The position numbers were made by a program, and so were the translations under genes. 64,000 bases of DNA. Source: Vicinamibacterales bacterium (GTDB lineage Bacteria; Acidobacteriota; Vicinamibacteria; Vicinamibacterales; UBA8438). Position 1 is the first letter of the stretch; each line of letters begins with the position of its first letter. The stretch spans positions 55,757-119,756 of the forward strand of contig DASCQF010000109.1 of the NCBI GenBank assembly GCA_036012905.1, given 5' to 3'. This document shows, in pieces, positions 1 through 64,000 of the stretch. The notes beneath the pieces are model-generated. The model was not told the origin of the DNA and ran no database searches. It worked only from the letters and a program-made list of their open reading frames with translations.

Positions 1-2162
1 ATCTTGCTCTTGGTGCCCTTCCCACCCTCGGTATGCCAGATATAGTTCGAACCATAGTTGGCCCAGAGCCCTCGGCCCTTCCAGCCGGTGTTCGGATCGT
101 CGATCCGCCCGTCGAGACCGCGCGAGTAAAAGGCCATCGGGTACGGCACACGAAGGATGACCCACTCGCCGCTCTCCGGGTCCAGCGCGAGCAGCGAGTC
201 CGAGGTCGACCCGTTGGCAATCGGCACATTCTCGCCCATCCCCAGCGTGTTGAACTGGTCGACCCAGCTGTAGTAGTGGAAGTCGGCGCCAACGTTGCCC
301 TCGACGCCACGCATCTTCGGCCCCGGCATCGGATACAACGTCCATCCCTCGGGACAATGCTGGCCGGTCGCGGTCCGTCCATTGGTGACGGCGCACTTGG
401 TACGGTCGAAGCTGGCCATGTGGCTGCTTCCCGAGAGCGCCGCCCAGATGACGCCGTTGCGGTCGACATCGATGCCGCGCGGCGCGAACCCGGTATCCAT
501 CGGGTCAATAGCCGAGTTCTCGATCGACGGCGGCTCATACATCTCGGCAATGCACGTCTCTGGCGGGTTGTCCCCTCGGTCGAGTCGGACGATGGCCCCC
601 GGAAACGGCCCCGTCCGGCTGATCCACACCGAGTCGTCTGTCGGACTGGCTATGATGCCGTAGCCGAATCCGGCCACGCGGGTGTCGAGCGCCGAGTCCG
701 GGCTCTCGGCTCGCGGCTCGTTCCACGGCCTGGTGATTTCACCGTCGCCGTTGGTGTCGAGCACTGTCGGGCACCAGCCCTGTGAGAACTGCCCGTCGCC
801 GGTCTCGTCAAAGACCCGCGTATTGATCCACCCGATGACGTTGCCGTCACCGCTGAACCAAAGCGTGTCGTCCGCATCTTCACCGAACTGCAGGTGGTGT
901 GTGCCAAAGCAGGTGTCGACCAAAACGAACCGCTCACGGGCCGGGTCGTAATAGGACGCATGGCGACCGGTCCGACCATTCGAGTAGTACTGCGCGTAGA
1001 TGTTGTCGGATCCGTCGCGGCACCAGTCTGGATTCTGGAACTGCCGAACCGTCGAGGTCATCCAGACACGGCCCTTTTGGTCCAACATCGGATTGTGTGG
1101 GTCGGACCGCTCATTCGCACCGACGCCCCACAGCTCCTCCTCACCCCAGTAATAGGACGCAACCTGGACGTCTGGGAACCGGGTCGGCATCGTTTCAGGG
1201 TCTGGCCGCACCGGAATCGTCAGCTCTGTCGCCGAATTGGCGACCGGGTCCACCATCGTGATGCTGCCGTGCCCGGCCGACACGCCGTAGACCGGTCCGC
1301 CGGCGTTCATCCGCGGGTTTCGTTTGTCGGTAGCAATCTCGTCGTGGATGAACGAGTGGTCCGTCCCCCAGTCCCACAGCGTGACCACGACGTTCTGCTC
1401 GACGCCATCGGGACGCGGCGGCGCCTCGGGCACGGCGCCGGATGCGATGCGGTCGGTCCAGTCGGCGAACATCTCGAGCGCCGGCTCGCGGCCAAACCGG
1501 TTCATCGTGTTGCTCATCTGGTTGCCACGCTGCCCGGTCTTCACCCGGTGGTCCCAGGCGGCAACCGTCGAGTCGAACTCGTCACGGTGCTGCACGACAC
1601 GGGTGGCATCGTTTCCGAGCTGGTGACAGAGCTGGCACCCCTGCTTCATGTTGTCCACCCAGTGGCCCTGGGTGCGCATGCTTGGGTTGATGCCGTTCCC
1701 GCCGTTCCCGGTGCCGGGGAACTCGCTGGCCGCCGGCGGTTCGATTAGCGAATACCAGTAGTTGCCGGGGTAATACTGGGCGGCGTCGCGCGGCGTCGGC
1801 GCGATCACCGCTTCGAGCGCCACGTCCTCCTGTCCCGTCGACAACCTGACCTTGTCGGAGTCGACCAGGCCGTAGCCTCGGACCCAGACGTCATAGGTCG
1901 CATCGGGCATCTGCGGCAGGACGAACCGGCCACGATCGTCGGTCACAACGACCTTCGCGAACTTCGTATCGAGCTCTTCCGTCTCTGCGATGACCCAGAC
2001 GCCGGCCTCGGGTCCGTTGTCGCTGGTCACGGACCCGGTAATGACCCCGTCGGCCATCGACGCGCCCTGACGAGCTGACGTGGTCGCGGTCCATACGGCA
2101 ACGCCGAGCGCCAACAACAGCATCGGCACGAGCGTGTAACGCTGGCTGATTGCGGTGCGCAT
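1..2162 (-). CDS. Secreted monoheme cytochrome c / probable beta-propeller protein of unknown function (paralog 1, 3' end outside window)
   Basis: Absent from the ORF track because it runs off the edge. Read by hand from ATG at 2162 (MRTAISQRYTLVPMLLLALGVAV, signal-like), with KQGCQLCHQLG, IHDEIATDKR, PHNPMLD, DTCFGTHHL, CPTVLDTNGDG and IWHTEGGKG. Colinear with the protein at 22463-24643. Confidence 0.9.
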   Translation of the reverse strand, partial: MRTAISQRYTLVPMLLLALGVAVWTATTSARQGASMADGVITGSVTSDNGPEAGVWVIAETEELDTKFAKVVVTDDRGRFVLPQMPDATYDVWVRGYGLVDSDKVRLSTGQEDVALEAVIAPTPRDAAQYYPGNYWYSLIEPPAASEFPGTGNGGNGINPSMRTQGHWVDNMKQGCQLCHQLGNDATRVVQHRDEFDSTVAAWDHRVKTGQRGNQMSNTMNRFGREPALEMFADWTDRIASGAVPEAPPRPDGVEQNVVVTLWDWGTDHSFIHDEIATDKRNPRMNAGGPVYGVSAGHGSITMVDPVANSATELTIPVRPDPETMPTRFPDVQVASYYWGEEELWGVGANERSDPHNPMLDQKGRVWMTSTVRQFQNPDWCRDGSDNIYAQYYSNGRTGRHASYYDPARERFVLVDTCFGTHHLQFGEDADDTLWFSGDGNVIGWINTRVFDETGDGQFSQGWCPTVLDTNGDGEITRPWNEPRAESPDSALDTRVAGFGYGIIASPTDDSVWISRTGPFPGAIVRLDRGDNPPETCIAEMYEPPSIENSAIDPMDTGFAPRGIDVDRNGVIWAALSGSSHMASFDRTKCAVTNGRTATGQHCPEGWTLYPMPGPKMRGVEGNVGADFHYYSWVDQFNTLGMGENVPIANGSTSDSLLALDPESGEWVILRVPYPMAFYSRGLDGRIDDPNTGWKGRGLWANYGSNYIWHTEGGKGTKSK

Positions 2163-2405
2163 TTCCTCTGTCCTCCCCTCCGCACGACGACCGTCCTGTG
2201 CGGCTTTCTTGAGCTATGGATGCGGTATCCGCGCACACTGTACCTGAGGTGCCCGGAAGGGGTCAACGGCTGAAGTGGTTCTCGGATATGACGGGCATCA
2301 CTTGGCGAGCGGGGCCCACTTCGATAAGATCTGGGGCCTGTCTGCACGGCGGTGCCCGCCTCCTCCACGGCACAGCGCTATAAAGATGATTCGGACCTGG
2401 AAGAG

Positions 2406-2984
2406 ATGAGCGTGGACCCGATGAGCGCCCGACCGGCCCGTATTGCCCTGCTCTGCGCCATCGCGATGCTGCTTGGCTCTGGGGCGTTCTCGATCTTCAG
2501 CGCCCAGGAGCCTGAACCGGGCGAAACGGCTGCCGCGGCAATGGAAGATGCTCCGACCGGCGTGGCGGACCCCACGGCACAGCCGATCGCCTTCAGTCAC
2601 GCGCACCACGTGACCGAGATCGGCATCGACTGCCAATTCTGTCACGCGTACGCGAGACGCGGACCAATCGCCGGCATCCCGTCAGTCCGGCGCTGCGCTG
2701 GTTGTCACGAGACCGTGTTGAGCGAGGAACCGGAGATTCTGAAGGTGCTCGAGTACTTTGAGAACGAGGAGCCGATTCCGTGGGTACGGGTGCACGACCT
2801 CCCGGACCACGTGCGGTTCACGCACAAGTCGCACGTCCGCGCCGGGGTAGAGTGCGCGGACTGTCACGGCAGAGTCGAGGAAATGGAGGCGGCCGTGCAG
2901 GTCGAGTCGCTCAGCATGGGCTGGTGCCTGAGCTGTCACAAGGAGCGTGACGTGACGCGGGACTGTTTGGCATGCCATCACTAG
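2406..2984 (+). CDS. actA: Pentaheme cytochrome c, alternative complex III subunit ActA
   Basis: Five CxxCH motifs (CQFCH, CAGCH, CADCH, CLSCH, CLACH), QPIAFSH, WVRVHDLPDHVRFTH and LSMGWC. Start 2406 or 2421. Confidence 0.9.
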   Translation: MSVDPMSARPARIALLCAIAMLLGSGAFSIFSAQEPEPGETAAAAMEDAPTGVADPTAQPIAFSHAHHVTEIGIDCQFCHAYARRGPIAGIPSVRRCAGCHETVLSEEPEILKVLEYFENEEPIPWVRVHDLPDHVRFTHKSHVRAGVECADCHGRVEEMEAAVQVESLSMGWCLSCHKERDVTRDCLACHH

Positions 2985-3063
2985 AGGCACGCCTTATCAC
3001 GTGCGTGCGGCATCGCGGGTCTGAGAAACCGTCGCTGCGTCAGGTACAGGAGATGAAGAGTCG

Positions 3064-6000
3064 GTGAGCCGGGGCAAGTCATCGCTGGTCGAGGTGGTCG
3101 AGCGTCGCACGTTCCTCAAGGTGCTGGGGAGCGCCGGCCCGGCGGCGGCGATCGCCGCCTGCTCGCCCGTGCCACCCGAGAAGATTATCCCGTTCGTGAT
3201 CCCGCCCGAGGACGTCATCCCCGGGGTCGCCACCTGGTATGCCAGCGTGTGCGACGAGTGTCCGGCCGGCTGCGGCACCCTGGTGCGCACCCGCGAAGGT
3301 CGGGCGGTCAAGGTCGAGGGCAACCCCGAGCACCCGGTCAACCGGGGCGGACTGTGCGTCCGGGGCCAGTCGTCGCTGCAGGGGCTCTACAACCCGGACC
3401 GGATCACCGGTCCGCAGCGCCGCCGTGTCACCAACGAGGCCGCCGGGCAGAGCGTGCTCGAGCCGGTGCCCTGGGACGAGGCGCAGCAGCAGCTCGTCGA
3501 TCGGCTGCAGACGCTCCGTGACGCCGGCCGTGGCGACCGGGTCGCGCTCGTCACTCCTCCGCTGACCGGCACGATGGCGACCCTGGTCTCCACCTGGGCG
3601 GACGTCCTGGGCGCGCGCTGGGTGCGCTACGAGCCGTTTGCCTACGAAGCGATTCGCCGGGCCAACGCACAGCTGTTCGGACGCGCCGAGCTGCCGCACT
3701 TCGACTTCGCGCGGGCCGACCTGCTGGTCTCGTTCGGCGCCGACTTTCTCGAGACGTTTGTCTCACCGGTCGGCTTCGCCCGCGACCACGCCGGCCAGCG
3801 CCGTGTTCGCGACGGGGAAAAGGCCCGATTCGTCCAGATCGAGCCGCGGTTGTCGATGACGGGCGCGAGTGCCGACGTCTGGCATGCGGTGCCCCCAGAA
3901 ACCGAAGGCCTCGTGGCCGCGGCGATGGTGCGGACGATTGTCGATGAGGGGCGGGCGCAGGGCGTGACCGCCGGGCTTCTCGAGCAGATCGCGGCGCTCG
4001 TCGATGGCGCGTCACCGAACCAGGTCGCCGTGACAAGCGGAGTCTCCGCCGACACCATCCGTGAGCTGGCCCGCGCGTTCTCGGACCCGGCACTGGGCCC
4101 GGGCCGCACCCTCGCCGTGGGCGGGGGCGTTGGCGTCTCCGGCTCGAACGCCACCGCGTCGCACACGGCGGTCACCCTGCTGAACCTGGTCGCGGGCAAC
4201 ATCGGTGCGACCGTCGACTTTTCGGCCGCCTCCGCCCTCGGCACGGCCGCAACCTACGCCGAGATGCGTGACCTGGCCGACGCCATGCGGTCGGGTGATA
4301 TCGAGCTGGCGATCATCCACAATGTCAACCCGGTCTTCACGATGCCGGGAGCCGCCGACTTCGGGGGCGCGCTGGCGCAAGTGCCGTTCGTCGCCGGGCT
4401 GTCGAGCCTGCCGGACGAGACGACCGCACAGGCCGACCTGCTGCTCCCCACCCACACCGCACTCGAAGCGTGGGGCGACAGCAATCCCCGTCACGGTGTG
4501 CATGGCCTGGTCCAGCCGGTGATGCAGCCGGTGTTCGACACCCGGCACGTCGGCGAGGTGCTGGCCGAAGTCGGACGGGCGCTGGGTGACGAACCGGCGG
4601 CCGCGCTGCCGCGGCGTGGGTTCTACCGCTTTCTGCGAGACGAGTGGGAGCAGCTGCAGCCGGTGCCCGAACCGGACCCCGAGGCCGAGGAGCCGGTCGC
4701 ACCCGATTTCGAGCCGTTCTGGGCGGACGCCCTCCGACGGGGCGGCATCACCCTGCCGGTAGAGCCGGTCTCCTTCGAGCTGAGTCCGGCGATCTTCGAC
4801 ACCGATCTGGTCGGCGATCTGACCCCGGCGTCGACCGCCCGAGCCTACACGCTGGTGACCTACCCCTCGCTGCACTTCTACGACGGCCGCGGCGCCAACC
4901 GCCCGTGGCTCCAGGAGATTCCGGAGCCGCTGCTCAAGACGACGTGGGGCACCGGGGTCGAGATGACCTCGGACACCGCACGCGCTCTCGGCGCCGAGGA
5001 AGGCCGCCTGGTCGCGATCGAGTCCGACCACGGTCAGGTCGACGCGAGCGTCATCATCAACCCGCATCTGGCGGACGGCGTGGTCGCGATCGCCATCGGA
5101 CAGGGGCACACCAACTTCGGACGCTACGCCACCGGCCGCGGGGTGAACCCGATCGCCCTGCTCGACCCAGAACCGGAGGCCGCCTCGGGCGGCGTGCGGT
5201 GGCTCGGCACCGGTGTGGACATCACCCCGCGCGAGTTGGAGCGCCCAATTCCGCGGCTCCAGTACACCTTCGACCAGGACGGACGCGAGCTGGCGCAATC
5301 GGTGTCGCTGGCGACCCTGGCGGCCGGAGAGGCGCACGCCGAGGAGCACCACTTCAGCCTGTACCCGGAACACGACCATCCGGTGCATCACTGGGGGATG
5401 GCGATCGACCTGGACGCCTGCACCGGGTGCAATGCCTGTGTGGCCGCCTGCTATGCCGAGAACAACATCCCGGTCATGGGCGCTGACCGGATGCGCCGCG
5501 GCCGCACGATGTCGTGGCTGCGGATCGAGCGGTTCGTCGAACCGGGCGCGGGGGACGCGGGACCGGACACCCGGTTTCTACCGATGCTGTGCCAGCATTG
5601 CGACCACGCGCCGTGTGAGGTGGTGTGTCCGGTCTACGCGACCTATCACACCGACGAGGGGTTGAACGCGCAGGTCTACAACCGCTGCGTCGGCACCCGC
5701 TACTGCTCGAACAACTGTCCCTACAAGGTCCGCCGGTTCAACTGGTTCATGCCGGAGTTCGACGCGCCGCTGCCGCTGCAGCTGAACCCGGACGTCACCG
5801 GCCGAAGTGACGGGGTGATGGAGAAATGCACTTTCTGTGTGCAACGCATCTATGACGGGAAGGACGTCGCCCGGGACGAGAATCGCCCGGTGCGGGACGG
5901 CGACGTGCTACCGGCGTGCGGGCAGAGCTGCCCGACGCAGGCGATCGTCTTCGGCGACACGAACGACCCCGGGAGCCGGGTGTCCCAGCTCTCGAACGAT

Positions 6001-6078
6001 GCACGCGCGTATCACGTGCTGAGCGTGATCAACACCCGGCCGGCGGTGACGTATCTGAAGAAGGTGACGCAGGCATGA
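3064..6078 (+). CDS. actB: ACIII subunit ActB: molybdopterin-oxidoreductase-fold domain fused to a multi-[Fe-S] ferredoxin domain
   Basis: Tat motif ERRTFLK plus lipobox AIAAC. C-terminal CTGCNACVAAC, CQHCDHAPC, CVGTRYCSNNCP and EKCTFC motifs. Operon position fits. Confidence 0.92.
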   Translation: MSRGKSSLVEVVERRTFLKVLGSAGPAAAIAACSPVPPEKIIPFVIPPEDVIPGVATWYASVCDECPAGCGTLVRTREGRAVKVEGNPEHPVNRGGLCVRGQSSLQGLYNPDRITGPQRRRVTNEAAGQSVLEPVPWDEAQQQLVDRLQTLRDAGRGDRVALVTPPLTGTMATLVSTWADVLGARWVRYEPFAYEAIRRANAQLFGRAELPHFDFARADLLVSFGADFLETFVSPVGFARDHAGQRRVRDGEKARFVQIEPRLSMTGASADVWHAVPPETEGLVAAAMVRTIVDEGRAQGVTAGLLEQIAALVDGASPNQVAVTSGVSADTIRELARAFSDPALGPGRTLAVGGGVGVSGSNATASHTAVTLLNLVAGNIGATVDFSAASALGTAATYAEMRDLADAMRSGDIELAIIHNVNPVFTMPGAADFGGALAQVPFVAGLSSLPDETTAQADLLLPTHTALEAWGDSNPRHGVHGLVQPVMQPVFDTRHVGEVLAEVGRALGDEPAAALPRRGFYRFLRDEWEQLQPVPEPDPEAEEPVAPDFEPFWADALRRGGITLPVEPVSFELSPAIFDTDLVGDLTPASTARAYTLVTYPSLHFYDGRGANRPWLQEIPEPLLKTTWGTGVEMTSDTARALGAEEGRLVAIESDHGQVDASVIINPHLADGVVAIAIGQGHTNFGRYATGRGVNPIALLDPEPEAASGGVRWLGTGVDITPRELERPIPRLQYTFDQDGRELAQSVSLATLAAGEAHAEEHHFSLYPEHDHPVHHWGMAIDLDACTGCNACVAACYAENNIPVMGADRMRRGRTMSWLRIERFVEPGAGDAGPDTRFLPMLCQHCDHAPCEVVCPVYATYHTDEGLNAQVYNRCVGTRYCSNNCPYKVRRFNWFMPEFDAPLPLQLNPDVTGRSDGVMEKCTFCVQRIYDGKDVARDENRPVRDGDVLPACGQSCPTQAIVFGDTNDPGSRVSQLSNDARAYHVLSVINTRPAVTYLKKVTQA

Positions 6079-7409
6079 GCTTCGCCAAGGTCAACGACGA
6101 CATACTGCGGACACTGCGACCGCCGGGCGGGTTGTACTTCGTCGGGCTTGCCCTGGCGATCGTCGCCTTCTCGGTCGGCTTGGTGGCGTTTCTGCACCAA
6201 GCCCGGACCGGCATGGGGGTTGCCGGCTACGAACATCCCATTCTCTGGGGCATCTACATCACCAACTTCGTGTTCTGGGTCGGCATCGCGCACTCCGGCA
6301 CGCTGATCTCGGCGGTCCTGTTTCTCTTCCGGGCCAAGTGGCGCACGGCGGTGGCGCGCGCGGCCGAGGCGATGACGGTGTTCGCGGTCATGACCGCGGG
6401 GTTGTTTCCGATTATCCACATCGGCCGCCCGTGGTTCTTCTACTGGCTGTTCCCGTACCCGAACCAGCGGGAGCTGTGGGTGAACTTCCGGTCGCCGCTG
6501 GTCTGGGACGTCTTCGCCATCAGCACCTACCTGACGGTGAGCGCGATGTTCCTGTATCTCGGACTGATGCCGGACATCGCTGCCGTGCGCGACAAGATCA
6601 AGGACTGGCGCCAGCCGATTTACCGCGTGCTGTCACTTGGCTGGCTCGGAACGGACAGGCAGTGGCGACACCACACCGCGTTGTACGGCTTCTTCGCCGC
6701 GCTGGCGACCCCGCTCGTCGTCTCGGTCCATAGCGTCGTGTCCTGGGACTTCGCGACGTCGATCCTGCCGGGGTGGCACAGCACCATCTTCGCGCCCTAC
6801 TTCGTCGCCGGAGCCATCTTCTCGGGGCTCGCGATGGTGATCACCCTGCTGGTGCCGATGCGGCGGATCTTGAAGCTGGAGAGCTACATCACCGTGCATC
6901 ACTTCGAGAACCTCTCGAAGCTGATGCTGACCACCTCGCTCATCGTGGGCTACGCGTATATGACGGAATTCTTCATCGCGTGGTACAGCGGCAGCCCATT
7001 CGAACAGGGGACGTTCATCGATCGGATGTTCGGGCAGTACTGGGGCTTCAGCTGGATGATGTTCACGTGCAACGTGCTCATTCCGCTGCTGCTCTTCTCA
7101 AAGGCGATCCGCACCAATCTGACGTCGTTGTTCGTCATCTCGATCTTCGTCAACATCGGGATGTGGCTGGAGCGGTTCGTGATCATCATGACGTCGCTCT
7201 CGCACGATCTCGACCCGGCGAACTGGGCGGGCGTCTATCGGATCACCTGGGTGGAGACGAGCATCACCATTGGAGCGTTCGGGCTGTTCTTCACGTTGTT
7301 TTTGCTGTTTGTGAAAAATTTTCCGGCCGTCTCGATCACCGAGCTGAAAGAAACGATGGAGCGGCCGGCCGAGGCCGACCCGGCCACTGCCTGGCCGGAA
7401 CCTGTGTAG
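6075..7409 (+). CDS. actC: ACIII subunit ActC (NrfD/PsrC-like quinol-binding membrane subunit)
   Basis: ITNFVFWVGIAHSGTLISA, SPLVWDVFAISTY and SVHSVVSWDF motifs. ATG at 6075 overlaps the actB stop (ATGA). Confidence 0.93.
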   Translation: MSFAKVNDDILRTLRPPGGLYFVGLALAIVAFSVGLVAFLHQARTGMGVAGYEHPILWGIYITNFVFWVGIAHSGTLISAVLFLFRAKWRTAVARAAEAMTVFAVMTAGLFPIIHIGRPWFFYWLFPYPNQRELWVNFRSPLVWDVFAISTYLTVSAMFLYLGLMPDIAAVRDKIKDWRQPIYRVLSLGWLGTDRQWRHHTALYGFFAALATPLVVSVHSVVSWDFATSILPGWHSTIFAPYFVAGAIFSGLAMVITLLVPMRRILKLESYITVHHFENLSKLMLTTSLIVGYAYMTEFFIAWYSGSPFEQGTFIDRMFGQYWGFSWMMFTCNVLIPLLLFSKAIRTNLTSLFVISIFVNIGMWLERFVIIMTSLSHDLDPANWAGVYRITWVETSITIGAFGLFFTLFLLFVKNFPAVSITELKETMERPAEADPATAWPEPV

Positions 7410-7416
7410 CGCCATC

Positions 7417-7920
7417 ATGCCAGAGCAAGTGGAGATTCTCGGCATCTACGACCGCAGCGCGAAGGCGGCGGTCGGCGCCCGCGCAGTCCTCGACGGGGGG
7501 CTGGGCGCGGTGGTCGCCTATGCGCCGGTGCCGGACCACGCCCTCGACCGCGCGTTGCACGTCACCGTCAGCCCGATACGGCTGTTCGTGCTGATCGGAG
7601 GGCTACTCGGGTGCGCCACAGGATTCGTTTTTCCGATCTACACGGTGCTCGACTGGCCGTTGATCACCGGCGGCAGACCGCTCATCTCCATTCCGCCCTT
7701 CGTAGTCATTGCGTTCGAGTTGACGATCCTGTTCGCGGCGGTCAGCGGTATGGCCGGGTTCCTGCTGATGTCGAGGCTGCCGCGCGTCACCGGCCGGCCG
7801 GCGCCCGACGCGCGGTTCACGAACGACATGACGGGTGTCAGCGTGTCCTGCGCGCCAGAGCAGTCGGCGAGCGTGCGGGCGTGTCTCGAACGAACGGGCG
7901 CACACGAGATCAGGGAGTGA
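7417..7920 (+). CDS. actD: ACIII subunit ActD (DUF3341)
   Basis: Two TM segments, WPLITGGRP and FELTILFAA motifs, position after actC. Confidence 0.85.
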   Translation: MPEQVEILGIYDRSAKAAVGARAVLDGGLGAVVAYAPVPDHALDRALHVTVSPIRLFVLIGGLLGCATGFVFPIYTVLDWPLITGGRPLISIPPFVVIAFELTILFAAVSGMAGFLLMSRLPRVTGRPAPDARFTNDMTGVSVSCAPEQSASVRACLERTGAHEIRE

Positions 7921-8426
7921 TGATGGGTAAAGCGACATTGTCGGCGTGGGGACGACGGCTCTTCCTGATCGCGTTGCTTCTCGCGATGACCGGCGCCGTC
8001 ACGTCGGCGCAGCTGAGATTCATGCGCAACATGTTCACGAGCCCGGTCGTGCAGCCGCAGGTAGCGCCGCGGGTGCCGGTTGAGGACACGATCCCGGTCG
8101 ACGGAACCCAGATCCTGGACAAGATATCGTCGATAGACCTGCCCAACCCCCGGCCCAACACGCCCGAGGTGCTGCAAGAGGGCGCGTGGCTGTACGGGGT
8201 CTATTGCGCCGTGTGCCACGGCGCGGACGGGCAGGGCGACGGGCAGATCGCCGAGCACTTCCGGCGAATGCCGAGCATGCCCAGCATCCAGAACCGTACC
8301 GACGGGTTGATCTACGCCATCATCCGCGAGGGCGGAGCCAACATGCCGGCGTTCGCAGACACGATGAGCGTCGATGAACGATGGGCGCTCGTGCACTTCA
8401 TCCGGACGTTTAGAACGCCAGAATGA
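7920..8426 (+). CDS. actE: Monoheme cytochrome c, ACIII subunit ActE-like
   Basis: Single CAVCH, NMPAF (candidate Met ligand), DERWALVHFIR and an N-terminal hydrophobic segment. Start overlaps the actD stop. Confidence 0.85.
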   Translation: MMGKATLSAWGRRLFLIALLLAMTGAVTSAQLRFMRNMFTSPVVQPQVAPRVPVEDTIPVDGTQILDKISSIDLPNPRPNTPEVLQEGAWLYGVYCAVCHGADGQGDGQIAEHFRRMPSMPSIQNRTDGLIYAIIREGGANMPAFADTMSVDERWALVHFIRTFRTPE

Positions 8427-9679
8427 TCTCCGTCGGCACTCCGGTCGTTTCGGACGGCACTCGCCGCCTCTATCTCGGCGCCGGTCTCGTAGGCGCGGCG
8501 GCGTTTCTGTACGGCGTGTTCCTGGGCGACAGCATTCGGGCGTGGCAGTCGTTGCTGGTGAACTTCCTGTTCTTCGGCGGGCTGGCGCAAGCGGGCGTCG
8601 TGCTCTCGGCGATCATGCAGGTGACCACGTCGCGGTGGGGCCGAGCGCTGAAGCGCACCGCCGAGGCGACGTCGGCGTTCCTCCCGGTCGCGTTCCTACT
8701 GTTGCTCGTGTTACTGGCCGGCGTGTCCGCGTGGGCGCCGTGGGTGCACGACCCGGTCGAGGCCAAGCAGGCCTGGCTCAACATCCCGTTTTTCGTAACA
8801 CGCCAGATTCTCGGGTTCTTGCTGCTCAGCGGGATCAGCCTGCTCTACGTGTACCGGTCGGTGCGTCCGGACCTCGGGATGCTCGACCAGTCGGGCGAGC
8901 ACACGGCGGACGGGTTCGCGCGTCGGCTGATCGCCGGCTGGCGCGGTATCCACGAGGAGCGCGAAATCGCCCAGCGAGCTCAGAGCCGGCTGGCACCGGC
9001 GGTGCTGATTGCCTATGGGTGGATTTTCACCCTGGTCGCGTTCGACTTCTTCATGTCGCTGGACCCGCACTGGTTCTCGACATTGGCGGGCGGCTACTAC
9101 TTCATCGGTAACCTGTTCATCGGGCTCGCCTTTCTGGCGGTCGTCGCGGTCTGGGCGCGCGAACGGTTGCAGCTGACGGAATATCTCGGCCCCCACCAGT
9201 TGCACGACGTAGGCAAGCTGCTCTTCGGCTTCTGCATCCTCTGGGCCTACATGTTCTGGTCACAGTATCTGGTGATCTGGTTCGGCGACCTGCCCGAGGA
9301 GACCGAGTTCATCTATCACCGGATGAACGGCGCCTGGGCGCCACTCGCCTGGACCGTGTTCGCCATGGCGTTTGTCATCCCGTTTGTTGTGCTACTGAGT
9401 CGCGCCGTGAAGACCAGTCCGCGCGGACTGACGGCCATCGCGTGTGTGGGTCTCGTCGGCATGTGGCTCGAGCGCTTCATCCTGGTGTCCCCGTCGCTGT
9501 GGCACGGCGAGGGTGTCCCACTGGGTGTCATCGAGCTGCTCGTCACCGCCGGCGTGCTGGGATTGTTCGCGTGGTGCTACACGACGTTCCTCCAGACCCT
9601 CCCAGTGCTGCCATTGGCCGATCCTCGTCTAGAGCCGGCGTCGGCCCATCCCCAGGCGCACGATCTCCATGCGGGGTAA
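8423..9679 (+). CDS. actF: ACIII subunit ActF (NrfD-like membrane subunit)
   Basis: Polytopic protein with MSLDPHWFST, HDVGKLLFGF and SQYLVIWFGDLPEE motifs. Confidence 0.9.
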   Translation: MISVGTPVVSDGTRRLYLGAGLVGAAAFLYGVFLGDSIRAWQSLLVNFLFFGGLAQAGVVLSAIMQVTTSRWGRALKRTAEATSAFLPVAFLLLLVLLAGVSAWAPWVHDPVEAKQAWLNIPFFVTRQILGFLLLSGISLLYVYRSVRPDLGMLDQSGEHTADGFARRLIAGWRGIHEEREIAQRAQSRLAPAVLIAYGWIFTLVAFDFFMSLDPHWFSTLAGGYYFIGNLFIGLAFLAVVAVWARERLQLTEYLGPHQLHDVGKLLFGFCILWAYMFWSQYLVIWFGDLPEETEFIYHRMNGAWAPLAWTVFAMAFVIPFVVLLSRAVKTSPRGLTAIACVGLVGMWLERFILVSPSLWHGEGVPLGVIELLVTAGVLGLFAWCYTTFLQTLPVLPLADPRLEPASAHPQAHDLHAG

Positions 9680-9915
9680 GGAATCAGGCGGGAATGAGTC
9701 CACCATTCTGGACGCCGATGCAGCCCGCACGACGACGTTGTTCGTCGCCGACAGACTCCCTGAATGCGCGCTCCTCGCGCCTCGCCGGACGAGCGCCTCG
9801 ACGCCCGGGATTAGCAAGATCATTTCCGCTCGAGTCCTGAGGCTCGACACTGCGAGAGAGACCGCCGCCTGAGCCGGCGTGATATCCTCGACTGTTTCTA
9901 CCGCGTGAGTGTCTC

Positions 9916-10614
9916 GTGTCAGCGCGAACCCATCAGTTCATTTCGCAACCGGACTCGGGCGCCCCGCCTCTGTCGAAGGAATGGCGCGTCCGGCGACGGT
10001 TCGATCGGCGACTACGACTGCTCGGTATCCCGGAAGACCTGACCGGGTGGAGCGTGCTGGATATCGGCGCGTGGCATGGCTATTTCTCGTTCGAGTGCGA
10101 GCGACGTGGAGCCGACCGGGTGCTGGCAGTCGACCGGTTCGCCTGGGACCGGTTCGGGATGGACGAGTTCCTTGCGGCCCACAAGCGGCTCGCCTCGCGG
10201 GTCGAATATCAGCACCTCGACGTGCACGACCTCGACGCTGACACGATTGGGCAGTTCGATCTGGTCCTGCTTCTCGGGGTGTTCTACCATCTGCGCAATC
10301 CGGTGGCGGCACTGGAACGAATTGCCCGGGTGACGAAGCGCCTTCTGATCTGCGAGACCCACGTCCTGCTGCCCTTCATCCACGAGCGATATCCGCTCGT
10401 TCCGTTTTTCCCGGGAGACGAGCGGGCCGGTGAACAGACCTACGACCTGTGTGGCATCCCGACCATGACCGGCCTGACGGAAATGGTGCGCTTCGCCGGC
10501 TTCAGCGAGGTTGATGTAGCGTATCGACCGTCGTTCCGCTACTGGAAGAAATTCGTGGCGCTGGTGACGACGCGCCCCCAGTCGGGACGCGGGATCGTGC
10601 ATGCGAGGCCATAG
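9916..10614 (+). CDS. Class I SAM-dependent methyltransferase (DUF1698/CmoB-like)
   Basis: VLDIGAWHG motif I and FDLVLLLGVFYHLRNP. Confidence 0.8.
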   Translation: MSARTHQFISQPDSGAPPLSKEWRVRRRFDRRLRLLGIPEDLTGWSVLDIGAWHGYFSFECERRGADRVLAVDRFAWDRFGMDEFLAAHKRLASRVEYQHLDVHDLDADTIGQFDLVLLLGVFYHLRNPVAALERIARVTKRLLICETHVLLPFIHERYPLVPFFPGDERAGEQTYDLCGIPTMTGLTEMVRFAGFSEVDVAYRPSFRYWKKFVALVTTRPQSGRGIVHARP

Positions 10615-10630
10615 AGAACATGGTCCGAGA

Positions 10631-10687
10631 AGGCAGGAGACAGGAGACAGGAGACAGGAGGAGCCGGAAGGCTTCGCTGCTTTCGTC
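10631..10687 (-). repeat. Dispersed repeat family A (GCCGGCGAAGCCCTCCGG-like head plus heptamer tail), copy 1
   Basis: Reverse complement reads gacgaaagcagcgaagccttccggctcctcctgtctcctgtctcctgtctcctgcct. Related copies at 14536, 15302, 31321, 48556 and 52680. Confidence 0.8.
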
Positions 10688-10740
10688 AGTGTGTTGAAGA
10701 CACCAGGCGTCGTACGACAGACGAAGGAGAGAGTCACACC

Positions 10741-11637
10741 ATGAACATTGCGGTGATCGGAATGGGCACCATGGGTGCCCCGATGGCGAGAAACCTGCTG
10801 AAGGCAGGCCACAGCGTGGTCGTGCACAACCGGACCCGCGAGCGGGAGGAACCTCTCGAGGCGGAGGGGGCCGCCCGCGCCGAGAGCCCGGCGGCGGCGG
10901 CGCGTGAGGTCGATGTTGTGCTGACCTGCGTCTCCGACACGCCAGATGTACAACGCGTGCTGCTCGACCCCGAGATCGGCGCCATCAACGGACTGCGCGA
11001 GGGCGGGCTGGTCATCGATTGTTCGTCGATCGCGCCGGCGGCCACACGCGACATCGCTGCGACGTTCGGCGAAAAGAACATCGGCTATGTCGATGCACCG
11101 GTCTCGGGAGGCTCGGAAGGAGCCATCAAGGGCACGCTGGCCATCATGTGCGGCGGCAGCACAGCCGATTTCGAGCGCGCCAAACCGGTGCTTGAGATCC
11201 TTGGCGGCAAGATCACACACATAGGCGACGTCGGCGCCGGGCAGATTGCCAAAGTGGCGAACCAGGTGGTCATTGCCGGGACCTTCCTGGCCCTCGGGGA
11301 AGCGCTGACGCTTGCCAGCAAGGCGGGCGCCAATCCCGAGAAGGTGGTCGAGGCGATCGCGGGCGGTGTAGCCGGCTCATGGATTCTGCAGAACCGGTCG
11401 GGCAATATGTTGAACGACACGTACCCGCTCGGTTTTCGCACCCGGCTGCACCGCAAGGATCTGGGCATCGCCCTCGAGACGGCCCGCACATTCGAGGTAC
11501 CGGTCCAGATTGCCAGCCTCGTGGCGACCATCGAAGACGGCCTGATCGCCCAAGGCTTCGGCGACGAGGATATGTCGAATTTGGCGCGCTTCGTCCGGCG
11601 GGGCGCCGGTGTGCCGGACGGACCAATGAAAGGGTGA
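10741..11637 (+). CDS. NAD(P)-dependent 3-hydroxyisobutyrate/tartronate-semialdehyde reductase family oxidoreductase
   Basis: IGMGTMGAPMA Rossmann motif, DAPVSGG and KVANQ catalytic Lys motif. Confidence 0.9.
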   Translation: MNIAVIGMGTMGAPMARNLLKAGHSVVVHNRTREREEPLEAEGAARAESPAAAAREVDVVLTCVSDTPDVQRVLLDPEIGAINGLREGGLVIDCSSIAPAATRDIAATFGEKNIGYVDAPVSGGSEGAIKGTLAIMCGGSTADFERAKPVLEILGGKITHIGDVGAGQIAKVANQVVIAGTFLALGEALTLASKAGANPEKVVEAIAGGVAGSWILQNRSGNMLNDTYPLGFRTRLHRKDLGIALETARTFEVPVQIASLVATIEDGLIAQGFGDEDMSNLARFVRRGAGVPDGPMKG

Positions 11638-11638
11638 A

Positions 11639-12340
11639 ATGCGTAGAAAGGTGTATCCGAGCTCGGTAGCGGCGCTCGACGGGCTGCTGCACGACGGCAT
11701 GACGCTGATGGTGGGCGGCTTCGGCCTGTGCGGTGTACCGCAGAGCCTCGTGCAGGCGCTGCGCGACTCGGGCGTCAAGCAACTCACCTGTATCAGCAAC
11801 AATGCCGGAGTGGACGGCGCCGGGCTCGGGTTGCTGCTCGAGACACGCCAGATCGACAAGATGATTGCCAGCTATGTCGGCGAGAACAAGTTATTCGAAA
11901 AGCAGTTTCTCGACGGCACCATCGAGGTCGAGCTGAATCCACAGGGCACCATGGCGGAGCGGATGCGGGCCGGAGGCGCAGGTATCGCCGCCTTCTACAC
12001 CCCGACCGGCTACGGCACCCCGTTGACCGAGGGCAAGGACACCCGCGAGTTCGACGGCCGCTGGTATGTGCTGGAGACGGCACTCCATGCCGACGTGTCG
12101 CTGGTGAAGGCGTGGAAGGCGGACGAGGCGGGCAACCTCGTCTACCGAATGACGGCCCGGAACTTCAATCCGCCGATGGCGGAGGCGGGACGGGTCACCG
12201 TGGCCGAGGTCGAGGAGATCGTGCCGGCCGGCGAAATCGACCCGCACATGGTGCACACGCCAGGCATCTACGTTGACCGGGTGGTCGTCGGCGAAAACCA
12301 GGACAAGGTCATCGAGCGCCGGAAGACTCGCGAAGGATAA
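11639..12340 (+). CDS. scoA: 3-oxoacid CoA-transferase subunit A
   Basis: [26 protein letters not shown] and TARNFNP motifs. Confidence 0.9.
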
Positions 12341-12345
12341 GCGCC

Positions 12346-13002
12346 ATGCCACTCAACCGCGAACAGATTGCCGCACGCGCCGCTCGGGAGATCCAGGACG
12401 GCTACTACGTGAACCTTGGCATCGGCATCCCGACACTGTGCGCCAATTTCATCCCGGACCACGTCGACGTCAAGCTGCAAAGCGAGAACGGCCTGCTGGG
12501 GATCGGGCCCTACCCCACCGAGGACGAGATCGACGCCGACCTCATCAACGCCGGGAAGGAAACTGTTACCGCCGTCCCCGGCGCCAGCTACTTCAGCAGC
12601 GCCCAGAGCTTCGCGATGATCCGTGGCGGTCACATCGACCTCGCGATTCTCGGCGCCATGCAGGTCTCGAGAGAGGGCGACCTCGCGAACTGGATGATCC
12701 CCGGCGCGATGGTCAAGGGGCCCGGCGGCGCCATGGATCTGGTGACCGGCGCCAAGCAGGTCCTGATCGTCATGGGCCATCTGTCGAAGCGGGGCGAGCG
12801 AAAGATTCTCAACCGCTGTAGCCTGCCGCTAACCGGCAAGAAGGTGGTCAACACCCTGGTCACCTCGCTCGCCGTCATCGAGGTGACGGCGGATGGACTC
12901 CGGCTGCTGGAACGCGCCCCGGGCGTGACGGTGGACGAGATCCGGGAGGCAACCGAGCCGGCGCTGCTGACCGATGGCGAGGTGCCGGAGGTGACGGTCT
13001 GA
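12346..13002 (+). CDS. scoB: 3-oxoacid CoA-transferase subunit B
   Basis: [15 protein letters not shown] (catalytic Glu) and GPGGAMDL motifs. Confidence 0.92.
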
Positions 13003-13094
13003 TCGCTACCCGTCGGTAAGCACCGTCGCGGGATCGAATCGTGCGGCGCGGCGCCGTGTTGGACACCAGCAGCACAAGCGCCAGCACCCCGCCC

Positions 13095-13352
13095 GCGTGG
13101 GGTTCGGGGCGCAGGCCCATCCTGTACTGAACAAGGCGCGTACAGCGCGCCCCGCGCACGCGGAGCCGTCCTCTAGCGGGGTGCCACGAAATACCGCGCC
13201 GGTTTCCGGAGCGCGGCGCCCGGCTGGCAAGGCGCTACGAGGGAGCATGCAGGCGTCATGTGACCGAGGAAGCAACACCGCCAGACGGGATGCCCCGCCC
13301 GGAAACCGGGGTCCCCGCGTAGCGGACGCGTGGGGCTTGGGGCGAAGCCCCG
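13095..13352. repeat. Mosaic of palindromic/REP-like repeats including a truncated MITE-family C copy (about 13172-13309)
   Basis: Inner inverted pair ccggtttccgg...ccggaaaccgg. The core gcaaggcgc..gagggagcat..gaccga..gcaac.ccgc is shared with the element at 50312. Hairpin ggggcttggggcgaagcccc lies between convergent genes. Confidence 0.65.
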
Positions 13353-13353
13353 T

Positions 13354-14442
13354 CTAATAAATAAGCATCGCAACGACGAAGACGACGATGGCGAGCATGA
13401 CGACCCACTGCCAGATTTCCTGCTGGTCCTCGGCTGGGATCAACTGGAAGGAAATACTGCGGTGGGAGTCGACGACATTGCGGAGGAAGGCACTCGAGGT
13501 CACTTGCGGGCTATCAACGATGAACGTGCGGCCACCAGTGCGCTGCTCAATCCCACCGAGGTTGTCGAGCGCAAGCCGCGTACGCTGCCCCTCGAGGTCC
13601 GCCTCGAGCGTCTCGTCGTAGTCGACGCCACGGACGTAGTCCGTCAAGACCGAGTCGACGTTCGCCCCGGTGCGGCTGCCGATCGCGACCGGATAGATCA
13701 CCAAGCCGCGGCGGCGGAACTCGCCGAGCGCCACATCCATCCGACTCATCTGCTCGGCGTCGCTGAGAAAGTCGCCATCGGTGAAGAGCAGCACCAACCG
13801 ATCGCTGCGTTCCTCCGGCGTCCAGTTGTCCTCCCCTTCTTCGAATCGGTCCTGGTTGTCGAGCGACAGGTAGATCGATTCGAACGCCATCGCCACGTCG
13901 CTGTCCCACGGAAAGGCATCCCCAGACAGCGTCGGCGGTGGCCCAATGCGGCCCACCGCCTCGACGAACCGCTCCGCGTTCGACGACATGTGCACGCGCC
14001 GCAGCGCGGTGGTCCCCCAGACGAAAACGGCCGTTCGGTCACCCGGCGTCAGGATGTCCTGCGTGTAGAGGCTCAGCGCCTCCCGAACCGCCAGCTCCAG
14101 CCGCGAAGGGCCCAGGTCCTTGACCCACATCGACGCCGACGCATCGATGGCGACCACGACGTCTACGTCACCCCGCTTGAAGCTCGACCCGCCGTAGATC
14201 CAGAACGGGCGGGCCGCTGCAATCGCCACCAGCGTCAGCGCGCCGATCGCCAGGAACCAGAACTTGATGTGGCCGAAGAGCGGATAGCGCGAGCCCTCGG
14301 TGCGCGCCGGGCGCAGCTGCAGTCGGACCGCAAAGACCAGCAGCCCTAACACCAGCAGTAACCCGGCGATCGGCACGACCGCCAGATACTCCGGGTTGGC
14401 GAACTCGACGCTCTCCTGAAACAGACTGGCGATGGCGTCCAT
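13354..14442 (-). CDS. Membrane-anchored vWA domain protein (MxaL-like position)
   Basis: MIDAS motif DASAS plus FTDGD, N- and C-terminal TM helices, last gene of the MoxR cassette. Confidence 0.85.
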   Translation of the reverse strand: MDAIASLFQESVEFANPEYLAVVPIAGLLLVLGLLVFAVRLQLRPARTEGSRYPLFGHIKFWFLAIGALTLVAIAAARPFWIYGGSSFKRGDVDVVVAIDASASMWVKDLGPSRLELAVREALSLYTQDILTPGDRTAVFVWGTTALRRVHMSSNAERFVEAVGRIGPPPTLSGDAFPWDSDVAMAFESIYLSLDNQDRFEEGEDNWTPEERSDRLVLLFTDGDFLSDAEQMSRMDVALGEFRRRGLVIYPVAIGSRTGANVDSVLTDYVRGVDYDETLEADLEGQRTRLALDNLGGIEQRTGGRTFIVDSPQVTSSAFLRNVVDSHRSISFQLIPAEDQQEIWQWVVMLAIVVFVVAMLIY

Positions 14443-14452
14443 GGCGTGTGTG

Positions 14453-14479
14453 GCAGGCGGCCCTGAAGGGCCTTGCTAC
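14453..14479 (-). repeat. GTAG-type REP-like palindrome
   Basis: Minus strand reads gtagcaaggcccttcagggccgcctgc, i.e. GTAG followed by a ggccc-ttca-gggcc hairpin. Confidence 0.5.
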
Positions 14480-14535
14480 CGCGTGTCGGCGTTGTCCGTG
14501 GCGACCCTGCCTATCGGCGACAGCCCGCAGGAACA

Positions 14536-14593
14536 GAGGCCGGCGAAGCCCTCCGGCCTTCTTCTGACTTCCGACTTCTGACTTCTGACTTCT
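14536..14593 (+). repeat. Repeat family A, copy 2 (TTCTGAC heptamer tail)
   Basis: gaggccggcgaagccctccggccttcttctgacttccgacttctgacttctgacttct. Confidence 0.8.
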
Positions 14594-14606
14594 CGAGCAT
14601 CAGCTG

Positions 14607-15272
14607 CTACCCTCGGCGGCGACGAACAGGTGTGCCCTCGCCCTTCATCTGCTCCAGCTCGGGCGGCTCGATCTCGCGCGGCGGCTCGAGCGCGCGACGG
14701 ATCGCCTCGGGGTTACTCGTCAGATCGTAGTTCCACTTGTAGTCGAAATTGTCGGAGAGGTCTCCACGCAGCGCTCGCTCGTAGTCGGCGTTCACCGTCT
14801 CCATCACTTCGAGGATAATCGCTTCCTTCATGACCTGCGCGTTCGGATTCTCGCCGTCAATCGCGCGGTAGCGTTGCCGCGCCAGCATGAATTTCGCGCT
14901 CGCCAGCAGGTAGGAGGCCCGTGGGTCGTCGATGTCGTCGGCCAGGTCGGCCACCACACTCTCGTAATCGCCGGTCAGGTAGCTGTAGGACGCCTGCTGC
15001 AGAAACGCGTCCTGAAACAGATACGACTCGGCGACCGCCTGCATTCCCCAGAGGCGGCTTCCTTCGTAGAAAGCGGTCACTTCTGCCAGCTGTGCCTCCG
15101 CGCCGTCGAAATCGCCGCGCCGGACACTGTCACTCAGTCCGTCGAGATTCGAGTAGAAGCCGGCCAAGCTCCGTGACGGCACCGACACGCCGAAAAAGAA
15201 CAGCAGCGCCAGGACGAAACCAACGAGGTAGCGGAAAGAATTTTCCTTGTCGAGCAGGTCTGTCAATCGCAT
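14607..15272 (-). CDS. Membrane-anchored helical/TPR-like protein (MxaK-like)
   Basis: One N-terminal TM and a helical body. YERALRGDLSDNFDYKWNYDL resembles the terminal TPR-like motif of MxaK/BatC. It lies between two vWA genes. Confidence 0.7.
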   Translation of the reverse strand: MRLTDLLDKENSFRYLVGFVLALLFFFGVSVPSRSLAGFYSNLDGLSDSVRRGDFDGAEAQLAEVTAFYEGSRLWGMQAVAESYLFQDAFLQQASYSYLTGDYESVVADLADDIDDPRASYLLASAKFMLARQRYRAIDGENPNAQVMKEAIILEVMETVNADYERALRGDLSDNFDYKWNYDLTSNPEAIRRALEPPREIEPPELEQMKGEGTPVRRRRG

Positions 15273-15301
15273 ATTGTCTGTCCCTGACCAGGACGTCTGA
15301 A

Positions 15302-15354
15302 GACGAAGCCGGCGAAACCCGCAGGTTTCTCCTGCCTCCTGAGTCCTGTCTCCT
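15302..15354 (+). repeat. Repeat family A, copy 3
   Basis: gacgaagccggcgaaacccgcaggtttctcctgcctcctgagtcctgtctcct. Confidence 0.8.
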
Positions 15355-15359
15355 TTGTC

Positions 15360-16490
15360 CTACGGGCTCGTGCCCCAGAGCAACTCCGACATGAATCCCA
15401 GCGGAATGCCGACCACCAGCAGCCCCATCGCCACCAGCAAGAACCGCGAATAGATCGGCACCTTCAACGCCCGGTGCCGCAATTCCACCCGTACCGCCTC
15501 ACGCTCGTCGATCGCCTCATAGGCGCGCGCCAGGCTGTCCTCATCGGTGACGTCGAAGTAGTCGCCGCCATAATCCTGGATCTGCGACACCAGCTGCGGC
15601 ACCGTCGGATGCAGGAAGCTCGCTGTGCGCGCGTCGCTGGTGTTGATGTAGATGACGTAGGGCACGATGTTCCGCTTGCTGAGCTCCTCGAACTCCGCGT
15701 CCGGGAACTCGTCGACCGCCGCATCGGTGATGATCAGCACTGCTCGGTTCTGGTTCGTGCCCCCGCCGACTGTCGCCTCGTCCTGGTCGAAGTACCTCAC
15801 GATGTCCTGGAGCGGGCGGATGATGTTGGTGTCCCCCTCGGCCGGAATAATCCGCACCTTGTCGATGGGCACCACCATCGCCTTGTCGAGCCGCTGGGTC
15901 ATCACATACGGCGCGTCCCACACCTGGAAGTAATACCACTCGTCGTCCATGACGAAGTCGTCCACCATGTAGGGATAGGTGGAGAACAGCCAGAGCGACA
16001 CGCGGTCATTCTTCTCGCGCCGCATCTCGAGGAACTCGAGATGCGCGTCACGCGCTACTTCGGCCTTCGACTTGTTGGTGTCGGGAAACTCCCACGCCAT
16101 CGAGCCCGACGTGTCGACCAGATCAATCCGGACCCGCGACTCGACGTAGCCGCTCACCTCCTCGGTGGCGGTCAGGAACGGGTCGGCGACCGACACGATG
16201 AGCAGGACGAGCGCAGCCGCAAGCAACAGCTTCGGCGCGCTGTGCACCAGCCGGATCCACAGGCGCTTCTGATGGCCTGCCTCGATGACGTGCCCGGAAT
16301 GCTGGCGGGCGTGTCGTTTCTGCCTGGCGGCCAGCCGAAGCACCGTCAGCGCCAGCGCCACGCCGACACCGATGGCGAGCCAAATCGCCATACCGACGTC
16401 GCCATACCGGATCTGGGTGAAATCGGTCTCGACCAGCTCGCGGACTCCGGCATCGAGAAACGCGACTAGCTCCGACCAGGGCACTAACAT
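15360..16490 (-). CDS. Membrane-anchored vWA domain protein (MxaC/BatA-like)
   Basis: MIDAS motif DTSGS plus IITDA, YEAIDERE and terminal TM helices. Confidence 0.85.
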   Translation of the reverse strand: MLVPWSELVAFLDAGVRELVETDFTQIRYGDVGMAIWLAIGVGVALALTVLRLAARQKRHARQHSGHVIEAGHQKRLWIRLVHSAPKLLLAAALVLLIVSVADPFLTATEEVSGYVESRVRIDLVDTSGSMAWEFPDTNKSKAEVARDAHLEFLEMRREKNDRVSLWLFSTYPYMVDDFVMDDEWYYFQVWDAPYVMTQRLDKAMVVPIDKVRIIPAEGDTNIIRPLQDIVRYFDQDEATVGGGTNQNRAVLIITDAAVDEFPDAEFEELSKRNIVPYVIYINTSDARTASFLHPTVPQLVSQIQDYGGDYFDVTDEDSLARAYEAIDEREAVRVELRHRALKVPIYSRFLLVAMGLLVVGIPLGFMSELLWGTSP

Positions 16491-16504
16491 AAATGCAGGT
16501 CCCG

Positions 16505-17611
16505 CTACCGTCCCACCAGCGCCTTCAGGCTGTTGAGCAACCGCACGTGCGGCCGCAGCAGCTTCAGCGCCTCTTCCATCGACCGGGCCTCTTCTCCCGG
16601 GCTCTCGATCGGCGCCGGCTCATCGTGCTCGAGACCGTACTGGTATGCCACCAACCGGCCGGTCAGCGTGCGCAGGGCTTCCTTGCGCGGTCCGTCGGCA
16701 AGCGCCTCGGCGTGTCGCTGCATGTCGAGCACGGTGTCACCGGGGTGCAAGTCCGGCAGCTCTGCGTGCAGATAGTCGCGCAGCGACAGGACCAGCCCAC
16801 GTTCGACCTCGGTCAGTATGGGTGCGTCGGCGCTCGGCGACACATCCTGCAGCGCCGACAGTTGGCGGTTCAGCGCACGCCGTGCATCCCAGATCGACGG
16901 CGGCACTGGAATCTGCGCCTCGAGCCGCGCCAACTCCTCTGCTTCCTGGGCCTTCTCGAGCGAGATCGCTTTCGGCTTGCGGGCCGACCGGACCAGCATC
17001 ACGAGCCAGACGAACAGCGGCAGCGGCGCCACGGTCCAGGCAAGCGTCCGGAAGAACGTCGCGCGGCCACTAAAGGCGCCCAGTTCGATGGTGTCGCGGA
17101 TGGCAAGCACCGGTTCGTCGGTAATGGTCGAGACATACCGGACCAGGCCCTGTCCGCCGTCGACCTGCTGCACCTCGGCATCCTCGATATCCTCGCCCAG
17201 GTCGCGGACAAGATAGTAGAAGCTGAAGTTTGGCAGCAGGTAGGTCATCTTGCTCGGGTCAACCAGGCGAAACCCGTAGGTGAAGGTCCAGATGTGCTCA
17301 TCCTCCACCCGGCTCCTCTCGATGGTCAGCGAGACTCCTTCGAACGGGTGCACCGGCAGCGTCTCCGGCGCCATCCGGTCCTCGAGAATGATGATCTCCT
17401 GCCCCTCGCTGATCAGGTCCGGGAACCGGACGCGGTAGGGCTGGATGAGCAGGTCGCCGGTTTTGAGGACGGTCGGCTGCAACTCCAAGGTCTCGACGCG
17501 CACCGGCCCGACCGGCGCCTCGCTCATGTCGGGCGGTTGCGCGGCGCTGGTCGCGGACGTGAGAACTAGGGCGACGCCGAGAACGATCGCGTGTGTGCGT
17601 GTCATGTCCAT
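16505..17611 (-). CDS. Single-pass membrane protein (MxaA-like position)
   Basis: Signal peptide, beta-rich periplasmic part, one TM and a helical tail. Third gene of the MoxR cassette. Confidence 0.7.
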   Translation of the reverse strand: MDMTRTHAIVLGVALVLTSATSAAQPPDMSEAPVGPVRVETLELQPTVLKTGDLLIQPYRVRFPDLISEGQEIIILEDRMAPETLPVHPFEGVSLTIERSRVEDEHIWTFTYGFRLVDPSKMTYLLPNFSFYYLVRDLGEDIEDAEVQQVDGGQGLVRYVSTITDEPVLAIRDTIELGAFSGRATFFRTLAWTVAPLPLFVWLVMLVRSARKPKAISLEKAQEAEELARLEAQIPVPPSIWDARRALNRQLSALQDVSPSADAPILTEVERGLVLSLRDYLHAELPDLHPGDTVLDMQRHAEALADGPRKEALRTLTGRLVAYQYGLEHDEPAPIESPGEEARSMEEALKLLRPHVRLLNSLKALVGR

Positions 17612-17625
17612 CCGTGGCTGGTGCG

Positions 17626-18543
17626 CTAGCGGGCTGTGCGCGAAATCAGGAACTTGGGCAACGCCTCGATGTGATTCTCCGGAGTCAGCACGACAGAATC
17701 GATACCAGCCTGATACTTCAGCTTGTATTGCAGCGACTCGCGTGACTCTTCAATCCGGCGCCGGATCGCGCCCGCCTTGCGGGCCGAGATCACGGTCTGT
17801 TTTCCGGTCTCCATGTCCGAGATCCTGATGTACCCCAAGCGGCTCTTGACGCGAAACTCCTCAGGATCATCCAGAATGAGCACCATCATATCGTGCTTCG
17901 ACGCCAGCGTGCTCAGCACCTTGAAATCGATGGCATCGGGGTCGTTCACCAAGTCGACGAGGTCGGTCAAAACGATGACCGAGTACCGCATCTTCAGCCG
18001 CGCGATCATGAAGTCGAGCGCGACCTTCAAATGTGCCGTGCGACGGGTCGGGAACTCGCGCTCGAGCTTCATCTTCTCGAAGATCTGCTGCGCCATGTAG
18101 AAGACCTGCGAGGTGCCGAGCTTGGGCCTCAGATACATCTCGATACGGTCGGAGTAACCGAGCAGACCCACCGGGTCGCGCACGTTGGCGCGAGTCAACC
18201 CGATGTTGCCCAGCAGATCGAGCATCAAGAGCGCCTTGTTCGACTCCTGCGAGATCTGGAAGAGCGTGGAGTAGGACAGGTCGCACACAACGAGCGTGCG
18301 GAGCTCCTTGGGCTCCATCCGCTCGATCTTGTAGAGCTTCTCGGGGAACGTGCGGAGACTGAGGGCCCAGGCGACATCCTTCAGGGGTTGGCCCGGCCGC
18401 CACTGCTCGACCCCCACGATATCGTAGCCGGCCCCCTTGAACCCGCTCTTGTGCTCGCCGAAATGAACACTCGTGGAGCGCTTCCTCGCCCGAATGCCGT
18501 GTTTGATGTCGCGGAACCGGGCAAAGACCTCGTCTACTTCCAC
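17626..18543 (-). CDS. DUF58 family protein (MxaS-like)
   Basis: GEHKSGFKGAGYDI..WRPG..DVAW and VVCDLSYS motifs. GTG start at 18543 with GGAGG 7 nt upstream, overlapping the moxR stop. Confidence 0.85.
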   Translation of the reverse strand: MEVDEVFARFRDIKHGIRARKRSTSVHFGEHKSGFKGAGYDIVGVEQWRPGQPLKDVAWALSLRTFPEKLYKIERMEPKELRTLVVCDLSYSTLFQISQESNKALLMLDLLGNIGLTRANVRDPVGLLGYSDRIEMYLRPKLGTSQVFYMAQQIFEKMKLEREFPTRRTAHLKVALDFMIARLKMRYSVIVLTDLVDLVNDPDAIDFKVLSTLASKHDMMVLILDDPEEFRVKSRLGYIRISDMETGKQTVISARKAGAIRRRIEESRESLQYKLKYQAGIDSVVLTPENHIEALPKFLISRTAR

Positions 18544-19649
18544 GGCGGAACCTCCATGTCCCGCACAATCTGCTGGAGCAGCTCTTCCTTGTCGACCGAG
18601 AACTCCATGCCCTCGCGAAGCACGAGCCGGTGTGCCAGCACCGGGAGAGCGACCGCCTTGATATGGTCCGGCGTGATCACCGTGTCGCCATTGAAGAACG
18701 CAAACGTTCGGGCCACCGCTTCGAGGTGAAAATGGACGCGTGGCGAGATCCCCACCCGGATATACTCCCTCACCGTGCGGGCGGCGCGCCCAACAACGCG
18801 GTGCGGCCGTGTGTTCCGGATCAGCCGCACCTTGTATTGCTGGGCGTAATCGGACATTTTCACGTTGTCGAAGATGTAGCGCGCGATGTCGAGCACCTCG
18901 TAGAGGTCGGTCAGCTTCTCGACCTTGCGCCCGACGACGTTGCTGGCGCTGATCTTCAGCTCGTCCTCCTCCTCCTCCGGATCCAGCATGTTGATCGAGA
19001 GGGTTGTCCGGTCGAGCTGCGCGACGGGATTGGCGAAGGTGCCTTCCTCCTCGCCAAAAATGTTCTCGGTGCAAATCACCATGAAGAACCGGGGCCCCTC
19101 GATGTCACTGAAGTCGCACGACAGGGGGAACAACGGCAGAATCTTGCCCTCGGCGAGGTTGCCGTAATCGGAGCTGAGCGTCGCAGAGCTCTCCTCCATC
19201 CCTTCGAGCACCGCCGCCTTGGTCTTACCCGACAACCGGTTGTCCTCGTCGATGAGCACGATGTGCGCCATCAACTTGCCCGGCTTGAAGTGCATCTTCC
19301 GGGTACCGTCGAGCTCCTCGACGATCGTCTCATAACCCAGGATGTCTTCCGGCATGTAGGTCGGCATGCCCTGGATCCGCTCGAACTTTGCGTCGATCGC
19401 CATCGCACAGGCGCTCACCAGGTCGGTCTTGCCGGTGCCGGTCGGCCCCCTGAACATGATGTGGGGCTGACGCAGCAACTTGCTCTGGCTCAACTTGTCG
19501 GTATACGGCAACAGCGTGAAGAAGGCCCAGGACAGGATGCGAGCGGCATCGTCCAGACCGTAGAGCCACTTGGTCGACTCCTTCTGGAACCGCTGGACCA
19601 CCTCGTTGGCCCGGTCGAAGTCGACGGTGCGCGTGGGTTGAACGGCCAT
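18534..19649 (-). CDS. moxR: MoxR family AAA+ ATPase (MxaR-like)
   Basis: Walker A GPTGTGKT, Walker B IVLIDEDNR, AVLEGMEE, AQLDR, GISPR and VLAHRL. ATG at 19649 follows a GAGAGAG RBS. Confidence 0.9.
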   Translation of the reverse strand: MAVQPTRTVDFDRANEVVQRFQKESTKWLYGLDDAARILSWAFFTLLPYTDKLSQSKLLRQPHIMFRGPTGTGKTDLVSACAMAIDAKFERIQGMPTYMPEDILGYETIVEELDGTRKMHFKPGKLMAHIVLIDEDNRLSGKTKAAVLEGMEESSATLSSDYGNLAEGKILPLFPLSCDFSDIEGPRFFMVICTENIFGEEEGTFANPVAQLDRTTLSINMLDPEEEEDELKISASNVVGRKVEKLTDLYEVLDIARYIFDNVKMSDYAQQYKVRLIRNTRPHRVVGRAARTVREYIRVGISPRVHFHLEAVARTFAFFNGDTVITPDHIKAVALPVLAHRLVLREGMEFSVDKEELLQQIVRDMEVPPWK

Positions 19650-19911
19650 GAACTCTCTCGCTCTCCCTTCAGTGGGGTGTCCGATTGGCGGCCTGGAACA
19701 CGCCCAAACAGGCGGTGCAGTGAGGCCCAATGGCCTCTGAGGGCCCGCTCGCCTCGCGGGCGAACGCTACAGTGTCTCCGTGTCGTGCCTCTTCGTCAAG
19801 GTTGACGTGCTCGGAGGAGGGGATGACGGGTGCCGGGTTGCCGGCGCCACACGGGGCAGGCAATCGCCGAGCGTCCTACCGCGACGAGACGCGCACCGGC
19901 CCTGGCGACCC

Positions 19912-22311
19912 TCACCGAATGCCGGCACCGACGGTGAACCCGACGTAGACCTCCCGGCCCGGCGACGGCTCGAAGTAGCGACCGCCGAACGCATTGGTGA
20001 TGCCGGACGAGTTGTAGCGCTCGTCGAAGACATTGTCGATACCGATGAACGGCCGGATGTCGGTGTCACCCCAGGTCGTGTCGAACCCGAACCGCAGGTC
20101 GACGACGGTGTAGGACCAGTTGAAGACCGTGTTGGCGTTGTTCAGGGTGAACTCGTCGACCCACCGAACCGTTGCGCCCGACCGCAGGCCGAACGGCGCG
20201 GTGTAGTTGACCCCGCCAAAGAACCGGTGCGGCGGCGCGCCCGGCTCGTCGTTACCCGCGAAGTCGGATGAGCCGGTGTTGAACTCCTCGAATACGAAAT
20301 CCTGATAGGTGTAGGCGAACCGCGTGCTGAAGCTCGGGGTCGGCACGAAGTCGAACGCCAGCTCGAACCCGTCGCGCGACGCCTTCCCGGCGTTGCGAAA
20401 GAAGTCCTGCGAGAGGGGGTTCTGAAACGATACGAGTGCGTTGTCCACGGTGGAGACGAAGACGGTCGCCTCGTACCGTAGTCGGGCCGGCTCGATGAGT
20501 CCCCGCACCCCGACCTCGACGCTGCTCAGATCCTGAGGCTCGAGCTCCTGATTGAACCCGCCGGCCCCTGTCTCCGTGTTCGACAGCTCGACCGTTGTCG
20601 GTGTCTCGTAGGCGGTCGCGTAGTTGGCGAACAGGTTGACGTTGGGCGCGGCCGCCACAGTCACCCCGACCGATGGGCTGATCTGGTCCATGGTCCGGTC
20701 GCCTGACTGGTCTCCGTCGTCCAGCTTGCGGTCTCCGGCCGTGAAGTCGTAGTAGTCCCAACGGACCCCGGCGGTGAACTGGACAACATCGTTCGGCGCG
20801 ATGCCGACTTGCGCGAATGGTCCAGCCGACAGCACGTCCTCGGTCTGGTCGACCGCCAACGCGCCGTTGGTCGCATCGCCTCCCGAAATGACGGGCGCCA
20901 CTTGTCCGAACTCCATGCGGTCGTCGTTCTGCGACGCGATGTCGAGACCGGCGGCCCACTCGAAACCAACGTCCCCGACCTGGGTTCCGCCCAGATACTC
21001 CGACCGGAAACCGAACCCAGAGCGCTCGAGCTCGATGTTCTGGAAGGCGCCGAGCGCATCGAGACGGCGCCACATTCCCCAGCCGGTGACGCGGAGCTGC
21101 TGCGTCTCGCTGAAGCGGTGGTCCACGGTCAGGCCGTACTGCCCTTGGTTGGTCCCCTCGCCCCAGTGTCTGGCCACCGCGACGCCACGGGCCAGGCACG
21201 CCCCCGAGAGACAGTTGTCGTCGTCATCGCGGATTGGCTCGCCTCGGGCATCGGTTTCGTTCAGGAAACTGGGGCTCTCCGAAAACGGCGCCTCGTACAG
21301 GTTGAACACGCCGCGGATGTCGGTGCTGGGCGACAGCACGTGATTGACGACGACGTTGGCCTGGATGATCTCGGCGGCGCTGTTCTCGCGGAACCCGCTG
21401 GTCTCGAACCGGCTGGCGCTCGCCATGAACTGCGTGCCGGAATTGCCGCCCTCCAGCCTGACCTGCTGCCGGTTGTAGCCGTGGCTGCCGAACTGGATAT
21501 CCGGTGTGATCGTCAGGGGACGCGAGGTGTCGAACGTGGTGTTCAGGTTGATCACCCCACCGGCCGCGTTGCCGTAGAGCACGGAGCTCGGGCCCCGGAC
21601 CACGTCTATCCGTCCGACCGACCCGAGGTCGACGTTGCCCGGCTCCGTCGTGCCGTCGGCCGTCGTGATCGGGATGCCGTCCTGGATAATCGCCAGTCCG
21701 CGCAGACCGAACCTCGGCTGCGGCGCTCGGATACTGAGCCCGATGCCGCCCGAAAGGCCGTAGTTGCGCCGGTTCTGGACGAACAGGCCCGGAATGCCCC
21801 GCAGCGCCTCGTCGAGCGAGACGCGACGCTGGGAGTGCTCGATCTCATTGCGCTGAACGACAGCGACCGACTGCGGCACCGTCGAGAGCGCCTGGTTGGT
21901 CCGCATGACGGTCACCGACTCTGCGAGCGGCGCAATGGACAGGGACAGATCGACCATCGCCGATCCTCCCGCGGAGACGGTCACGGTCGTCGCGTCGCTT
22001 TCGAAGCCGGGTAGTGCTCCCCGCACCTCGTAACGCCCGGCAGGGAGGCGCGAGATTTCGTACCGCCCCCGACCGTCGCTTACGTCTGTCCGTGAACCTC
22101 CCGTATCGGTGTTGACCGCGGTCACCGCGACACCCGGCAACACGCCACCGCTTGTGTCCTCGATCGTGCCGCTGAGGGCACCCGTGCCACCCTGACCCGC
22201 CCAGCTCATCGCCACGCCGGCCAGCAGCAGCATCACCAACACCAACACGCCGCGGCCATATACCGTTCGAAGATTCGTCATCATCTCAAATCCTGTCAGT
22301 TCTCTTGCCAC
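19912..22311 (-). CDS. TonB-dependent receptor, YncD/PqqU-like, with N-terminal carboxypeptidase-regulatory-like domain
   Basis: Plug QNRRNY...LRGLAIIQDGIPITTADG...RGPSSVLYGNAAGGVIN, AYETPTTVELS and C-terminal GRYFEPSPGR. Start uncertain (22311 or a few codons later). Confidence 0.85.
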   Translation of the reverse strand: MARELTGFEMMTNLRTVYGRGVLVLVMLLLAGVAMSWAGQGGTGALSGTIEDTSGGVLPGVAVTAVNTDTGGSRTDVSDGRGRYEISRLPAGRYEVRGALPGFESDATTVTVSAGGSAMVDLSLSIAPLAESVTVMRTNQALSTVPQSVAVVQRNEIEHSQRRVSLDEALRGIPGLFVQNRRNYGLSGGIGLSIRAPQPRFGLRGLAIIQDGIPITTADGTTEPGNVDLGSVGRIDVVRGPSSVLYGNAAGGVINLNTTFDTSRPLTITPDIQFGSHGYNRQQVRLEGGNSGTQFMASASRFETSGFRENSAAEIIQANVVVNHVLSPSTDIRGVFNLYEAPFSESPSFLNETDARGEPIRDDDDNCLSGACLARGVAVARHWGEGTNQGQYGLTVDHRFSETQQLRVTGWGMWRRLDALGAFQNIELERSGFGFRSEYLGGTQVGDVGFEWAAGLDIASQNDDRMEFGQVAPVISGGDATNGALAVDQTEDVLSAGPFAQVGIAPNDVVQFTAGVRWDYYDFTAGDRKLDDGDQSGDRTMDQISPSVGVTVAAAPNVNLFANYATAYETPTTVELSNTETGAGGFNQELEPQDLSSVEVGVRGLIEPARLRYEATVFVSTVDNALVSFQNPLSQDFFRNAGKASRDGFELAFDFVPTPSFSTRFAYTYQDFVFEEFNTGSSDFAGNDEPGAPPHRFFGGVNYTAPFGLRSGATVRWVDEFTLNNANTVFNWSYTVVDLRFGFDTTWGDTDIRPFIGIDNVFDERYNSSGITNAFGGRYFEPSPGREVYVGFTVGAGIR

Positions 22312-22392
22312 AGCCTGTCAGTGTTCTTCGTGAAGCAACTCGCCCAACTCATCAGACAATGCTCGGGCACCCAGCGCGTGCAAGATATCAAA

Positions 22393-22431
22393 CAAGAAAG
22401 AGCCTTCGCGGATCCTTCCCGCGAAGGCTCT
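22393..22431 (-). terminator. Intrinsic terminator after heme-propeller paralog 2
   Basis: Stem agagccttcgcgg/ccgcgaaggctct followed on the minus strand by TTCTTGTTT. Confidence 0.7.
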
Positions 22432-22462
22432 CCATTTGATTGGGACGACCCACCACACACAT

Positions 22463-24643
22463 TCAGTTGGCGAGCGGGTCCGGTCGCACCTGGAACTTCA
22501 CGATGCCAGGCCTGACGCCCTTGCCGCCTTCGATGTGCCAGGTCACCGCCGCCCCATAAGTCGCCCACACACCGCGGCCCTTCCACCCGCCGTTCGGGTC
22601 GTCGATGCGACCGTCGAGCCCACGGGCGAAGAAGCCCTGCGGATACGGCACCCGCAGCACGGTCCACTCACCGCTCTCCGGATCCAACGCCAGCAGCGAG
22701 TCCGAGTTCGACCCGTTCGCGATCGGCACGTTCTCGCCCAGCCCGAGCGTGTTCCACTGATCGACCCAATTGTAGTAGTGGTGGTCGGCGCGCATCGGCG
22801 GGTCGGTGCCCCGAATGCTCGGGCCGGGCGTCGGATACAGCGTCCACCCGTCGACACAGTGCCGCCCGTCGACCACCGTCGGACCGCGGGTGACGTCGCA
22901 CTTGGTGCGGTCGAAGCTGGCGAAGTCGCTGCTCCCGGACAGCGCCGTCCAGACGACGCCGTTGCGGTCGATGTCGATCCCACGCGACCCGAACCCGGTC
23001 TTCTCCTTCGGCACGCTCGGGTCGAGGACCGACGGCACCTCGTACATCTCGGACACGCAGGTCTCGGGCGGGTTGTCGCCGACATGCAGACGCGCCAGCC
23101 GGCCGGGGTACTGGGTCGAGGAGATCCAGACCGCCTTGTCGTCGAGTGGGTCGGCCACGATCCCGTAGCTGCCCACCACGACGCGCGTGTCGAGTGCGGT
23201 ATCCATGTTCTCGTAGTTGCCGCGACGGTCCGGCTCGTTCCACGGCGAGGAGATCTTGCCGTCGCCGTTGGTGTCGAGCACGGTCGGGCACCAGCCCTGC
23301 GAGATCTGTTCGTCACCGGTGTCGTCGTACGTCTTCGTGTTGAGCCAGCCGATCACCTGCCCCCCGCCGCTGAAGTACAGCGTGTCGTCGTCATCCTCGG
23401 CGAACTGCAGATGGTGCGTGCCGTAACACGTATCGATCATCACGAACTTCTGCGTCTCCGGCTCGTAGTAGACCGCGGACCGGCCACTGTTCTCCATCGG
23501 GAAGTACTGCGCGTAGGGGTTGTCCGAACCCGCCTTGCACCAGTCCGGGTTGCCGCGGCCGCGAATCTGCGAGGTCAGCCAGACCCGCCCCTCGCTGTCC
23601 ATCATCGGGTTGTGCGGGTTGGCCGGATCGTTCCAGAGCATCTCCTCGCCCCAGAACCGCGACGGCACCGGCATCGACTGCGAGATCATCCCAGGCACGG
23701 TCGCCGGGTCCGCGCGCAGCGGAATCTTGAGGTTCGTTGCGAGATGGGTCTCGGGGTCGAGGATCGCCAGCTCGTCGTTGGAGATGTTCACCCCGTAGAT
23801 CGGTCCGCCGGCGTTCACCCGGGGGTCACGCTTGTCGGTGGCGATCTCGTCGTGGATGTAGTCGAACTCGGTGCCCCACTCCCACATCGAGATCACGACG
23901 TTCCGCTCCGCGCCCTGCGGGCGGGGCGGCGCAAGCGGCACGGCACCGGAGGCGATCCGGTCGCTCCAATCGGCAAACATCTGTAGACCGCGCTCGCGGC
24001 CGAACCGGCTCATGACGTTGCTCATCTGCGAGCCGCGCTGGCCCATCTGCACCCGGTGGTCCCAGGCGGCCAGTGCCGAGTCGAATTGGTCGAGGTCGTC
24101 GATCTCGCGGACGATCCGGTTGCCCAACTGGTGACAGAGCATGCAGCCCTGTTTCTGGATGTCGACCCACTGCCCCTGGTGCTGCAGGTTCGCGGAGATG
24201 CCGTTCCCGTCCGGTCCGGTGCCGGGGAACTCGCTCGCCGCGGGCGGCTCGATCAGCGAATACCAGTAGTTGGCAGGGTAGACCTTGGCGGCCTCGGCCG
24301 GTGTAGTCGCCACGGTGGCCTGGATGTCGACGGTCGCGCCCGGTTCAGCAGTGACGCCGGCCGAATCGAGCAGGCCGTAGCCGCGGACCCAAACCTTGTA
24401 GCTGGCCTCGGGGAGATCGGGAATCAAATAGCGTCCGCCGTCACCGGTCACCACGCTCTTGATGAACTTGGTGGGAAGATCGGTCGTCTCGGCGATGACC
24501 CAGACCCCCTCCTCGGAACCGTTCGAGCTGGTAATGGTGCCGCTGATGTCACCTTCGGCGGCTCGACCCGGTGTCGTGAGCCACACGAGTGACACAGCCA
24601 CCAGCATGGCGATTCCCAGCACACTCGCGATGCGAGTCCTCAT
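22463..24643 (-). CDS. Secreted monoheme cytochrome c / probable beta-propeller protein of unknown function (paralog 2)
   Basis: Signal peptide MRTRIASVLGIAMLVAVSLVW, carboxypeptidase-regulatory-like N-domain, CMLCH, beta-rich C-terminal region and DTNGDG loop. RBS AAGGGGGA before ATG 24643. Confidence 0.9.
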   Translation of the reverse strand: MRTRIASVLGIAMLVAVSLVWLTTPGRAAEGDISGTITSSNGSEEGVWVIAETTDLPTKFIKSVVTGDGGRYLIPDLPEASYKVWVRGYGLLDSAGVTAEPGATVDIQATVATTPAEAAKVYPANYWYSLIEPPAASEFPGTGPDGNGISANLQHQGQWVDIQKQGCMLCHQLGNRIVREIDDLDQFDSALAAWDHRVQMGQRGSQMSNVMSRFGRERGLQMFADWSDRIASGAVPLAPPRPQGAERNVVISMWEWGTEFDYIHDEIATDKRDPRVNAGGPIYGVNISNDELAILDPETHLATNLKIPLRADPATVPGMISQSMPVPSRFWGEEMLWNDPANPHNPMMDSEGRVWLTSQIRGRGNPDWCKAGSDNPYAQYFPMENSGRSAVYYEPETQKFVMIDTCYGTHHLQFAEDDDDTLYFSGGGQVIGWLNTKTYDDTGDEQISQGWCPTVLDTNGDGKISSPWNEPDRRGNYENMDTALDTRVVVGSYGIVADPLDDKAVWISSTQYPGRLARLHVGDNPPETCVSEMYEVPSVLDPSVPKEKTGFGSRGIDIDRNGVVWTALSGSSDFASFDRTKCDVTRGPTVVDGRHCVDGWTLYPTPGPSIRGTDPPMRADHHYYNWVDQWNTLGLGENVPIANGSNSDSLLALDPESGEWTVLRVPYPQGFFARGLDGRIDDPNGGWKGRGVWATYGAAVTWHIEGGKGVRPGIVKFQVRPDPLAN

Positions 24644-24825
24644 AGCATTGTCCCCCTTCGGGCTGTTGTGACCCGGTAACGAAACCCCGGTGCATTGACG
24701 ATCGGTATCTACGAAGCGCCCCATCTTGGCAGACACGAAAAAATGGTGTCAAGGCAATCGGTACGGGCGAGACACTCCCCACGATTACCTCGTGGAGCGG
24801 ACATGCATCTCGACCTAGACACAGC

Positions 24826-25209
24826 CTACTTTCTCGACGCGGACCAGTCACCCGTCCCGTACCAGCTGAAGCTTCCCTGGGCACCCGTGATCATATCGCC
24901 GGACAGCTCCCCTTCGAAGGCGATTGGCTGGTCGCCGTCGAGGTCTGGCACGACGATGACGAACTTGAGTGTGGCGCCGGCGATGGTGCCATCTACCGAC
25001 AGCACTTCGTTGTCGCCGAGGTCGATCTCGCCACCAAGCTTGTCTCCGTCCTGCTCGAACGTGGCCTGCCACGTCGTGATACCTGTCTGGGTGCTCAACT
25101 TCATCTCCCAAGCGCCCGCCACCCCGCTCTGAGTCTGAGCACGACTAGAGGACAGCGCGACCAGCGCGGTGAACATGACCAACGGTGCGATGACTAGACG
25201 CTTCCCCAT
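24826..25209 (-). CDS. Small exported beta-rich protein
   Basis: Signal peptide [24 protein letters not shown], then VAGAWEM...[10 protein letters not shown] beta-strand pattern. Confidence 0.7.
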
Positions 25210-25616
25210 CGATACTATTCCGTCTCCTGCAAGACCTTCGTGTGCCACGTGACGCCGAACCACGACCGCCTTCTTGCCGCCGGTCCGCACTCGAGTGTCG
25301 TGAATTGCGCGACAGGACCAGAACGGATGCGCCAGGCCGGCAGAGAGGTCATTGTATGGCGCTGGCTGCAAGCAGGTCAAGGTCGCAAGCCACGCCTGTT
25401 CAACACATTAGCTGCAATCGTGAGTGCCCGTACATGCCGAGATTCCGACGTTCCACGGGACCGTCTGAGAGGAGGCACCATCGACCCGCCGAGGTTGTCC
25501 GGCGACCAGGGTACGGGCTGCCTGACCAGAGCCTCACGCTTGACGCGGAGCGACATCCGTACGATCCTACGACCCGCCCGGCCGGGCGCCTCGTCGCTGG
25601 CCGCGCCGAGATCGGC

Positions 25617-27128
25617 ATGACGAGTACCCAAAGCACCGCATCGACCGTTTCCTTCTGGATCAACGGAGAGCACGCGCCAGCGGCCGGGTCGCGCCACGGC
25701 ACGGTGACCAATCCGGCGACGGGCGCGGTGATCCGTACGGTGCCATTCGCCGACGACACAGATGTCGATGCGGCAGTCGAGAGCGCCCGCGCGGCCTTCC
25801 CGGCGTGGCGCGCCACGACGCCGTTGCGACGCGCCCGTATCCTCATGCGTTTTCGGGACCTCCTCGAACGGCGCACGGACGACGTGGCTGCCGCGATTAC
25901 CGAGGAACACGGCAAGACGCTGCCCGATGCCACCGGCTCGGTGCAGCGCGGGCTCGAGGTGGTCGAGTTCGCCACCGGCATCCCGCATCTGCTGAAGGGC
26001 GAGCATGCCGAGGACGTCGGCACCGCGATCGATTCGCACACGCTGAGGCAACCGCTCGGCGTCTGCGCCGGCATCACGCCGTTCAACTTCCCGATCATGT
26101 GCCCGATGTGGATGATTCCGGTCGCGCTGGCGTGCGGCAACACGTTCGTATTGAAACCATCCGAGAAGGACCCGTCGGCGAGCATGCTGGCGGCTCGGCT
26201 CCTCTCGGAGGCCGGCCTACCGGACGGCGTGCTCAATGTCGTGCACGGTGACAAGCAGGCAGTCGACGCACTACTGAGGCACCCCGACATCGCCGCCGTC
26301 TCCTTCGTCGGGTCGACCCCGGTCGCCCGACACATCTACGAGACCGCGAGCGCCAATGGCAAACGGGTACAAGCGCTGGGTGGCGCGAAGAACCATGCGG
26401 TGGTCCTGCCGGATGCCGATCTCGACGCAGCCGCCGACGCGCTGATCGGCGCCGCGTTCGGTTCGGCCGGTGAGCGCTGTATGGCGATCTCCGCCGTCGT
26501 GGCCGTCGGAAGCGCCGGCGACGCCATCGTGTCTCGCCTGCGGGAGCGGGCGACCGCGTTGCGGGTCGGCCCGGGCGACCGCGACGGCGTCGAGATGGGA
26601 CCGCTCATCACGCAGGCGCATCTCGAGCGGGTCCGCGGCTATGTGGACGCCGGCGAGCGGGAGGGCGCCGACCTCGTGGTGGACGGACGCGGGCTGACGG
26701 TCGCCGGGTGTGAGACCGGTCACTTCCTGGGCCCGACGCTGTTCGACCGCGTGACGCGCGACATGTCGATCTATCGCGACGAGATCTTCGGGCCGGTGCT
26801 GGTCGTCGTACGAGCGGAAAGCGACGGGGAGGCGATCGAGATCGTCAACCAGAACCCGTATGGCAACGGCACGGCGGTGTTCACCGAGTCGGGCGCCTCG
26901 GCCCGCCGATTCACCAACGAAATTCAGGTGGGGATGGTGGGCGTGAATGTCCCGATTCCTGTGCCGATGGCATTCTTCTCGTTCGGCGGCTGGAAGAGCT
27001 CGCTGTTCGGCGACCTCCACGTGCATGGTCCTGACGGTGTCAGGTTCTACACGCGCACAAAGGTGGTCACCACGCGGTGGCCACGACAGCGCGACGCGGT
27101 GAGCCTGAACATGCCAACGATGACGTAG
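25617..27128 (+). CDS. mmsA: CoA-acylating (methyl)malonate-semialdehyde dehydrogenase
   Basis: [38 protein letters not shown] and [15 protein letters not shown] at 25617. Confidence 0.92.
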
Positions 27129-27212
27129 GGACCGTGTTCTGAACACTCATCCCTTCACCACGGTGTCCCTGTGGCGACGACCGCCTCGGGACCGGGAGGC
27201 CGGATCTCAGAC

Positions 27213-28646
27213 ATGTCTGCAACGCTGATTCGCTCGATCGGCAACCTCGGAGAGAGCCTGTCGCGCTTCACGCAGCGATGGATACCAGACTCCTGGGTCG
27301 TCTGCATGACCCTGACCGTGCTGGCGATGCTGCTGGCGATCTTCGGCGCCGGCGCCGGGCTCGAGGAGACGGCGCTCGCCTGGGGCGGCGGCATGTGGGC
27401 GCTGCTCGAGCTGGCGATGCAGTTCACGATCGCCATGATCGCCGCGCATGCGTGCGTGTCGTCGCGGCCGGCATTCCGGTTTCTCGACTGGCTCGCGAGC
27501 CGTCCGGACGCCGACCGGCCGGTGCAGGCTGTGGTTCTGCTGGGCGCGTTCTCGATCGTTGTCGCCTATTTCAACTGGGCGGCGAGCGTGGTCGCCTCGG
27601 CACTGTTCGTCCCGTTCATCGCGCGGCGGAACCCGAAGGCGGACATCCGGGTGATGATCGCCGCTGGGTATCTCGGTCTGGGTACCGTCTGGCATGGCGG
27701 GATCTCCGGCTCGGCACCGCTGATCCTGGCCACGCCTGGCAATCCGATCACGACGCCGCCGCCCGGGACCGAGCCGCTCATCGACGGCCTCCTCCCGATT
27801 ACCGAGACGCTGTTCAACGTGTTCAACCTGACCTACCTGCTGGTCGTGTCGCTCGTCGCGCTCGGGATGGTGGCCCTCCTGCACCCGCGCCAGAATCCGC
27901 GCACCCTGACCGAGGACCAGCTGCAACGGATCATGCCGGTGATGCCCGAGGAGGCGGAGCGGACCACGCCGGCCGCCCGCATCGAGGCGTTTCGCGGATG
28001 GATCTTCCTGGCGGTGATCCTGATCGGCTATCCGCTCGGCCGCTCGTTCACGACCGAGGTGCTGTCGGGACCGCAGCCGTTCTTCACATCGTTCGAGACG
28101 TGGTTCGGCGCCAACTGGACAATCAACGCCTACAACGCGGTGTTTCTGATCGGCGCCCTGCTGCTGCAGGGACGACCGTCGAACCTGGTCCGGGCCTTCG
28201 GCAACGGCGCCCCCACGGCGTCGGGGGTCATCCTCCAGTTCCCCTTCTACGCTGGAATCTTCGGGGTGATCAACAGCACCGGCCTCGGCGACTGGCTGGG
28301 TGAGCTGTTCGTGCAGGTCGCCACCACCGACACCTATCCCCTGATCGTGTACATCTACTCGGGGATCGTGAACGTGTTCGTGCCGTCCGGCGGGTCGAAG
28401 TGGCTGATCGAGGCTCCCTACCTGCTACCGGCCGCCAGAGAACTGGCGGTGTCGCCGACGACCACCCTGCTCGCGTACTGCTACGGCGATTCGACCAGCA
28501 ACCTGATCCAGCCGTTCTGGGCGATCCCGATCCTGACGGTCACGCGAATGAAATTCGGCGACGTGCTCGGCTACAGCGGCCTCATCGCAGTGGTGCTGTT
28601 CATCGTCACGGGGATCGCGATGCTGGTCATCCCACCCATGTTGTAG
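27213..28646 (+). CDS. atoE: Short-chain fatty acid transporter (AtoE family)
   Basis: WIPDSWV, WHGGISGSAPL, ILQFPFYAGIFG, VPSGGSKW and NLIQPFWA motifs. Confidence 0.85.
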   Translation: MSATLIRSIGNLGESLSRFTQRWIPDSWVVCMTLTVLAMLLAIFGAGAGLEETALAWGGGMWALLELAMQFTIAMIAAHACVSSRPAFRFLDWLASRPDADRPVQAVVLLGAFSIVVAYFNWAASVVASALFVPFIARRNPKADIRVMIAAGYLGLGTVWHGGISGSAPLILATPGNPITTPPPGTEPLIDGLLPITETLFNVFNLTYLLVVSLVALGMVALLHPRQNPRTLTEDQLQRIMPVMPEEAERTTPAARIEAFRGWIFLAVILIGYPLGRSFTTEVLSGPQPFFTSFETWFGANWTINAYNAVFLIGALLLQGRPSNLVRAFGNGAPTASGVILQFPFYAGIFGVINSTGLGDWLGELFVQVATTDTYPLIVYIYSGIVNVFVPSGGSKWLIEAPYLLPAARELAVSPTTTLLAYCYGDSTSNLIQPFWAIPILTVTRMKFGDVLGYSGLIAVVLFIVTGIAMLVIPPML

Positions 28647-28942
28647 ACCCGGAGCGCGCACCGGCATGCCCCTCTCCACGCACGACGGTGCCATTGCGGC
28701 CCGTGAGCCAGGTTGCTCGCCCGCCTGGTCGGACGCCTTGGCGCGGGCCACATTCGGCCTTTGGTAGCACGAAACAGGCTAACAGCGATGACCACAGTGA
28801 ACTAGATAACCATTATGTCCCATGAAGATCTTCACTGACTCATGTGTCTCCACCCGAGGCCGATTACCCATCTGCATGACATAATTTGCCGCTGCGCGGC
28901 ACGTCAGTAGAGCCAGGGGAAGGTCATCGTCGAGGAGGCACC

Positions 28943-29362
28943 ATGGCAGGCCCGGTCGGGGCTTCATCCCTTTCCACATCTCGGATTCCGTCCATCGGAG
29001 GCACCGTGCTGCTGGTCGACGACGAGCCCTGGGTGCGACTGCTGATCCGGCGGATGTTGACGTATCTCGGCTTCTCGTTGCTCGAGGCCTCGACCCTCGC
29101 TCAGGCCATGGGTCTGGCCGATCAACACGGCGACACCATCGATCTCCTGCTGACCGATGTCGTGCTGGCCGACCGGAGCGGCTTTGAGCTCGCGCATCGC
29201 CTGCTGCGCCGGCAACCGAATCTGAAGGTGCTCTATGTCACCGGCCATGCCGAGGAATCGGCGGCCGTGCGGGACGGGCTACGGGGTGCGCCCTATCTCA
29301 GCAAACCGTTTCGTTCAGACGAGCTCGAGGCCAGTCTGCGCCAGGTGCTGTCTCCGTCCTGA
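28943..29362 (+). CDS. Single-domain response regulator
   Basis: LLVDDE, LLTDVV, YVTG and KPF. RBS GAGGAGG before ATG 28943. Confidence 0.85.
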   Translation: MAGPVGASSLSTSRIPSIGGTVLLVDDEPWVRLLIRRMLTYLGFSLLEASTLAQAMGLADQHGDTIDLLLTDVVLADRSGFELAHRLLRRQPNLKVLYVTGHAEESAAVRDGLRGAPYLSKPFRSDELEASLRQVLSPS

Positions 29363-29393
29363 CCCGGCAGCGCATCAAATTCGCCTCCGTCGC

Positions 29394-31292
29394 TCAGTTC
29401 CCCCGACGGTCCAGGATCTCTTCAATCTGGTCCATGACCCTGTCCATCCGGGCGATGAGCGCGTCGTAGGGCGCATCGGTGGCCAGGTCGATGCCATATT
29501 CCCGCAACAGCTCGTAGGCATAGCGGGAGCCGCCGGCCGAGAGCACCGCCAGATAGTCGTCCCGCGCCTGCTCATCGCCGGTCAGGAACCGCTCGGCGAA
29601 CATCGTCCCACCGGCGATGGACGTCGCATATTGGAACACGTAGAAGTTGCGGTAGAAATGCGGGATGAACGCCCATTCGACCGCATAGGCCGGGTCGATA
29701 GTCATCACACCGGTGTCGGCGCCGTGATACTGCCTGAGTAGCGCCTCGTAGACCCCGGTCATCTTCTTGCCCGACAGCGCCTCGCCCGCCTCGACCAGCT
29801 CGTGAATCTTGAGCTCGAACTCGGCGAACATCACCTGCCGGAAGAAAGTGCCGCGCGCCGCCTCGAGCGCGGTGCCGAGGTAGAACAGACGCTCGTCGTC
29901 CGAGATGTCCTGTCCGAGCATGTATTCCTGCAGCAGGACTTCGTTGGTCGTCGAGGCAATCTCGGCGGTGAAGGTAGCGTAGCCGGCGGTCTCGTACGGA
30001 TTCTGCTCTTTGGCCAGCATCGTGTGTATTGCGTGCCCCCACTCGTGCGTAAACGTGGACACGTCGTTGAATTGACCGTTGTGGTTCAGCAGGAGATACG
30101 GGTGCACGTCGTAGACGTCGCCGTACATGTAAGCACCCGGCGCCTTGCCCATCTGCGGGTAGACATGCATCCAGGCCCCGCCAAACCCTTCCTCGAGCAG
30201 CGCCAGGTAGTGATTGCCAAGCGGTGCCGCCGAGGAGAGCGTCAGCGTTTTCGACTCGTCGATATCGAACGTGCGCTCGGAGGCGACCAGATTGGGGTAG
30301 ATGTCGTAGTAGTGCAAGTCGTCGAGCCCGAGCATCCGCCGCCTGAGCCGGAAATAGCGATGCAGGGTGGGCAGGTGGCGATGCGCCGCCTCGATCAACG
30401 TGTGATACACGGCGGTCGGAATGTTCGGACCGGAGAGCGCCGCATCGAGCGCGTTCTCATATCGCCTGGCTTTCGCCTGAAACACGTGCGTTTTCACGTG
30501 GGTGTCGAGCGTCTGGCCCAGGGAGGTCTCGTAGGCCTTCCAGGCCCCCCAGAACCGGTCGAACACCAGTTTACGATCGTCCCGGTGCTGCGACGCCCGA
30601 TGGAGCGAGTAGGCGGCCTGGTCCAGCCGGACCTCTTCGTCGGTCGACAGCGTAACGGTCGGAAACGGCATGTCGGAGCTGGTCAGCATCGCGTAGATCC
30701 GCTCGGGCCCCTGCACGACCGGTCCGGTTGCCGCAATCACCTGTTCCGCCTCGTCCGACAAGGTGTGCGGCTCCTGCCGCAGCGTGTTGCGAATGTTGAA
30801 CGCATGCTTGGCGAGACCAGGCTCCTCGGCGAGATACCGCTCGACCGTCTCCGAGCCGACCCGCAACAGCTCTGGCGACACGAAGGCGACCGTTTCGTTG
30901 AGCTCCGACAGCAGGGCGGCCGCCAGGCCGCGGCGTTCCTGCGCCTCGGCCACCCGGCGGTCTTCGTCCGCTTTCAGAAACGCGAACACGTAGAGACGCG
31001 CGAGCTCTTTCTCCGTACCGGTGATCGCATCGAACGCCTCCCGCAGCATGGCGGCGCTCTCACCCAGACGGCCGCGGTAAATGGCGAGGCGGGCGACTCG
31101 CTCCTCGAGCTGTGTCTTCGACCTGTTCCAGGCCTCGTAGCTCGGATAGATCTCGTCGAGATCCCACTCGACCTGCTCCGGCTGGGACCGGTCGGCATCC
31201 TGCGCTGTGGCGATGGTCGTGGTTGTCATCATCATCACGATCAGACCGCCAACGGCGGCGGCCGGTGCAAACCAGGTGTCACGCGACATCAT
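29394..31292 (-). CDS. pepF: Oligoendopeptidase F (M3B) with signal peptide
   Basis: HEWGH zinc motif, [14 protein letters not shown] and YQYAT-like FQYAT. Confidence 0.9.
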
Positions 31293-34053
31293 CGGTCGCT
31301 CCCCCTGCAGGCCGGTCGTTGAAGGAAGACGGCGAAGCCCTCAGCTTCCTCCTGTCTCCGGCCTCCTGTCCGCTCTCGCTCTTCACGAGCTGCCTGAGCA
31401 CGTACTGGAGAATGCCACCGTGGCGGTAGTAATGCAGCTCCTCCGGGGTGTCAATCCGAACCGTCGCTGTGAAATCGCGTGCGGTACCGTCCGGCGCGAC
31501 CGCACGCACAGCCACCGCGCCGCGTGGCGCGAGACCGTCGGCGATGCCGGTCACGTCGAACGCTTCGCGACCGGTCAACCCGAGCGCGGTCACGCTGTCG
31601 CCAGGTCTGAACTGCAACGGCAACACCCCCATGAACACCAGATTGCTCCGGTGGATCCGCTCGAAGCTCTCCGCGATGACAGCGCGGACGCCAAGCAGCA
31701 TCGTCCCCTTGGCCGCCCAGTCGCGGGACGACCCGGAACCGTACTCTTTGCCGGCCAGGACAAGCAGCCCGACTCGCGCCACCCGGTACCGCATGGCGGC
31801 GTCGTAAATGCTCATTTCCTCGTCGTCCGGCTGGTACCGCGTCCAGCCACCCTCGGTCCCCGGCGCAAGCTGATTCCTGAGGCGGATATTGGCGAAGGTG
31901 CCCCGCATCATCACCTCGTGGTTCCCGCGCCGGCTCCCGAACGAATTGAAGTTCTGTGGATCGACTCCGCGAGAGATCAGATACGTCCCGGCCGGGCCAT
32001 CGCCGGGGATGGCGCCGGCCGGCGAAATGTGGTCCGTCGTCACGCTGTCGCCAAGCAGGGCCAAGACGCGCGCGCCGATGACGTCCGTCGGCGGCGCCGG
32101 CTCCGGCGACAGGCTCTCGAAGAACGGCGGGTGGCGTACGTAGGTGGAGTCGCCGTCCCACGCGAAGCGTTGACCCGTTGGCGCCGCCAACCCGCGCCAG
32201 CGCTCATCCCCCTCGAACACTCCGGCATACTTCGAGGTGAACTGCTCCGTGCGCACCGCCGCCGCCATGGCGGATTGAACCTCATTGGCCGACGGCCAGA
32301 TGTCGCGCAGAAACACGTCGATGCCGTCCGTGTCCTGCCCGAGCGGCTCGGTCGTCAGGTCGACGGTCATCCGCCCCGCCAGGGCATAGGCGACCACGAG
32401 CGGTGGCGAGGCCAGGTAGTTGGCGCGCACTTGGGGCTGCACACGGCCTTCGAAGTTGCGGTTCCCGCTGAGCACCGACGCGACCACCAGGTCGCGCGCC
32501 TTCACCTCGGCGGAGATGTCGTCTGGCAACGGCCCGCTGTTACCGATGCAGGTGGTGCATCCGTAGCCGACCAGCCCGAACCCGAGCTCGGCGAGCGGCG
32601 TCATCAACCCGGCCGCCTCGAGATATTCGGTAACGACCAGCGACCCGGGTGCCAGACTCGTCTTCACCCAGGGCTTCGGCTTCAGCCCGCGTGCGGCCGC
32701 TTTCTGCGCGAGCAATCCAGCGGCGATCATCACGCTCGGATTCGAGGTGTTGGTGCAGCTCGTGATTGCGGCGATGACGACCGCACCGTGGTCCACACCG
32801 GCGCCGTTACCGTGGGGCGCAGCCACCGGCTGCGTCCCGCGGCTCGCCAGCTGGTCCGTCAGTGTCCCGGCGAACGCGGTCTTGGCCTGCCCGAGCGGCA
32901 CCCGATCCTGCGGACGCTTCGGACCGGCGATGCTCGGCTCGACCTCGCCAAGCTCGAGCTCGGCGACCTCTGCATAGACGGAACCCTCGACGCCGGCGCC
33001 AAACATCCCCTGCGCCCGGGCATAGGCATCGACCAGTGCGACCCGGTGGGCGTCCCGCCCAGTCAGGGTCAGATAGTCGATGGTCATCTGATCGATCGGA
33101 CAGATCGCGACCGTGGACCCATACTCGGGTGACATGTTGCCAAGCGTCGCCCGGTCCGCCAGCGTCAGCGAGGCCAGACCGGGCCCGAAGAACTCCACGA
33201 ACTTTCCGACGACCCCCTGCTGCCTGAGCAGCTCGGTGATGGTCAACACCAGGTCGGTCGTGGTCGTACCTTCCGGCAACCGGCCAATCAGCTTGAACCC
33301 CACGACCTCGGGGATGAGCATCGAGATCGGCTGGCCAAGCATCGCCGCCTCCGCTTCGATACCGCCAACGCCCCAACCCACGACCCCCAGGCCATTGACC
33401 ATCGTCGTGTGCGAGTCGGTGCCGACGAGCGTGTCGGGGTACGCCATGGCGCCCTCGCCCGTCCCGTCGGTGCAGACGACCCGCGCCAAGTACTCGAGGT
33501 TCACCTGGTGCACGATGCCGGTGTCGGGCGGCACCACACGGAAGTTGTCGAAGGCCTGCTGTCCCCACTTCAAGAACGCGTACCGTTCCTTGTTACGCGA
33601 GAACTCGAGCTGCGCGTTGAGATCGAAGGCGTTCGCCTCGCGAAAGTGATCAACCTGCACCGAGTGGTCGATCACGAGCTCCGCCGGCTGCAACGGGTTG
33701 ATCCGCTCCGGGTCCCCTCCAAGTCGGACGACGCCGTCGCGCATAGCCGCCAGATCCACCACCGCCGGCACGCCCGTAAAGTCCTGCAGCAGGACCCGCG
33801 ATGGCATGAAGGCGATCTCCTTCGTGCCACCCGTCGCGGGGTTCCAGCTGGCCAGCGCCTGGACATCGTCGGCCGTCACACCGTGCCCATCTTCGCGACG
33901 GAGGAGGTTCTCCAATAGGATTTTCAGCGAGTACGGCAAGCGCGCCACTCCGGGGAAACCGGCGCGCTCGAGCGTCTCCAGGCTGTGAAACGTGACGGTG
34001 GTGTCGCCGACCGACAAGGTAGTGCGTGTGCCAAATGTGTTGTTGGTGCTCAT
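31279..34053 (-). CDS. acnA: Aconitate hydratase A
   Basis: [38 protein letters not shown] and [10 protein letters not shown]. Confidence 0.97.
31321..31370 (+). repeat. Repeat family A, copy 4 (inside the acnA 3' end)
   Basis: gaagacggcgaagccctcagcttcctcctgtctccggcctcctgtc. Confidence 0.7.
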
Positions 34054-34159
34054 CTATCTAGTTATCAGGGATTCGAATATCGATGTAGTCGAGCGATGAC
34101 GGACCTGGAGCCGGCCGGACGAACTCTTGATTGTCCTTCACCGCTGCGCGGTCACGCAA

Positions 34160-34233
34160 CCTGCCTCCTGCCTCCTGCCTCCTGCCTCCTGCCTCCTGCC
34201 TCCTGCCTCCTGCCTCCTGCCTCCTGCCTCCTG
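34160..34233 (+). repeat. Perfect heptamer tandem repeat (CCTGCCT) x ~10.5
   Basis: Read directly: 74 bp between the divergent acnA and nfo starts. Confidence 0.95.
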
Positions 34234-34251
34234 AGAGGATACGATCCCCCC

Positions 34252-35142
34252 ATGCCCAGACTCGGAGCACACATGTCGATCGCCGGCGGGCTCCCGCGTG
34301 CAGTGGAGCGCGCACGGGCGGCCGGCTGCGACACGCTGCAGATTTTCACCAGATCGTCCGGTCAGTGGCGGGCTCGGCCGCTGCCCGACAGTGAGATCGC
34401 CGAGTTCCGACGACTCAGCAAGGAACTCGATGTTCGCCCGGTCATCGCTCACGCCAGCTATCTGATCAACCTGGCGACACCGGACGACACCCTACGCCAG
34501 CGGTCCCGCGCCGCACTCGGCGAGGAGCTCGACCGAGCCGAGACGCTCGGCCTGCTCGGTGTCGTGCTCCACCCTGGCTCTTATACGACGACGACCGAGG
34601 AAGCGGGTCTGACCCGAATCGCCGAGAGCATCGGGGCGGTGCTGGACGACCGCCCCGAGCAGCAGACCACGTTGCTGCTCGAGCATACCGCCGGTCAGGG
34701 CACCAACCTCGGGTACACCTTCGAGCAACTCGGCACCATCATCACCGAGGTCGAGCGTGCCGGAACGGCCGCGCGGATTGGTGTCTGCCTCGACACCTGT
34801 CATCTGCTGGCCGCCGGCTACGACCTGGGGTCTGACACCGACTACGCCGACACCATGCGCCAGCTCGATGCATGTGTGGGATTCGAACGGCTACGGGCAA
34901 TTCACCTCAACGACTCGAAGACGCCGCTCGGCAGCCGGGTGGACCGGCATACCCACATCGGCAGCGGACACGTCGGGCTGGGCGGATTCCGGCGTCTGCT
35001 CTCCGACTCCCGCCTGGAAGCGCTGCCGATGGTGCTCGAGACCCCGAAAGAACGCACTGGCAGAAGTGCCGACATCGAACCGGACCCGATGGATCTGGAA
35101 AATCTTCGGACACTGAGAGAGCTGATGAAGGCGGAGACCTGA
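34252..35142 (+). CDS. nfo: Endonuclease IV
   Basis: LGAHMSIAGG, HASYLINLA, VLHPGS, EHTAGQG, CLDTCH, HLNDSK and DRH. ATG at 34252. Confidence 0.95.
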   Translation: MPRLGAHMSIAGGLPRAVERARAAGCDTLQIFTRSSGQWRARPLPDSEIAEFRRLSKELDVRPVIAHASYLINLATPDDTLRQRSRAALGEELDRAETLGLLGVVLHPGSYTTTTEEAGLTRIAESIGAVLDDRPEQQTTLLLEHTAGQGTNLGYTFEQLGTIITEVERAGTAARIGVCLDTCHLLAAGYDLGSDTDYADTMRQLDACVGFERLRAIHLNDSKTPLGSRVDRHTHIGSGHVGLGGFRRLLSDSRLEALPMVLETPKERTGRSADIEPDPMDLENLRTLRELMKAET

Positions 35143-35156
35143 ACACCGGGGCATGA

Positions 35157-35192
35157 GCTTCAGGCTTTGGGCTTTGGGCTCGGGCTTTGGGC
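35157..35192 (+). repeat. Degenerate GGCTTTG heptamer repeat
   Basis: gcttcaggctttgggctttgggctcgggctttgggc, with a second array at 38656-38683. Confidence 0.7.
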
Positions 35193-35200
35193 GCCCTGGG

Positions 35201-35734
35201 TCACTCGCCGAAGACGTAGGCCTCGAAGGTGAACAACTTGGCCCCGGTCTGCCAGGCATCGGCAGACAAGCCGGCCTTTACACATGTCTGCGAGAGAAAG
35301 GTCTCCCGGTCCCAACCCCACTCGGTCGGTACCTGGGGCAGCAGCAGACCGCGATGCGCCCCATGCTCGACGACGAGCCCGTGTCGGCCCACCTCGACCG
35401 CAGCGGGATCGGCGACCGGCTCGACCGGGCCGAGCACGGAGATCTCCAGGACGACCTCGGGCAGATCATCCAGCGGTAGCGGGGGAAAACGCGGGTCCTC
35501 GGTGGCAGCGTCGCCGGCACATCGGGCCACAACTGTCACCAATGTGTCGGCACGATCGACCGAGCCGATACAGCCACGCAATCGGTCGTGGTGCCGGATG
35601 GTGACGAACGCGCCGGTCCGCTTGGCCAGCCCCCCTGAGGCCTCTGGTGAATCAACTGGACGGCCTTCGAGCCTCGCAGCAATCGCCTGACGCGCGAGTT
35701 GCAGCAACGCCTGTCGTTCGTGTGGCTCCAGCAT
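35201..35734 (-). CDS. amrA: AmmeMemoRadiSam system protein A (AMMECR1 domain)
   Basis: GAFVTI..LRGCIG, EDPRF, GLLLPQV and KAGL. Confidence 0.92.
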   Translation of the reverse strand: MLEPHERQALLQLARQAIAARLEGRPVDSPEASGGLAKRTGAFVTIRHHDRLRGCIGSVDRADTLVTVVARCAGDAATEDPRFPPLPLDDLPEVVLEISVLGPVEPVADPAAVEVGRHGLVVEHGAHRGLLLPQVPTEWGWDRETFLSQTCVKAGLSADAWQTGAKLFTFEAYVFGE

Positions 35735-35750
35735 CGCCGGCGTCCTCTCT

Positions 35751-37682
35751 TTATCCCTCGAGGGCCTGCTTCACAGATTGCGCGAGCGTGGCCAGCCGAA
35801 AGGGTTTCTGCACGAAGCCCGCCAGACGTTCGCCGTCGAATCGTGTCGTGGCATCCCGCTCCGCGTAGCCGCTCATCAGAATGGTCGGCACGTCCGCACG
35901 GATCCGCCGGAGCTCCCGCAACGTCGCGGCGCCGTCCAGACCCGGCATCGTCACGTCCAGGAGCACGAAGTCGATCGTCTCTGGATGCTCGCGGAGCACC
36001 TCCACCGCCCGGCGGCCATCATTCGCCGTCCGCACCTGGAAACCGAGGGACTCGAGCATGTCGGTGGCCGTCTGCCGAATGTCGGTTTCGTCATCGACCA
36101 CGAGGGCCGTACCGGAGCCGCGCCACTCTTCGATGCCGTCGACGGTCACCTCGTCGGGCCGCGATGGCGTGACCGAGACGGGAAGCAGGATCGTGAAGGT
36201 CGATCCGCAGCCCAGCTCGCTGTCGATCGTGATCCCGCCACGATGCAATCGGACGATACCGAAAACAGCGGCGAGACCAAGACCTCGTCCGATGAACTTG
36301 GTGGTGAAAAACGGCTCGAGGACCTTCGCCTTGGTCTCGCCAGTCATGCCGGCGCCTGTGTCTGATACTTCGACACACACATATCGTCCTTCTCGAAGCC
36401 CACCATCCGCGTGCACCGTTTCCAGATACCGGCGATCGGCGTCGACGACCCCGGTATGCAGTGTGATGGTGCCGTCGGCGTCGTTGATCGCCTCGGAGGC
36501 GTTGGTGACGAGGTTCATGACCACCTGGCGCAATTGGGCCGGGTCGCCGTCGACCGCGGGCACCTGCGGATCGAGCTCCAACTTCAGCGGCGCGGATCGC
36601 GAGATGGCCACCTCGAGCAGGGGCACCATCTCACTGACCAGGCACGAGATATCGGTCTGCTCGACAACGAACTGCGACTTTCCCGCATAGGCCAGCATCT
36701 GGCTGGTCAGCTCGGTCGCCCGCATCACGGCCGACTCGATCCCCTCGACGGCATCCCGCAACTGCGAATCGGGCGTGAGCCGCTTCTGCAACAGGTTCGT
36801 CCGTCCGAGAATGCCGGTAAGCAGGTTATTGAAGTCATGGGCGATGCCGCCGGCCAGCACGCCGAGACTCTCGAGTTTCTGGGTTTGCTGGAGCTTCGCG
36901 TCGCGCTGTCTCATGACCGTCACGTCACTGGCGATACCGGCCATCCGATAGGAAGTGGAGGAGCCGTTCGGGATCGCGAATCCCCTGTCGCGGACCCAAC
37001 GGATGCCCCCATCCGGACGGGCGATGCGGTACTCCACGTTGTAGCCACCTTCGTCCGTAGCGCATTCCAGGATCTCCTCGACTCGTGCGCGGTCGTCCGC
37101 ATGAATCGTCTGAAGCCAGTCCTCACTCGAACGCAGGCTGTCGGCCGACCGTCCCCAAATCGTCTCGTAGGCCGGACTCACGTACTGGATGCGCCGGGCG
37201 GCATCGTTCAGCCAGAACACCTCCTCGATGTGACCCGCCATCAATCGGAATCGCTCCTCGCTCGCCCGAAGCGAAGCCTGCGTCTGCTCGCTACGAGTCA
37301 GCTCATCCGCCAGGGTCGATCGCGATCGCGTGAGATCGCCGACAAGCAGAAGAAGCCGCCGAGAAGTGATGCTGAAACCGCCGAAGAGACAGAGGACACT
37401 CACCAGGATGAAGGGCCAGCTGTAGTTGAGATGCAGGTTCTCCATCGCCGCCATTGCGTCGGCCGCGGAGCTGAGCTGAGGCAGCACGAACATCGTGAAC
37501 AGATCGGCCAGATGGAAGAAGCCCATGGCCGACAGACCGACGGCCATGAGCGCCAAGCCCCGCATGGCGCCCGAGTCGGCGAACCGCTGGCGATGCCGGT
37601 ACAGGTTGCGCAGCGCCAGAATCGCGACCAACAGAATGGCGATATCGACGGTCGCCATCAACGCCGTCGATTCCCAGATCAT
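35751..37682 (-). CDS. Hybrid sensor histidine kinase (TM-PAS-HisKA-HATPase-REC)
   Basis: GIAHDFNNLL, NLVTNASEA, FTTKFIGRGLGL and a C-terminal receiver (VVDDE, LLDVTMP, KPF). Confidence 0.92.
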   Translation of the reverse strand: MIWESTALMATVDIAILLVAILALRNLYRHRQRFADSGAMRGLALMAVGLSAMGFFHLADLFTMFVLPQLSSAADAMAAMENLHLNYSWPFILVSVLCLFGGFSITSRRLLLLVGDLTRSRSTLADELTRSEQTQASLRASEERFRLMAGHIEEVFWLNDAARRIQYVSPAYETIWGRSADSLRSSEDWLQTIHADDRARVEEILECATDEGGYNVEYRIARPDGGIRWVRDRGFAIPNGSSTSYRMAGIASDVTVMRQRDAKLQQTQKLESLGVLAGGIAHDFNNLLTGILGRTNLLQKRLTPDSQLRDAVEGIESAVMRATELTSQMLAYAGKSQFVVEQTDISCLVSEMVPLLEVAISRSAPLKLELDPQVPAVDGDPAQLRQVVMNLVTNASEAINDADGTITLHTGVVDADRRYLETVHADGGLREGRYVCVEVSDTGAGMTGETKAKVLEPFFTTKFIGRGLGLAAVFGIVRLHRGGITIDSELGCGSTFTILLPVSVTPSRPDEVTVDGIEEWRGSGTALVVDDETDIRQTATDMLESLGFQVRTANDGRRAVEVLREHPETIDFVLLDVTMPGLDGAATLRELRRIRADVPTILMSGYAERDATTRFDGERLAGFVQKPFRLATLAQSVKQALEG

Positions 37683-37793
37683 CGGCGTCCTCCCCCAGCC
37701 ATGCTCTCATGGGGCACTGACAGTGGCATCTGCCGCCGCCCCGAATCGTCTGGCGTTTCCCGGCGACGGGGTCACGCCCCGCTTCCCACACGT

Positions 37794-38651
37794 CTACGAT
37801 GCAAAGGTGCCCAATGCGGCGGCGAGATACCCTACGACCGAAGTCTTGTCGCCGGACACGTCTCCCGAGTCGGCGTAGCAAAGCACGCGGGCCTCCGCGG
37901 CCCCGAGAGCGGCAGCCGCCTTCATGACCGCAACGGCGGCCCCGCCGCCGCAGGCGACGCACCGACCGCGTTCGTGCACTGGATAGCGCTCGAACTCGGC
38001 CAGCAATCGGTCGGCGTCGAATCCGGTGACAGACTCGATGACGGCGCCGTCGAGCCGAGCGGCACGGTCCGCGTCGAAGTAATGCGAGAGATCGGTGCTG
38101 GCCACGATGAGGGGATTCAGCCCGGCGAGCTTCCCGGCCAGCGCCTCAGCCAGAGCCAGAACCGTGTCGCGCTCCTGGTAGCCGATGACCAGGGGCACGA
38201 TCGGGGTCTCCGGCAGGACATGGCGGAGAAACGGCAGCTGCATCTCGAGCGAGTGCTCGCGGACGTGCGCCGTCGGATGGGTCCTGATGCACGACGCGGT
38301 CATCAACTGCTCGGCCACCTCTGACGCCACGGGCACCGGGCCGAGCGGGGTATCGAACGCGCCGCGTGGGTAAATCGCCACGCCGTCGAAGCCGACGTGG
38401 TGCGACGGCCCGACCAGCACCGCGACGTCATAGGCTCGACCAGCAACCGCCTGATAGGCGTGGGCGGCGACCGGACCCGAGTAGACGAGGCCCGCATGCG
38501 GCACAACGATTGCGACAATGTCGCCCGTCGGCGTCACGTCGACGGTCTCGAGGTGAGCGGTCACCGCCGCGCGCAGCTTCACGGCAGTGTCCGGATACCA
38601 GCTACCGGCCACCGCCGGCGGTCTGACCAACCCGCCGCTCTCAAGGGTCAT
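37794..38651 (-). CDS. amrB: AmmeMemoRadiSam system protein B (MEMO1 family)
   Basis: RPPAVAGSWYP, PHAGLVYSG, EHSLEMQLPF, STDLSH and VVGY. Confidence 0.92.
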   Translation of the reverse strand: MTLESGGLVRPPAVAGSWYPDTAVKLRAAVTAHLETVDVTPTGDIVAIVVPHAGLVYSGPVAAHAYQAVAGRAYDVAVLVGPSHHVGFDGVAIYPRGAFDTPLGPVPVASEVAEQLMTASCIRTHPTAHVREHSLEMQLPFLRHVLPETPIVPLVIGYQERDTVLALAEALAGKLAGLNPLIVASTDLSHYFDADRAARLDGAVIESVTGFDADRLLAEFERYPVHERGRCVACGGGAAVAVMKAAAALGAAEARVLCYADSGDVSGDKTSVVGYLAAALGTFAS

Positions 38652-38655
38652 TGCG

Positions 38656-38683
38656 TTGGGCTTTGGGCATTCGGCTTTGGGCT
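38656..38683 (+). repeat. Degenerate GGCTTTG heptamer repeat
   Basis: ttgggctttgggcattcggctttgggct. Confidence 0.6.
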
Positions 38684-38717
38684 GATCGTGCTGAGACTAT
38701 CGTGCAGGCGTGCACGA

Positions 38718-38963
38718 TTACGGGTCGTCATTCTCGAAGTCCCGGTTCTCGGCACCGATATCTCCATCAGCCGGTCCGTCCACACGCAGTCGGAGCACGA
38801 TGCTGACGCCGACATACACAACGAGTGTCAGGATCGCCGGACTCCCCATGACCAACCAGAACGGGTCGACCGTCAGCCCGACGGCAAGCGATAACACCCC
38901 GAGGATCAGCATGATCCCGACCATCCACGGCGGGTGCAGAAACAGCGGTCGTTCGTCGCTCAT
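38718..38963 (-). CDS. Small two-TM membrane protein
   Basis: MSDERPLFLHPPW followed by two hydrophobic helices. Confidence 0.6.
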   Translation of the reverse strand: MSDERPLFLHPPWMVGIMLILGVLSLAVGLTVDPFWLVMGSPAILTLVVYVGVSIVLRLRVDGPADGDIGAENRDFENDDP

Positions 38964-39001
38964 GACAACACGTCGATTGTTGCACACCGCGTGGCGAGGC
39001 A

Positions 39002-39308
39002 GTGACGACCGCCCAGCTCTACCCATTTGAAAGCCAGACCACACTCACCATCGGTTCGGTGTCGCTCTGGGCGCACGTCAGTGGCGAACGTCTGGCGATC
39101 CGTGTCCGTGACACCGAGTCGGAGATCCGCAAGCGCTTCACCACGTTCGACTGGTATCCAGTGGACCAGCGTGGATTTCAATTTGGCATACAACCCTCCT
39201 TGCGCGTTCAACCCGCACACGACCTGTCCGCTACCCCCACCCGACAACCGATTGGATGTGCGGATCGAGGCAGGCGAGAAGAACTACAACGGACCGGGCG
39301 CGCACTGA
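39002..39308 (+). pseudogene. DUF1684 family remnant (internal deletion plus frameshift)
   Basis: One frame has [15 protein letters not shown]. Another frame continues [13 protein letters not shown]...[17 protein letters not shown], the DUF1684 C-terminus. Confidence 0.75.
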
Positions 39309-39353
39309 ATTTCGCATCTTGATGCCTGAAGACGTCGGGCACGCGCTCGACTG

Positions 39354-40250
39354 TCACCGCGCGCGAGCGTAGAGGTCCAGCAGGCTGGCGGCTCGGCATG
39401 TCTCGAGCAGACCGCGATACACGCCGGTCAAAGCGGGGGACCGGTCAGGGCGATCCATGACCGGTGTTTCCACCCGAATTACTTCAAACCCGGCCGCCTC
39501 GACCAGGCGCCGGAGGGTGGTCGGCGTGAAGAACCAGAGGTGGTGCAACGCGGCGTAGTGGCGCCAGCGTTTGCTCTTCAGACCAAGCCGGCTCTGCCAA
39601 CTCTTGAGCCGCAGACTGAGACCGGCCACGTTCGGCACGCCAACCAGGAGAATCCCGCCCGGGCTCACGACCTCTCGAGCTCGCCGCAGCTCGACAAGCG
39701 GGTCGCGGGTGTGCTCGAGCACATGATTGAATCGGACCACGTCGTATCGCGTGGTGCCGAAATCGATCGTGGGCAGCTCGCCAAACCATAGCCTGGCGCC
39801 ACTCGTGCGGGCCCAGTCGGTGACCACCATATCGGTGCCCTCCACCTCCCAACCGCGGTCGCTGATGAACCGCAAGAACGCGCCGGCCCCGCAGCCGACA
39901 TCGAGCAGGTGGCGCCGCCCTACATCGAGACAACGCTCGAGGCGAGCGATCTGCCGAGCATAGTGCCGCTCGTGCCGGGCATCGACCTTCGCCTCCTCCG
40001 GCCGATGGTAGCCCGCACCGTAGACGGCGGTCGCCATCTGCTCGAGCACCGGTCTCGGGCTGTGAAACTGCAACCCGCAGGACCGGCATCGAGCAAGATG
40101 CAGCCCTTGAAAATCGATGGCGAACCGCTCCGGCCGGCGGCGACACAGCGGGCACAATACGGACTCACGATCGGGAAGCGCCGAGGCGACGTCTTCCCGC
40201 GAGCGTCCGAACAGCGACCGGGGCGACTCGGTCTCCGACGTGCCGCTCAT
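39354..40250 (-). CDS. Class I SAM-dependent methyltransferase with N-terminal Zn-ribbon
   Basis: CPLC..CRSC, LLDVGCGAG, HVLEH and HHLWFF. Confidence 0.85.
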   Translation of the reverse strand: MSGTSETESPRSLFGRSREDVASALPDRESVLCPLCRRRPERFAIDFQGLHLARCRSCGLQFHSPRPVLEQMATAVYGAGYHRPEEAKVDARHERHYARQIARLERCLDVGRRHLLDVGCGAGAFLRFISDRGWEVEGTDMVVTDWARTSGARLWFGELPTIDFGTTRYDVVRFNHVLEHTRDPLVELRRAREVVSPGGILLVGVPNVAGLSLRLKSWQSRLGLKSKRWRHYAALHHLWFFTPTTLRRLVEAAGFEVIRVETPVMDRPDRSPALTGVYRGLLETCRAASLLDLYARAR

Positions 40251-40352
40251 GACGCGGCCTCGGTGCAGATCATGCGCCTATGATGCCGGACGGAGCGCGT
40301 GGGGGCCAACCGATGCCCCGAAGGCACGAGGACACGCATGGTACCATCAGGC

Positions 40353-40649
40353 GTGAGTACCCGTCTGACGAGAACCGAAGTCGATCGGATTGCGGCACTG
40401 GCCCATCTCGAGCTGACCGCGTCCGAGACGGAGCTCTTCACACGGCAGCTAGGCGATATCCTCTCCTACTTCGACCGGCTCCAGCAGATCGATACGACCG
40501 GCGTACCGGCGACCACGCACCCCGTCACCTCGGCCCCGGTCCTGCGGGCCGACAACCCGCGTGCCTCGATGCCGCGTGACGAAGCGCTTGCCAACGCGCC
40601 GGATCCCGGCGGCGACGGGCTGTTTCGGGTCCCGAAGGTCATCGGGTGA
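40353..40649 (+). CDS. gatC: Asp/Glu-tRNA amidotransferase subunit C
   Basis: IAALAHLEL..LGDILSYF..ALANAP..FRVPKVI, directly upstream of gatA. GTG start inferred. Confidence 0.9.
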   Translation: MSTRLTRTEVDRIAALAHLELTASETELFTRQLGDILSYFDRLQQIDTTGVPATTHPVTSAPVLRADNPRASMPRDEALANAPDPGGDGLFRVPKVIG

Positions 40650-42130
40650 TGCCGGCCTCCGCCATCCAAACCATTGCCGACATCCGCACCGCGATGGCGG
40701 AGGGCCTGACGGCAGTTGCGATCTGCACACAGTTCCTGGAGCGAATCGCCGCGCACGACGGCCCTATTCACGCGTTCACGCACGTCGCCGAGGAACAGGC
40801 GCTCGAACGCGCAGAGTCGATCGACCGGCGGGGCTCGCAAGACGCCGACTTGCCGCTCGCCGGTGTGCCGATCGCGGTCAAAGACAACATCTGCACGCGT
40901 GGACTACCGACTACCGCCTCGTCGCGCATCCTCGAGGGGTATATGGCGCCATACGACGCCACGGTGATCGAGCGACTGAACCGGGCCGGGGCAGTCGTCA
41001 TCGGAAAGACCAACTGTGACGAGTTCGCGATGGGCTCGACCACCGAGCACTCCGTATCGGGACCGACCAGGAACCCGTGGAATCTCGAGCGCGTGCCTGG
41101 CGGCTCGAGCGGCGGGTCGGCCGCCGCCGTCGCGGCGCGGCTCTCGCCACTTGCAGTGGGGTCGGATACCGGTGGCTCGATCCGACAGCCGGCAGCCTTT
41201 TGCGGAATCGTTGGTCTGAAACCGACCTACGGACGGGTCTCGCGGTACGGGCTGCTCGCCTTCGCGTCGTCACTCGACCAGATCGGCCCGTTCGCGCTGA
41301 CAGTTTCCGACGCGGCCACGCTGCTCCAGGCGATCGCCGGTCAGGACCCCTGTGACGCCACCTCGGCCGACCAGGCAGTGCCTGCGTTCGACGCAGCCCT
41401 GACGGAACCGATGCCGAAGCCGACCATCGGGGTTCCGTGGCAGATGCTGGAAGACGGCGTCGACACCGGTGTGCACACAGCGTTCGAGACAGCCATTGAC
41501 GTGCTGCGCGACCAGGGCGCGACAGTCATCGACGTGACGCTCCCCCACGCCGACTACGCGGTCCCGACCTACTACGTTGTGGCGCCGGCCGAGGCCAGCT
41601 CCAATCTCGCGCGCTACGACGGGGTCCGATTCGCATATCGGGCACCGCTCGATGCCACTCATGCCGATCTGGCATCGATGTACGACCGCACGCGAGAGAC
41701 CGGGTTCGGCGACGAGGTCAAGCGTCGCATCATGCTCGGCACCTACGCGCTCAGCGCCGGCTACTACGACGCCTACTATCTCAAGGCCCAGCAAGTCAGG
41801 ACCTTGATCCGGCGCGACTACGACACCGCGTTCCAGCAGGTCGACGCGGTCGCCATCCCGACCACGCCCACCACGGCGTTCGGACTTGGTGAAGGGGCCG
41901 ACGACCCGCTGCAGCTGTATGTGGGTGACGTCTTTACGGCGAGCGCCAATCTGACCGGGCTGCCTGCGATCAGTCTGCCCTGTGGACGAGACGCTTCCGG
42001 GCTCCCGGTTGGGCTTCAGCTGGTAGGACGAGCGTTCGACGAGGCAACGCTGTTGCGAATTGGTGCGAGTTACGAGCGCGATTCGCCGTGGTGGCGGGAC
42101 GCGCCACCACTGGCGGCCGTCAGGGACTAG
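40649..42130 (+). CDS. gatA: Asp/Glu-tRNA amidotransferase subunit A
   Basis: Amidase signature GGSSGGS, GSDTGGSIRQP, SSNLARYDG and EVKRRIMLGT. Confidence 0.96.
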   Translation: MPASAIQTIADIRTAMAEGLTAVAICTQFLERIAAHDGPIHAFTHVAEEQALERAESIDRRGSQDADLPLAGVPIAVKDNICTRGLPTTASSRILEGYMAPYDATVIERLNRAGAVVIGKTNCDEFAMGSTTEHSVSGPTRNPWNLERVPGGSSGGSAAAVAARLSPLAVGSDTGGSIRQPAAFCGIVGLKPTYGRVSRYGLLAFASSLDQIGPFALTVSDAATLLQAIAGQDPCDATSADQAVPAFDAALTEPMPKPTIGVPWQMLEDGVDTGVHTAFETAIDVLRDQGATVIDVTLPHADYAVPTYYVVAPAEASSNLARYDGVRFAYRAPLDATHADLASMYDRTRETGFGDEVKRRIMLGTYALSAGYYDAYYLKAQQVRTLIRRDYDTAFQQVDAVAIPTTPTTAFGLGEGADDPLQLYVGDVFTASANLTGLPAISLPCGRDASGLPVGLQLVGRAFDEATLLRIGASYERDSPWWRDAPPLAAVRD

Positions 42131-42218
42131 TGTCTGCGCCGTGCCGATTCCGAACCAGTCTGGCGCAGCGCGGCCAGACCGCCCGGGCTACCTGAAACGC
42201 CTCTGAAGCCTCTGATAC

Positions 42219-42491
42219 TTATGATGCCTGGTGACCGGAGTGTTCCAGGAGCTCAGGCGTCTTGAGCTGGTCGGCGGGTCCGCGGGGCACGTCTGGTGTG
42301 AGGTAGCGGGCCCCCGTGCCGAGACGATCGTCGAGGCTGCGCACCACGAGGCTACCCTTGCCAATAGCGCGGTGCTTGGTGAAACCCACAACCACGCAGA
42401 ACCCGAGGAAGACGGCGAGCAGAAAGATGCTGGATATCCCCACCGCTTGGAGCACACCGAGCACCAGTGACTGAATCTCGGACGGTGTCAC
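42219..42491 (-). CDS. Small membrane protein
   Basis: One TM helix; overlaps the rpoZ-like stop by 4 nt. Confidence 0.65.
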   Translation of the reverse strand: MTPSEIQSLVLGVLQAVGISSIFLLAVFLGFCVVVGFTKHRAIGKGSLVVRSLDDRLGTGARYLTPDVPRGPADQLKTPELLEHSGHQAS

Positions 42492-42811
42492 GACCGTGTC
42501 TCCGCCGAACCCGACTCCTTGAGCAGCTCGTAGACGATCAGCCCCTCCTCGACTTCCTCCATCGCCACACGCTCCAGCCGGGACGTCACCTCCGGGCGTT
42601 CACCGGTCTCCGGGTTGGGTCGTAGCGCCTCGAGTCTCGGCAACGCGCCCCGGCGTAATTGCTTGGCTCGCTGGGCCGCCACGTCGACGAACAGAAAGCG
42701 TCCGGAGATTGGCGCCATCCGCTCCTCGGGAATCCGAGGCATCGGAATCGGACGCACAGCTGGTATCGGTTCGGTGTCGCCGTCCTGGACGACATTATCA
42801 TCATTGCTCAT
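42488..42811 (-). CDS. rpoZ: RNA polymerase omega subunit-like protein
   Basis: GRFLFVDVAAQRAKQL and VAMEEV..G motifs. Confidence 0.75.
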   Translation of the reverse strand: MSNDDNVVQDGDTEPIPAVRPIPMPRIPEERMAPISGRFLFVDVAAQRAKQLRRGALPRLEALRPNPETGERPEVTSRLERVAMEEVEEGLIVYELLKESGSAETRS

Positions 42812-42887
42812 AACCTTTGAGCGTACTCGAAAATCACCGCGCAGTCGAGTAGGTCGACATCGAGCACGAGCCGGTGACCGTCTCGCA

Positions 42888-43115
42888 TCACGCTCGGGTC
42901 GGGGTCCGGTCCGTTACGCGGTCGCCCAACGCCGCGTCCTCGAGACCGGTCGGCCCAGGGGAGGCCAAATACCACTCACCGGCCAACAGGTAACGGGTGG
43001 GGCGGCCCTGGTAATAGATCGTCAGGCCGCCGTGCACATCCTCCACCGGCACGATCGCTCGCGCATCGACGGCGCCCATCAGATTCATGTCACGGATGCT
43101 CAGGGGCAAGTCCAT
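42888..43115 (-). CDS. Hypothetical 75-aa protein
   Basis: RBS GGAGAGGG before the ATG; fills the gap between hsp20 and rpoZ-like. Confidence 0.45.
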   Translation of the reverse strand: MDLPLSIRDMNLMGAVDARAIVPVEDVHGGLTIYYQGRPTRYLLAGEWYLASPGPTGLEDAALGDRVTDRTPTRA

Positions 43116-43195
43116 CGTCCCTCTCCTTGTCGGTGTCCCCGGCGTTGCCTGGGAACGCGAGACGACCAGCAGTCCCGCGCTCCCGCGACCACTGC

Positions 43196-43639
43196 TTACG
43201 CCGCCTTGACGGCGATGCGATGCGGCGTGGCCTCGGCCTTCGCCGGAAGCCGGACTCGTAGCGTGCCGTCCTTGTGCTCCGCCGTGACAGCTCCAGCATC
43301 CACGCTGCGAGGCACCGTGAACGACCGGCGGAATGTTCCATAGGCCCGCTCCGAGCGGAACATCCGCCCGTTGTCGACCTCGGCGTCCCTCTTGCGCTCA
43401 CCCGCAATGGTGAGGACGCCGTCTTCAAACATCACGCTGACGTCCTTGCGGTCGACACCTGGCAACTCGGCGCTGACGATCAACGCGTGATCGTCGGTCT
43501 CGTAGACATCGACCGTCGGCATCCAGTTCTGCTGCCTGGCGGCCTCGTCAGTTCCGGGGCTGACGCGACGGAACATCCGGTTGAATGGGGCGTCAAATGC
43601 GGTGAACTCCTCAAACGGATTCCAATGAACCAATGACAT
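43196..43639 (-). CDS. Small heat shock protein Hsp20
   Basis: WMPTVDVYE, AELPGV, ERAYGTFRRSF and DGTLRV. RBS GAGGAGG. Confidence 0.95.
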   Translation of the reverse strand: MSLVHWNPFEEFTAFDAPFNRMFRRVSPGTDEAARQQNWMPTVDVYETDDHALIVSAELPGVDRKDVSVMFEDGVLTIAGERKRDAEVDNGRMFRSERAYGTFRRSFTVPRSVDAGAVTAEHKDGTLRVRLPAKAEATPHRIAVKAA

Positions 43640-43706
43640 CTGTGTACCTCCTCAATCTGAAGAAACCTGCTCTGGTTTTCGTCGTCGATCTCCACGGTCT
43701 GGATCC

Positions 43707-43763
43707 ATACTAACCACAACATGAGTTTATGTCAATAAGCTAACTTGAGTGTTTTAGGCTAAG
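43707..43763 (-). promoter_or_regulatory. Sigma70-type promoter TTGACA-N17-TAGTAT for hsp20, with HAIR-like half-sites
   Basis: -35 at 43735-43730 and -10 at 43712-43707. CATGAGT (43720) and CTTGAGT (43744) half-sites overlap or flank it. Confidence 0.7.
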
Positions 43764-43817
43764 ATTCTTGCAATCGAGATTCACCTTCGTGAGGGGCATT
43801 CGTAGAACAGACCTCGA

Positions 43818-43847
43818 CTGGGCGGTTTGAGGCGGAGCGTCGCTAGA
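43818..43847 (-). repeat. Repeat family B (CTAG-initiated), partial copy
   Basis: Reverse complement tctagcgacgctccgcctcaaaccgcccag is 27/30 identical to 44751-44780. Confidence 0.75.
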
Positions 43848-44724
43848 CGAGCAAGCTCGTGAGGCGTGCAATTGCCAACGGCCGATCGGCCTCGAGACAG
43901 CTTTTCATCACCTGACCGGCGTCCAGCATGCCGCCGTCCGAGAGCACCGCGCGCACCAAGGTGAGCGGAACCCGCTCGAAGTAGGGATTCCGGACGGTCA
44001 CACCGGGGGGGGGCTGATCCCAGACCTCCGCCGCGGGTCCCTGTCGTAGCTGCAAGAGAGCGGCGACACCGGGTGGGACGAACTTGTCGCGTGAGGCTAC
44101 AACGTAGACTGGCACACCAAGCTCCCCCGCCAGGGCGGCCAGTTGCGCCGAGCCTGCTTTGTTGATCACCCAGTCGCCGGTCACCGCGTCGGCACCGAGT
44201 AGCAACACGTCGCTCAAATGAAGCGCTGCTCCCAGCCCCGCATCGGTGTACACATCAACGGCGAGCCCGGCGGCGGCCAATCCGGCCACCATCTCGCGCC
44301 CTTCGTAGATGGGTCGGCCCTCTGCGCATGCGACGCGAACGGTCCGCTGCGCGCCGACCGTCTCGACCACCCAGGCCACCGTACGGGAGGCCGAGCAGGT
44401 GGCCAGTCGCAACGAGCCGTCGCCCTCCATCAGCAGCGTGGCAGCCACCCGTATGACAGCCTGCTCCGCCCGATCCGTCTCGCGCTCGAACCGGTCGAGG
44501 GCCTTCACCGGGTCCTCCGCGGCCAATGCCGTACAGACCGCATTCCACAGCGCCCCCATCGAGGGCTGCGCCCTGCAGACCATGGGCGACAGCCGCTCGA
44601 GGGACGCCGGTCCTGTGGCGGAGGCCTGCCGCAACACCGCCAGCGCACGGCGCAACAGCGTGCTCGCACCCGACCGATGGTCTTGTGCGATTGCCGTCAC
44701 TTCACGCGTCAAGCTGTCGTCCAT
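43843..44724 (-). CDS. eIF-2B alpha/beta/delta-like family protein
   Basis: DHRSGAS, QPSMGAL, EGRPIYEG, GADAV..INKAGS and NPYFE. Confidence 0.8.
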   Translation of the reverse strand: MDDSLTREVTAIAQDHRSGASTLLRRALAVLRQASATGPASLERLSPMVCRAQPSMGALWNAVCTALAAEDPVKALDRFERETDRAEQAVIRVAATLLMEGDGSLRLATCSASRTVAWVVETVGAQRTVRVACAEGRPIYEGREMVAGLAAAGLAVDVYTDAGLGAALHLSDVLLLGADAVTGDWVINKAGSAQLAALAGELGVPVYVVASRDKFVPPGVAALLQLRQGPAAEVWDQPPPGVTVRNPYFERVPLTLVRAVLSDGGMLDAGQVMKSCLEADRPLAIARLTSLLV

Positions 44725-44750
44725 GGCTTCCTCTGTGCGATCATGAGGCT

Positions 44751-44872
44751 TCTAGCGACGCTGCGCCTTGAACCGCCCAGACGGCGGTCGGCTCCGGATC
44801 GCTCGCAGGCTTTTCTCAGAGCCCCGCTACGCGGGGGCTACACATCTTTCGGCGGCGACTGAAAAAGTTGAC
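44751..44872 (+). repeat. Repeat family B, full copy
   Basis: tctagcgacg...cccaga...gtcggctcc...gccccgctacgcgggggcta...aaaagttgac aligns with 54522-54662 (minus). Confidence 0.75.
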
Positions 44873-44944
44873 CCAGCCGTGTCGATCTCGCCCATGGAAG
44901 ATGTCTAGTCAAGTGCCAACACTCGCATACCTTACCGATCACAC

Positions 44945-45766
44945 ATGAAGATTCTGTTCATCGGCGACATCGTCGGCAAACCCGGACGCAGCGTGACACG
45001 CAAGGGCGTCGCGTCTCTGGTCGATCGATACGGGATCGACCTGGTGGTGGCCAACGTCGAAAACGCCGCGGGTGGCAACGGCATCACCCGGGAGATCGGT
45101 GAGACCATTCGCGATTCCGGTGTCGACGTGATGACCACGGGCAATCACGTGTGGGACAAACGGGAAGCGCTCGATTACATCCAGCTCGAGCCGCGCCTGA
45201 TCAGGCCCGCGAACTACCCCGCTGGTGTCCCCGGGTCCGGCCATATCGTCGTCAAGGCCCGATCGGGCGACCCGGTTGCGGTCATCAACGTGATGGGCCG
45301 GGTCTTCATGGCGCCACTCGACAATCCCTTCAGGGTCGTGCAGGAGGAGATCGCGGCAGTGAGGGACGAGGCACGATTCATTCTTGTCGACTTCCACGCC
45401 GAGGCAACCTCGGAGAAGGTCGCGATGGGCTGGCATCTGGACGGCCAGGTCACCGCCGTGGTCGGCACGCACACACACGTACAGTCCGCAGACGCGCGAG
45501 TGCTGCCGGGCGGCACGGCGTACATCACTGATGCCGGCATGACCGGCCCGCACGACTCGGTCATCGGCGTCGACAAGCGCGTCGTCCTGAACCGGTTCGT
45601 CACCGGAATGCCGGGAAGATTCGACACCGCCAGCGGCGACCCGCGCTTGCACGGCGTGATCGTGACAGCTGATGCCGCCAACGGGCGCGCGACGGCTGTC
45701 GCGCGTCTCAGCCTGACCGTGGCCGACATCGAGACTACCGCCAACGAGACGGTGGCGGCACAGTGA
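44945..45766 (+). CDS. ymdB: YmdB/TIGR00282 metallophosphoesterase
   Basis: GDIVGKPGR, GNHVWD, DFHAEATSEK and GTHTHV. Confidence 0.93.
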   Translation: MKILFIGDIVGKPGRSVTRKGVASLVDRYGIDLVVANVENAAGGNGITREIGETIRDSGVDVMTTGNHVWDKREALDYIQLEPRLIRPANYPAGVPGSGHIVVKARSGDPVAVINVMGRVFMAPLDNPFRVVQEEIAAVRDEARFILVDFHAEATSEKVAMGWHLDGQVTAVVGTHTHVQSADARVLPGGTAYITDAGMTGPHDSVIGVDKRVVLNRFVTGMPGRFDTASGDPRLHGVIVTADAANGRATAVARLSLTVADIETTANETVAAQ

Positions 45767-47145
45767 CCGGGGTGCCGTCCTTGCCGTTCGGCGAACCCGC
45801 AGGTGGCCCCGCTAATGCCCCCGACATCGTGACGGTCAGCCAGCTGACGAACCGCATTCGCGCGCTGCTGGAGTCGACCCATGCGGAGGTATGGGTAGAG
45901 GGCGAGATTGCGAACAGCCGGCTCTGGAAGACCGGCCACCTCTACTTCACATTGCGGGACGAGCACGCACAGCTCAAGGCGGTGATGTTCCGCTCGGCGG
46001 TCAGGAATCTGCGGTTCACCCCGGAGGATGGGCTGCGGGTCGTCGCGCGGGGTCGCGTGACCGTCTACGAGCCAAAGGGCGAGTATCAAATCGTGTGCGA
46101 GCATCTGCAGCCCGAAGGGCTTGGCGCGCTCCAGGTGGCATTCGATCAGCTGAAACGCGCGCTCGAGGCCGATGGATTGTTCGAGGCAAGCCGGAAACGC
46201 CCGTTACCGATGCTCCCCCGCCAGATCGGGGTCGTCACCTCGCTTGACGGCGCGGCGCTTCGGGACATCCTCAAGGTCTTGGCCCGGCGACACCCGACGG
46301 CCCACGTCGTCATTTGCCCCGTACGCGTGCAGGGAGACGGTGCGGCCGGCCAGATCGCCCGCGGCATCGACCAACTCTCGAGACAGGAAGGTATCGACGT
46401 CCTTATCGTCGGGCGGGGCGGCGGTTCGCTCGAGGACCTCTGGGCATTCAACGAAGAGCCGGTTGCACGGGCGATCGCGGCCTCGGCGGTCCCGGTGATC
46501 TCCGCGGTCGGCCACGAGATTGACGTGACGATGAGCGATATGGTGGCCGACATTCGCGCTGCGACCCCCTCGGCTGCGGCCGAGATCGTGGTCGCGGGTC
46601 GGGACGAGCTCGCCGCCCGCGTGGACCGGCTTGGCGAACGGCTGCAGGCAACACTCCGAGACACGATCCGGCATCGTCGCACCCAGGTCCTCCAGCTCGA
46701 GCGCCGCCCGGGTCTCGCCGGCTGGCCTGCCCACGTCGCCGTACGCGGCCGGCACGCCGCCGAGCTGACGCATGCCCTGAGCCGCGCCACCGGAGCAACG
46801 CTGGCCGTTCGAACCCGCCGCTTGCGCGCCGCCCACCTCGGGCTGGAGGCCAGAGAGCCGGGACGTCAGCTCGAAGCGAGCCGCACCCGTCTGGTGACAG
46901 CCGACGAACGGCTTGGCGCGACGATCGTCCATCGGCACCAGCGGCTGGAGGGCCACCTGGCCGACCTGACGGGCCGTCTCGACTCGCTGAGCCCGCTGGG
47001 GGTCCTCTCGCGCGGCTACGCCGTCTGCTGGAACGCGGATCGCACCGCGATCGTGCGAGACGCGTCGGCGGTGGCGGTGGGAGACGATGTCGGGATCACC
47101 CTTCGTCACGGTCAGCTCACGTGCACGGTGACCGGCAAGGACTGA
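45763..47145 (+). CDS. xseA: Exodeoxyribonuclease VII large subunit
   Basis: GHLYFTLRD, RGGGSLEDLWAFN, AVGHE, TPSAAA and LSPL..LSRGYA. Confidence 0.95.
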   Translation: MTGVPSLPFGEPAGGPANAPDIVTVSQLTNRIRALLESTHAEVWVEGEIANSRLWKTGHLYFTLRDEHAQLKAVMFRSAVRNLRFTPEDGLRVVARGRVTVYEPKGEYQIVCEHLQPEGLGALQVAFDQLKRALEADGLFEASRKRPLPMLPRQIGVVTSLDGAALRDILKVLARRHPTAHVVICPVRVQGDGAAGQIARGIDQLSRQEGIDVLIVGRGGGSLEDLWAFNEEPVARAIAASAVPVISAVGHEIDVTMSDMVADIRAATPSAAAEIVVAGRDELAARVDRLGERLQATLRDTIRHRRTQVLQLERRPGLAGWPAHVAVRGRHAAELTHALSRATGATLAVRTRRLRAAHLGLEAREPGRQLEASRTRLVTADERLGATIVHRHQRLEGHLADLTGRLDSLSPLGVLSRGYAVCWNADRTAIVRDASAVAVGDDVGITLRHGQLTCTVTGKD

Positions 47146-47209
47146 CTAGCGAGGCTCCGCCTCGCTAGCCGAACTTTTCTCACAGCCCCGCTACGCTGGG
47201 GCTAGACTC
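47146..47209 (+). repeat. Repeat family B, internally deleted copy
   Basis: ctagcgagg-ctccg-cctcgctag hairpin followed by cttttctcacagccccgctacgctggggctagac. Confidence 0.7.
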
Positions 47210-47300
47210 CGTGAATGGAGGCTGTCGTGGTGAGAGCGAAAAAAACACGCTCGAAATCTGACTCAATTGTCAAGATGAACGTTGTTCAAGGAGTCTAGAC

Positions 47301-47552
47301 ATGGAGAATCAGATCAAGGACTTCGAGTCGGCCATCGGTGAACTCGAGACCATCGTGAAGACCCTCGAGGCAGGCGACCTGTCACTCGAGCAGTCGCTCG
47401 AACTCTTCGAGCGCGGTGTCCAGTTGTCTCGGTTCTGCCACACGCGACTGGAAGACGCGGAGCGCCGGATCGAGATTCTCAGCCAGAGTGGCGAACGTGA
47501 AGCGGCGCCCGAGACGCTGAACCCCTCACCGGAGGACGGCGGCGCGGCGTGA
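47301..47552 (+). CDS. xseB: Exodeoxyribonuclease VII small subunit
   Basis: FESAIGELETIV..LEQSLELFERG..C..L..AE. Confidence 0.95.
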   Translation: MENQIKDFESAIGELETIVKTLEAGDLSLEQSLELFERGVQLSRFCHTRLEDAERRIEILSQSGEREAAPETLNPSPEDGGAA

Positions 47553-48517
47553 CCACACTCTCCGATTTCACCCGATATCTGCGGACCCGCTGCGCCGAGA
47601 TCGACGCGGCGCTCGAAGCGGTGCTTCCGGTTCCACCGGCCTGTCCCCCGCCCATCGCCGAAGCGATGCGCTACAGCCTGTTCGCAGGGGGCAAGCGCCT
47701 GCGCCCGATCCTGACCCTGGCGGCGGCCGAGGCGGTGGTCGAGAGCGGTCACAGCGACCCGCACAGCCGCGACACCGGACTGGCGCTGGCGATGACAGCC
47801 GCCTGTGCGGTGGAGCTGATCCATACCTATTCCCTCGTACACGACGACCTCCCGGACATGGATGACGACGACCTGCGGCGCGGGCGGCCCACTGCGCACG
47901 TCGTCTATGGGGCAGGTGTGGCGATCCTCTCCGGGGACGCGTTGCTGACTCAGGCGTTCGTTGCCCTGGCGCGGTGCCGGTCGGACGAACCGTCCGAGTT
48001 CGAACAGCGGCGTCTCCGCGCCATTGCCCGCATCGCCGAGGCGGCCGGTGCCGCCGGCATGGTCGGGGGTCAGGTGCTCGACCTGGCCGCAACCGGCACC
48101 GGACCCGGCGGCGAGGCCACGAGTCGGCGAAACGGATCCGAGGTAACCGCCCTTCGGGAAATGCACGAGCGCAAGACCGGCGCGCTGATCGGCGCGGCGG
48201 CGGTGACCGGGGCGATCCTGGCCGGGGGCGACGAGGCCGCTATCGAGGCTGTTGACCGATATGCGACGCACCTCGGTCTTGCGTTCCAGATCGTCGACGA
48301 CATCCTCGACGTCGAGGGGAACGCCGCGGATCTGGGGAAGACCGCGGGCAAGGACGCCGCCGCCGGCAAGCCGACCTATCCCTCCGTCCATGGCCTCGAC
48401 CGGTCGAAGGTGCTCGCTACCGAGGCCGTCAGCTCGGCGCGAGAAGCGCTGGCGACCGCGGGTCTTGGCGGTCGGCTGAACGAGATTGCCGAGTGGGTCG
48501 TCTCGCGGAGCCATTGA
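47549..48517 (+). CDS. ispA: Polyprenyl (farnesyl) diphosphate synthase
   Basis: GGKRLRP, HDDLPDMDDDDLRRG, FQIVDDILD and GKTAGKD. Confidence 0.93.
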   Translation: MTTLSDFTRYLRTRCAEIDAALEAVLPVPPACPPPIAEAMRYSLFAGGKRLRPILTLAAAEAVVESGHSDPHSRDTGLALAMTAACAVELIHTYSLVHDDLPDMDDDDLRRGRPTAHVVYGAGVAILSGDALLTQAFVALARCRSDEPSEFEQRRLRAIARIAEAAGAAGMVGGQVLDLAATGTGPGGEATSRRNGSEVTALREMHERKTGALIGAAAVTGAILAGGDEAAIEAVDRYATHLGLAFQIVDDILDVEGNAADLGKTAGKDAAAGKPTYPSVHGLDRSKVLATEAVSSAREALATAGLGGRLNEIAEWVVSRSH

Positions 48518-48555
48518 AGTGAAGGTCTGGTGGAACGGTGTCGGAGCGAGACTGA

Positions 48556-48620
48556 GACCGAAGCCGGCGACACCCTCCGGACTCTCCTGCCTTCTGCATT
48601 CTGACTTCTGACTTCTGACT
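48556..48620 (+). repeat. Repeat family A, copy 5
   Basis: gaccgaagccggcgacaccctccggactctcctgccttctgcattctgacttctgacttctgact. Confidence 0.8.
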
Positions 48621-48644
48621 CCCCAGGGAGTTACAGAGCGACCA

Positions 48645-49397
48645 ATGCCCCGCGTCCGACTCGATACGCTGCTCCACACTCGTGGACTGGTCGACTCGCG
48701 CACGCGCGGACGGGCGTTGATCCTGGCCGGGCAGGTGCGAGTAGACGGCCAAACCGCGACGAAGGCCGGCACGCTCGTACCAGCCAACGCCGATGTCACA
48801 CTTGACCAGCCGGACCATCCATATGTGGGACGTGGCGGCGTCAAGCTGGCCCACGCACTTGACGAGCTCGGCATCGACCCGACCGGCGCGGTGGCGCTCG
48901 ACATCGGCGCATCAACCGGCGGGTTCACCGACGTCCTGCTACGACGGGGAGCGCGCACGGTCGTGGCCCTCGATGTCGGACATGGTCAGCTGGCGTGGAG
49001 CCTGCGCCGCGACCCGCGCGTGGTCGTACTCGAGCGGGTGCATATCGCCACCGTGGCACCCGAGACGTTGCCACCGGCTCAGCGTCGCTTCGACGTCATC
49101 ACGGTGGACGTCTCGTTCATTTCGATCCGGTATTTCATAGGCCGGCTGCCGATGCTGCTTCAGCCCGACGGGGATCTCGTCGCCCTCGTAAAGCCGCAGT
49201 TCGAAGCCGGACGCTCCGAAGTCGGGCGCGGCGGACTCGTGACGGACCCGGAGGTCCACACCCGCGTCGTGGCGGCTGTGGCGACCGCGGCCGCTGAGGT
49301 AGGATTGACACGCGTGGCGATGACGCCCTCACCGATCACCGGCGCCGAAGGCAACCGGGAATTCTTTCTCCATCTGCGACACACCGCCGAAACGTAA
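48645..49397 (+). CDS. tlyA: TlyA family rRNA methyltransferase
   Basis: S4 domain, YVGRGGVKL, DIGASTGGFTD, VKPQFE and GNREF. Confidence 0.93.
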   Translation: MPRVRLDTLLHTRGLVDSRTRGRALILAGQVRVDGQTATKAGTLVPANADVTLDQPDHPYVGRGGVKLAHALDELGIDPTGAVALDIGASTGGFTDVLLRRGARTVVALDVGHGQLAWSLRRDPRVVVLERVHIATVAPETLPPAQRRFDVITVDVSFISIRYFIGRLPMLLQPDGDLVALVKPQFEAGRSEVGRGGLVTDPEVHTRVVAAVATAAAEVGLTRVAMTPSPITGAEGNREFFLHLRHTAET

Positions 49398-50311
49398 TGT
49401 GTGCTGAGGCGTCCTCACCCGGGGCCACACTCCATCCGATCGCCACGGTCGGCATCGTGGCGAAGACCGGTCTGCAGAACGCAGCGCCGGTCGTGCGCGA
49501 CGTGGTGAACTGGCTCGAAGGGCGGAACTTGCGCCCGGTGGTAGAGGCGGGCACGGCGGTGCTGGCCGGATTGAGCTCAGTCCGGACCGCCGCGGCCTCA
49601 GGGCTCCCCGACGCGTCGGACCTGATCCTGGTTCTGGGCGGCGATGGGACGCTGCTGGGAATGGCCCGGCAAATTGCCGCGGCGGAGAAAGACCCGCCCA
49701 TCCTCGCCGTCAATTTTGGGAGCCTTGGGTTCCTGACCGAGATCACGCTCCCGGAGCTCTTCGACGCGCTGGCTTCGGTCCTGGACGGCCGTGCGCGTGT
49801 CGACGAAAGAAAGATGTTGCGCTCGCGGACCGTACGGGGCGACGCCGTGCTGACGGAACAGATCGTGCTCAACGACGTGGTGATCACGAAAAGCGCGTTG
49901 TCCGGCATTCTCGACCTGTCGGTGTCGGTCGGGGACCAATTCGTGGCCAGATTCAAGGCCGATGGACTGATCATCGCGACACCAACCGGGTCGACCGCCT
50001 ACAACCTTTCGGCCGGTGGCCCGATCGTGCACCCGCTCGTCAACGCGGTTGTACTCACCCCGATCGCGCCGCACGCGCTCACGAACCGCCCGGTCGTCCT
50101 GCCCGAAACGTCGGCGATCCGCATCCAACCGGAGCCCAGTGACGGGCGCACCGAGGCCTTCGCCAGTTTCGACGGCCAGACCGGATACAAACTGGAAAGC
50201 GGCGACACTGTCATTGTGGAACGTGCCCCACGATCGTTGCGCATGATTCGCGCCGCGTCGCGTCCCTACTTCGCGGTGCTCCGCGAGAAGCTCCGGTGGG
50301 CCGAACGCTAA
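49397..50311 (+). CDS. nadK: NAD kinase
   Basis: LGGDGT, GSLGFL, LND and DGLIIATPTGSTAYNLSAGGP. Confidence 0.95.
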   Translation: MCAEASSPGATLHPIATVGIVAKTGLQNAAPVVRDVVNWLEGRNLRPVVEAGTAVLAGLSSVRTAAASGLPDASDLILVLGGDGTLLGMARQIAAAEKDPPILAVNFGSLGFLTEITLPELFDALASVLDGRARVDERKMLRSRTVRGDAVLTEQIVLNDVVITKSALSGILDLSVSVGDQFVARFKADGLIIATPTGSTAYNLSAGGPIVHPLVNAVVLTPIAPHALTNRPVVLPETSAIRIQPEPSDGRTEAFASFDGQTGYKLESGDTVIVERAPRSLRMIRAASRPYFAVLREKLRWAER

Positions 50312-50471
50312 GTGGTCCCGGTCGTAGATACGGTCACGCACCGAGGGCGTCGAAGCGCCCGGTCCGCAAGGCGCGAGGAGGGAGCATACCGGCAGTATTC
50401 GACCGACAAGCAACGCCGCGGGATGGGATGCATCGGCGGCCGAATGCGACCGTATTTGTGACCGGGGCCAC
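50312..50471. mobile_element. MITE (family C) with ~28-bp imperfect terminal inverted repeats and TAA target duplication
   Basis: TAA-gtggtcccggtcgtagatacggtcacgca ... tgcgaccgtatttgtgaccggggccac-TAA. The core is shared with 13172-13309. Confidence 0.75.
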
Positions 50472-50531
50472 TAAGCCCAGCACGTTCGCCCGTGTCGTGA
50501 CCGAGACGGCGCGCCGAGCCAACGAGATCAG

Positions 50532-52700
50532 ATGACAACCCTAGGCCTCGACGGAATTGACTCGCTTCCGGCGCGCATCGAACGACTTGGCGAGCTCGCG
50601 CTCGATCTCTGGTGGAGCTGGAACCCGCACGCCCGGAACGTCTTCCGTCGTCTCGACTACACGCTCTGGCGATCGACTGACCACAACCCGGTGCGGATGC
50701 TCCGGCTGCTGCCACCCGCGGCACTCGAAAAGGCCAGCCGAGACCCGATCTTCCTGGATCTCTACGACCATGCGCTAGCCGGCCTGGACCCGACCCGGAC
50801 TGCCACCGGGACCTGGTGGAGCGAGCGGATGCCCGCGATGCCCGGCCGGTCGATCGCCTATTTCTCAGCCGAGTTCGCAATCCATCAGTCGCTACCGATC
50901 TACGCCGGCGGCCTTGGTGTGCTGGCGGGTGATATCTGCAAGGAGGGTAGCGACCTTGGGCTGCCGCTCCTCGGGGTCGGCTTCATGTACCCGCAGGGCT
51001 ACTTCCACCAGCACGTGTCAGCCGACGGCTGGCAACAGGAAGGCTACGAACAGCTGAACTGGGCCGACGCGCCTGTGACCCCGGCGGTGACACCAGGTGG
51101 ACGACCGTGTGTCGTCACGGTGCCGCTCGGTAGCCGTACGGTGAAGGTCTCGGTCTGGCGCGTGCGCCTCGGGCGCACCAAGCTGTATCTCCTCGACACC
51201 GGTCTCGAGGAAAACGCGCCGTGGGACCGGGAGCTCTCCGCCCGGCTGTACGGCGGCGACACCGAGACTCGTATCCAGCAAGAGATCATTCTTGGAGTCG
51301 GCGGCGTGCGGGCACTCCGAGCTCTGGGCTCCGACCCGGTGGTCTGGCATCTCAACGAGGGCCATGCCGCATTCGTCGTGCTCCAACGGATGCGCGAGCT
51401 GACCGAGCAGGGTCAGAGCTTCGAGACCGCCCTGGCCGAAGTGCGGCGAACAACGGTGTTCACCACGCACACACCTGTCCCGGCCGGACACGACACGTTC
51501 CCGTTCCGCCTCGTCGAAGCCCATCTCGCCGGCTGCTGGGGCACGCTCAGAGGTCACCGTGAGGCGTTTCTGGCGCTGGGTAATTACGACAACGGCAGCG
51601 GCCCACACTTCAATATGACCGCGCTGGCATTGCGCACGGCCGGGCAGGTCAACGCCGTCAGCCAGCTCCATGCTGGCGTGACCAGACAAATGTGGGCGCC
51701 GATCTGGCCAGGCCTGAAGGACGACCGCCACCCGGTGCGCGCCCTGACAAACGGCATCCACATTGGAACGTGGGTGGCCAGCCGACTGGCGCAGCTGTTC
51801 GACCAGTATCTCGGCGCGAACTGGCGAGACCAGCGCGACGACGGGGTTTGGGACCGCGTGCGCGAGATTCCGGACACCGAGCTCTGGGGGGTTCGACAGG
51901 AATTGCGCCGGTATCTGTTCGATTTCATTCGCGAGAGGGCGCGTCAACGCTGGACCAACGAGCGGGTCGGCGGCGGCCAGGTCCTGGCTGCCGGGACACT
52001 GCTCGACCCAAACGCGCTGACCATCGGATTTGCCCGGAGGTTCACCGAGTACAAGCGCCCCGAGCTCATCTTCACCGACCCCGAGCGACTGGCTCGCCTG
52101 CTGACCGCAGCCAAGCGACCGGTCCAGCTCGTGTTCGCGGGCAAGGCACACCCGGCCGATGATCCGGGTAAACATCATCTCCAGCACGTCTACCAGCGAG
52201 CGCTCGACGGTGCCTTCGGCGGGCGGGTGGCCTTCGTCGACGACTACGACCTGCATGTCGCGCACTTCCTGGTCCAGGGCTGCGACGTCTGGCTCAACAA
52301 CCCGCGCAAGCCGCTCGAGGCCAGTGGGACCAGCGGCATGAAGGCGGCCCTCAACGGCGTGCCACACCTGAGCATCGGAGACGGCTGGTGGGCGGAAGGA
52401 TACGCCGGCGACAACGGTTGGCTCATCGACGGCGGCGAGCACCCGGACCGTGCCTCCACCGACGCCGCCGACGCCGACGCGCTTTACACGCTCCTCGAGC
52501 GGAAGGTGGTCCCGGCCTTCTACGACCGTGACGACGCCGATCTGCCCCGGCGATGGCTCGCGATTGTGCGACAGGCGATCCGCGCTGTCGCACCGCGCTT
52601 CACGACCCGGCGGATGGTGACTGAGTATGTCGAACAGATGTACGCACCGGCGATACGCGGCAGCGGGTACGAGTACCCGCAGGAGACAGGAGAAACCTGA
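50532..52700 (+). CDS. glgP: Alpha-glucan (glycogen) phosphorylase
   Basis: YAGGLGVLAGD, HLNEGH, FARRFTEYKR and EASGTSGMK (PLP Lys). Confidence 0.95.
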   Translation: MTTLGLDGIDSLPARIERLGELALDLWWSWNPHARNVFRRLDYTLWRSTDHNPVRMLRLLPPAALEKASRDPIFLDLYDHALAGLDPTRTATGTWWSERMPAMPGRSIAYFSAEFAIHQSLPIYAGGLGVLAGDICKEGSDLGLPLLGVGFMYPQGYFHQHVSADGWQQEGYEQLNWADAPVTPAVTPGGRPCVVTVPLGSRTVKVSVWRVRLGRTKLYLLDTGLEENAPWDRELSARLYGGDTETRIQQEIILGVGGVRALRALGSDPVVWHLNEGHAAFVVLQRMRELTEQGQSFETALAEVRRTTVFTTHTPVPAGHDTFPFRLVEAHLAGCWGTLRGHREAFLALGNYDNGSGPHFNMTALALRTAGQVNAVSQLHAGVTRQMWAPIWPGLKDDRHPVRALTNGIHIGTWVASRLAQLFDQYLGANWRDQRDDGVWDRVREIPDTELWGVRQELRRYLFDFIRERARQRWTNERVGGGQVLAAGTLLDPNALTIGFARRFTEYKRPELIFTDPERLARLLTAAKRPVQLVFAGKAHPADDPGKHHLQHVYQRALDGAFGGRVAFVDDYDLHVAHFLVQGCDVWLNNPRKPLEASGTSGMKAALNGVPHLSIGDGWWAEGYAGDNGWLIDGGEHPDRASTDAADADALYTLLERKVVPAFYDRDDADLPRRWLAIVRQAIRAVAPRFTTRRMVTEYVEQMYAPAIRGSGYEYPQETGET

Positions 52701-52718
52701 CGGCTTCGCCGGCCTCGG
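52680..52718 (-). repeat. Repeat family A, copy 6 (supplies the glgP stop codon)
   Basis: caggagacaggagaaaccTGAcggcttcgccggcctcgg. Confidence 0.75.
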
Positions 52719-52800
52719 CCTACCCCTGCCCTGAGACGGAGTTGTCAGGACGTCGGGATTCCAGCGAGGAGCAGACTCGCCGAACAACGCGGCGTCCGAT

Positions 52801-53196
52801 TCACTGGCCGCTGATCGGGGGGTGGTGGAGAATCTGGATGGTATTGCCGTCGGGATCGAACAGGTAGAGGGACCGGGCCCCGTCGCGGTGCGTGCGTGGG
52901 CGCGCCTTGAACCGCACGCCATGCGCATCGAGATACGTGGCCCAGCGGTCGACGTCCTCCGGCTCCCGAACGAGCAGGCCCAAGTGGTCGAGCCGACCAG
53001 CCTCCCACGAACGATCGGGACCGGCCCGATGCAGGGCCAGGTTGTCGGTGCCCGAGGTCAAATAGACGTTGTCCGGGTCCGGCTCCCATTCAACCCGGAA
53101 ACCCAGCCGGTCGATGTAGAAGCTCTTCATCTCGTCGAACGCCCGCGCAAAGAGCGCCAGATGCCGCAACCCCAGGTGAGCTGGTCGCTCAGTCAT
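52801..53196 (-). CDS. VOC/glyoxalase family protein
   Basis: GLRHLAL, LDHLGL and HRDGARSLYLFDPDGN. Confidence 0.9.
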   Translation of the reverse strand: MTERPAHLGLRHLALFARAFDEMKSFYIDRLGFRVEWEPDPDNVYLTSGTDNLALHRAGPDRSWEAGRLDHLGLLVREPEDVDRWATYLDAHGVRFKARPRTHRDGARSLYLFDPDGNTIQILHHPPISGQ

Positions 53197-53249
53197 TCCG
53201 TCAGTCTACTCGCTCGCGCTACGGCGGGTCTCTGAACTAAGATCTCGGG

Positions 53250-53708
53250 ATGTCTCCACGGTCGGCCGCCCAGGCGCGATGTGCGTTGTGCGGTGTCAAG
53301 GATGTATCCGAGCCCCGTAGCGAGGCGAAGTATTGCCGCGACTGCTGGGACAAGAAGATAGCCGTCGAGGACATCGTCGCCAGGGAGTTCGCCCTCAAGC
53401 GATACATCCGGGCCCACAGCGCCGAGAAGTACCTCGTGTATCATTCGACGCTGAAACGGCCGTGTGGCCAACTCATCGTCGTCGACGACGGCTACGACCT
53501 GTTCCTGACTTTGGTGCTGTATCCCAGCTTCGCCTGGGACGAGGCGGCGTATCATCTCGAAGGCGACCCAGAGGGCCGGTCATTCGTGGAGATTTTGGTC
53601 GACGTGGTGGCGGCCGAGGTGATCGAGCCGTGGGGCGGCGGAAAGTGGCACCTGGAGATTTTCCATTCCAGAGACGCCGAGCCCGAGGACTGGAACGGAG
53701 AAATGTGA
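53250..53708 (+). CDS. Hypothetical protein with N-terminal CxxC...CxxC
   Basis: CALC..CRDC, plausible composition and a -10 box just upstream. Confidence 0.75.
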   Translation: MSPRSAAQARCALCGVKDVSEPRSEAKYCRDCWDKKIAVEDIVAREFALKRYIRAHSAEKYLVYHSTLKRPCGQLIVVDDGYDLFLTLVLYPSFAWDEAAYHLEGDPEGRSFVEILVDVVAAEVIEPWGGGKWHLEIFHSRDAEPEDWNGEM

Positions 53709-53784
53709 CGTTGAGGTTTCGGGCGACGCACCATATAATGCGCCCGACGTGTTGTGAATCAGAGCAATCCGGAGGTCAACAACT

Positions 53785-54333
53785 ATGAGACGCCTGAATC
53801 TAACGGCGCTACTCGGTTCGGTGGTGGTCGTCATGCTCTCGGTCGGTTGTGCGGGCGGCGAGGCCGCGGACAGCGTAGAGGTGGCAGCGCCGGCCGTGGA
53901 GATCGGGCTGCGCGAATTGCTCGACAGCCAGCCCGACTCGCGGCTGGTCGCGGCCATGCGCGGTCCGGGGCAGGTCGGCTATCTACAGCCGCGGTCGCGA
54001 CGCGACGGTAACGACATGGTGACGACATTCCGGATCAAGAACATCTCGACCGGCGCGCTCGCGGGCTTCAAGGTGGACGAATTCTGGTATGACGACGCCG
54101 GCGACACCGTGACCGGAGGCTCCTTCCGAAAGCGGGAGCCGTTCCTGCCGGAAGAGGTCATAGAGGTGGAGTTGCGGATTCCGCGCAACTCGCGGATGTC
54201 GCGTAGCAACTACGAATTCAGCCACCAGAACGGCCTAGTCGAGGCCAACCTCTTCGATGAGATGGAGGAGCCGACGCCGATGGAGGAAGCGGCCGAAGAG
54301 ACCGACGCCGCCGCAGAGACCCCGGCACGCTAG
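53785..54333 (+). CDS. Putative lipoprotein
   Basis: Lipobox LSVGC, RBS GGAGG, upstream TATAAT and downstream hairpin. Confidence 0.75.
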   Translation: MRRLNLTALLGSVVVVMLSVGCAGGEAADSVEVAAPAVEIGLRELLDSQPDSRLVAAMRGPGQVGYLQPRSRRDGNDMVTTFRIKNISTGALAGFKVDEFWYDDAGDTVTGGSFRKREPFLPEEVIEVELRIPRNSRMSRSNYEFSHQNGLVEANLFDEMEEPTPMEEAAEETDAAAETPAR

Positions 54334-54364
54334 CCTACAGCCCCTCGACCCTCTCGAACCTGAC

Positions 54365-54403
54365 GAAGGCGCCCGCGAACCCAGACGTTCGCGCGGCGCC
54401 TTC
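54365..54403 (+). terminator. GC-rich hairpin after the lipoprotein gene
   Basis: gaaggcgcccgcgaac-ccagac-gttcgcgcggcgccttc with a weak U-tract. Confidence 0.55.
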
Positions 54404-54521
54404 TCGCTGTGCGGCCTGCCGCTCACCATCCTGTCTGGAGCGCGCCGAGGCCGCGCGTCGCCGTTCCGGCCGCCCCGCCCTCGCACCAGACTCCTCGAGT
54501 GATGCGAATCGGGTCTGGCGC

Positions 54522-54662
54522 GTCAACTTTTGTTCGCGGTGCTTTTGCTCTCGTGTCGCTCAGAGAGTCTGGCCACCCGCGTAGCGGGGCCCTTGAAGAA
54601 TGGTCGCCTAGCGAGGCGGGAGCCGACGGCATCTGGGTGATCTGAGGCGGAACCTCGCTAGA
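54522..54662 (-). repeat. Repeat family B, full copy
   Basis: Reverse complement tctagcgaggttccgcctcagatcacccagatgccgtcggctccc...gccccgctacgcgggtggccagac...aaaagttgac. Confidence 0.75.
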
Positions 54663-54765
54663 ACCCTCCGTTCCAACCTTCCGACATAGCCCGGCGTCCT
54701 AACAAGAGAGGATGGAGAATTACCTGCCAACGGCCGACGGCGTGGCCACTGCTATACTGCCCGCC

Positions 54766-55947
54766 ATGAGGCTGGATATTGCCGCGGTACAGCGCGCGCT
54801 ACGCGACGACGGTCTCGACGCGTGGCTGTTGTACGACTTTCACGGCTCAAATCCGATCGCTCGCCGGGTGACCGGGCTGAACGCAGCAGCCAAGCTGACG
54901 ACACGGCGCTGGTACTATCTGATTCCGGCCGACGGCGCGCCACGGGCGCTCGTGCACGCGATCGAAGACGACCGCCTCGATCATCTTCCCGGAGACAAGA
55001 CCCGGTATGCGCGGCACGGCGAGCTCGACGCGGGACTGCGCGCGCTGCTGATCGGCTGCGCGTCCGTGGCGATGGAGTTCTCGCCCGGGTGCGCCATACC
55101 CTACGTCTCACGGGTCGACGCCGGCACGGTCGATTCGATCCGCGCGCTCGGTGTCGAAGTGCTATCGTCAGGCGACCTGGTCCAGCGGTTCGAAGCAGTC
55201 TGGGACGCGGCGGCGCTCGAGTCCCACGAGACCGCCTCCCGAGCGCTCTATGCCATCAAAGACCGAGCATTCGACCTGGTGACCCAGCGGATGCGTGACG
55301 GCGATTCGGTCACCGAGCTGGAGGTCCAGGACGCGATGGCCGGCTGGTTCGAGCAGGAGGGCCTGATCAGCGACTCCCGCCCGGTGGTGGCGGCACAAGA
55401 GAACGCGGGCGACCCACACTACCTGCCGACACGCGAGCGGCATCGGGTCATCGACCCCGGCGTGGTACTGCTGCTCGATCTGTGGGGCAAACTGCCCACA
55501 CCGGGAGCGGTCTATGCCGACATCACGTGGATGGGATTCACCGGGACCACCGTGCCGACCCGGTATGCCAAGGCGTTCACCGTGATCCGAGAGGGACGTG
55601 ACGCGGCGGTCTCACTGGTCGAGCAGGCGGTGCGCGACCGTCGCGAGCTACGCGGCTGGGAAGTCGACCGAGCAACACGCGATCTAGTTACCGCGGCCGG
55701 ACTCGGGGACCATTTCATCCACCGAACAGGACATAGTCTGGGAGAGGAAGTCCATGGCAACGGCGCGCATCTCGACGATTTCGAGACGCACGACGAGCGC
55801 CGGCTGCTCCCGGGCACCGGCGTGACCGTCGAGCCCGGCGTGTATTTCGAGGACTTCGGTCTCCGAACAGAAGTCAACCTGCACATCGGGCAGGAATCGG
55901 CGACCGTCACAGGTCCCTTGCAGACGGAAATCAGGACGTTGAGGTAA
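54766..55947 (+). CDS. M24 family metallopeptidase (Xaa-Pro aminopeptidase-like)
   Basis: DLW..YADIT, HRTGHSLG..HG, VEPGVY and RTE. ATG 54766 follows TGcTATACT. Confidence 0.9.
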   Translation: MRLDIAAVQRALRDDGLDAWLLYDFHGSNPIARRVTGLNAAAKLTTRRWYYLIPADGAPRALVHAIEDDRLDHLPGDKTRYARHGELDAGLRALLIGCASVAMEFSPGCAIPYVSRVDAGTVDSIRALGVEVLSSGDLVQRFEAVWDAAALESHETASRALYAIKDRAFDLVTQRMRDGDSVTELEVQDAMAGWFEQEGLISDSRPVVAAQENAGDPHYLPTRERHRVIDPGVVLLLDLWGKLPTPGAVYADITWMGFTGTTVPTRYAKAFTVIREGRDAAVSLVEQAVRDRRELRGWEVDRATRDLVTAAGLGDHFIHRTGHSLGEEVHGNGAHLDDFETHDERRLLPGTGVTVEPGVYFEDFGLRTEVNLHIGQESATVTGPLQTEIRTLR

Positions 55948-55970
55948 GGTAGGGAGAGTGGAGGAGCAGG

Positions 55971-57491
55971 ATGTCAACACGTAGGAACACGCTGTTTTCC
56001 GGGGTGCTGATTGCCGTCACCTCGATGGCCATCGGCCTCGTGATCGCCGCACGACTCGACCTCGTGTCGAGCTCGGCGGCACAGACCTTCAACGCGTCGG
56101 CGCTGTCGGCCCTGCCGGAAATGAACAGCGCGCCGATCACTGGGCAGCTGGGCGCGAATACCTTCCGGGACATCGCGGAAGCGCAGAGCCCGATGGTGGT
56201 GAACATCCGCACCGAATCAAGGCGAAACACAGAGGGGCCGAGCGAATTCTTCGGTGGCGACGAGCTGTTCCGACGTTTCTTCGGCGATCCACCCGAACCC
56301 GGCCAACAGCCGCGTGAGCAACCAGCGGTTTCCGCCGGCACCGGCTTCGTCATCGACCAGGCGGGCTACATTCTCACCAACAACCACGTCGTGCAGGACG
56401 CCACCAAGATCGAGATCTCCTTCTTGGGCGATGACGACGAGACCTACGAGGCCCGGGTGGTCGGGCGCGACCGGTTGACCGACAGCGCGTTGATCGAGCT
56501 GATCGAGCACCCCGACTACGAGCTGCCGGAAGCACTGTTCGGTGACTCGAGTCAGATGCGCGCCGGCGACTGGGTCATGGCGATCGGGAACCCGTTCAAC
56601 CTCGGGCACACCGTCACCGTCGGGGTGGTCAGTGCGGTTGGCCGGCCCTTCACGCAGATCCGGGGTCGGTCTCAGCCGGTCATTCAGACCGACGCGGCGA
56701 TCAACCCCGGCAACTCGGGCGGACCGCTTCTGAACCTGCGTGGCGAAGTGATTGGAATCAACACCGCCATCGTGAGCGACCGACCCAGCAACCTGGGTAT
56801 CGGCTTCGCCGTGCCGATCAACACGGTGCGTGATCTGCTGCCGCAGCTGCGTACCGGCAAGATCACGCGTGGAGTGATCGGCGTGTCAATTCTGCCGGTC
56901 ACCAACGACGACTTCGAGTACCTGGGTCTCAGCGAGCGGGTGGGCGCGATCGTGCAGGCAATCGAGCCAAACGGGCCAGCCGACAATTCCGCCCTCGAGC
57001 CGGGCGACGTGATCGTAAGTTTCGACGGCGAGCGGGTCGAAGACATCGAGGACCTGCAGCAGAAGGTGGTCGACACCCGGCCAGGCTCGGTGGTCTCGTT
57101 GGGTGTCTACCGCGGCGGCGCGCCGACGACCGTGGCGATCACGATCGGCGAGCTGGATCTCGAGGCCCAGGGACGACCGACCCCGGAGCCAATCGAAGAT
57201 TTGAACAGCGGCTTCGGTATGAGCCTGGAGGACCTCACGGCCGAGACCGCGCGACAGCTCGACATCGACCCTGGAACGGCGGGCGCCGTCGTGACGGGCC
57301 TGGCCCCCGGCGGCCCGGCGCAGAGTGGCGGCATGGCTCCGGGCGATGTGATCACCCAAGTCAACCGGGTGCCGGTCAGCAGTGCAGCCGAGGCGATTCG
57401 GGAACTGAACCAGGTGGAGGCCGGACGCCCCGCCTTCTTGATGATCCTCAGAAACGGCTCGCAGATGTTTCTCCGGGTTCGCAAGGAGTAG
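55971..57491 (+). CDS. degP: DegP/DegQ (HtrA) serine protease with two PDZ domains
   Basis: TNNHVV, TDSAL, AINPGNSGGPL and two PDZ domains. Confidence 0.93.
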   Translation: MSTRRNTLFSGVLIAVTSMAIGLVIAARLDLVSSSAAQTFNASALSALPEMNSAPITGQLGANTFRDIAEAQSPMVVNIRTESRRNTEGPSEFFGGDELFRRFFGDPPEPGQQPREQPAVSAGTGFVIDQAGYILTNNHVVQDATKIEISFLGDDDETYEARVVGRDRLTDSALIELIEHPDYELPEALFGDSSQMRAGDWVMAIGNPFNLGHTVTVGVVSAVGRPFTQIRGRSQPVIQTDAAINPGNSGGPLLNLRGEVIGINTAIVSDRPSNLGIGFAVPINTVRDLLPQLRTGKITRGVIGVSILPVTNDDFEYLGLSERVGAIVQAIEPNGPADNSALEPGDVIVSFDGERVEDIEDLQQKVVDTRPGSVVSLGVYRGGAPTTVAITIGELDLEAQGRPTPEPIEDLNSGFGMSLEDLTAETARQLDIDPGTAGAVVTGLAPGGPAQSGGMAPGDVITQVNRVPVSSAAEAIRELNQVEAGRPAFLMILRNGSQMFLRVRKE

Positions 57492-57502
57492 GAACCGGAT
57501 CC

Positions 57503-58672
57503 ATGTCGCTCCGCGCGCTGATCGTCCAGCGGATCCGAAACCACGGGCCGCTGACGACGGCGGCGTTCATGGACCTCGCGCTGTATCACCAGACCCTCGG
57601 CTACTACACCCGCGCGCCCCGCCGGACCGGGCGCGCGGGCGACTTCTACACCAGCGTCGACGTCGGGCCACAGTTCGGAGCGCTGCTGGCTACCCAGCTC
57701 GACGAGATGCACCGCCTGCTCGCCGCGACCGGCTCCCCGACGTTCGATCTGGTGGAAGTCGGCGCGGGCAACGGACAGCTGGGGCGAGACCTGCTCGACG
57801 CTGCCCAAACTACCTACCCGGAGTTGTACACGGCGACACGACTCACGCTGGTCGAGACGAGCGCCGCCGCTCGCGCAGCCCAGCCGGCCACCCTCGGGCG
57901 ACACCGGGCTCGGCTCGCCGCCTCGTCGGCGGCTATGCCCGATCAGGTGTGTGGCGCGATCCTGGCGAACGAGCTGCTCGATGCGCTGCCGACCCACGCC
58001 GTCACGATGACCTCTGAGGGTCTGCGGGAAATCTACATCGACCTCGCCGGGGACCGCTTCGTGGAACGCATCGGGCCGCTCTCGTGCCCGGAGCTCGCGG
58101 CCTATCTCGCACGGCTCGACGTGGCCCTCGCCGCCGGCTGGCGCGGTGAGGTGAACCTGGCGGCGGCCGACTGGGTGCGTAGGGCCGCACGTCGGCTCCA
58201 GCGCGGCTTCGTGGTGCTGATCGATTACGGACACACGGCGGGCGAGCTGTATTCGGGACCACACGACGGCAGCACGCTGACGACGTTCCGCCGCCATCTC
58301 GTTGGCAGTAACGGTGACGACCCGTACCAGCGCGGTGGCCCGGCATGGCTGGCCCACCCGGGCGAGCAGGACATCACGAGTCACGTGGACCTGACGACGC
58401 TCCGGGCGGTGGCCGAAGAGGAGGGCCTCGAGGTGCTCGGCCTGACCGACCAGAGCCATTTCCTGCTCGGCCTGGGAGCCCTCAACGAAACTGACTCCGG
58501 CACCGACCCCGATGGCGTCGAAGCGGTCAGACACCGCCTGGCCCTGAAGACGCTGCTGGTGCCGGGCGGGCTTGGCAGCACCCACAAGGTGATGCTGCTG
58601 GGCAAGCAGGTCGGCACACCGGCCCTGCGGGGCTGCTCGTTCAACCCACGAACGGCCGAGTCTCACGCCTAG
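57503..58672 (+). CDS. MidA/NDUFAF7 family SAM-dependent methyltransferase
   Basis: GYY..GDFYTS, EVGAGNG, ANELLDALP, IDYG and QDITSHVD. Confidence 0.9.
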   Translation: MSLRALIVQRIRNHGPLTTAAFMDLALYHQTLGYYTRAPRRTGRAGDFYTSVDVGPQFGALLATQLDEMHRLLAATGSPTFDLVEVGAGNGQLGRDLLDAAQTTYPELYTATRLTLVETSAAARAAQPATLGRHRARLAASSAAMPDQVCGAILANELLDALPTHAVTMTSEGLREIYIDLAGDRFVERIGPLSCPELAAYLARLDVALAAGWRGEVNLAAADWVRRAARRLQRGFVVLIDYGHTAGELYSGPHDGSTLTTFRRHLVGSNGDDPYQRGGPAWLAHPGEQDITSHVDLTTLRAVAEEEGLEVLGLTDQSHFLLGLGALNETDSGTDPDGVEAVRHRLALKTLLVPGGLGSTHKVMLLGKQVGTPALRGCSFNPRTAESHA

Positions 58673-58674
58673 TC

Positions 58675-59232
58675 ATGGCAGAGATGATCGAGCGTGAGAT
58701 CAAGTTGTGCTACGACAGCCCGGCCGCGGCGCGCCGGGCAGTTGTCGCGGCAGGCGCGACGCCGCTACGGGCGCGACGCCTGCAGAACGACTGCCTGCTC
58801 GACCGGGAGACCGACCCGCTTGGCGACCGCCACTGCACATTGCGCGTCCGGTTCGACGGCGACCGCGCGCTCCTCACGTTCAAGGGCAGGCCCGCGCTGG
58901 GCACGACGAAGGAGCGGGAAGAGCTCGAGACTACCGTGGGAGACGGCGAGCTACTGCTGAAGTTGCTCGAACGGCTGGGTTATCGGGTGTGGTTCAGGTA
59001 CCAGAAATACCGCGAGGAATTCCGCCACGGAGACCTGGTGATCGCGGTCGACGAATCTCCGATCGGCACGTTCGTCGAGCTCGAGGGAAGCGAGAAAGAT
59101 ATCCTCGCCATGGCGACGACGCTCCATCGCCCCGCCGCGGACTTCGTACTCGACTCATATCGCGCGCTCTTCCTCAACTATCGCGGGGCGCGCGGGTCGA
59201 CGGCGACCGATATGCTGTTCGACACACTGTGA
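58675..59232 (+). CDS. CYTH domain protein (class IV adenylate cyclase family)
   Basis: EREIK, LRVR, LTFKG, KYREE and FVELE. Confidence 0.88.
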   Translation: MAEMIEREIKLCYDSPAAARRAVVAAGATPLRARRLQNDCLLDRETDPLGDRHCTLRVRFDGDRALLTFKGRPALGTTKEREELETTVGDGELLLKLLERLGYRVWFRYQKYREEFRHGDLVIAVDESPIGTFVELEGSEKDILAMATTLHRPAADFVLDSYRALFLNYRGARGSTATDMLFDTL

Positions 59233-60197
59233 CCGCCACACTGCCATCCGCGCTCGTGCTCGCCGCCGGACTAGGCACCCGGCTCCGCCCGCTGACATTC
59301 TGCCGCGCGAAGGCGGCTGTGCCGGTCGCCGGCACCCCGCTGATTCGCCGGCACCTGGCCCGCCTGGCCGCGCAGGGTGTGCGCGATATCGTGGTGAATT
59401 TGCATCACCGGCCGGACACGATCGCGGCGCTGGTCGGCGACGGCGCCACGCTGGGCTGTCGTGTCCGCTACTCCTGGGAGCCCGTGCTGCTCGGGTCGGC
59501 GGGCGGGCCGCGACACGCCTTGACGCTGCTCGACAACCAGTTCTTTCTCGTCAACGGCGACACGCTCTGCGACGTTGACCTGGCGGCCCTGCTTGGCGCC
59601 CATCTCGCGCGACGGGCCCGTGTGACCCTTGTCGTGACATCGAACCCGGATCCGCAGCGATACGGTGGCATCATCTCGGACGCGAACGGATGGGTGACCG
59701 GGTTCACCCGGGCCGGTGACGCTCGCGACGCGGCACACTTCGTCGGGGTCCAGATCGTCGACGCCTCGGTGTTCGAGCCTCTGCCGGACGGCGTCCCGAC
59801 CGCGTCGATCGGCGGACTCTATGACACGCTGCTGGCCAAGCCGGAGCAAGTGGCGGCGCATAACGTCGACGGCCGTTTTCACGACATCGGGACCCCTGCC
59901 GACTACCTTGACACCACGCGGGCCGTCGACGCTGCCGAAGGGCAACCGAGCGTGTCGTTCGGTCTCCGGAGCGTCGCGCACCCGTCGGCGCAGCTCGAGC
60001 GATCGGTGCTCTGGGACGATGTGACCATCGAGGCCGGGTGTGTGGTGACCGACAGCATCATCACCGACGGTGTCCGTCTGGTCGAAGGAACCACACTCAA
60101 CAGGCAAGCGGTCGTCCTGGCCCCGGCGTCACTGGAGGAAGCCACGGCGCTGCCCGGAGCCATCCGCATTGGTGAGCTGCTGGCGGTGCCGATCTAG
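59229..60197 (+). CDS. Sugar-1-phosphate nucleotidyltransferase (MurU-like)
   Basis: LAAGLGTRLRPLT..K, LGSAGG, NGD and DIGTP. GTG at 59229. Confidence 0.88.
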   Translation: MTATLPSALVLAAGLGTRLRPLTFCRAKAAVPVAGTPLIRRHLARLAAQGVRDIVVNLHHRPDTIAALVGDGATLGCRVRYSWEPVLLGSAGGPRHALTLLDNQFFLVNGDTLCDVDLAALLGAHLARRARVTLVVTSNPDPQRYGGIISDANGWVTGFTRAGDARDAAHFVGVQIVDASVFEPLPDGVPTASIGGLYDTLLAKPEQVAAHNVDGRFHDIGTPADYLDTTRAVDAAEGQPSVSFGLRSVAHPSAQLERSVLWDDVTIEAGCVVTDSIITDGVRLVEGTTLNRQAVVLAPASLEEATALPGAIRIGELLAVPI

Positions 60198-60198
60198 G

Positions 60199-61191
60199 AT
60201 GCTCGTGGAAGACCGCGTGTCGGCGTATCTCCGACGACGGAGTTTGGATCCGCGCACCACCGGTGTAGACCGGCTCCACGGGGATGCCTCGAATCGCTGC
60301 TACCTCCGCCTCACCCCACCCGATCGTGCATCCGTCATCCTCGCCGTCCATCCCGGTCCGTTCGCCACCGACGACTTGCCACAGATCGCGGTCGGCGCCT
60401 TGTTTTCTCGGCTGGCCATACCGGTTCCGGCGGTGATCGACCAGGCTGGCGATCTCGGCATCCTGGCCCTCGAGGACCTTGGTGATCAGACGCTGCAGGA
60501 CTGGATGACCGCGCCCGATCGTGACCCCACCGCCCTCTATCGCGAGGCGGTCGGTCTCATCGCCAGACTGCAACGTGAGGGCGACAGCCTCCGCGACGAG
60601 CAGACCCTCCCCTTCACACTGGCGTTCGACGTCAGCAAGCTGAGCCGGGAGCTGGAGTTCTTCCGGTCAGAGTTCCTGCAGGCGTATCGGCGGGTCGACC
60701 TGGACCACAAGGAAGCCATTGCGCTGGCTGAGGAATTCTCTACGTTGGCCAAAGAACTGGCGGCCGAGCCACGCGTGCTCTGCCACCGCGACTATCACAG
60801 CCGCAATCTCATGGTCCATCGGGGACGGCTGGTCGTGATCGATTTCCAAGATGCCCGCATGGGACCGGACACCTATGACCTGGTCTCGCTGCTGCGCGAC
60901 TGCTACGTCGACCTCTCGCCAGATCTGGTGACGGGGATGACAGAATACTTTCTGGAGACGGTGCCGACCGCGCACACCGCTGATTTCAGCCGACGGTTCG
61001 ACCTGATGTCTGTACAACGTCACCTGAAGGCGCTCGGAACGTTCGGTCATCAGATCGCCGTCACCGACCGGCCCGGCTTCGCCGCCTACATCCCGCGCAC
61101 GCTCGGACATCTGCGCCGAACCCTGCGCGCGTATCCCCGATTTGGACGGCTGCTCGATCTGCTCGCGCCGCACATGCCCGAGCTGGCCTGA
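60199..61191 (+). CDS. Aminoglycoside-phosphotransferase-fold sugar kinase (AmgK-like)
   Basis: GDASNRCY, EDLGD, HRDYHSRNLM, IDFQDA..GP..YDLVSLL and QRHLKALG. Confidence 0.88.
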   Translation: MLVEDRVSAYLRRRSLDPRTTGVDRLHGDASNRCYLRLTPPDRASVILAVHPGPFATDDLPQIAVGALFSRLAIPVPAVIDQAGDLGILALEDLGDQTLQDWMTAPDRDPTALYREAVGLIARLQREGDSLRDEQTLPFTLAFDVSKLSRELEFFRSEFLQAYRRVDLDHKEAIALAEEFSTLAKELAAEPRVLCHRDYHSRNLMVHRGRLVVIDFQDARMGPDTYDLVSLLRDCYVDLSPDLVTGMTEYFLETVPTAHTADFSRRFDLMSVQRHLKALGTFGHQIAVTDRPGFAAYIPRTLGHLRRTLRAYPRFGRLLDLLAPHMPELA

Positions 61192-61295
61192 CAGGGTCGA
61201 TTTTCGGCGCGGCTTGGCCAGGGCTGTGTGGACGACACGAACTTCGGCGACAATAAGCCCAAGGACGCTCGCACCTACCCTATTCACGCTGACCG

Positions 61296-62132
61296 ATGCG
61301 CTTCGGAATCTCCACACACCTGTTCCACGGCGAGCGGCTCGACCGCGACCATTTGGTCGAAGTCGCGGCGCACGGGTTCGACGCGATCGAGCTGTTCGCC
61401 ACGCGCAGTCATTTCGATTATCACGACGAGGCCGCGATTGACTCCCTCGCCGAGTGGTTGGCTGACACGCGGTTGCGGCTACATGCCATCCACGCACCAA
61501 CCACCGAAAGCTACGTCGACGGCACCTGGGGACCGCCGTTCTCCACGGCGTGGAGTGTGGCAGAGGGTCGCACACGCGCCATCGAGGAAGCCGCGGTGGC
61601 GCTGAACATCGCACGTCGGGTTGAGACCGGTTTCCTGGTCGTGCACCTGGGCACACCAAAGAGCTACGCACCAGACCGCGACAACGACCCGAGGGCGGCA
61701 GCACGAAGCGTGACCGAGTTGCACGCTCTGACCAGTCCCTTGGGTCTGCAGCTCGCGCTCGAAGTGATTCCAAACGCGCTGTCGACGGCGACGGCACTCG
61801 TCGACCTGCTGGACAAGGAGGCAGACCGGGCGGGACACGGCGTCTGTCTGGACGTCGGGCACGCATTTCTCGCCGGCGACGTGACCGAGGAGATCGAGAC
61901 CGCCTCCGGCTATTTGGTCACGACGCACCTTCATGACAATCTCGGTGTCACCGACCAACATCTGGTTCCCTTCGAGGGCGGCGTCGACTGGCCGGCAGCG
62001 ATGATGACGATGCAGAAAGTTGGCTATGACGGCATGTTGATGTTAGAGGTGGCCGGCGGCGCCGACTGGCGCGACGTCCTCAAACGCGCGGCCCGCGCCA
62101 GGACGAAGCTGGAACGTCTATGCGAAGGATAG
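61296..62132 (+). CDS. Sugar phosphate isomerase/epimerase (xylose-isomerase-like TIM barrel)
   Basis: IHAP, VVH, LE, CLDVGH, HLHDN..DQH..G. Confidence 0.85.
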
Positions 62133-62136
62133 CGTG

Positions 62137-63426
62137 ATGGCCCACATCGAAGAGATCGCGAACCACGAAGGCCGGTCCGTGACGTTGCGGGGCTGGCTTC
62201 ACAAGCGGCGTTCGAGCGGTAAGATTCACTTCCTCACTGTGCGAGACGGCACTGGGTTCATCCAGGCGGTGATGTCGAAAGCGGCGGTCGGCGAGGAGCT
62301 GTTCCTGCAGGCGGGACACCTCGGCCAGGAGACCGCCATCGTCGTTCAGGGCAAGGTGCGAGCCGACGCTCGAGCGCCGGGTGGCTACGAGCTCGATGTC
62401 AGCGAGATGAGCGTCGCCGGAGAGACACGCGACTACCCGATCACGCCAAAGGAACATGGCGTCGACTTTCTGCTGGACCGGCGGCATTTGTGGATCCGAT
62501 CCGAGCGACAGCACGCGATTCTGCGGATCCGTCACACGGTCATCCACGCGGTTCGGGACTTCTTGAACAACCAGGGGTTCACGCTGGCGGACACGCCGAT
62601 TTTCACACCGGCTGCGTGCGAGGGCACGACGACACTGTTTCAGGTCCCGTATTTCGATCACGCTACCGCCTTCCTCACACAGAGCGGTCAGCTTTACAAC
62701 GAAGCCAACGCAATGGCGCTCGGGCGAGTCTATAGCTTTGGTCCGACCTTCCGAGCCGAGAGATCCAAGACCCGCCGTCACCTGACCGAGTTCTGGATGG
62801 TCGAGCCAGAGATGGCCTACGCAACGCTCGACGACGCGATCGACCTGGCCGAGTCGCTGATTACGGCGGTGGTAGCGCGGGCGCTCGAGACCCGCGGCCG
62901 TGAGCTCGAGACGCTCGAACGCGAGCGGGGATCGCTCGAGGCCATTCGCGCGCCGTTTCCCCGCATCACCTACGACGAGGCGGTCCGCATGCTTCAAGAC
63001 CACGGCCGCCCCATCGAGTACGGCGATGACTTCGGCGGCCCCGACGAAACGTTCCTCGCCGAACAGTTTGACCGGCCAGTAGCGGTGCACCACTACCCCT
63101 CAGCGACCAAGGCGTTCTACATGAAGCCGGATCCAGAGCGCCCGGAGCTCTCGTTGTCGGTGGACATCCTGGCGCCCGAGGGCTACGGCGAAATCGTGGG
63201 CGGGGGCCAGCGGCTCGACGACCTCGACCTTCTCCTCCGGCGGATCACCGAACACGGCCTGCCACAGGAGGCATTCGAGTGGTATCTCGACCTGCGTCGG
63301 TACGGCAACGTACCGCATTCCGGGTTTGGGATGGGCATTGAACGCCTGGTGGCCTGGATCTGCGGCCTCGAGCACGTCCGAGAGACCATTCCATACCCCA
63401 GGATGCTGTACCGATTGACGCCCTAG
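62137..63426 (+). CDS. asnS: Asparagine--tRNA ligase
   Basis: OB-fold, [29 protein letters not shown] and [11 protein letters not shown]. Confidence 0.95.
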
Positions 63427-63581
63427 CAGTCCGGTTCGGGCTTCCGACAGACGCCAAAGGGGGCGCTCCCGACATGCTCCGCCTGGACCGGCGGCCGTGA
63501 CGTCGGGCATGCCTGCGGCCTCTGTTCCAAGGCCCCGGCTCCCGTGCTATAGTTGTAAGGTTACGTTCGCGGTGATGGACG

Positions 63582-63613
63582 AGAGTGGGCGTTTTGGCCC
63601 GCTTTTTGTTTTT
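63582..63613 (+). promoter_or_regulatory. rimP leader terminator/attenuator hairpin
   Basis: agagtgggc-gttttg-gcccgcttt followed by a T-run, between an extended -10 (TGcTATAGT, 63545-63553) and the rimP start. Confidence 0.7.
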
Positions 63614-63629
63614 CGGGCAGACCCTCGCT

Positions 63630-64000
63630 GTGACCGAGTCGCGAAAAGATCGTCTCGGCGAAGTGCGATCAATTGCCGATCGGGTCGCACGCAGCCAGGG
63701 GCTCGAGCTCTTCGACCTGCAGTTCCGCCGCGAGTCCATCGGCTGGGTGCTGCGGATTGTCATCGACCGCCCGGCGGTGCCGGCGAGGCCAGACACCGAC
63801 GGGCAGGGCGAGGACGTGACGGTAGGCGACTGCGCGAAGCTCAGCGTTGACGTGAGTGCGGTCCTCGATGCGGAAGTGACCTTCGACCACACCTACACGC
63901 TGGAGGTGTCGTCGCCCGGACTCGACCGCCCGTTGCGCCATCTGGCTGATTTCGAGCGGTTTGTTGGACGGCGAGTCAAGATTGTCACGTCGGAGCCAAT
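63630..64000 (+). CDS. rimP: Ribosome maturation factor RimP (truncated by window end)
   Basis: Hand translation gives GLELFDLQF..WVLRIVIDRP..VGDCAKLS..YTLEVSSPGLDRPL. Confidence 0.92.
   Translation, partial: MTESRKDRLGEVRSIADRVARSQGLELFDLQFRRESIGWVLRIVIDRPAVPARPDTDGQGEDVTVGDCAKLSVDVSAVLDAEVTFDHTYTLEVSSPGLDRPLRHLADFERFVGRRVKIVTSEP

Follow-up and report, generated by a model that had tools for sequence, protein, structure and literature searches.

Results

Gene content of the locus

We analysed a window of 64,000 nucleotides (positions 55,757 to 119,756 of contig DASCQF010000109.1, assembly GCA_036012905.1) from a marine acidobacterium of the order Vicinamibacterales. Six intact minus-strand open reading frames span positions 13354-19649, from an upstream MoxR to a downstream vWA protein, in the order MoxR, DUF58, Ig/TM protein, vWA, TPR-like, vWA (R-S-A-C-K-L). 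The features of the locus are as follows.

13354..14442, minus strand: membrane vWA protein (L), 362 aa, three hydrophobic segments; VWA_2; DASAS
14607..15272, minus strand: gene K, 221 aa; anchored in the membrane at its N-terminus, with an all-helical, TPR-like domain and a basic C-terminal tail that is conserved
15360..16490, minus strand: membrane vWA protein (C), 376 aa, three hydrophobic segments; VWA_2; DTSGS
16505..17611, minus strand: gene A, 368 aa; signal-like helix, beta-sandwich at about 38-158, TM helix 189-207, C-terminal helical domain
17626..18543, minus strand: DUF58 protein (S), 305 aa, soluble; Pfam DUF58 72.6 bits; MIDAS-like motif DLSYS
18534..19649, minus strand: MoxR-type AAA+ ATPase (R), 371 aa, no TM segment; Pfam AAA_3 88 bits and AAA_lid_2 51 bits, over cut-off
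19912..22311, minus strand: PqqU-like TonB-dependent receptor, encoded on the moxR strand, 262 bp upstream of that gene; predicted PQQ importer
22397..22433, no strand assigned: terminator-like hairpin upstream of the receptor gene (consensus scan)

The six reading frames, their order and their motifs are those that the original prediction had described. MoxR carries GPTGTGKT and IDEDNR, which we take to be its Walker A and Walker B motifs. The latter had been called divergent, and LIDEDNR is indeed found in 21/21 copies from related acidobacterial loci; DEDNR is peculiar to this acidobacterial clade, because the orthologues in Candidatus Yanofskybacteria (Patescibacteria) show DEINR or DEVNR. 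The DUF58 gene starts with a GTG preceded by GGAGG and overlaps the moxR stop codon; its product is predicted to be the cytoplasmic partner of the ATPase, itself a predicted cytoplasmic motor. The MIDAS motifs expected in both vWA proteins are present, and their residues do not vary: D126-S128-S130/T221/D256, a full MIDAS, in 21/21 aligned copies of protein C (8 from Yanofskybacteria-type loci), whose vWA domain is predicted to be periplasmic, and D100-S102-S104/D222 in 22/22 aligned copies of protein L. With AAA_3 and lid domains, intact Walker motifs and adjacent DUF58 and MIDAS vWA genes, the locus has the composition of a MoxR/DUF58/vWA module.

Genes A and K had no match in Pfam or NCBIfam, and their atlas matches were unnamed clusters. 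The product of gene A had been described as single-pass; it does possess one TM helix, together with an N-terminal signal-like helix, a beta-sandwich and a helical tail, and a fold search with its AlphaFold model (pLDDT 74) returned weak Ig-like matches only. The small helical protein proposed for gene K is all-helical, and can be refined to a membrane-anchored, TPR-like protein: the best fold matches of its model (pLDDT 76) were mostly TPR proteins, none of them at E<=0.001.

The receptor gene upstream of moxR

The best PDB match of the receptor was E. coli PqqU (YncD; PMC12124388, in part) at E 1e-66, and its best NCBIfam match was likewise PqqU (NF041535), at 292.6 bits, far below the cut-off of 1200. 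The Y99/R304/R365 signature of PqqU described in the accessible part of PMC12124388 appears as F/R/R, i.e. aromatic/Arg/Arg, in 15/15 copies, with sites mapped by eye and the pairwise alignment shifted locally to bring R304 into register; this receptor scored 1430 bits and the next one 91. It differs from PqqU in an extra N-terminal carboxypeptidase-regulatory-like domain, and Q84 and R536 are not conserved in the pairwise alignment. These features point to a predicted PQQ importer, and it is encoded by the only PqqU-like gene in the genome. The consensus scan found no terminator-like hairpin between this gene and moxR; the hairpin call upstream of the receptor is weak, because 4 sites were found against 5.8 expected in shuffles.

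The sole PqqU-like gene lies within 4.4 kb of the cassette in 15/21 loci, and in 10 it shares the strand and is less than 300 bp away. Counted by genome, it is within 5 kb in 17 of the 25 that carry the cassette, far away in at least 2, and was not found in 3. PqqU has been reported in Vicinamibacteria (PMC12124388, in part), and the accessible text of that study holds no mention of a linkage between PqqU and a MoxR module.

Conservation and distribution of the cassette

The R-S-A-C-K-L order was kept in 21/21 loci from related genomes (the window and 20 of the 25 further places where the cassette was found), with MoxR 78-94% identical. This conservation rules out a chance run of open reading frames and, along with the intact Walker motifs, a dead ATPase. 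Neighbours unrelated to PQQ are likewise syntenic in 10-13/21 loci, and closely related genomes are not independent witnesses. A neighbouring alternative-complex-III cluster, considered as a client, was linked in just 5-6/21 loci and was discarded. The source genome carries a second, paralogous cassette with the same order.

An orthologous six-gene cassette occurs in the tiny Yanofskybacteria. Five of 28 Yanofskybacteria-type loci adjoin a degenerate PQQ-fold gene and 23 do not, many of the loci being incomplete; such loci, 278,614 bp in total, hold no quinoprotein genes other than these 5, all of which adjoin the cassette, at two different positions. Neither the vicinal cysteines nor the Glu and Asn ligands are present in them, the propeller is kept, and D-x-D is found in 4/5. 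GroEL is encoded a few genes downstream in Yanofskybacteria loci.

Plasmid searches with protein L and with a Yanofskybacteria protein A gave no match, viral contigs held no relative of the cassette, and one single-protein metagenome scan was negative. Contigs nearly identical to the cassette and to the receptor turned up in four RNA runs from 2 studies, at low depth, patchily and with no DNA control, and no contig in them bridged the receptor and moxR. Our literature search, mostly of non-subscription papers without supplements, found no description of the cassette, nor a paper that combines mxaK, mxaL, mxaC and Acidobacteria.

Comparison with the Mxa and Bat systems

The original prediction had matched the gene order to mxaRSACKL rather than to the Bat operon. 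For Mxa, loci with mxaF yielded J-R-S-A-C-K-L as the reference order, and the six components shared with MxaRSACKL, which serves the Ca2+-PQQ methanol dehydrogenase of methylotrophic Pseudomonadota (PMC12276312, in part), stand in identical order: MoxR, DUF58 and two MIDAS membrane vWA proteins, with a TPR-like K between the latter and no BatD. The Bat operon is described as moxR-DUF58-gene 3-batA-batB-batC-batD-batE, with a function that "remains elusive" (PMC3557215, in part). Homologues of all six cassette parts exist in it; however, in our Bat reference loci the vWA genes are adjacent and followed by the TPR gene (batC) and then BatD, whereas the TPR gene of the cassette sits between the vWA genes. 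A 6-sequence BatD profile, which finds BatD in other acidobacterial loci, had no match among the open reading frames of this genome. A third BatD-less arrangement, K-L-R-S-A-C or K-L-R-A-C-S, also exists and groups on the Bat/other side.

At the protein level the picture is mixed. Median bit scores to Bat and Mxa were 112/58 for R, 46/7 for S, 17/7 for C and 29/3 for L, with the same trend in a second comparison, and pairwise similarity to Mxa is weak. Mxa profiles also score Bat above the cassette, which means that the raw scores reflect branch length; among Mxa proteins, the best partner of C is MxaC and that of L is MxaL. Gene A is homologous to Bat gene 3 (HH P98.2 over 253 columns) and has no direct match to MxaA (P4), to which it is linked through an intermediate c3 family (c3 P94 to MxaA). 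Only K favours Mxa, being weakly nearer to MxaK (P77-89) than to BatC (P3-7).

In a careful MoxR tree the cassette, Mxa and the second cassette stood apart from Bat with support 89/82, and four-gene trees gave the same grouping (SH-aLRT 93 and 94). The Mxa rows form a 100/100 branch of their own that does not include the cassette, and the branch on the Mxa side joins three long branches and was never starred. The cassette was outside the Bat group in every tree built. A clade of both cassettes, the CPR copies and Bat was rejected in the AU test of four genes (p-AU 0.021; 22-row subset of a 42-row set), and the MoxR test of cassette, CPR and Bat gave p-AU 0.036. With MoxR alone the Bat alternative was not rejected (p-AU 0.156).

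These comparisons place the cassette outside Bat and, with moderate support, beside Mxa; on this basis it is neither an Mxa orthologue set nor a Bat operon. The Mxa-like order and the distinction from an ordinary Bat operon stand, and a specific overall similarity of the proteins to Mxa does not, which is one half of the outcome that the original prediction had named as refuting it. Further differences from MxaRSACKL are the two paralogous copies per genome, the occurrence in Patescibacteria, and a locus that adjoins a PqqU-like importer gene instead of mxaF, J, G and I.

Quinoproteins and PQQ supply

The genome, 97% complete, encodes 96 quinoprotein candidates, 86 of them with D-x-D and a single one with D-x-T; alcohol-, glucose- and sorbose-type enzymes are among them. 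As originally noted, no methanol dehydrogenase accompanies the cassette: no candidate exceeded 35% identity to MxaF (best about 35%) or had a D-x-A site, and MxaJ had no match, which rules out a true mxa cluster with mxaF elsewhere in the genome. In 2/2 genomes checked, true Mxa cassettes were present where MxaF was not found. PQQ synthesis was not detectable (no pqqC match, with a control that was silent too, and only a partial pqqB match), and there was no quinoprotein gene within about 10 kb of the cassette in 21/21 loci. Across Vicinamibacterales, a top-scoring PQQ alcohol dehydrogenase occurs in 45/51 genomes with a strong K match versus 45/100 others; whole families have PQQ dehydrogenases with no K match (f12, 8/8 versus 0/8; f18, 11/12 versus 0/12).

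Discussion

To our knowledge, MoxR/DUF58/vWA envelope modules are widespread and have no proven client apart from that of Mxa. The client of the present cassette, left open in the original prediction, can be narrowed by the sole PqqU-like gene directly upstream and the 96 quinoprotein genes of the genome. Since a Mxa-like module stands directly behind the only predicted PQQ importer in a genome with about 100 PQQ-type genes, it likely matures these enzymes. By analogy with Mxa, we give about even chances to a machine that crosses the membrane and uses ATP to supply periplasmic quinoproteins with metal.

The six proteins would form one such membrane-spanning machine. MoxR and the DUF58 protein would be cytoplasmic, and the helical tail of A would couple them, together with the TM helices of proteins C and L, to the A beta-sandwich, both MIDAS vWA domains and the K TPR domain. 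A periplasmic position of these last parts is suggested by the basic loops that follow the first TM segment and precede the second. ATP use would drive loading of the active-site metal into PQQ-dependent dehydrogenases, as MxaRSACKL does for MxaF, the MIDAS sites may grip the client or hand over the metal, and PQQ would enter through the upstream receptor. All six Mxa genes are required for Ca2+ insertion into MxaF, and a MoxR/VWA complex has been proposed (PMC12276312, in part). The metal might be Ca or Mg, by analogy with Mxa and with glucose/sorbose dehydrogenases, or a lanthanide, which is possible because 86/96 candidates carry D-x-D. Against metal loading of quinoproteins speak the absence of a client gene within about 10 kb, the families with PQQ dehydrogenases and no K match, and the accessible part of PMC12276312, which implies that XoxF-type enzymes do not need the six Mxa proteins. 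An extended version, in which receptor and six genes are a maturation operon inserting lanthanides, not calcium, into about 100 dehydrogenases, and in which the machine and its PQQ-fold clients were passed between Vicinamibacterales and Yanofskybacteria, is a speculation that we regard as rather unlikely; in that event MxaRSACKL would be a special case of a wider system for loading metal into quinoproteins.

Among the alternatives, the one that best survives is a fast-evolving, BatD-less offshoot of Bat-type envelope chaperones with clients unrelated to PQQ, its order due to one move of the TPR gene and its PqqU neighbour to inherited synteny. The higher Bat scores of R, S, C and L, the match of A to Bat gene 3, the reshuffled K-L-R-S-A-C and K-L-R-A-C-S arrangements, the Yanofskybacteria loci mostly with no adjacent quinoprotein gene and the AU result for MoxR alone would all fit it. 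However, the trees and the other two AU tests separate the cassette from Bat, the scores follow branch length, and PQQ-related neighbours recur in unrelated lineages; we consider this origin unlikely, if deserving of attention. A general chaperone that inserts metal into several kinds of periplasmic metalloenzyme (Ca-dependent sulfatases and others), with quinoproteins as one client class among many, is suggested by Bat-order cassettes whose neighbours are arylsulfatase genes, a gene for a sulfatase maturase (2 rows) or one for a PQQ alcohol dehydrogenase, and by the two paralogous cassettes, which might split client sets; yet no sulfatase gene was among the recognised neighbour clusters of the 21 loci, and the only specific neighbours seen for the cassette clade are PQQ-related, which makes it improbable. 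Folding or assembly of eight-bladed PQQ-fold propellers, or of the receptor itself, with no metal insertion, would suit the Yanofskybacteria neighbours with their retained propeller and D-x-D, the nearby GroEL and the failure to find an MxaJ-like PQQ-loading chaperone in the genome, but it is very improbable given the invariant MIDAS residues and the Mxa precedent, where MxaF made in the absence of the six genes still folds and binds MxaI, and Ca2+ restores it in vitro (PMC12276312, in part).

Returning to metal loading into quinoproteins, marine Acidobacteria with up to 70 predicted lanthanide quinoproteins have been described, in a study where MoxR is not mentioned (PMC11996626), and the mechanism of Mxa calcium insertion is itself unsettled (PMC12276312, in part). 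The locus described here is a concrete candidate for a maturation system of marine acidobacterial quinoproteins, testable in the existing E. coli reconstitution.

Gene content and conservation of the first cassette

13354-19649, minus strand: first cassette, six ORFs read as R-S-A-C-K-L
19912-22311, minus strand: TonB-dependent receptor gene, predicted PQQ importer (PqqU-like receptor)

The six-gene order R-S-A-C-K-L of the original prediction is borne out, and the same order was found in all 21 loci compared (the window and 20 fetched loci), among which MoxR identity is 78-94%. The relatives bear Acidobacteriota source names, and the genome is presumed to belong to a marine member of the Vicinamibacterales. 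Pfam labels R as MoxR (AAA_3 plus lid) and S as DUF58 and places VWA_2 domains in C and L, and no Pfam or NCBIfam match was obtained for A (gene 3) or K (gene 5). The motifs given at the outset are all present at the locus, and the MIDAS residues are invariant in 21/21 C and 22/22 L aligned sequences, eight of each from distant Patescibacteria-type loci. The A protein was detected in 23/24 genomes of the same family and in 1/16 from other families of the order. It does have the one hydrophobic segment (189-207) of the single-pass protein it had been taken for, but there is an N-terminal helix besides. R and S have no hydrophobic segments, K has one, and C and L have three each. In the AlphaFold model of A, a beta-sandwich is followed by a TM helix and then a helical tail; the model of K is all-helical, its top fold matches being mostly TPR proteins and non-significant. 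To judge by basic loops between TM segments 1 and 2, the vWA domains, TPR and beta-sandwich would be periplasmic, while the tail of A would lie in the cytoplasm with R and S. Intergenic hairpins and short TCAGAAG-type repeats lie within the cassette (14443-14606 and 15273-15359); these spacers differ in length among relatives, and comparable sequence also occurs elsewhere.

Relationship to the Mxa and Bat systems

Real mxa clusters, gathered with a published mxaF primer, yielded 80 loci with long flanks, in which MxaR was recovered 67 times and the other parts 62-66 times each, in the order J-R-S-A-C-K-L wherever parts were present. For comparison, Bat sequences were drawn from plasmid records and acidobacterial genomes (n=6 for median bits). 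The claim that the first cassette is Mxa-like rather than Bat stood in part: gene order and K, which is nearer to MxaK (P77-89, vs P3-7 for BatC, with broadened profiles), favor it, but R, S, C and L scored higher against Bat than against Mxa single proteins (median bits 112/58, 46/7, 17/7 and 29/3, respectively), and with broadened profiles A matched Bat gene 3 (P98, vs P4 for MxaA). Profile-profile comparison gave the same trend toward Bat. Since Mxa profiles also rated Bat above the first cassette (R 174/86), the scores are in large part an effect of long branches. Within the Mxa set, profile-profile comparison couples C to MxaC (P97 vs 34) and L to MxaL (P91 vs 63), and A is tied to MxaA solely via a third family (P94). 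A third BatD-less arrangement of the same six genes, K-L-R-S-A-C or K-L-R-A-C-S, was seen at loci L352-L356 and L300; in profile comparisons, K and A of this arrangement form links between Mxa, Bat and the first cassette.

Trees were computed under LG+C20. The trees speak against an ordinary MoxR-proper or Bat affiliation: in the careful MoxR tree (45 of 79 rows), an unstarred branch with support 89/82 sets Mxa, both cassettes of the source genome and the copies of Candidatus Yanofskybacteria type (CPR copies) apart from Bat and the remaining MoxRs, and four-gene quick trees show the same split (SH-aLRT 93 with 42 rows, 94 with 22 rows). In AU tests, whose groupings were chosen after the first tree was seen and where long-branch attraction acts in the same direction, joining the first cassette and CPR copies to Bat gave p 0.036 on MoxR, and joining both cassettes and CPR copies to Bat gave p 0.156 on MoxR and, in the 22-row four-gene set, p 0.021. 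Judged by these sequence comparisons, the first cassette is neither Mxa nor Bat but a lineage of its own, probably on the Mxa side. A short Bat-type moxR (289 aa) on another contig of the source genome (C11:8047-8916), next to which neither a DUF58 nor a vWA gene was seen, is perhaps the leftover of a lost Bat operon.

Orthologous cassettes in Patescibacteria

A search with the A profile returned 150 representatives, many distant; one sequence close to them bears the name Ca. Yanofskybacteria. A tight sub-alignment retrieved 28 metagenome loci (GC 0.39-0.46), of which 11 have all six genes in order and 17 are interrupted by contig ends, none showing a different order. With first-cassette profiles the bit scores are 210-273 for C, 219-274 for L and 77-108 for K, far above those of the second cassette, Bat or Mxa; wherever MoxR, GroEL or a neighbor from these loci has a taxon name, it is Yanofskybacteria or Patescibacteria, and the first cassette and CPR copies are sister groups in the careful MoxR tree (100/98). 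At these loci (L235-L262) a conserved trypsin-like lipoprotein gene, often plus an HExxH metalloprotease-like gene, precedes moxR, and nucleotidyltransferase, S55-like peptidase and groEL genes lie downstream. A PQQ-fold gene abuts the cassette in 5/28 loci:

L242:6608-8005, PQQ-fold gene
L251:6176-7672, PQQ-fold gene
L252:6180-7679, PQQ-fold gene
L256:1248-2750, PQQ-fold gene
L259:6150-7658, PQQ-fold gene

Four are divergent upstream, likely a single event, and one is directly downstream on the same strand; both sites also host other variable genes, and no further PQQ-fold gene was found in 278,614 bp of Yanofskybacteria-type loci. The five proteins have neither the vicinal cysteines nor the Glu and Asn ligands; they are shortened and degenerate (465-502 aa), 32-38% identical to the source genome's quinoproteins.

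Quinoproteins and a second cassette in the source genome

C185:21694-27954: second R-S-A-C-K-L cassette, highly divergent, same genome

The absence of mxaF and mxaJ, noted for the window, holds throughout this 97% complete genome: the MxaF profile found 96 ORFs of at least 400 aa with at most about 35% identity to MxaF, and profiles for MxaJ, MxaA, MxaK and BatD had no match. The TIGR03075 cut-off was passed by at least 13 matches (98 of 205 candidates scored) and that of TIGR04528 by one. At the catalytic Asp/+2 position the 96 ORFs comprise 86 D-x-D, eight N-x-D, one E-x-D, one D-x-T and no D-x-A, the state in MxaF itself. D-x-D serves as a lanthanide mark in PMC11996626, where characterized glucose dehydrogenases with other metals likewise carry it. 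For PQQ synthesis, pqqB gave a partial match alone (E 1e-5), and pqqC gave none in the genome, the control search being equally silent.

The second-cassette K is present in 21/24 family genomes and 3/16 others, and a broad A profile connects the A genes of both cassettes (E 1.8e-8). Cassettes of the C185 type are widespread in the order, often two per genome. An alternative complex III-like cluster (2352-9679; multiheme cytochrome, molybdopterin/Fe-S subunit, NrfD, ActD, cytochrome c), near the first cassette in 5-6/21 loci, is a possible electron sink for quinoproteins. Elsewhere in the window (35201-38651), a PAS hybrid histidine kinase gene sits between AMMECR1 and Memo genes.

Linkage to a PqqU-like receptor and co-occurrence with quinoproteins

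The receptor gene lies 262 bp upstream of the first cassette, with PqqU as both best family and best PDB match, and the three-residue PqqU signature of PMC12124388 is present in 15/15 copies. Within the genome it stands alone, scoring 1430 bits vs 91 for the next receptor. It is the most constant neighbor of the first cassette, at most 4.4 kb from moxR in 15/21 loci and directly upstream in 10/21; unrelated neighbors are kept in 10-13/21. Among 25 cassette genomes the receptor was found in 22, within 5 kb of the cassette in 17, about 23 kb away in one, megabases away in one and on other contigs in three, and was not found in three. No quinoprotein gene occurs in the 21 first-cassette loci; one occurs in 4/20 second-cassette loci, about the gene-density expectation.

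Across 151 genomes of the order, K matched in 66 and TIGR03075, with eight candidates scored per genome, in 90 (E<=1e-140). With a K threshold of 1e-20, chosen after viewing the table and entering 15 weaker matches as negative, the TIGR03075 enzyme was present in 45/51 K-positives vs 45/100 K-negatives, related genomes not being independent. The two are enriched together, neither being necessary nor sufficient for the other.

In 401 Pseudomonadota genomes the MxaK profile gave 11 clear matches. The two most divergent, at loci L340 (genome G747) and L341 (G749), were examined and proved to be full RSACKL cassettes of the true Mxa clade with no mxaF within 20 kb; no MxaF was found in either genome, which yielded D-x-D or unrelated enzymes alone. 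The gene immediately upstream of mxaR in L340 encodes a TonB receptor, and at a distance of about 8 kb there is a gene for a WDFD-type dehydrogenase. Bat-order operons adjoin arylsulfatase, formylglycine-generating enzyme or sulfatase maturase genes, one lying by cytochrome c and PQQ alcohol dehydrogenase genes, and Bat may mature Ca-dependent periplasmic enzymes:

L165:6511-15348, Bat-order operon
L315:6310-15438, Bat-order operon
L313:7968-16562, Bat-order operon
Search matches H51 and H54, Bat-order operons

Proposed function

As described in PMC12276312, deletion of any of the six Mxa genes leaves a folded, Ca-poor enzyme that is rescued by Ca2+ in vitro. By analogy with this phenotype, the first cassette may be a machine that spends ATP to load metal into periplasmic quinoproteins, a reading that we hold with belief and doubt in equal measure, each step from ATP to client being conjectural. 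No account of the cassette, the PqqU linkage or the CPR copies came up in the literature searched (including PMC12276312, PMC12124388, PMC12875217, PMC11996626 and PMC3557215). New here are the linkage to PqqU, the quinoprotein-rich genomes with two cassettes, the orthologous cassettes in CPR and the tests made on the trees.

Follow-up and report, generated by a model that had tools for sequence, protein, structure and literature searches.

The window analysed here, the whole stretch of 64,000 nucleotides from a Vicinamibacterales bacterium, carries at positions 22463..24643 on the minus strand a gene for an exported propeller protein with a single haem, and the question that it raises is what such a protein does and whether its conserved histidines hold a metal. 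The ORF call gave a product of 726 aa, referred to as P0001, with an RBS-like purine-rich stretch upstream of the ATG. All features below lie on the same (minus) strand. Residues 1-28 (24560..24643) were judged by eye to form a Sec-type signal peptide, and inspection of the sequence found no twin-arginine motif. The signal is followed by a CarboxypepD_reg Ig-like domain (residues 33-110, 24314..24547), a helical monohaem cytochrome c domain (about residues 116-234, 23942..24298) that was recognised from helices in the AlphaFold2 model and an invariant CxxCH and Met, and a seven-bladed Vgb-like beta-propeller with long insertions (residues 249-719, 22487..23899) that was recognised from the same model and from a VIA match to 2z2n. 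The Ig-like domain was the sole Pfam match of P0001 (PF13620, E 1.2e-6, just below the curated cut-off) and was matched in 19/19 paralogs.

Conservation was counted in three sets of homologs. Alignment A2 was built from 93 full-length matches, of which 78 were kept (<88% identity) and joined with the query, giving 79 sequences. The second set held 31 further members, several of them fragments, including members from soil and from Microvirga, while the third held 150 divergent 50%-identity representatives, in which a position was scored only if the alignment around it was good.

Structure prediction and Foldseek had been named as checks in the original prediction. AlphaFold2 on alignment A2 gave the monohaem propeller fold confidently (pLDDT 93.8, pTM 0.93). 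The model shows the Ig-like domain, then a haem domain made of helices, then a propeller of seven blades with four strands each, which is closed by the strand that follows the haem linker. Foldseek on the full model returned generic WD40-type propellers, and VIA then placed the Vgb lyases first in both searches (Z 24.8-25.1, rmsd 2.4-2.5, 289-294 residues aligned; Z 25.1 and rmsd 2.4 over 289/293 residues for 2z2n). The next propellers in VIA, WD40 proteins, scored Z 21.1-21.5, about 4 units lower, and thiocyanate dehydrogenase (TcDH), NosZ, methanethiol oxidase and cd1 were absent among the best 50 matches listed in either VIA search. An NHL match appeared in 1/19 paralogs (E 0.021), and no PQQ or GSDH Pfam match was found in the 19 paralogs; the predicted blades number seven, not six or eight. 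On the model, P0001 combines an exported cytochrome c carrying one haem and a seven-bladed propeller of the Vgb type in a single chain.

P0001 shares with Vgb (PDB 2Z2N, 2QC5; PF24684) the seven blades, the same closure and His at first-strand positions. It differs in having in addition a signal peptide, an Ig-like domain and a cytochrome c domain, and in about 180 residues of insertions, and the two are 10-13% identical. Neither PF24684 nor the NCBIfam Vgb(A)/(B) models matched P0001 or 18 paralogs, and a search of the genome with PF24684 listed 0/19 of the loci. Tyr623 and Arg674 of P0001 occupy the blades of Vgb His228 and His270, and Vgb Glu268 is without an equivalent; His270, His228 and Glu268 are presumably the catalytic residues of Vgb, with numbering taken partly from the title of 2Z2P.

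In such propellers the start of the first strand of each blade faces the central funnel, where active sites lie. In the model these positions are held in blades 1-7 by H264, H344, H410, Y493, R554, Y623 and R674, a conserved and wholly polar series (H, H, H, Y, R, Y, R/K), and D265, N345 and H411 sit one residue further in. Blade 1 carries His264-Asp265 (23846..23854; 77/79 and 79/79), blade 2 His344-Asn345 (23606..23617; H344 in 74/79, position 345 being N in 70 and S in 9) and blade 3 His410-His411 (23411..23419; 74/79 and 79/79). The remaining blades carry, opposite these His, a tetrad made of Tyr493 (blade 4, 23162..23167; 79/79), Arg554 (blade 5, 22979..22984; 77/79), Tyr623 (blade 6, 79/79, at 22772..22780 together with His622, 56/79) and Arg/Lys674 (blade 7, 22619..22624; R in 61 and K in 18 of 79). 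A loop of blade 7 adds Trp702-His703-x-Glu705 (22529..22540; H703 78/79, E705 79/79), which is predicted to touch the haem domain.

The triad 264/344/410 was intact in 72/79 sequences and the tetrad, as YRYR or YRYK, in 77/79. The triad was partly or wholly missing in 7/79 homologs, including 3/19 paralogs; these three form the deepest branch of a midpoint-drawn tree and have lost two or all three triad His, and they retain D265, H411, Y493, Y623, H703 and E705. The second set kept H264 in 31/31, H344 in 31/31, H410 in 26/27 and H411 in 27/27, with H703 in 13/22 (Leu in 9/22) and H622 in 1/22, and among the divergent representatives the counts were 84/92 for H264, 60/75 for H344, 68/87 for H410, 84/86 for H411, 15/57 for H622 and 32/40 for H703. 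The crown pattern was also present in the soil and Microvirga members. Four of the six histidines that had been proposed as conserved (264, 344, 410 and 411) therefore hold family-wide, while H703 holds in part and H622 is specific to a clade; in the model H622 lies one residue before the first-strand position of blade 6, which fits its variability. The proposed uncharacterised metal site survives in a reduced form, as four His on three consecutive blades with the haem predicted on that face.

The cytochrome domain showed the features of class I, a CxxCH and a distal Met in a domain that is helical in the model, with C, C, H and M each in 79/79. The haem-attachment motif (C167, C170, H171) lies at 24131..24145 and the RGxQM loop at 24023..24037. 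The Met of that loop had been put forward as a candidate haem ligand, and this was borne out in that Met207 is invariant (79/79 and 31/31), which makes it the likely distal ligand, with ligation itself predicted. Cytochrome c assembly genes were present in the source genome.

When the haem domain and the propeller were folded as two chains, the ipSAE was 0.95 and that of the best of 3 controls 0.00, values that express model confidence only and fall outside the calibration, the pair being one protein split into chains that were folded on a custom alignment with ligands present. In that calibration the docking mark was reached by 116/157 solved pairs and 2/215 mismatched pairs. Contacts agreed by at least 97% between docking runs, with a partner pLDDT of at least 91. 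The predicted interface comprised R554, Y623, W702, H703, E705 and loops of that face on the propeller side. On the haem-domain side it comprised the segment with the CxxCH and the loop that precedes Met207, which in class I cytochromes frame the exposed haem edge. The haem domain is thus predicted to cap the propeller face that bears the tetrad. H264, H344, H410 and H411 were not among the named interface residues; on this model their place may be further inside the funnel or across the ring from the contact.

A calcium-type loop and several Cys had been noted alongside the His. The Dx[DN]xDG loop (23258..23275) is conserved as claimed (D457 79/79, N459 72/79, position 461 D in 61 and N in 18, G462 79/79), but the AlphaFold2 model places it in the long insertion that separates blade 3 from blade 4, outside the named haem interface, and its role is likely structural. 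The cysteines are conserved too, but behave as disulfide pairs. C369, C406, C582 and C596 were found in 79/79, and C452 and C529 were both present in 63/63 and both absent in 16/16. This co-variation, together with the four invariant Cys, is read as three likely disulfides, C369/C406, C452/C529 and C582/C596 (22856..23539), in which the pairing of the invariant residues is a proposal, and from sequence all six Cys look structural.

The claim of conservation had rested on two paralogs in the window. The second lies at 3..2162 (minus strand), is cut by the window start (complete copy G000:C109:55717-57918) and is divergent from an alternative complex III-like operon. Every motif that had been named (CxxCH, RGxQM, HDE, PHNP, DTC, THH, GWCP, DTNGDG, HYY and WH) was recovered in each of the two. 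They are identical at 439/691 positions (64%) and have 9/13 His in common (binomial P=0.46), so that the window pair alone is no evidence for His conservation. Both paralogs are real, but the family of two becomes one of 19, the number of full-length paralogs found with tblastn and HMM searches in the source genome (5.2 Mb, 97% complete, marine Acidobacteriota).

Beyond this genome, clustering the family at 90% identity gave at least 7,998 clusters, and at least 7,998 of 7,999 scored candidates matched the propeller region; at E<=1e-30 there were 1,990 representatives, including many fragments. The best relatives carry the label Vicinamibacterales, and other members came from Gammaproteobacteria, Gemmatimonadota, Terriglobia, Verrucomicrobiia, Deltaproteobacteria and Acetobacteraceae. 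In the phylum sample, full-length members were found in 10/151 genomes (source genome included), and 30 further matches were weak and confined to the Ig domain. Database labels read 'carboxypeptidase regulatory-like domain-containing' or hypothetical. Searches of Pfam, NCBIfam, PHROGs and PDB sequences returned nothing for the haem or propeller parts of P0001, the ESM Atlas returned unnamed clusters of the family alone, no solved or named member was found, and no paper on this family or its sister families was found in the open full-text literature (subscription journals lying outside). Pfam, NCBIfam, PDB and fold searches placed P0001 in no characterised enzyme family, and the family is real, widespread and uncharacterised, very common and yet annotated through its Ig-like domain alone.

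Two variant forms were set aside. Proteins of 470-474 aa all begin at the internal Met253, and at one locus (L024) a stop and a short scrambled stretch interrupt an otherwise 76% identical frame; these are read as assembly errors and not as a form without haem. A longer fused form was seen in 1/3,703 candidates, as an amidase-joined gene model in a sponge assembly, and was distrusted.

Among the closest counterparts outside the family were sister proteins with the same order of CarboxypepD_reg, cytochrome c and Vgb domains, auto-named 'streptogramin lyase/cytochrome c5' (e.g. L096, L097) and present in the source genome and at several loci, with a CxxCH and with Pfam Vgb_lyase above cut-off. 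HHalign of A2 against the sister profile A4 gave 98.6% (E 1.1e-15) over 444 columns that took in the Ig domain, haem, linker and the blade-1 His-Asp; a second sister family gave 93% against the single sequence of L097 and 65%, for the Ig domain only, against profile A3. HMM matches between the P0001 family and the sister family were reciprocal, and Vgb was the top fold match of the sister-family model as well. Among 53 distinct members of the sister family, blades 1-7 carry His-Asp (53), Leu (51), Gln (53), Tyr (53), Arg (52), Tyr (52) and Arg (49), where the His-Asp is aligned by HHalign and the equivalence past blade 1 comes from counting blades in two AlphaFold2 models, since HHalign slips register there. 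Twelve other sister proteins carry Tyr on blade 4 (12/12), Arg on blade 5 (12/12), Tyr on blade 6 (11/11 aligned) and Arg on blade 7 (8/8 aligned). No solved member of the sister families was found.

The sister families thus share with the P0001 family the domain order, the blade-1 His-Asp and the Tyr-Arg-Tyr-Arg tetrad, but are shorter (555-640 aa) and are without the Ca-loop insertion and the disulfide insertions, and the L096-type sisters are without His on blades 2-3. Since they keep the haem and the tetrad with other residues on blades 2-3, the three-His site appears unneeded for the shared function. The tetrad, which was absent from the original prediction, is the part common across the superfamily; by the two models, the Tyr-Arg-Tyr-Arg half, in contact with the haem domain, forms the common core, to which the P0001 family has added its His set. 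In metagenomes, 17/80 sister-family loci had a P0001-family member alongside, and those loci were closely related. The sister proteins are auto-named streptogramin or virginiamycin lyases despite their haem and other residues.

An invariant His/Met haem predicted to face a funnel of three His, Asp, a further His and Tyr/Arg is best read as a dehydrogenase. We consider it somewhat short of an even chance (about 45%) that P0001 is a periplasmic dehydrogenase in which one metal bound by three His passes electrons to haem c. After Sec export the haem would be attached covalently at the CxxCH and probably ligated by His171 and Met207, as in electron-transfer haems, and the haem domain would cap the loop face of the propeller. 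His264, His344 and His410, at the same position in adjacent blades, would coordinate a single metal (Cu, Fe or Zn) at which the substrate is activated, and Asp265 and His411 would supply a further ligand or a base. Tyr493, Arg554, Tyr623 and Arg/Lys674 would grip the substrate by an anionic group, most likely a carboxylate. Electrons would exit past Tyr623, Trp702 and His703 to haem c and from there to cytochromes of the periplasm, and the 19 paralogs would serve different small organic substrates. If this is correct, uncultured bacteria of sea and soil would have an oxidation chemistry in the periplasm that is new. A wider proposal, at which we would wager a little less, is that the Tyr-Arg-Tyr-Arg clamp, lying beneath the haem edge, is common to a large, unrecognised periplasmic haem-c oxidoreductase superfamily on the Vgb scaffold, with blades 1-3 as its variable catalytic half. 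The three-His metal site placed there by this family would make it a new class of dehydrogenase with a mononuclear metal and a haem, amplified in deep-sea and soil Acidobacteria and their neighbours for oxidising dissolved organics.

By analogy, the most plausible way of working for P0001 is that of TcDH with a fused cytochrome, or else that of a quinohaemoprotein, built on the scaffold of Vgb; it belongs to none of these groups. TcDH is reported to be a seven-bladed propeller whose metal sits in the central tunnel, and its electrons go to a cytochrome with one haem (PMC9456337). Like P0001, it is periplasmic and has His-His and His-Asp pairs (PMC9456337, PMC6504805); no sequence match between the two was found.

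The quinohaemoprotein comparison opens the alternative that survives best, in which, as in a quinohaemoprotein or in cd1, an anionic organic cofactor, either PQQ or a further haem held non-covalently, sits in the Tyr/Arg crown, and the His serve in acid-base catalysis or as axial ligands instead of forming a metal triad. In soluble PQQ dehydrogenases and in cd1, Arg and Tyr bind the carboxylates of the cofactor under a cytochrome cap, and cytochrome cd1 has its cytochrome c domain fused over the propeller active site. The same fusion is reported for type II quinohaemoprotein alcohol dehydrogenase (PMC9456337). It is this tetrad, and not the His set, that the superfamily conserves; the source genome encodes about 84 PQQ-type dehydrogenases, and two sister proteins match TIGR03606 weakly, far below cut-off. 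We nevertheless hold such a cofactor rather doubtful. Both models for it have eight blades and an organic cofactor, and known PQQ enzymes have six or eight blades, whereas P0001 has seven; PQQ or cytochrome D1 Pfam matches were found in 0/19 paralogs at E<=0.1, P0001 itself included. No pqqC above cut-off was found in the source genome, and pqqC occurred in only 2/10 genomes with full-length members, a test that PQQ salvage weakens.

Vgb as the nearest fold raises a second, clearly less likely alternative, a non-redox Zn/Mg lyase or hydrolase of the Vgb or PAL kind with the haem domain as a lid or redox switch. PAL has three His ligands. Its propeller holds one Zn and a Tyr/Arg catalytic dyad (PMC6529398, PMC10303134), and the His triad with Tyr/Arg in P0001 resembles it; the genome further encodes 17 cytochrome-fused, putatively PHM-like proteins that could supply carbinolamide substrates. 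But PAL has six blades (NHL), no haem and no redox role, and it is hard to see why the family and its sisters would keep an invariant His/Met haem if no electrons were transferred. The Glu-Pro-His motif of Vgb has no counterpart, as Glu does not rank among the four most frequent residues at the -2 position of any of the blades, and a putative PHM-like gene lay within 6 kb of only 1/19 paralogs (baseline 3.5%).

The histidines had been likened to those with which NosZ holds its copper cluster, and a multi-copper cluster enzyme of the NosZ or TcDH type now appears improbable. NosZ has seven blades, His on a ring and Ca sites. Seven blades are shared with P0001, NosZ 5i5m came 37th in the Foldseek list amid generic propellers (TM 0.35 by target), and the His-His and His-Asp pairs recur in the TcDH site (His135-His136, His528-Asp529; PMC6504805). 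TcDH has three Cu, a ring of seven His, a separate cytochrome c552, Tat export (PMC6504805) and adjoining copper genes, whereas P0001 has Tyr and Arg on blades 4-7, a fused cytochrome and a Sec-type signal. The analogy to NosZ is not supported, in that Vgb leads the fold matches listed, the ring offers a site of only 3-4 His with haem instead, and the CuA domain is absent, the protein ending with the propeller and giving no Pfam match for it. The nos_propeller profile gave zero matches in the source genome and zero in the controls too. Of accessory genes, nos genes were not found, nor were NosL, SCO and PCuAC in the 97%-complete source genome (controls matched in 2, 7 and 4 of 14), and there were no copper genes among the neighbours scanned. 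Equally improbable is a protein that is no dehydrogenase, either a reductase, as suggested by cd1 nitrite reductase with the same N-terminal-haem layout, or a non-catalytic redox sensor or ligand-binding protein, as suggested by Vgb-like propellers that serve as sensor domains (BT4663, BT4673), since about ten strictly conserved catalytic-type residues favour catalysis and no signalling genes recurred among the neighbours scanned.

In the genomic context, no fixed or conserved operon partner pointing to a substrate was present among the neighbours scanned. With ORFs from a simple in-house caller, a PQQ-type dehydrogenase lay within 6 kb of 9/19 paralogs (12.8% for all ORFs), DUF1592 cytochromes within 6 kb of 6/19 (baseline 3.9%) and ankyrins within 6 kb of 5/19 (2.7%). 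The same PQQ-dehydrogenase proximity was shown by other amplified exported families (28/70 and 4/8) and is therefore not specific to this one. Across 96 loci the recurring neighbours were PQQ dehydrogenases (27), ankyrin (15), DUF1592 (15) and DUF1552 (10); these families are themselves amplified and clustered in the same islands, and were for that reason rejected as partners. Elsewhere (61 of 112 picked neighbours scanned) the neighbouring genes were hydrolases, transporters and TonB receptors.

The family is directly testable, as candidate residues are named, haem reduction offers a ready substrate screen and a cultured carrier is known, namely Microvirga ossetica, whose plasmid carries the member WP_099514940.1. 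Contigs from RNA libraries (4 runs) cover parts of the P0001 gene and of neighbouring genes, with DNA carry-over possible. The TonB receptor and MoxR block downstream of the P0001 gene recurs mainly beside close orthologues.

The second paralog of the family (window 3-2162, minus strand, cut by the window start) and the operon at window 2352-9679 (plus strand) were divergently oriented. The operon resembled alternative complex III: it contained a pentahaem cytochrome, the one label checked on Pfam, and what we take to be a molybdopterin-like/Fe-S subunit and NrfD-like membrane subunits. The neighbour survey showed that this adjacency recurs in 4 related loci, and the operon is a candidate electron sink.

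The gene (window 22463-24643, minus strand) was directly followed downstream by a block on the same strand (window 13354-22311) containing a TonB-dependent receptor, then a MoxR AAA ATPase and three further genes, presumably one DUF58-like and two vWA-like. In the neighbour survey, the TonB-dependent receptor was present again in 6 related loci and MoxR in 8. Upstream on the same strand, an exported-looking ORF of 184 aa (window 24826-25380) produced no match in a Pfam search.

Most of the His triad (His264/His344/His410) was missing from three divergent paralogs (L005:10386-12551, L006:7033-9129, and L016:7536-9608). The haem motif of the L005 copy was Cx3CH, a variant that occurs too in some sister proteins. 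The sister CarboxypepD-cytochrome c-Vgb protein at L097:1213-3123 (G000:C102) carried Gln-Asp, His-Glu, and Gln-Ser in blades 1-3 and had 859 homologs, many of them auto-named streptogramin or virginiamycin lyase. The family member of Microvirga ossetica, located on a large plasmid (L106:8953-12560), had Leu at the His703 position; its gene had a DUF6064 gene on one side and a fragment of a PQQ sugar dehydrogenase on the other.

The genome contained about 84 PQQ-type dehydrogenase-like ORFs, although pqqC was not found in it, 17 DUF1592 cytochromes, 17 cytochrome-fused PHM-like proteins, and a small exported protein without a Pfam match that was present in 70 copies.

Window 10741-13002 and 25242-28646 (plus strand) contained a short-chain fatty acid transporter, the one label checked on Pfam, and metabolic genes which we assume to be hydroxyisobutyrate-dehydrogenase-like, a 3-oxoacid CoA-transferase pair, and methylmalonate-semialdehyde-dehydrogenase-like. 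Short tandem repeats in intergenic gaps (window about 34130-34220 and 14500-14560), which translate as LLPPASC-like units, are possibly REP-like elements; similar units also preceded genes in other parts of the genome.
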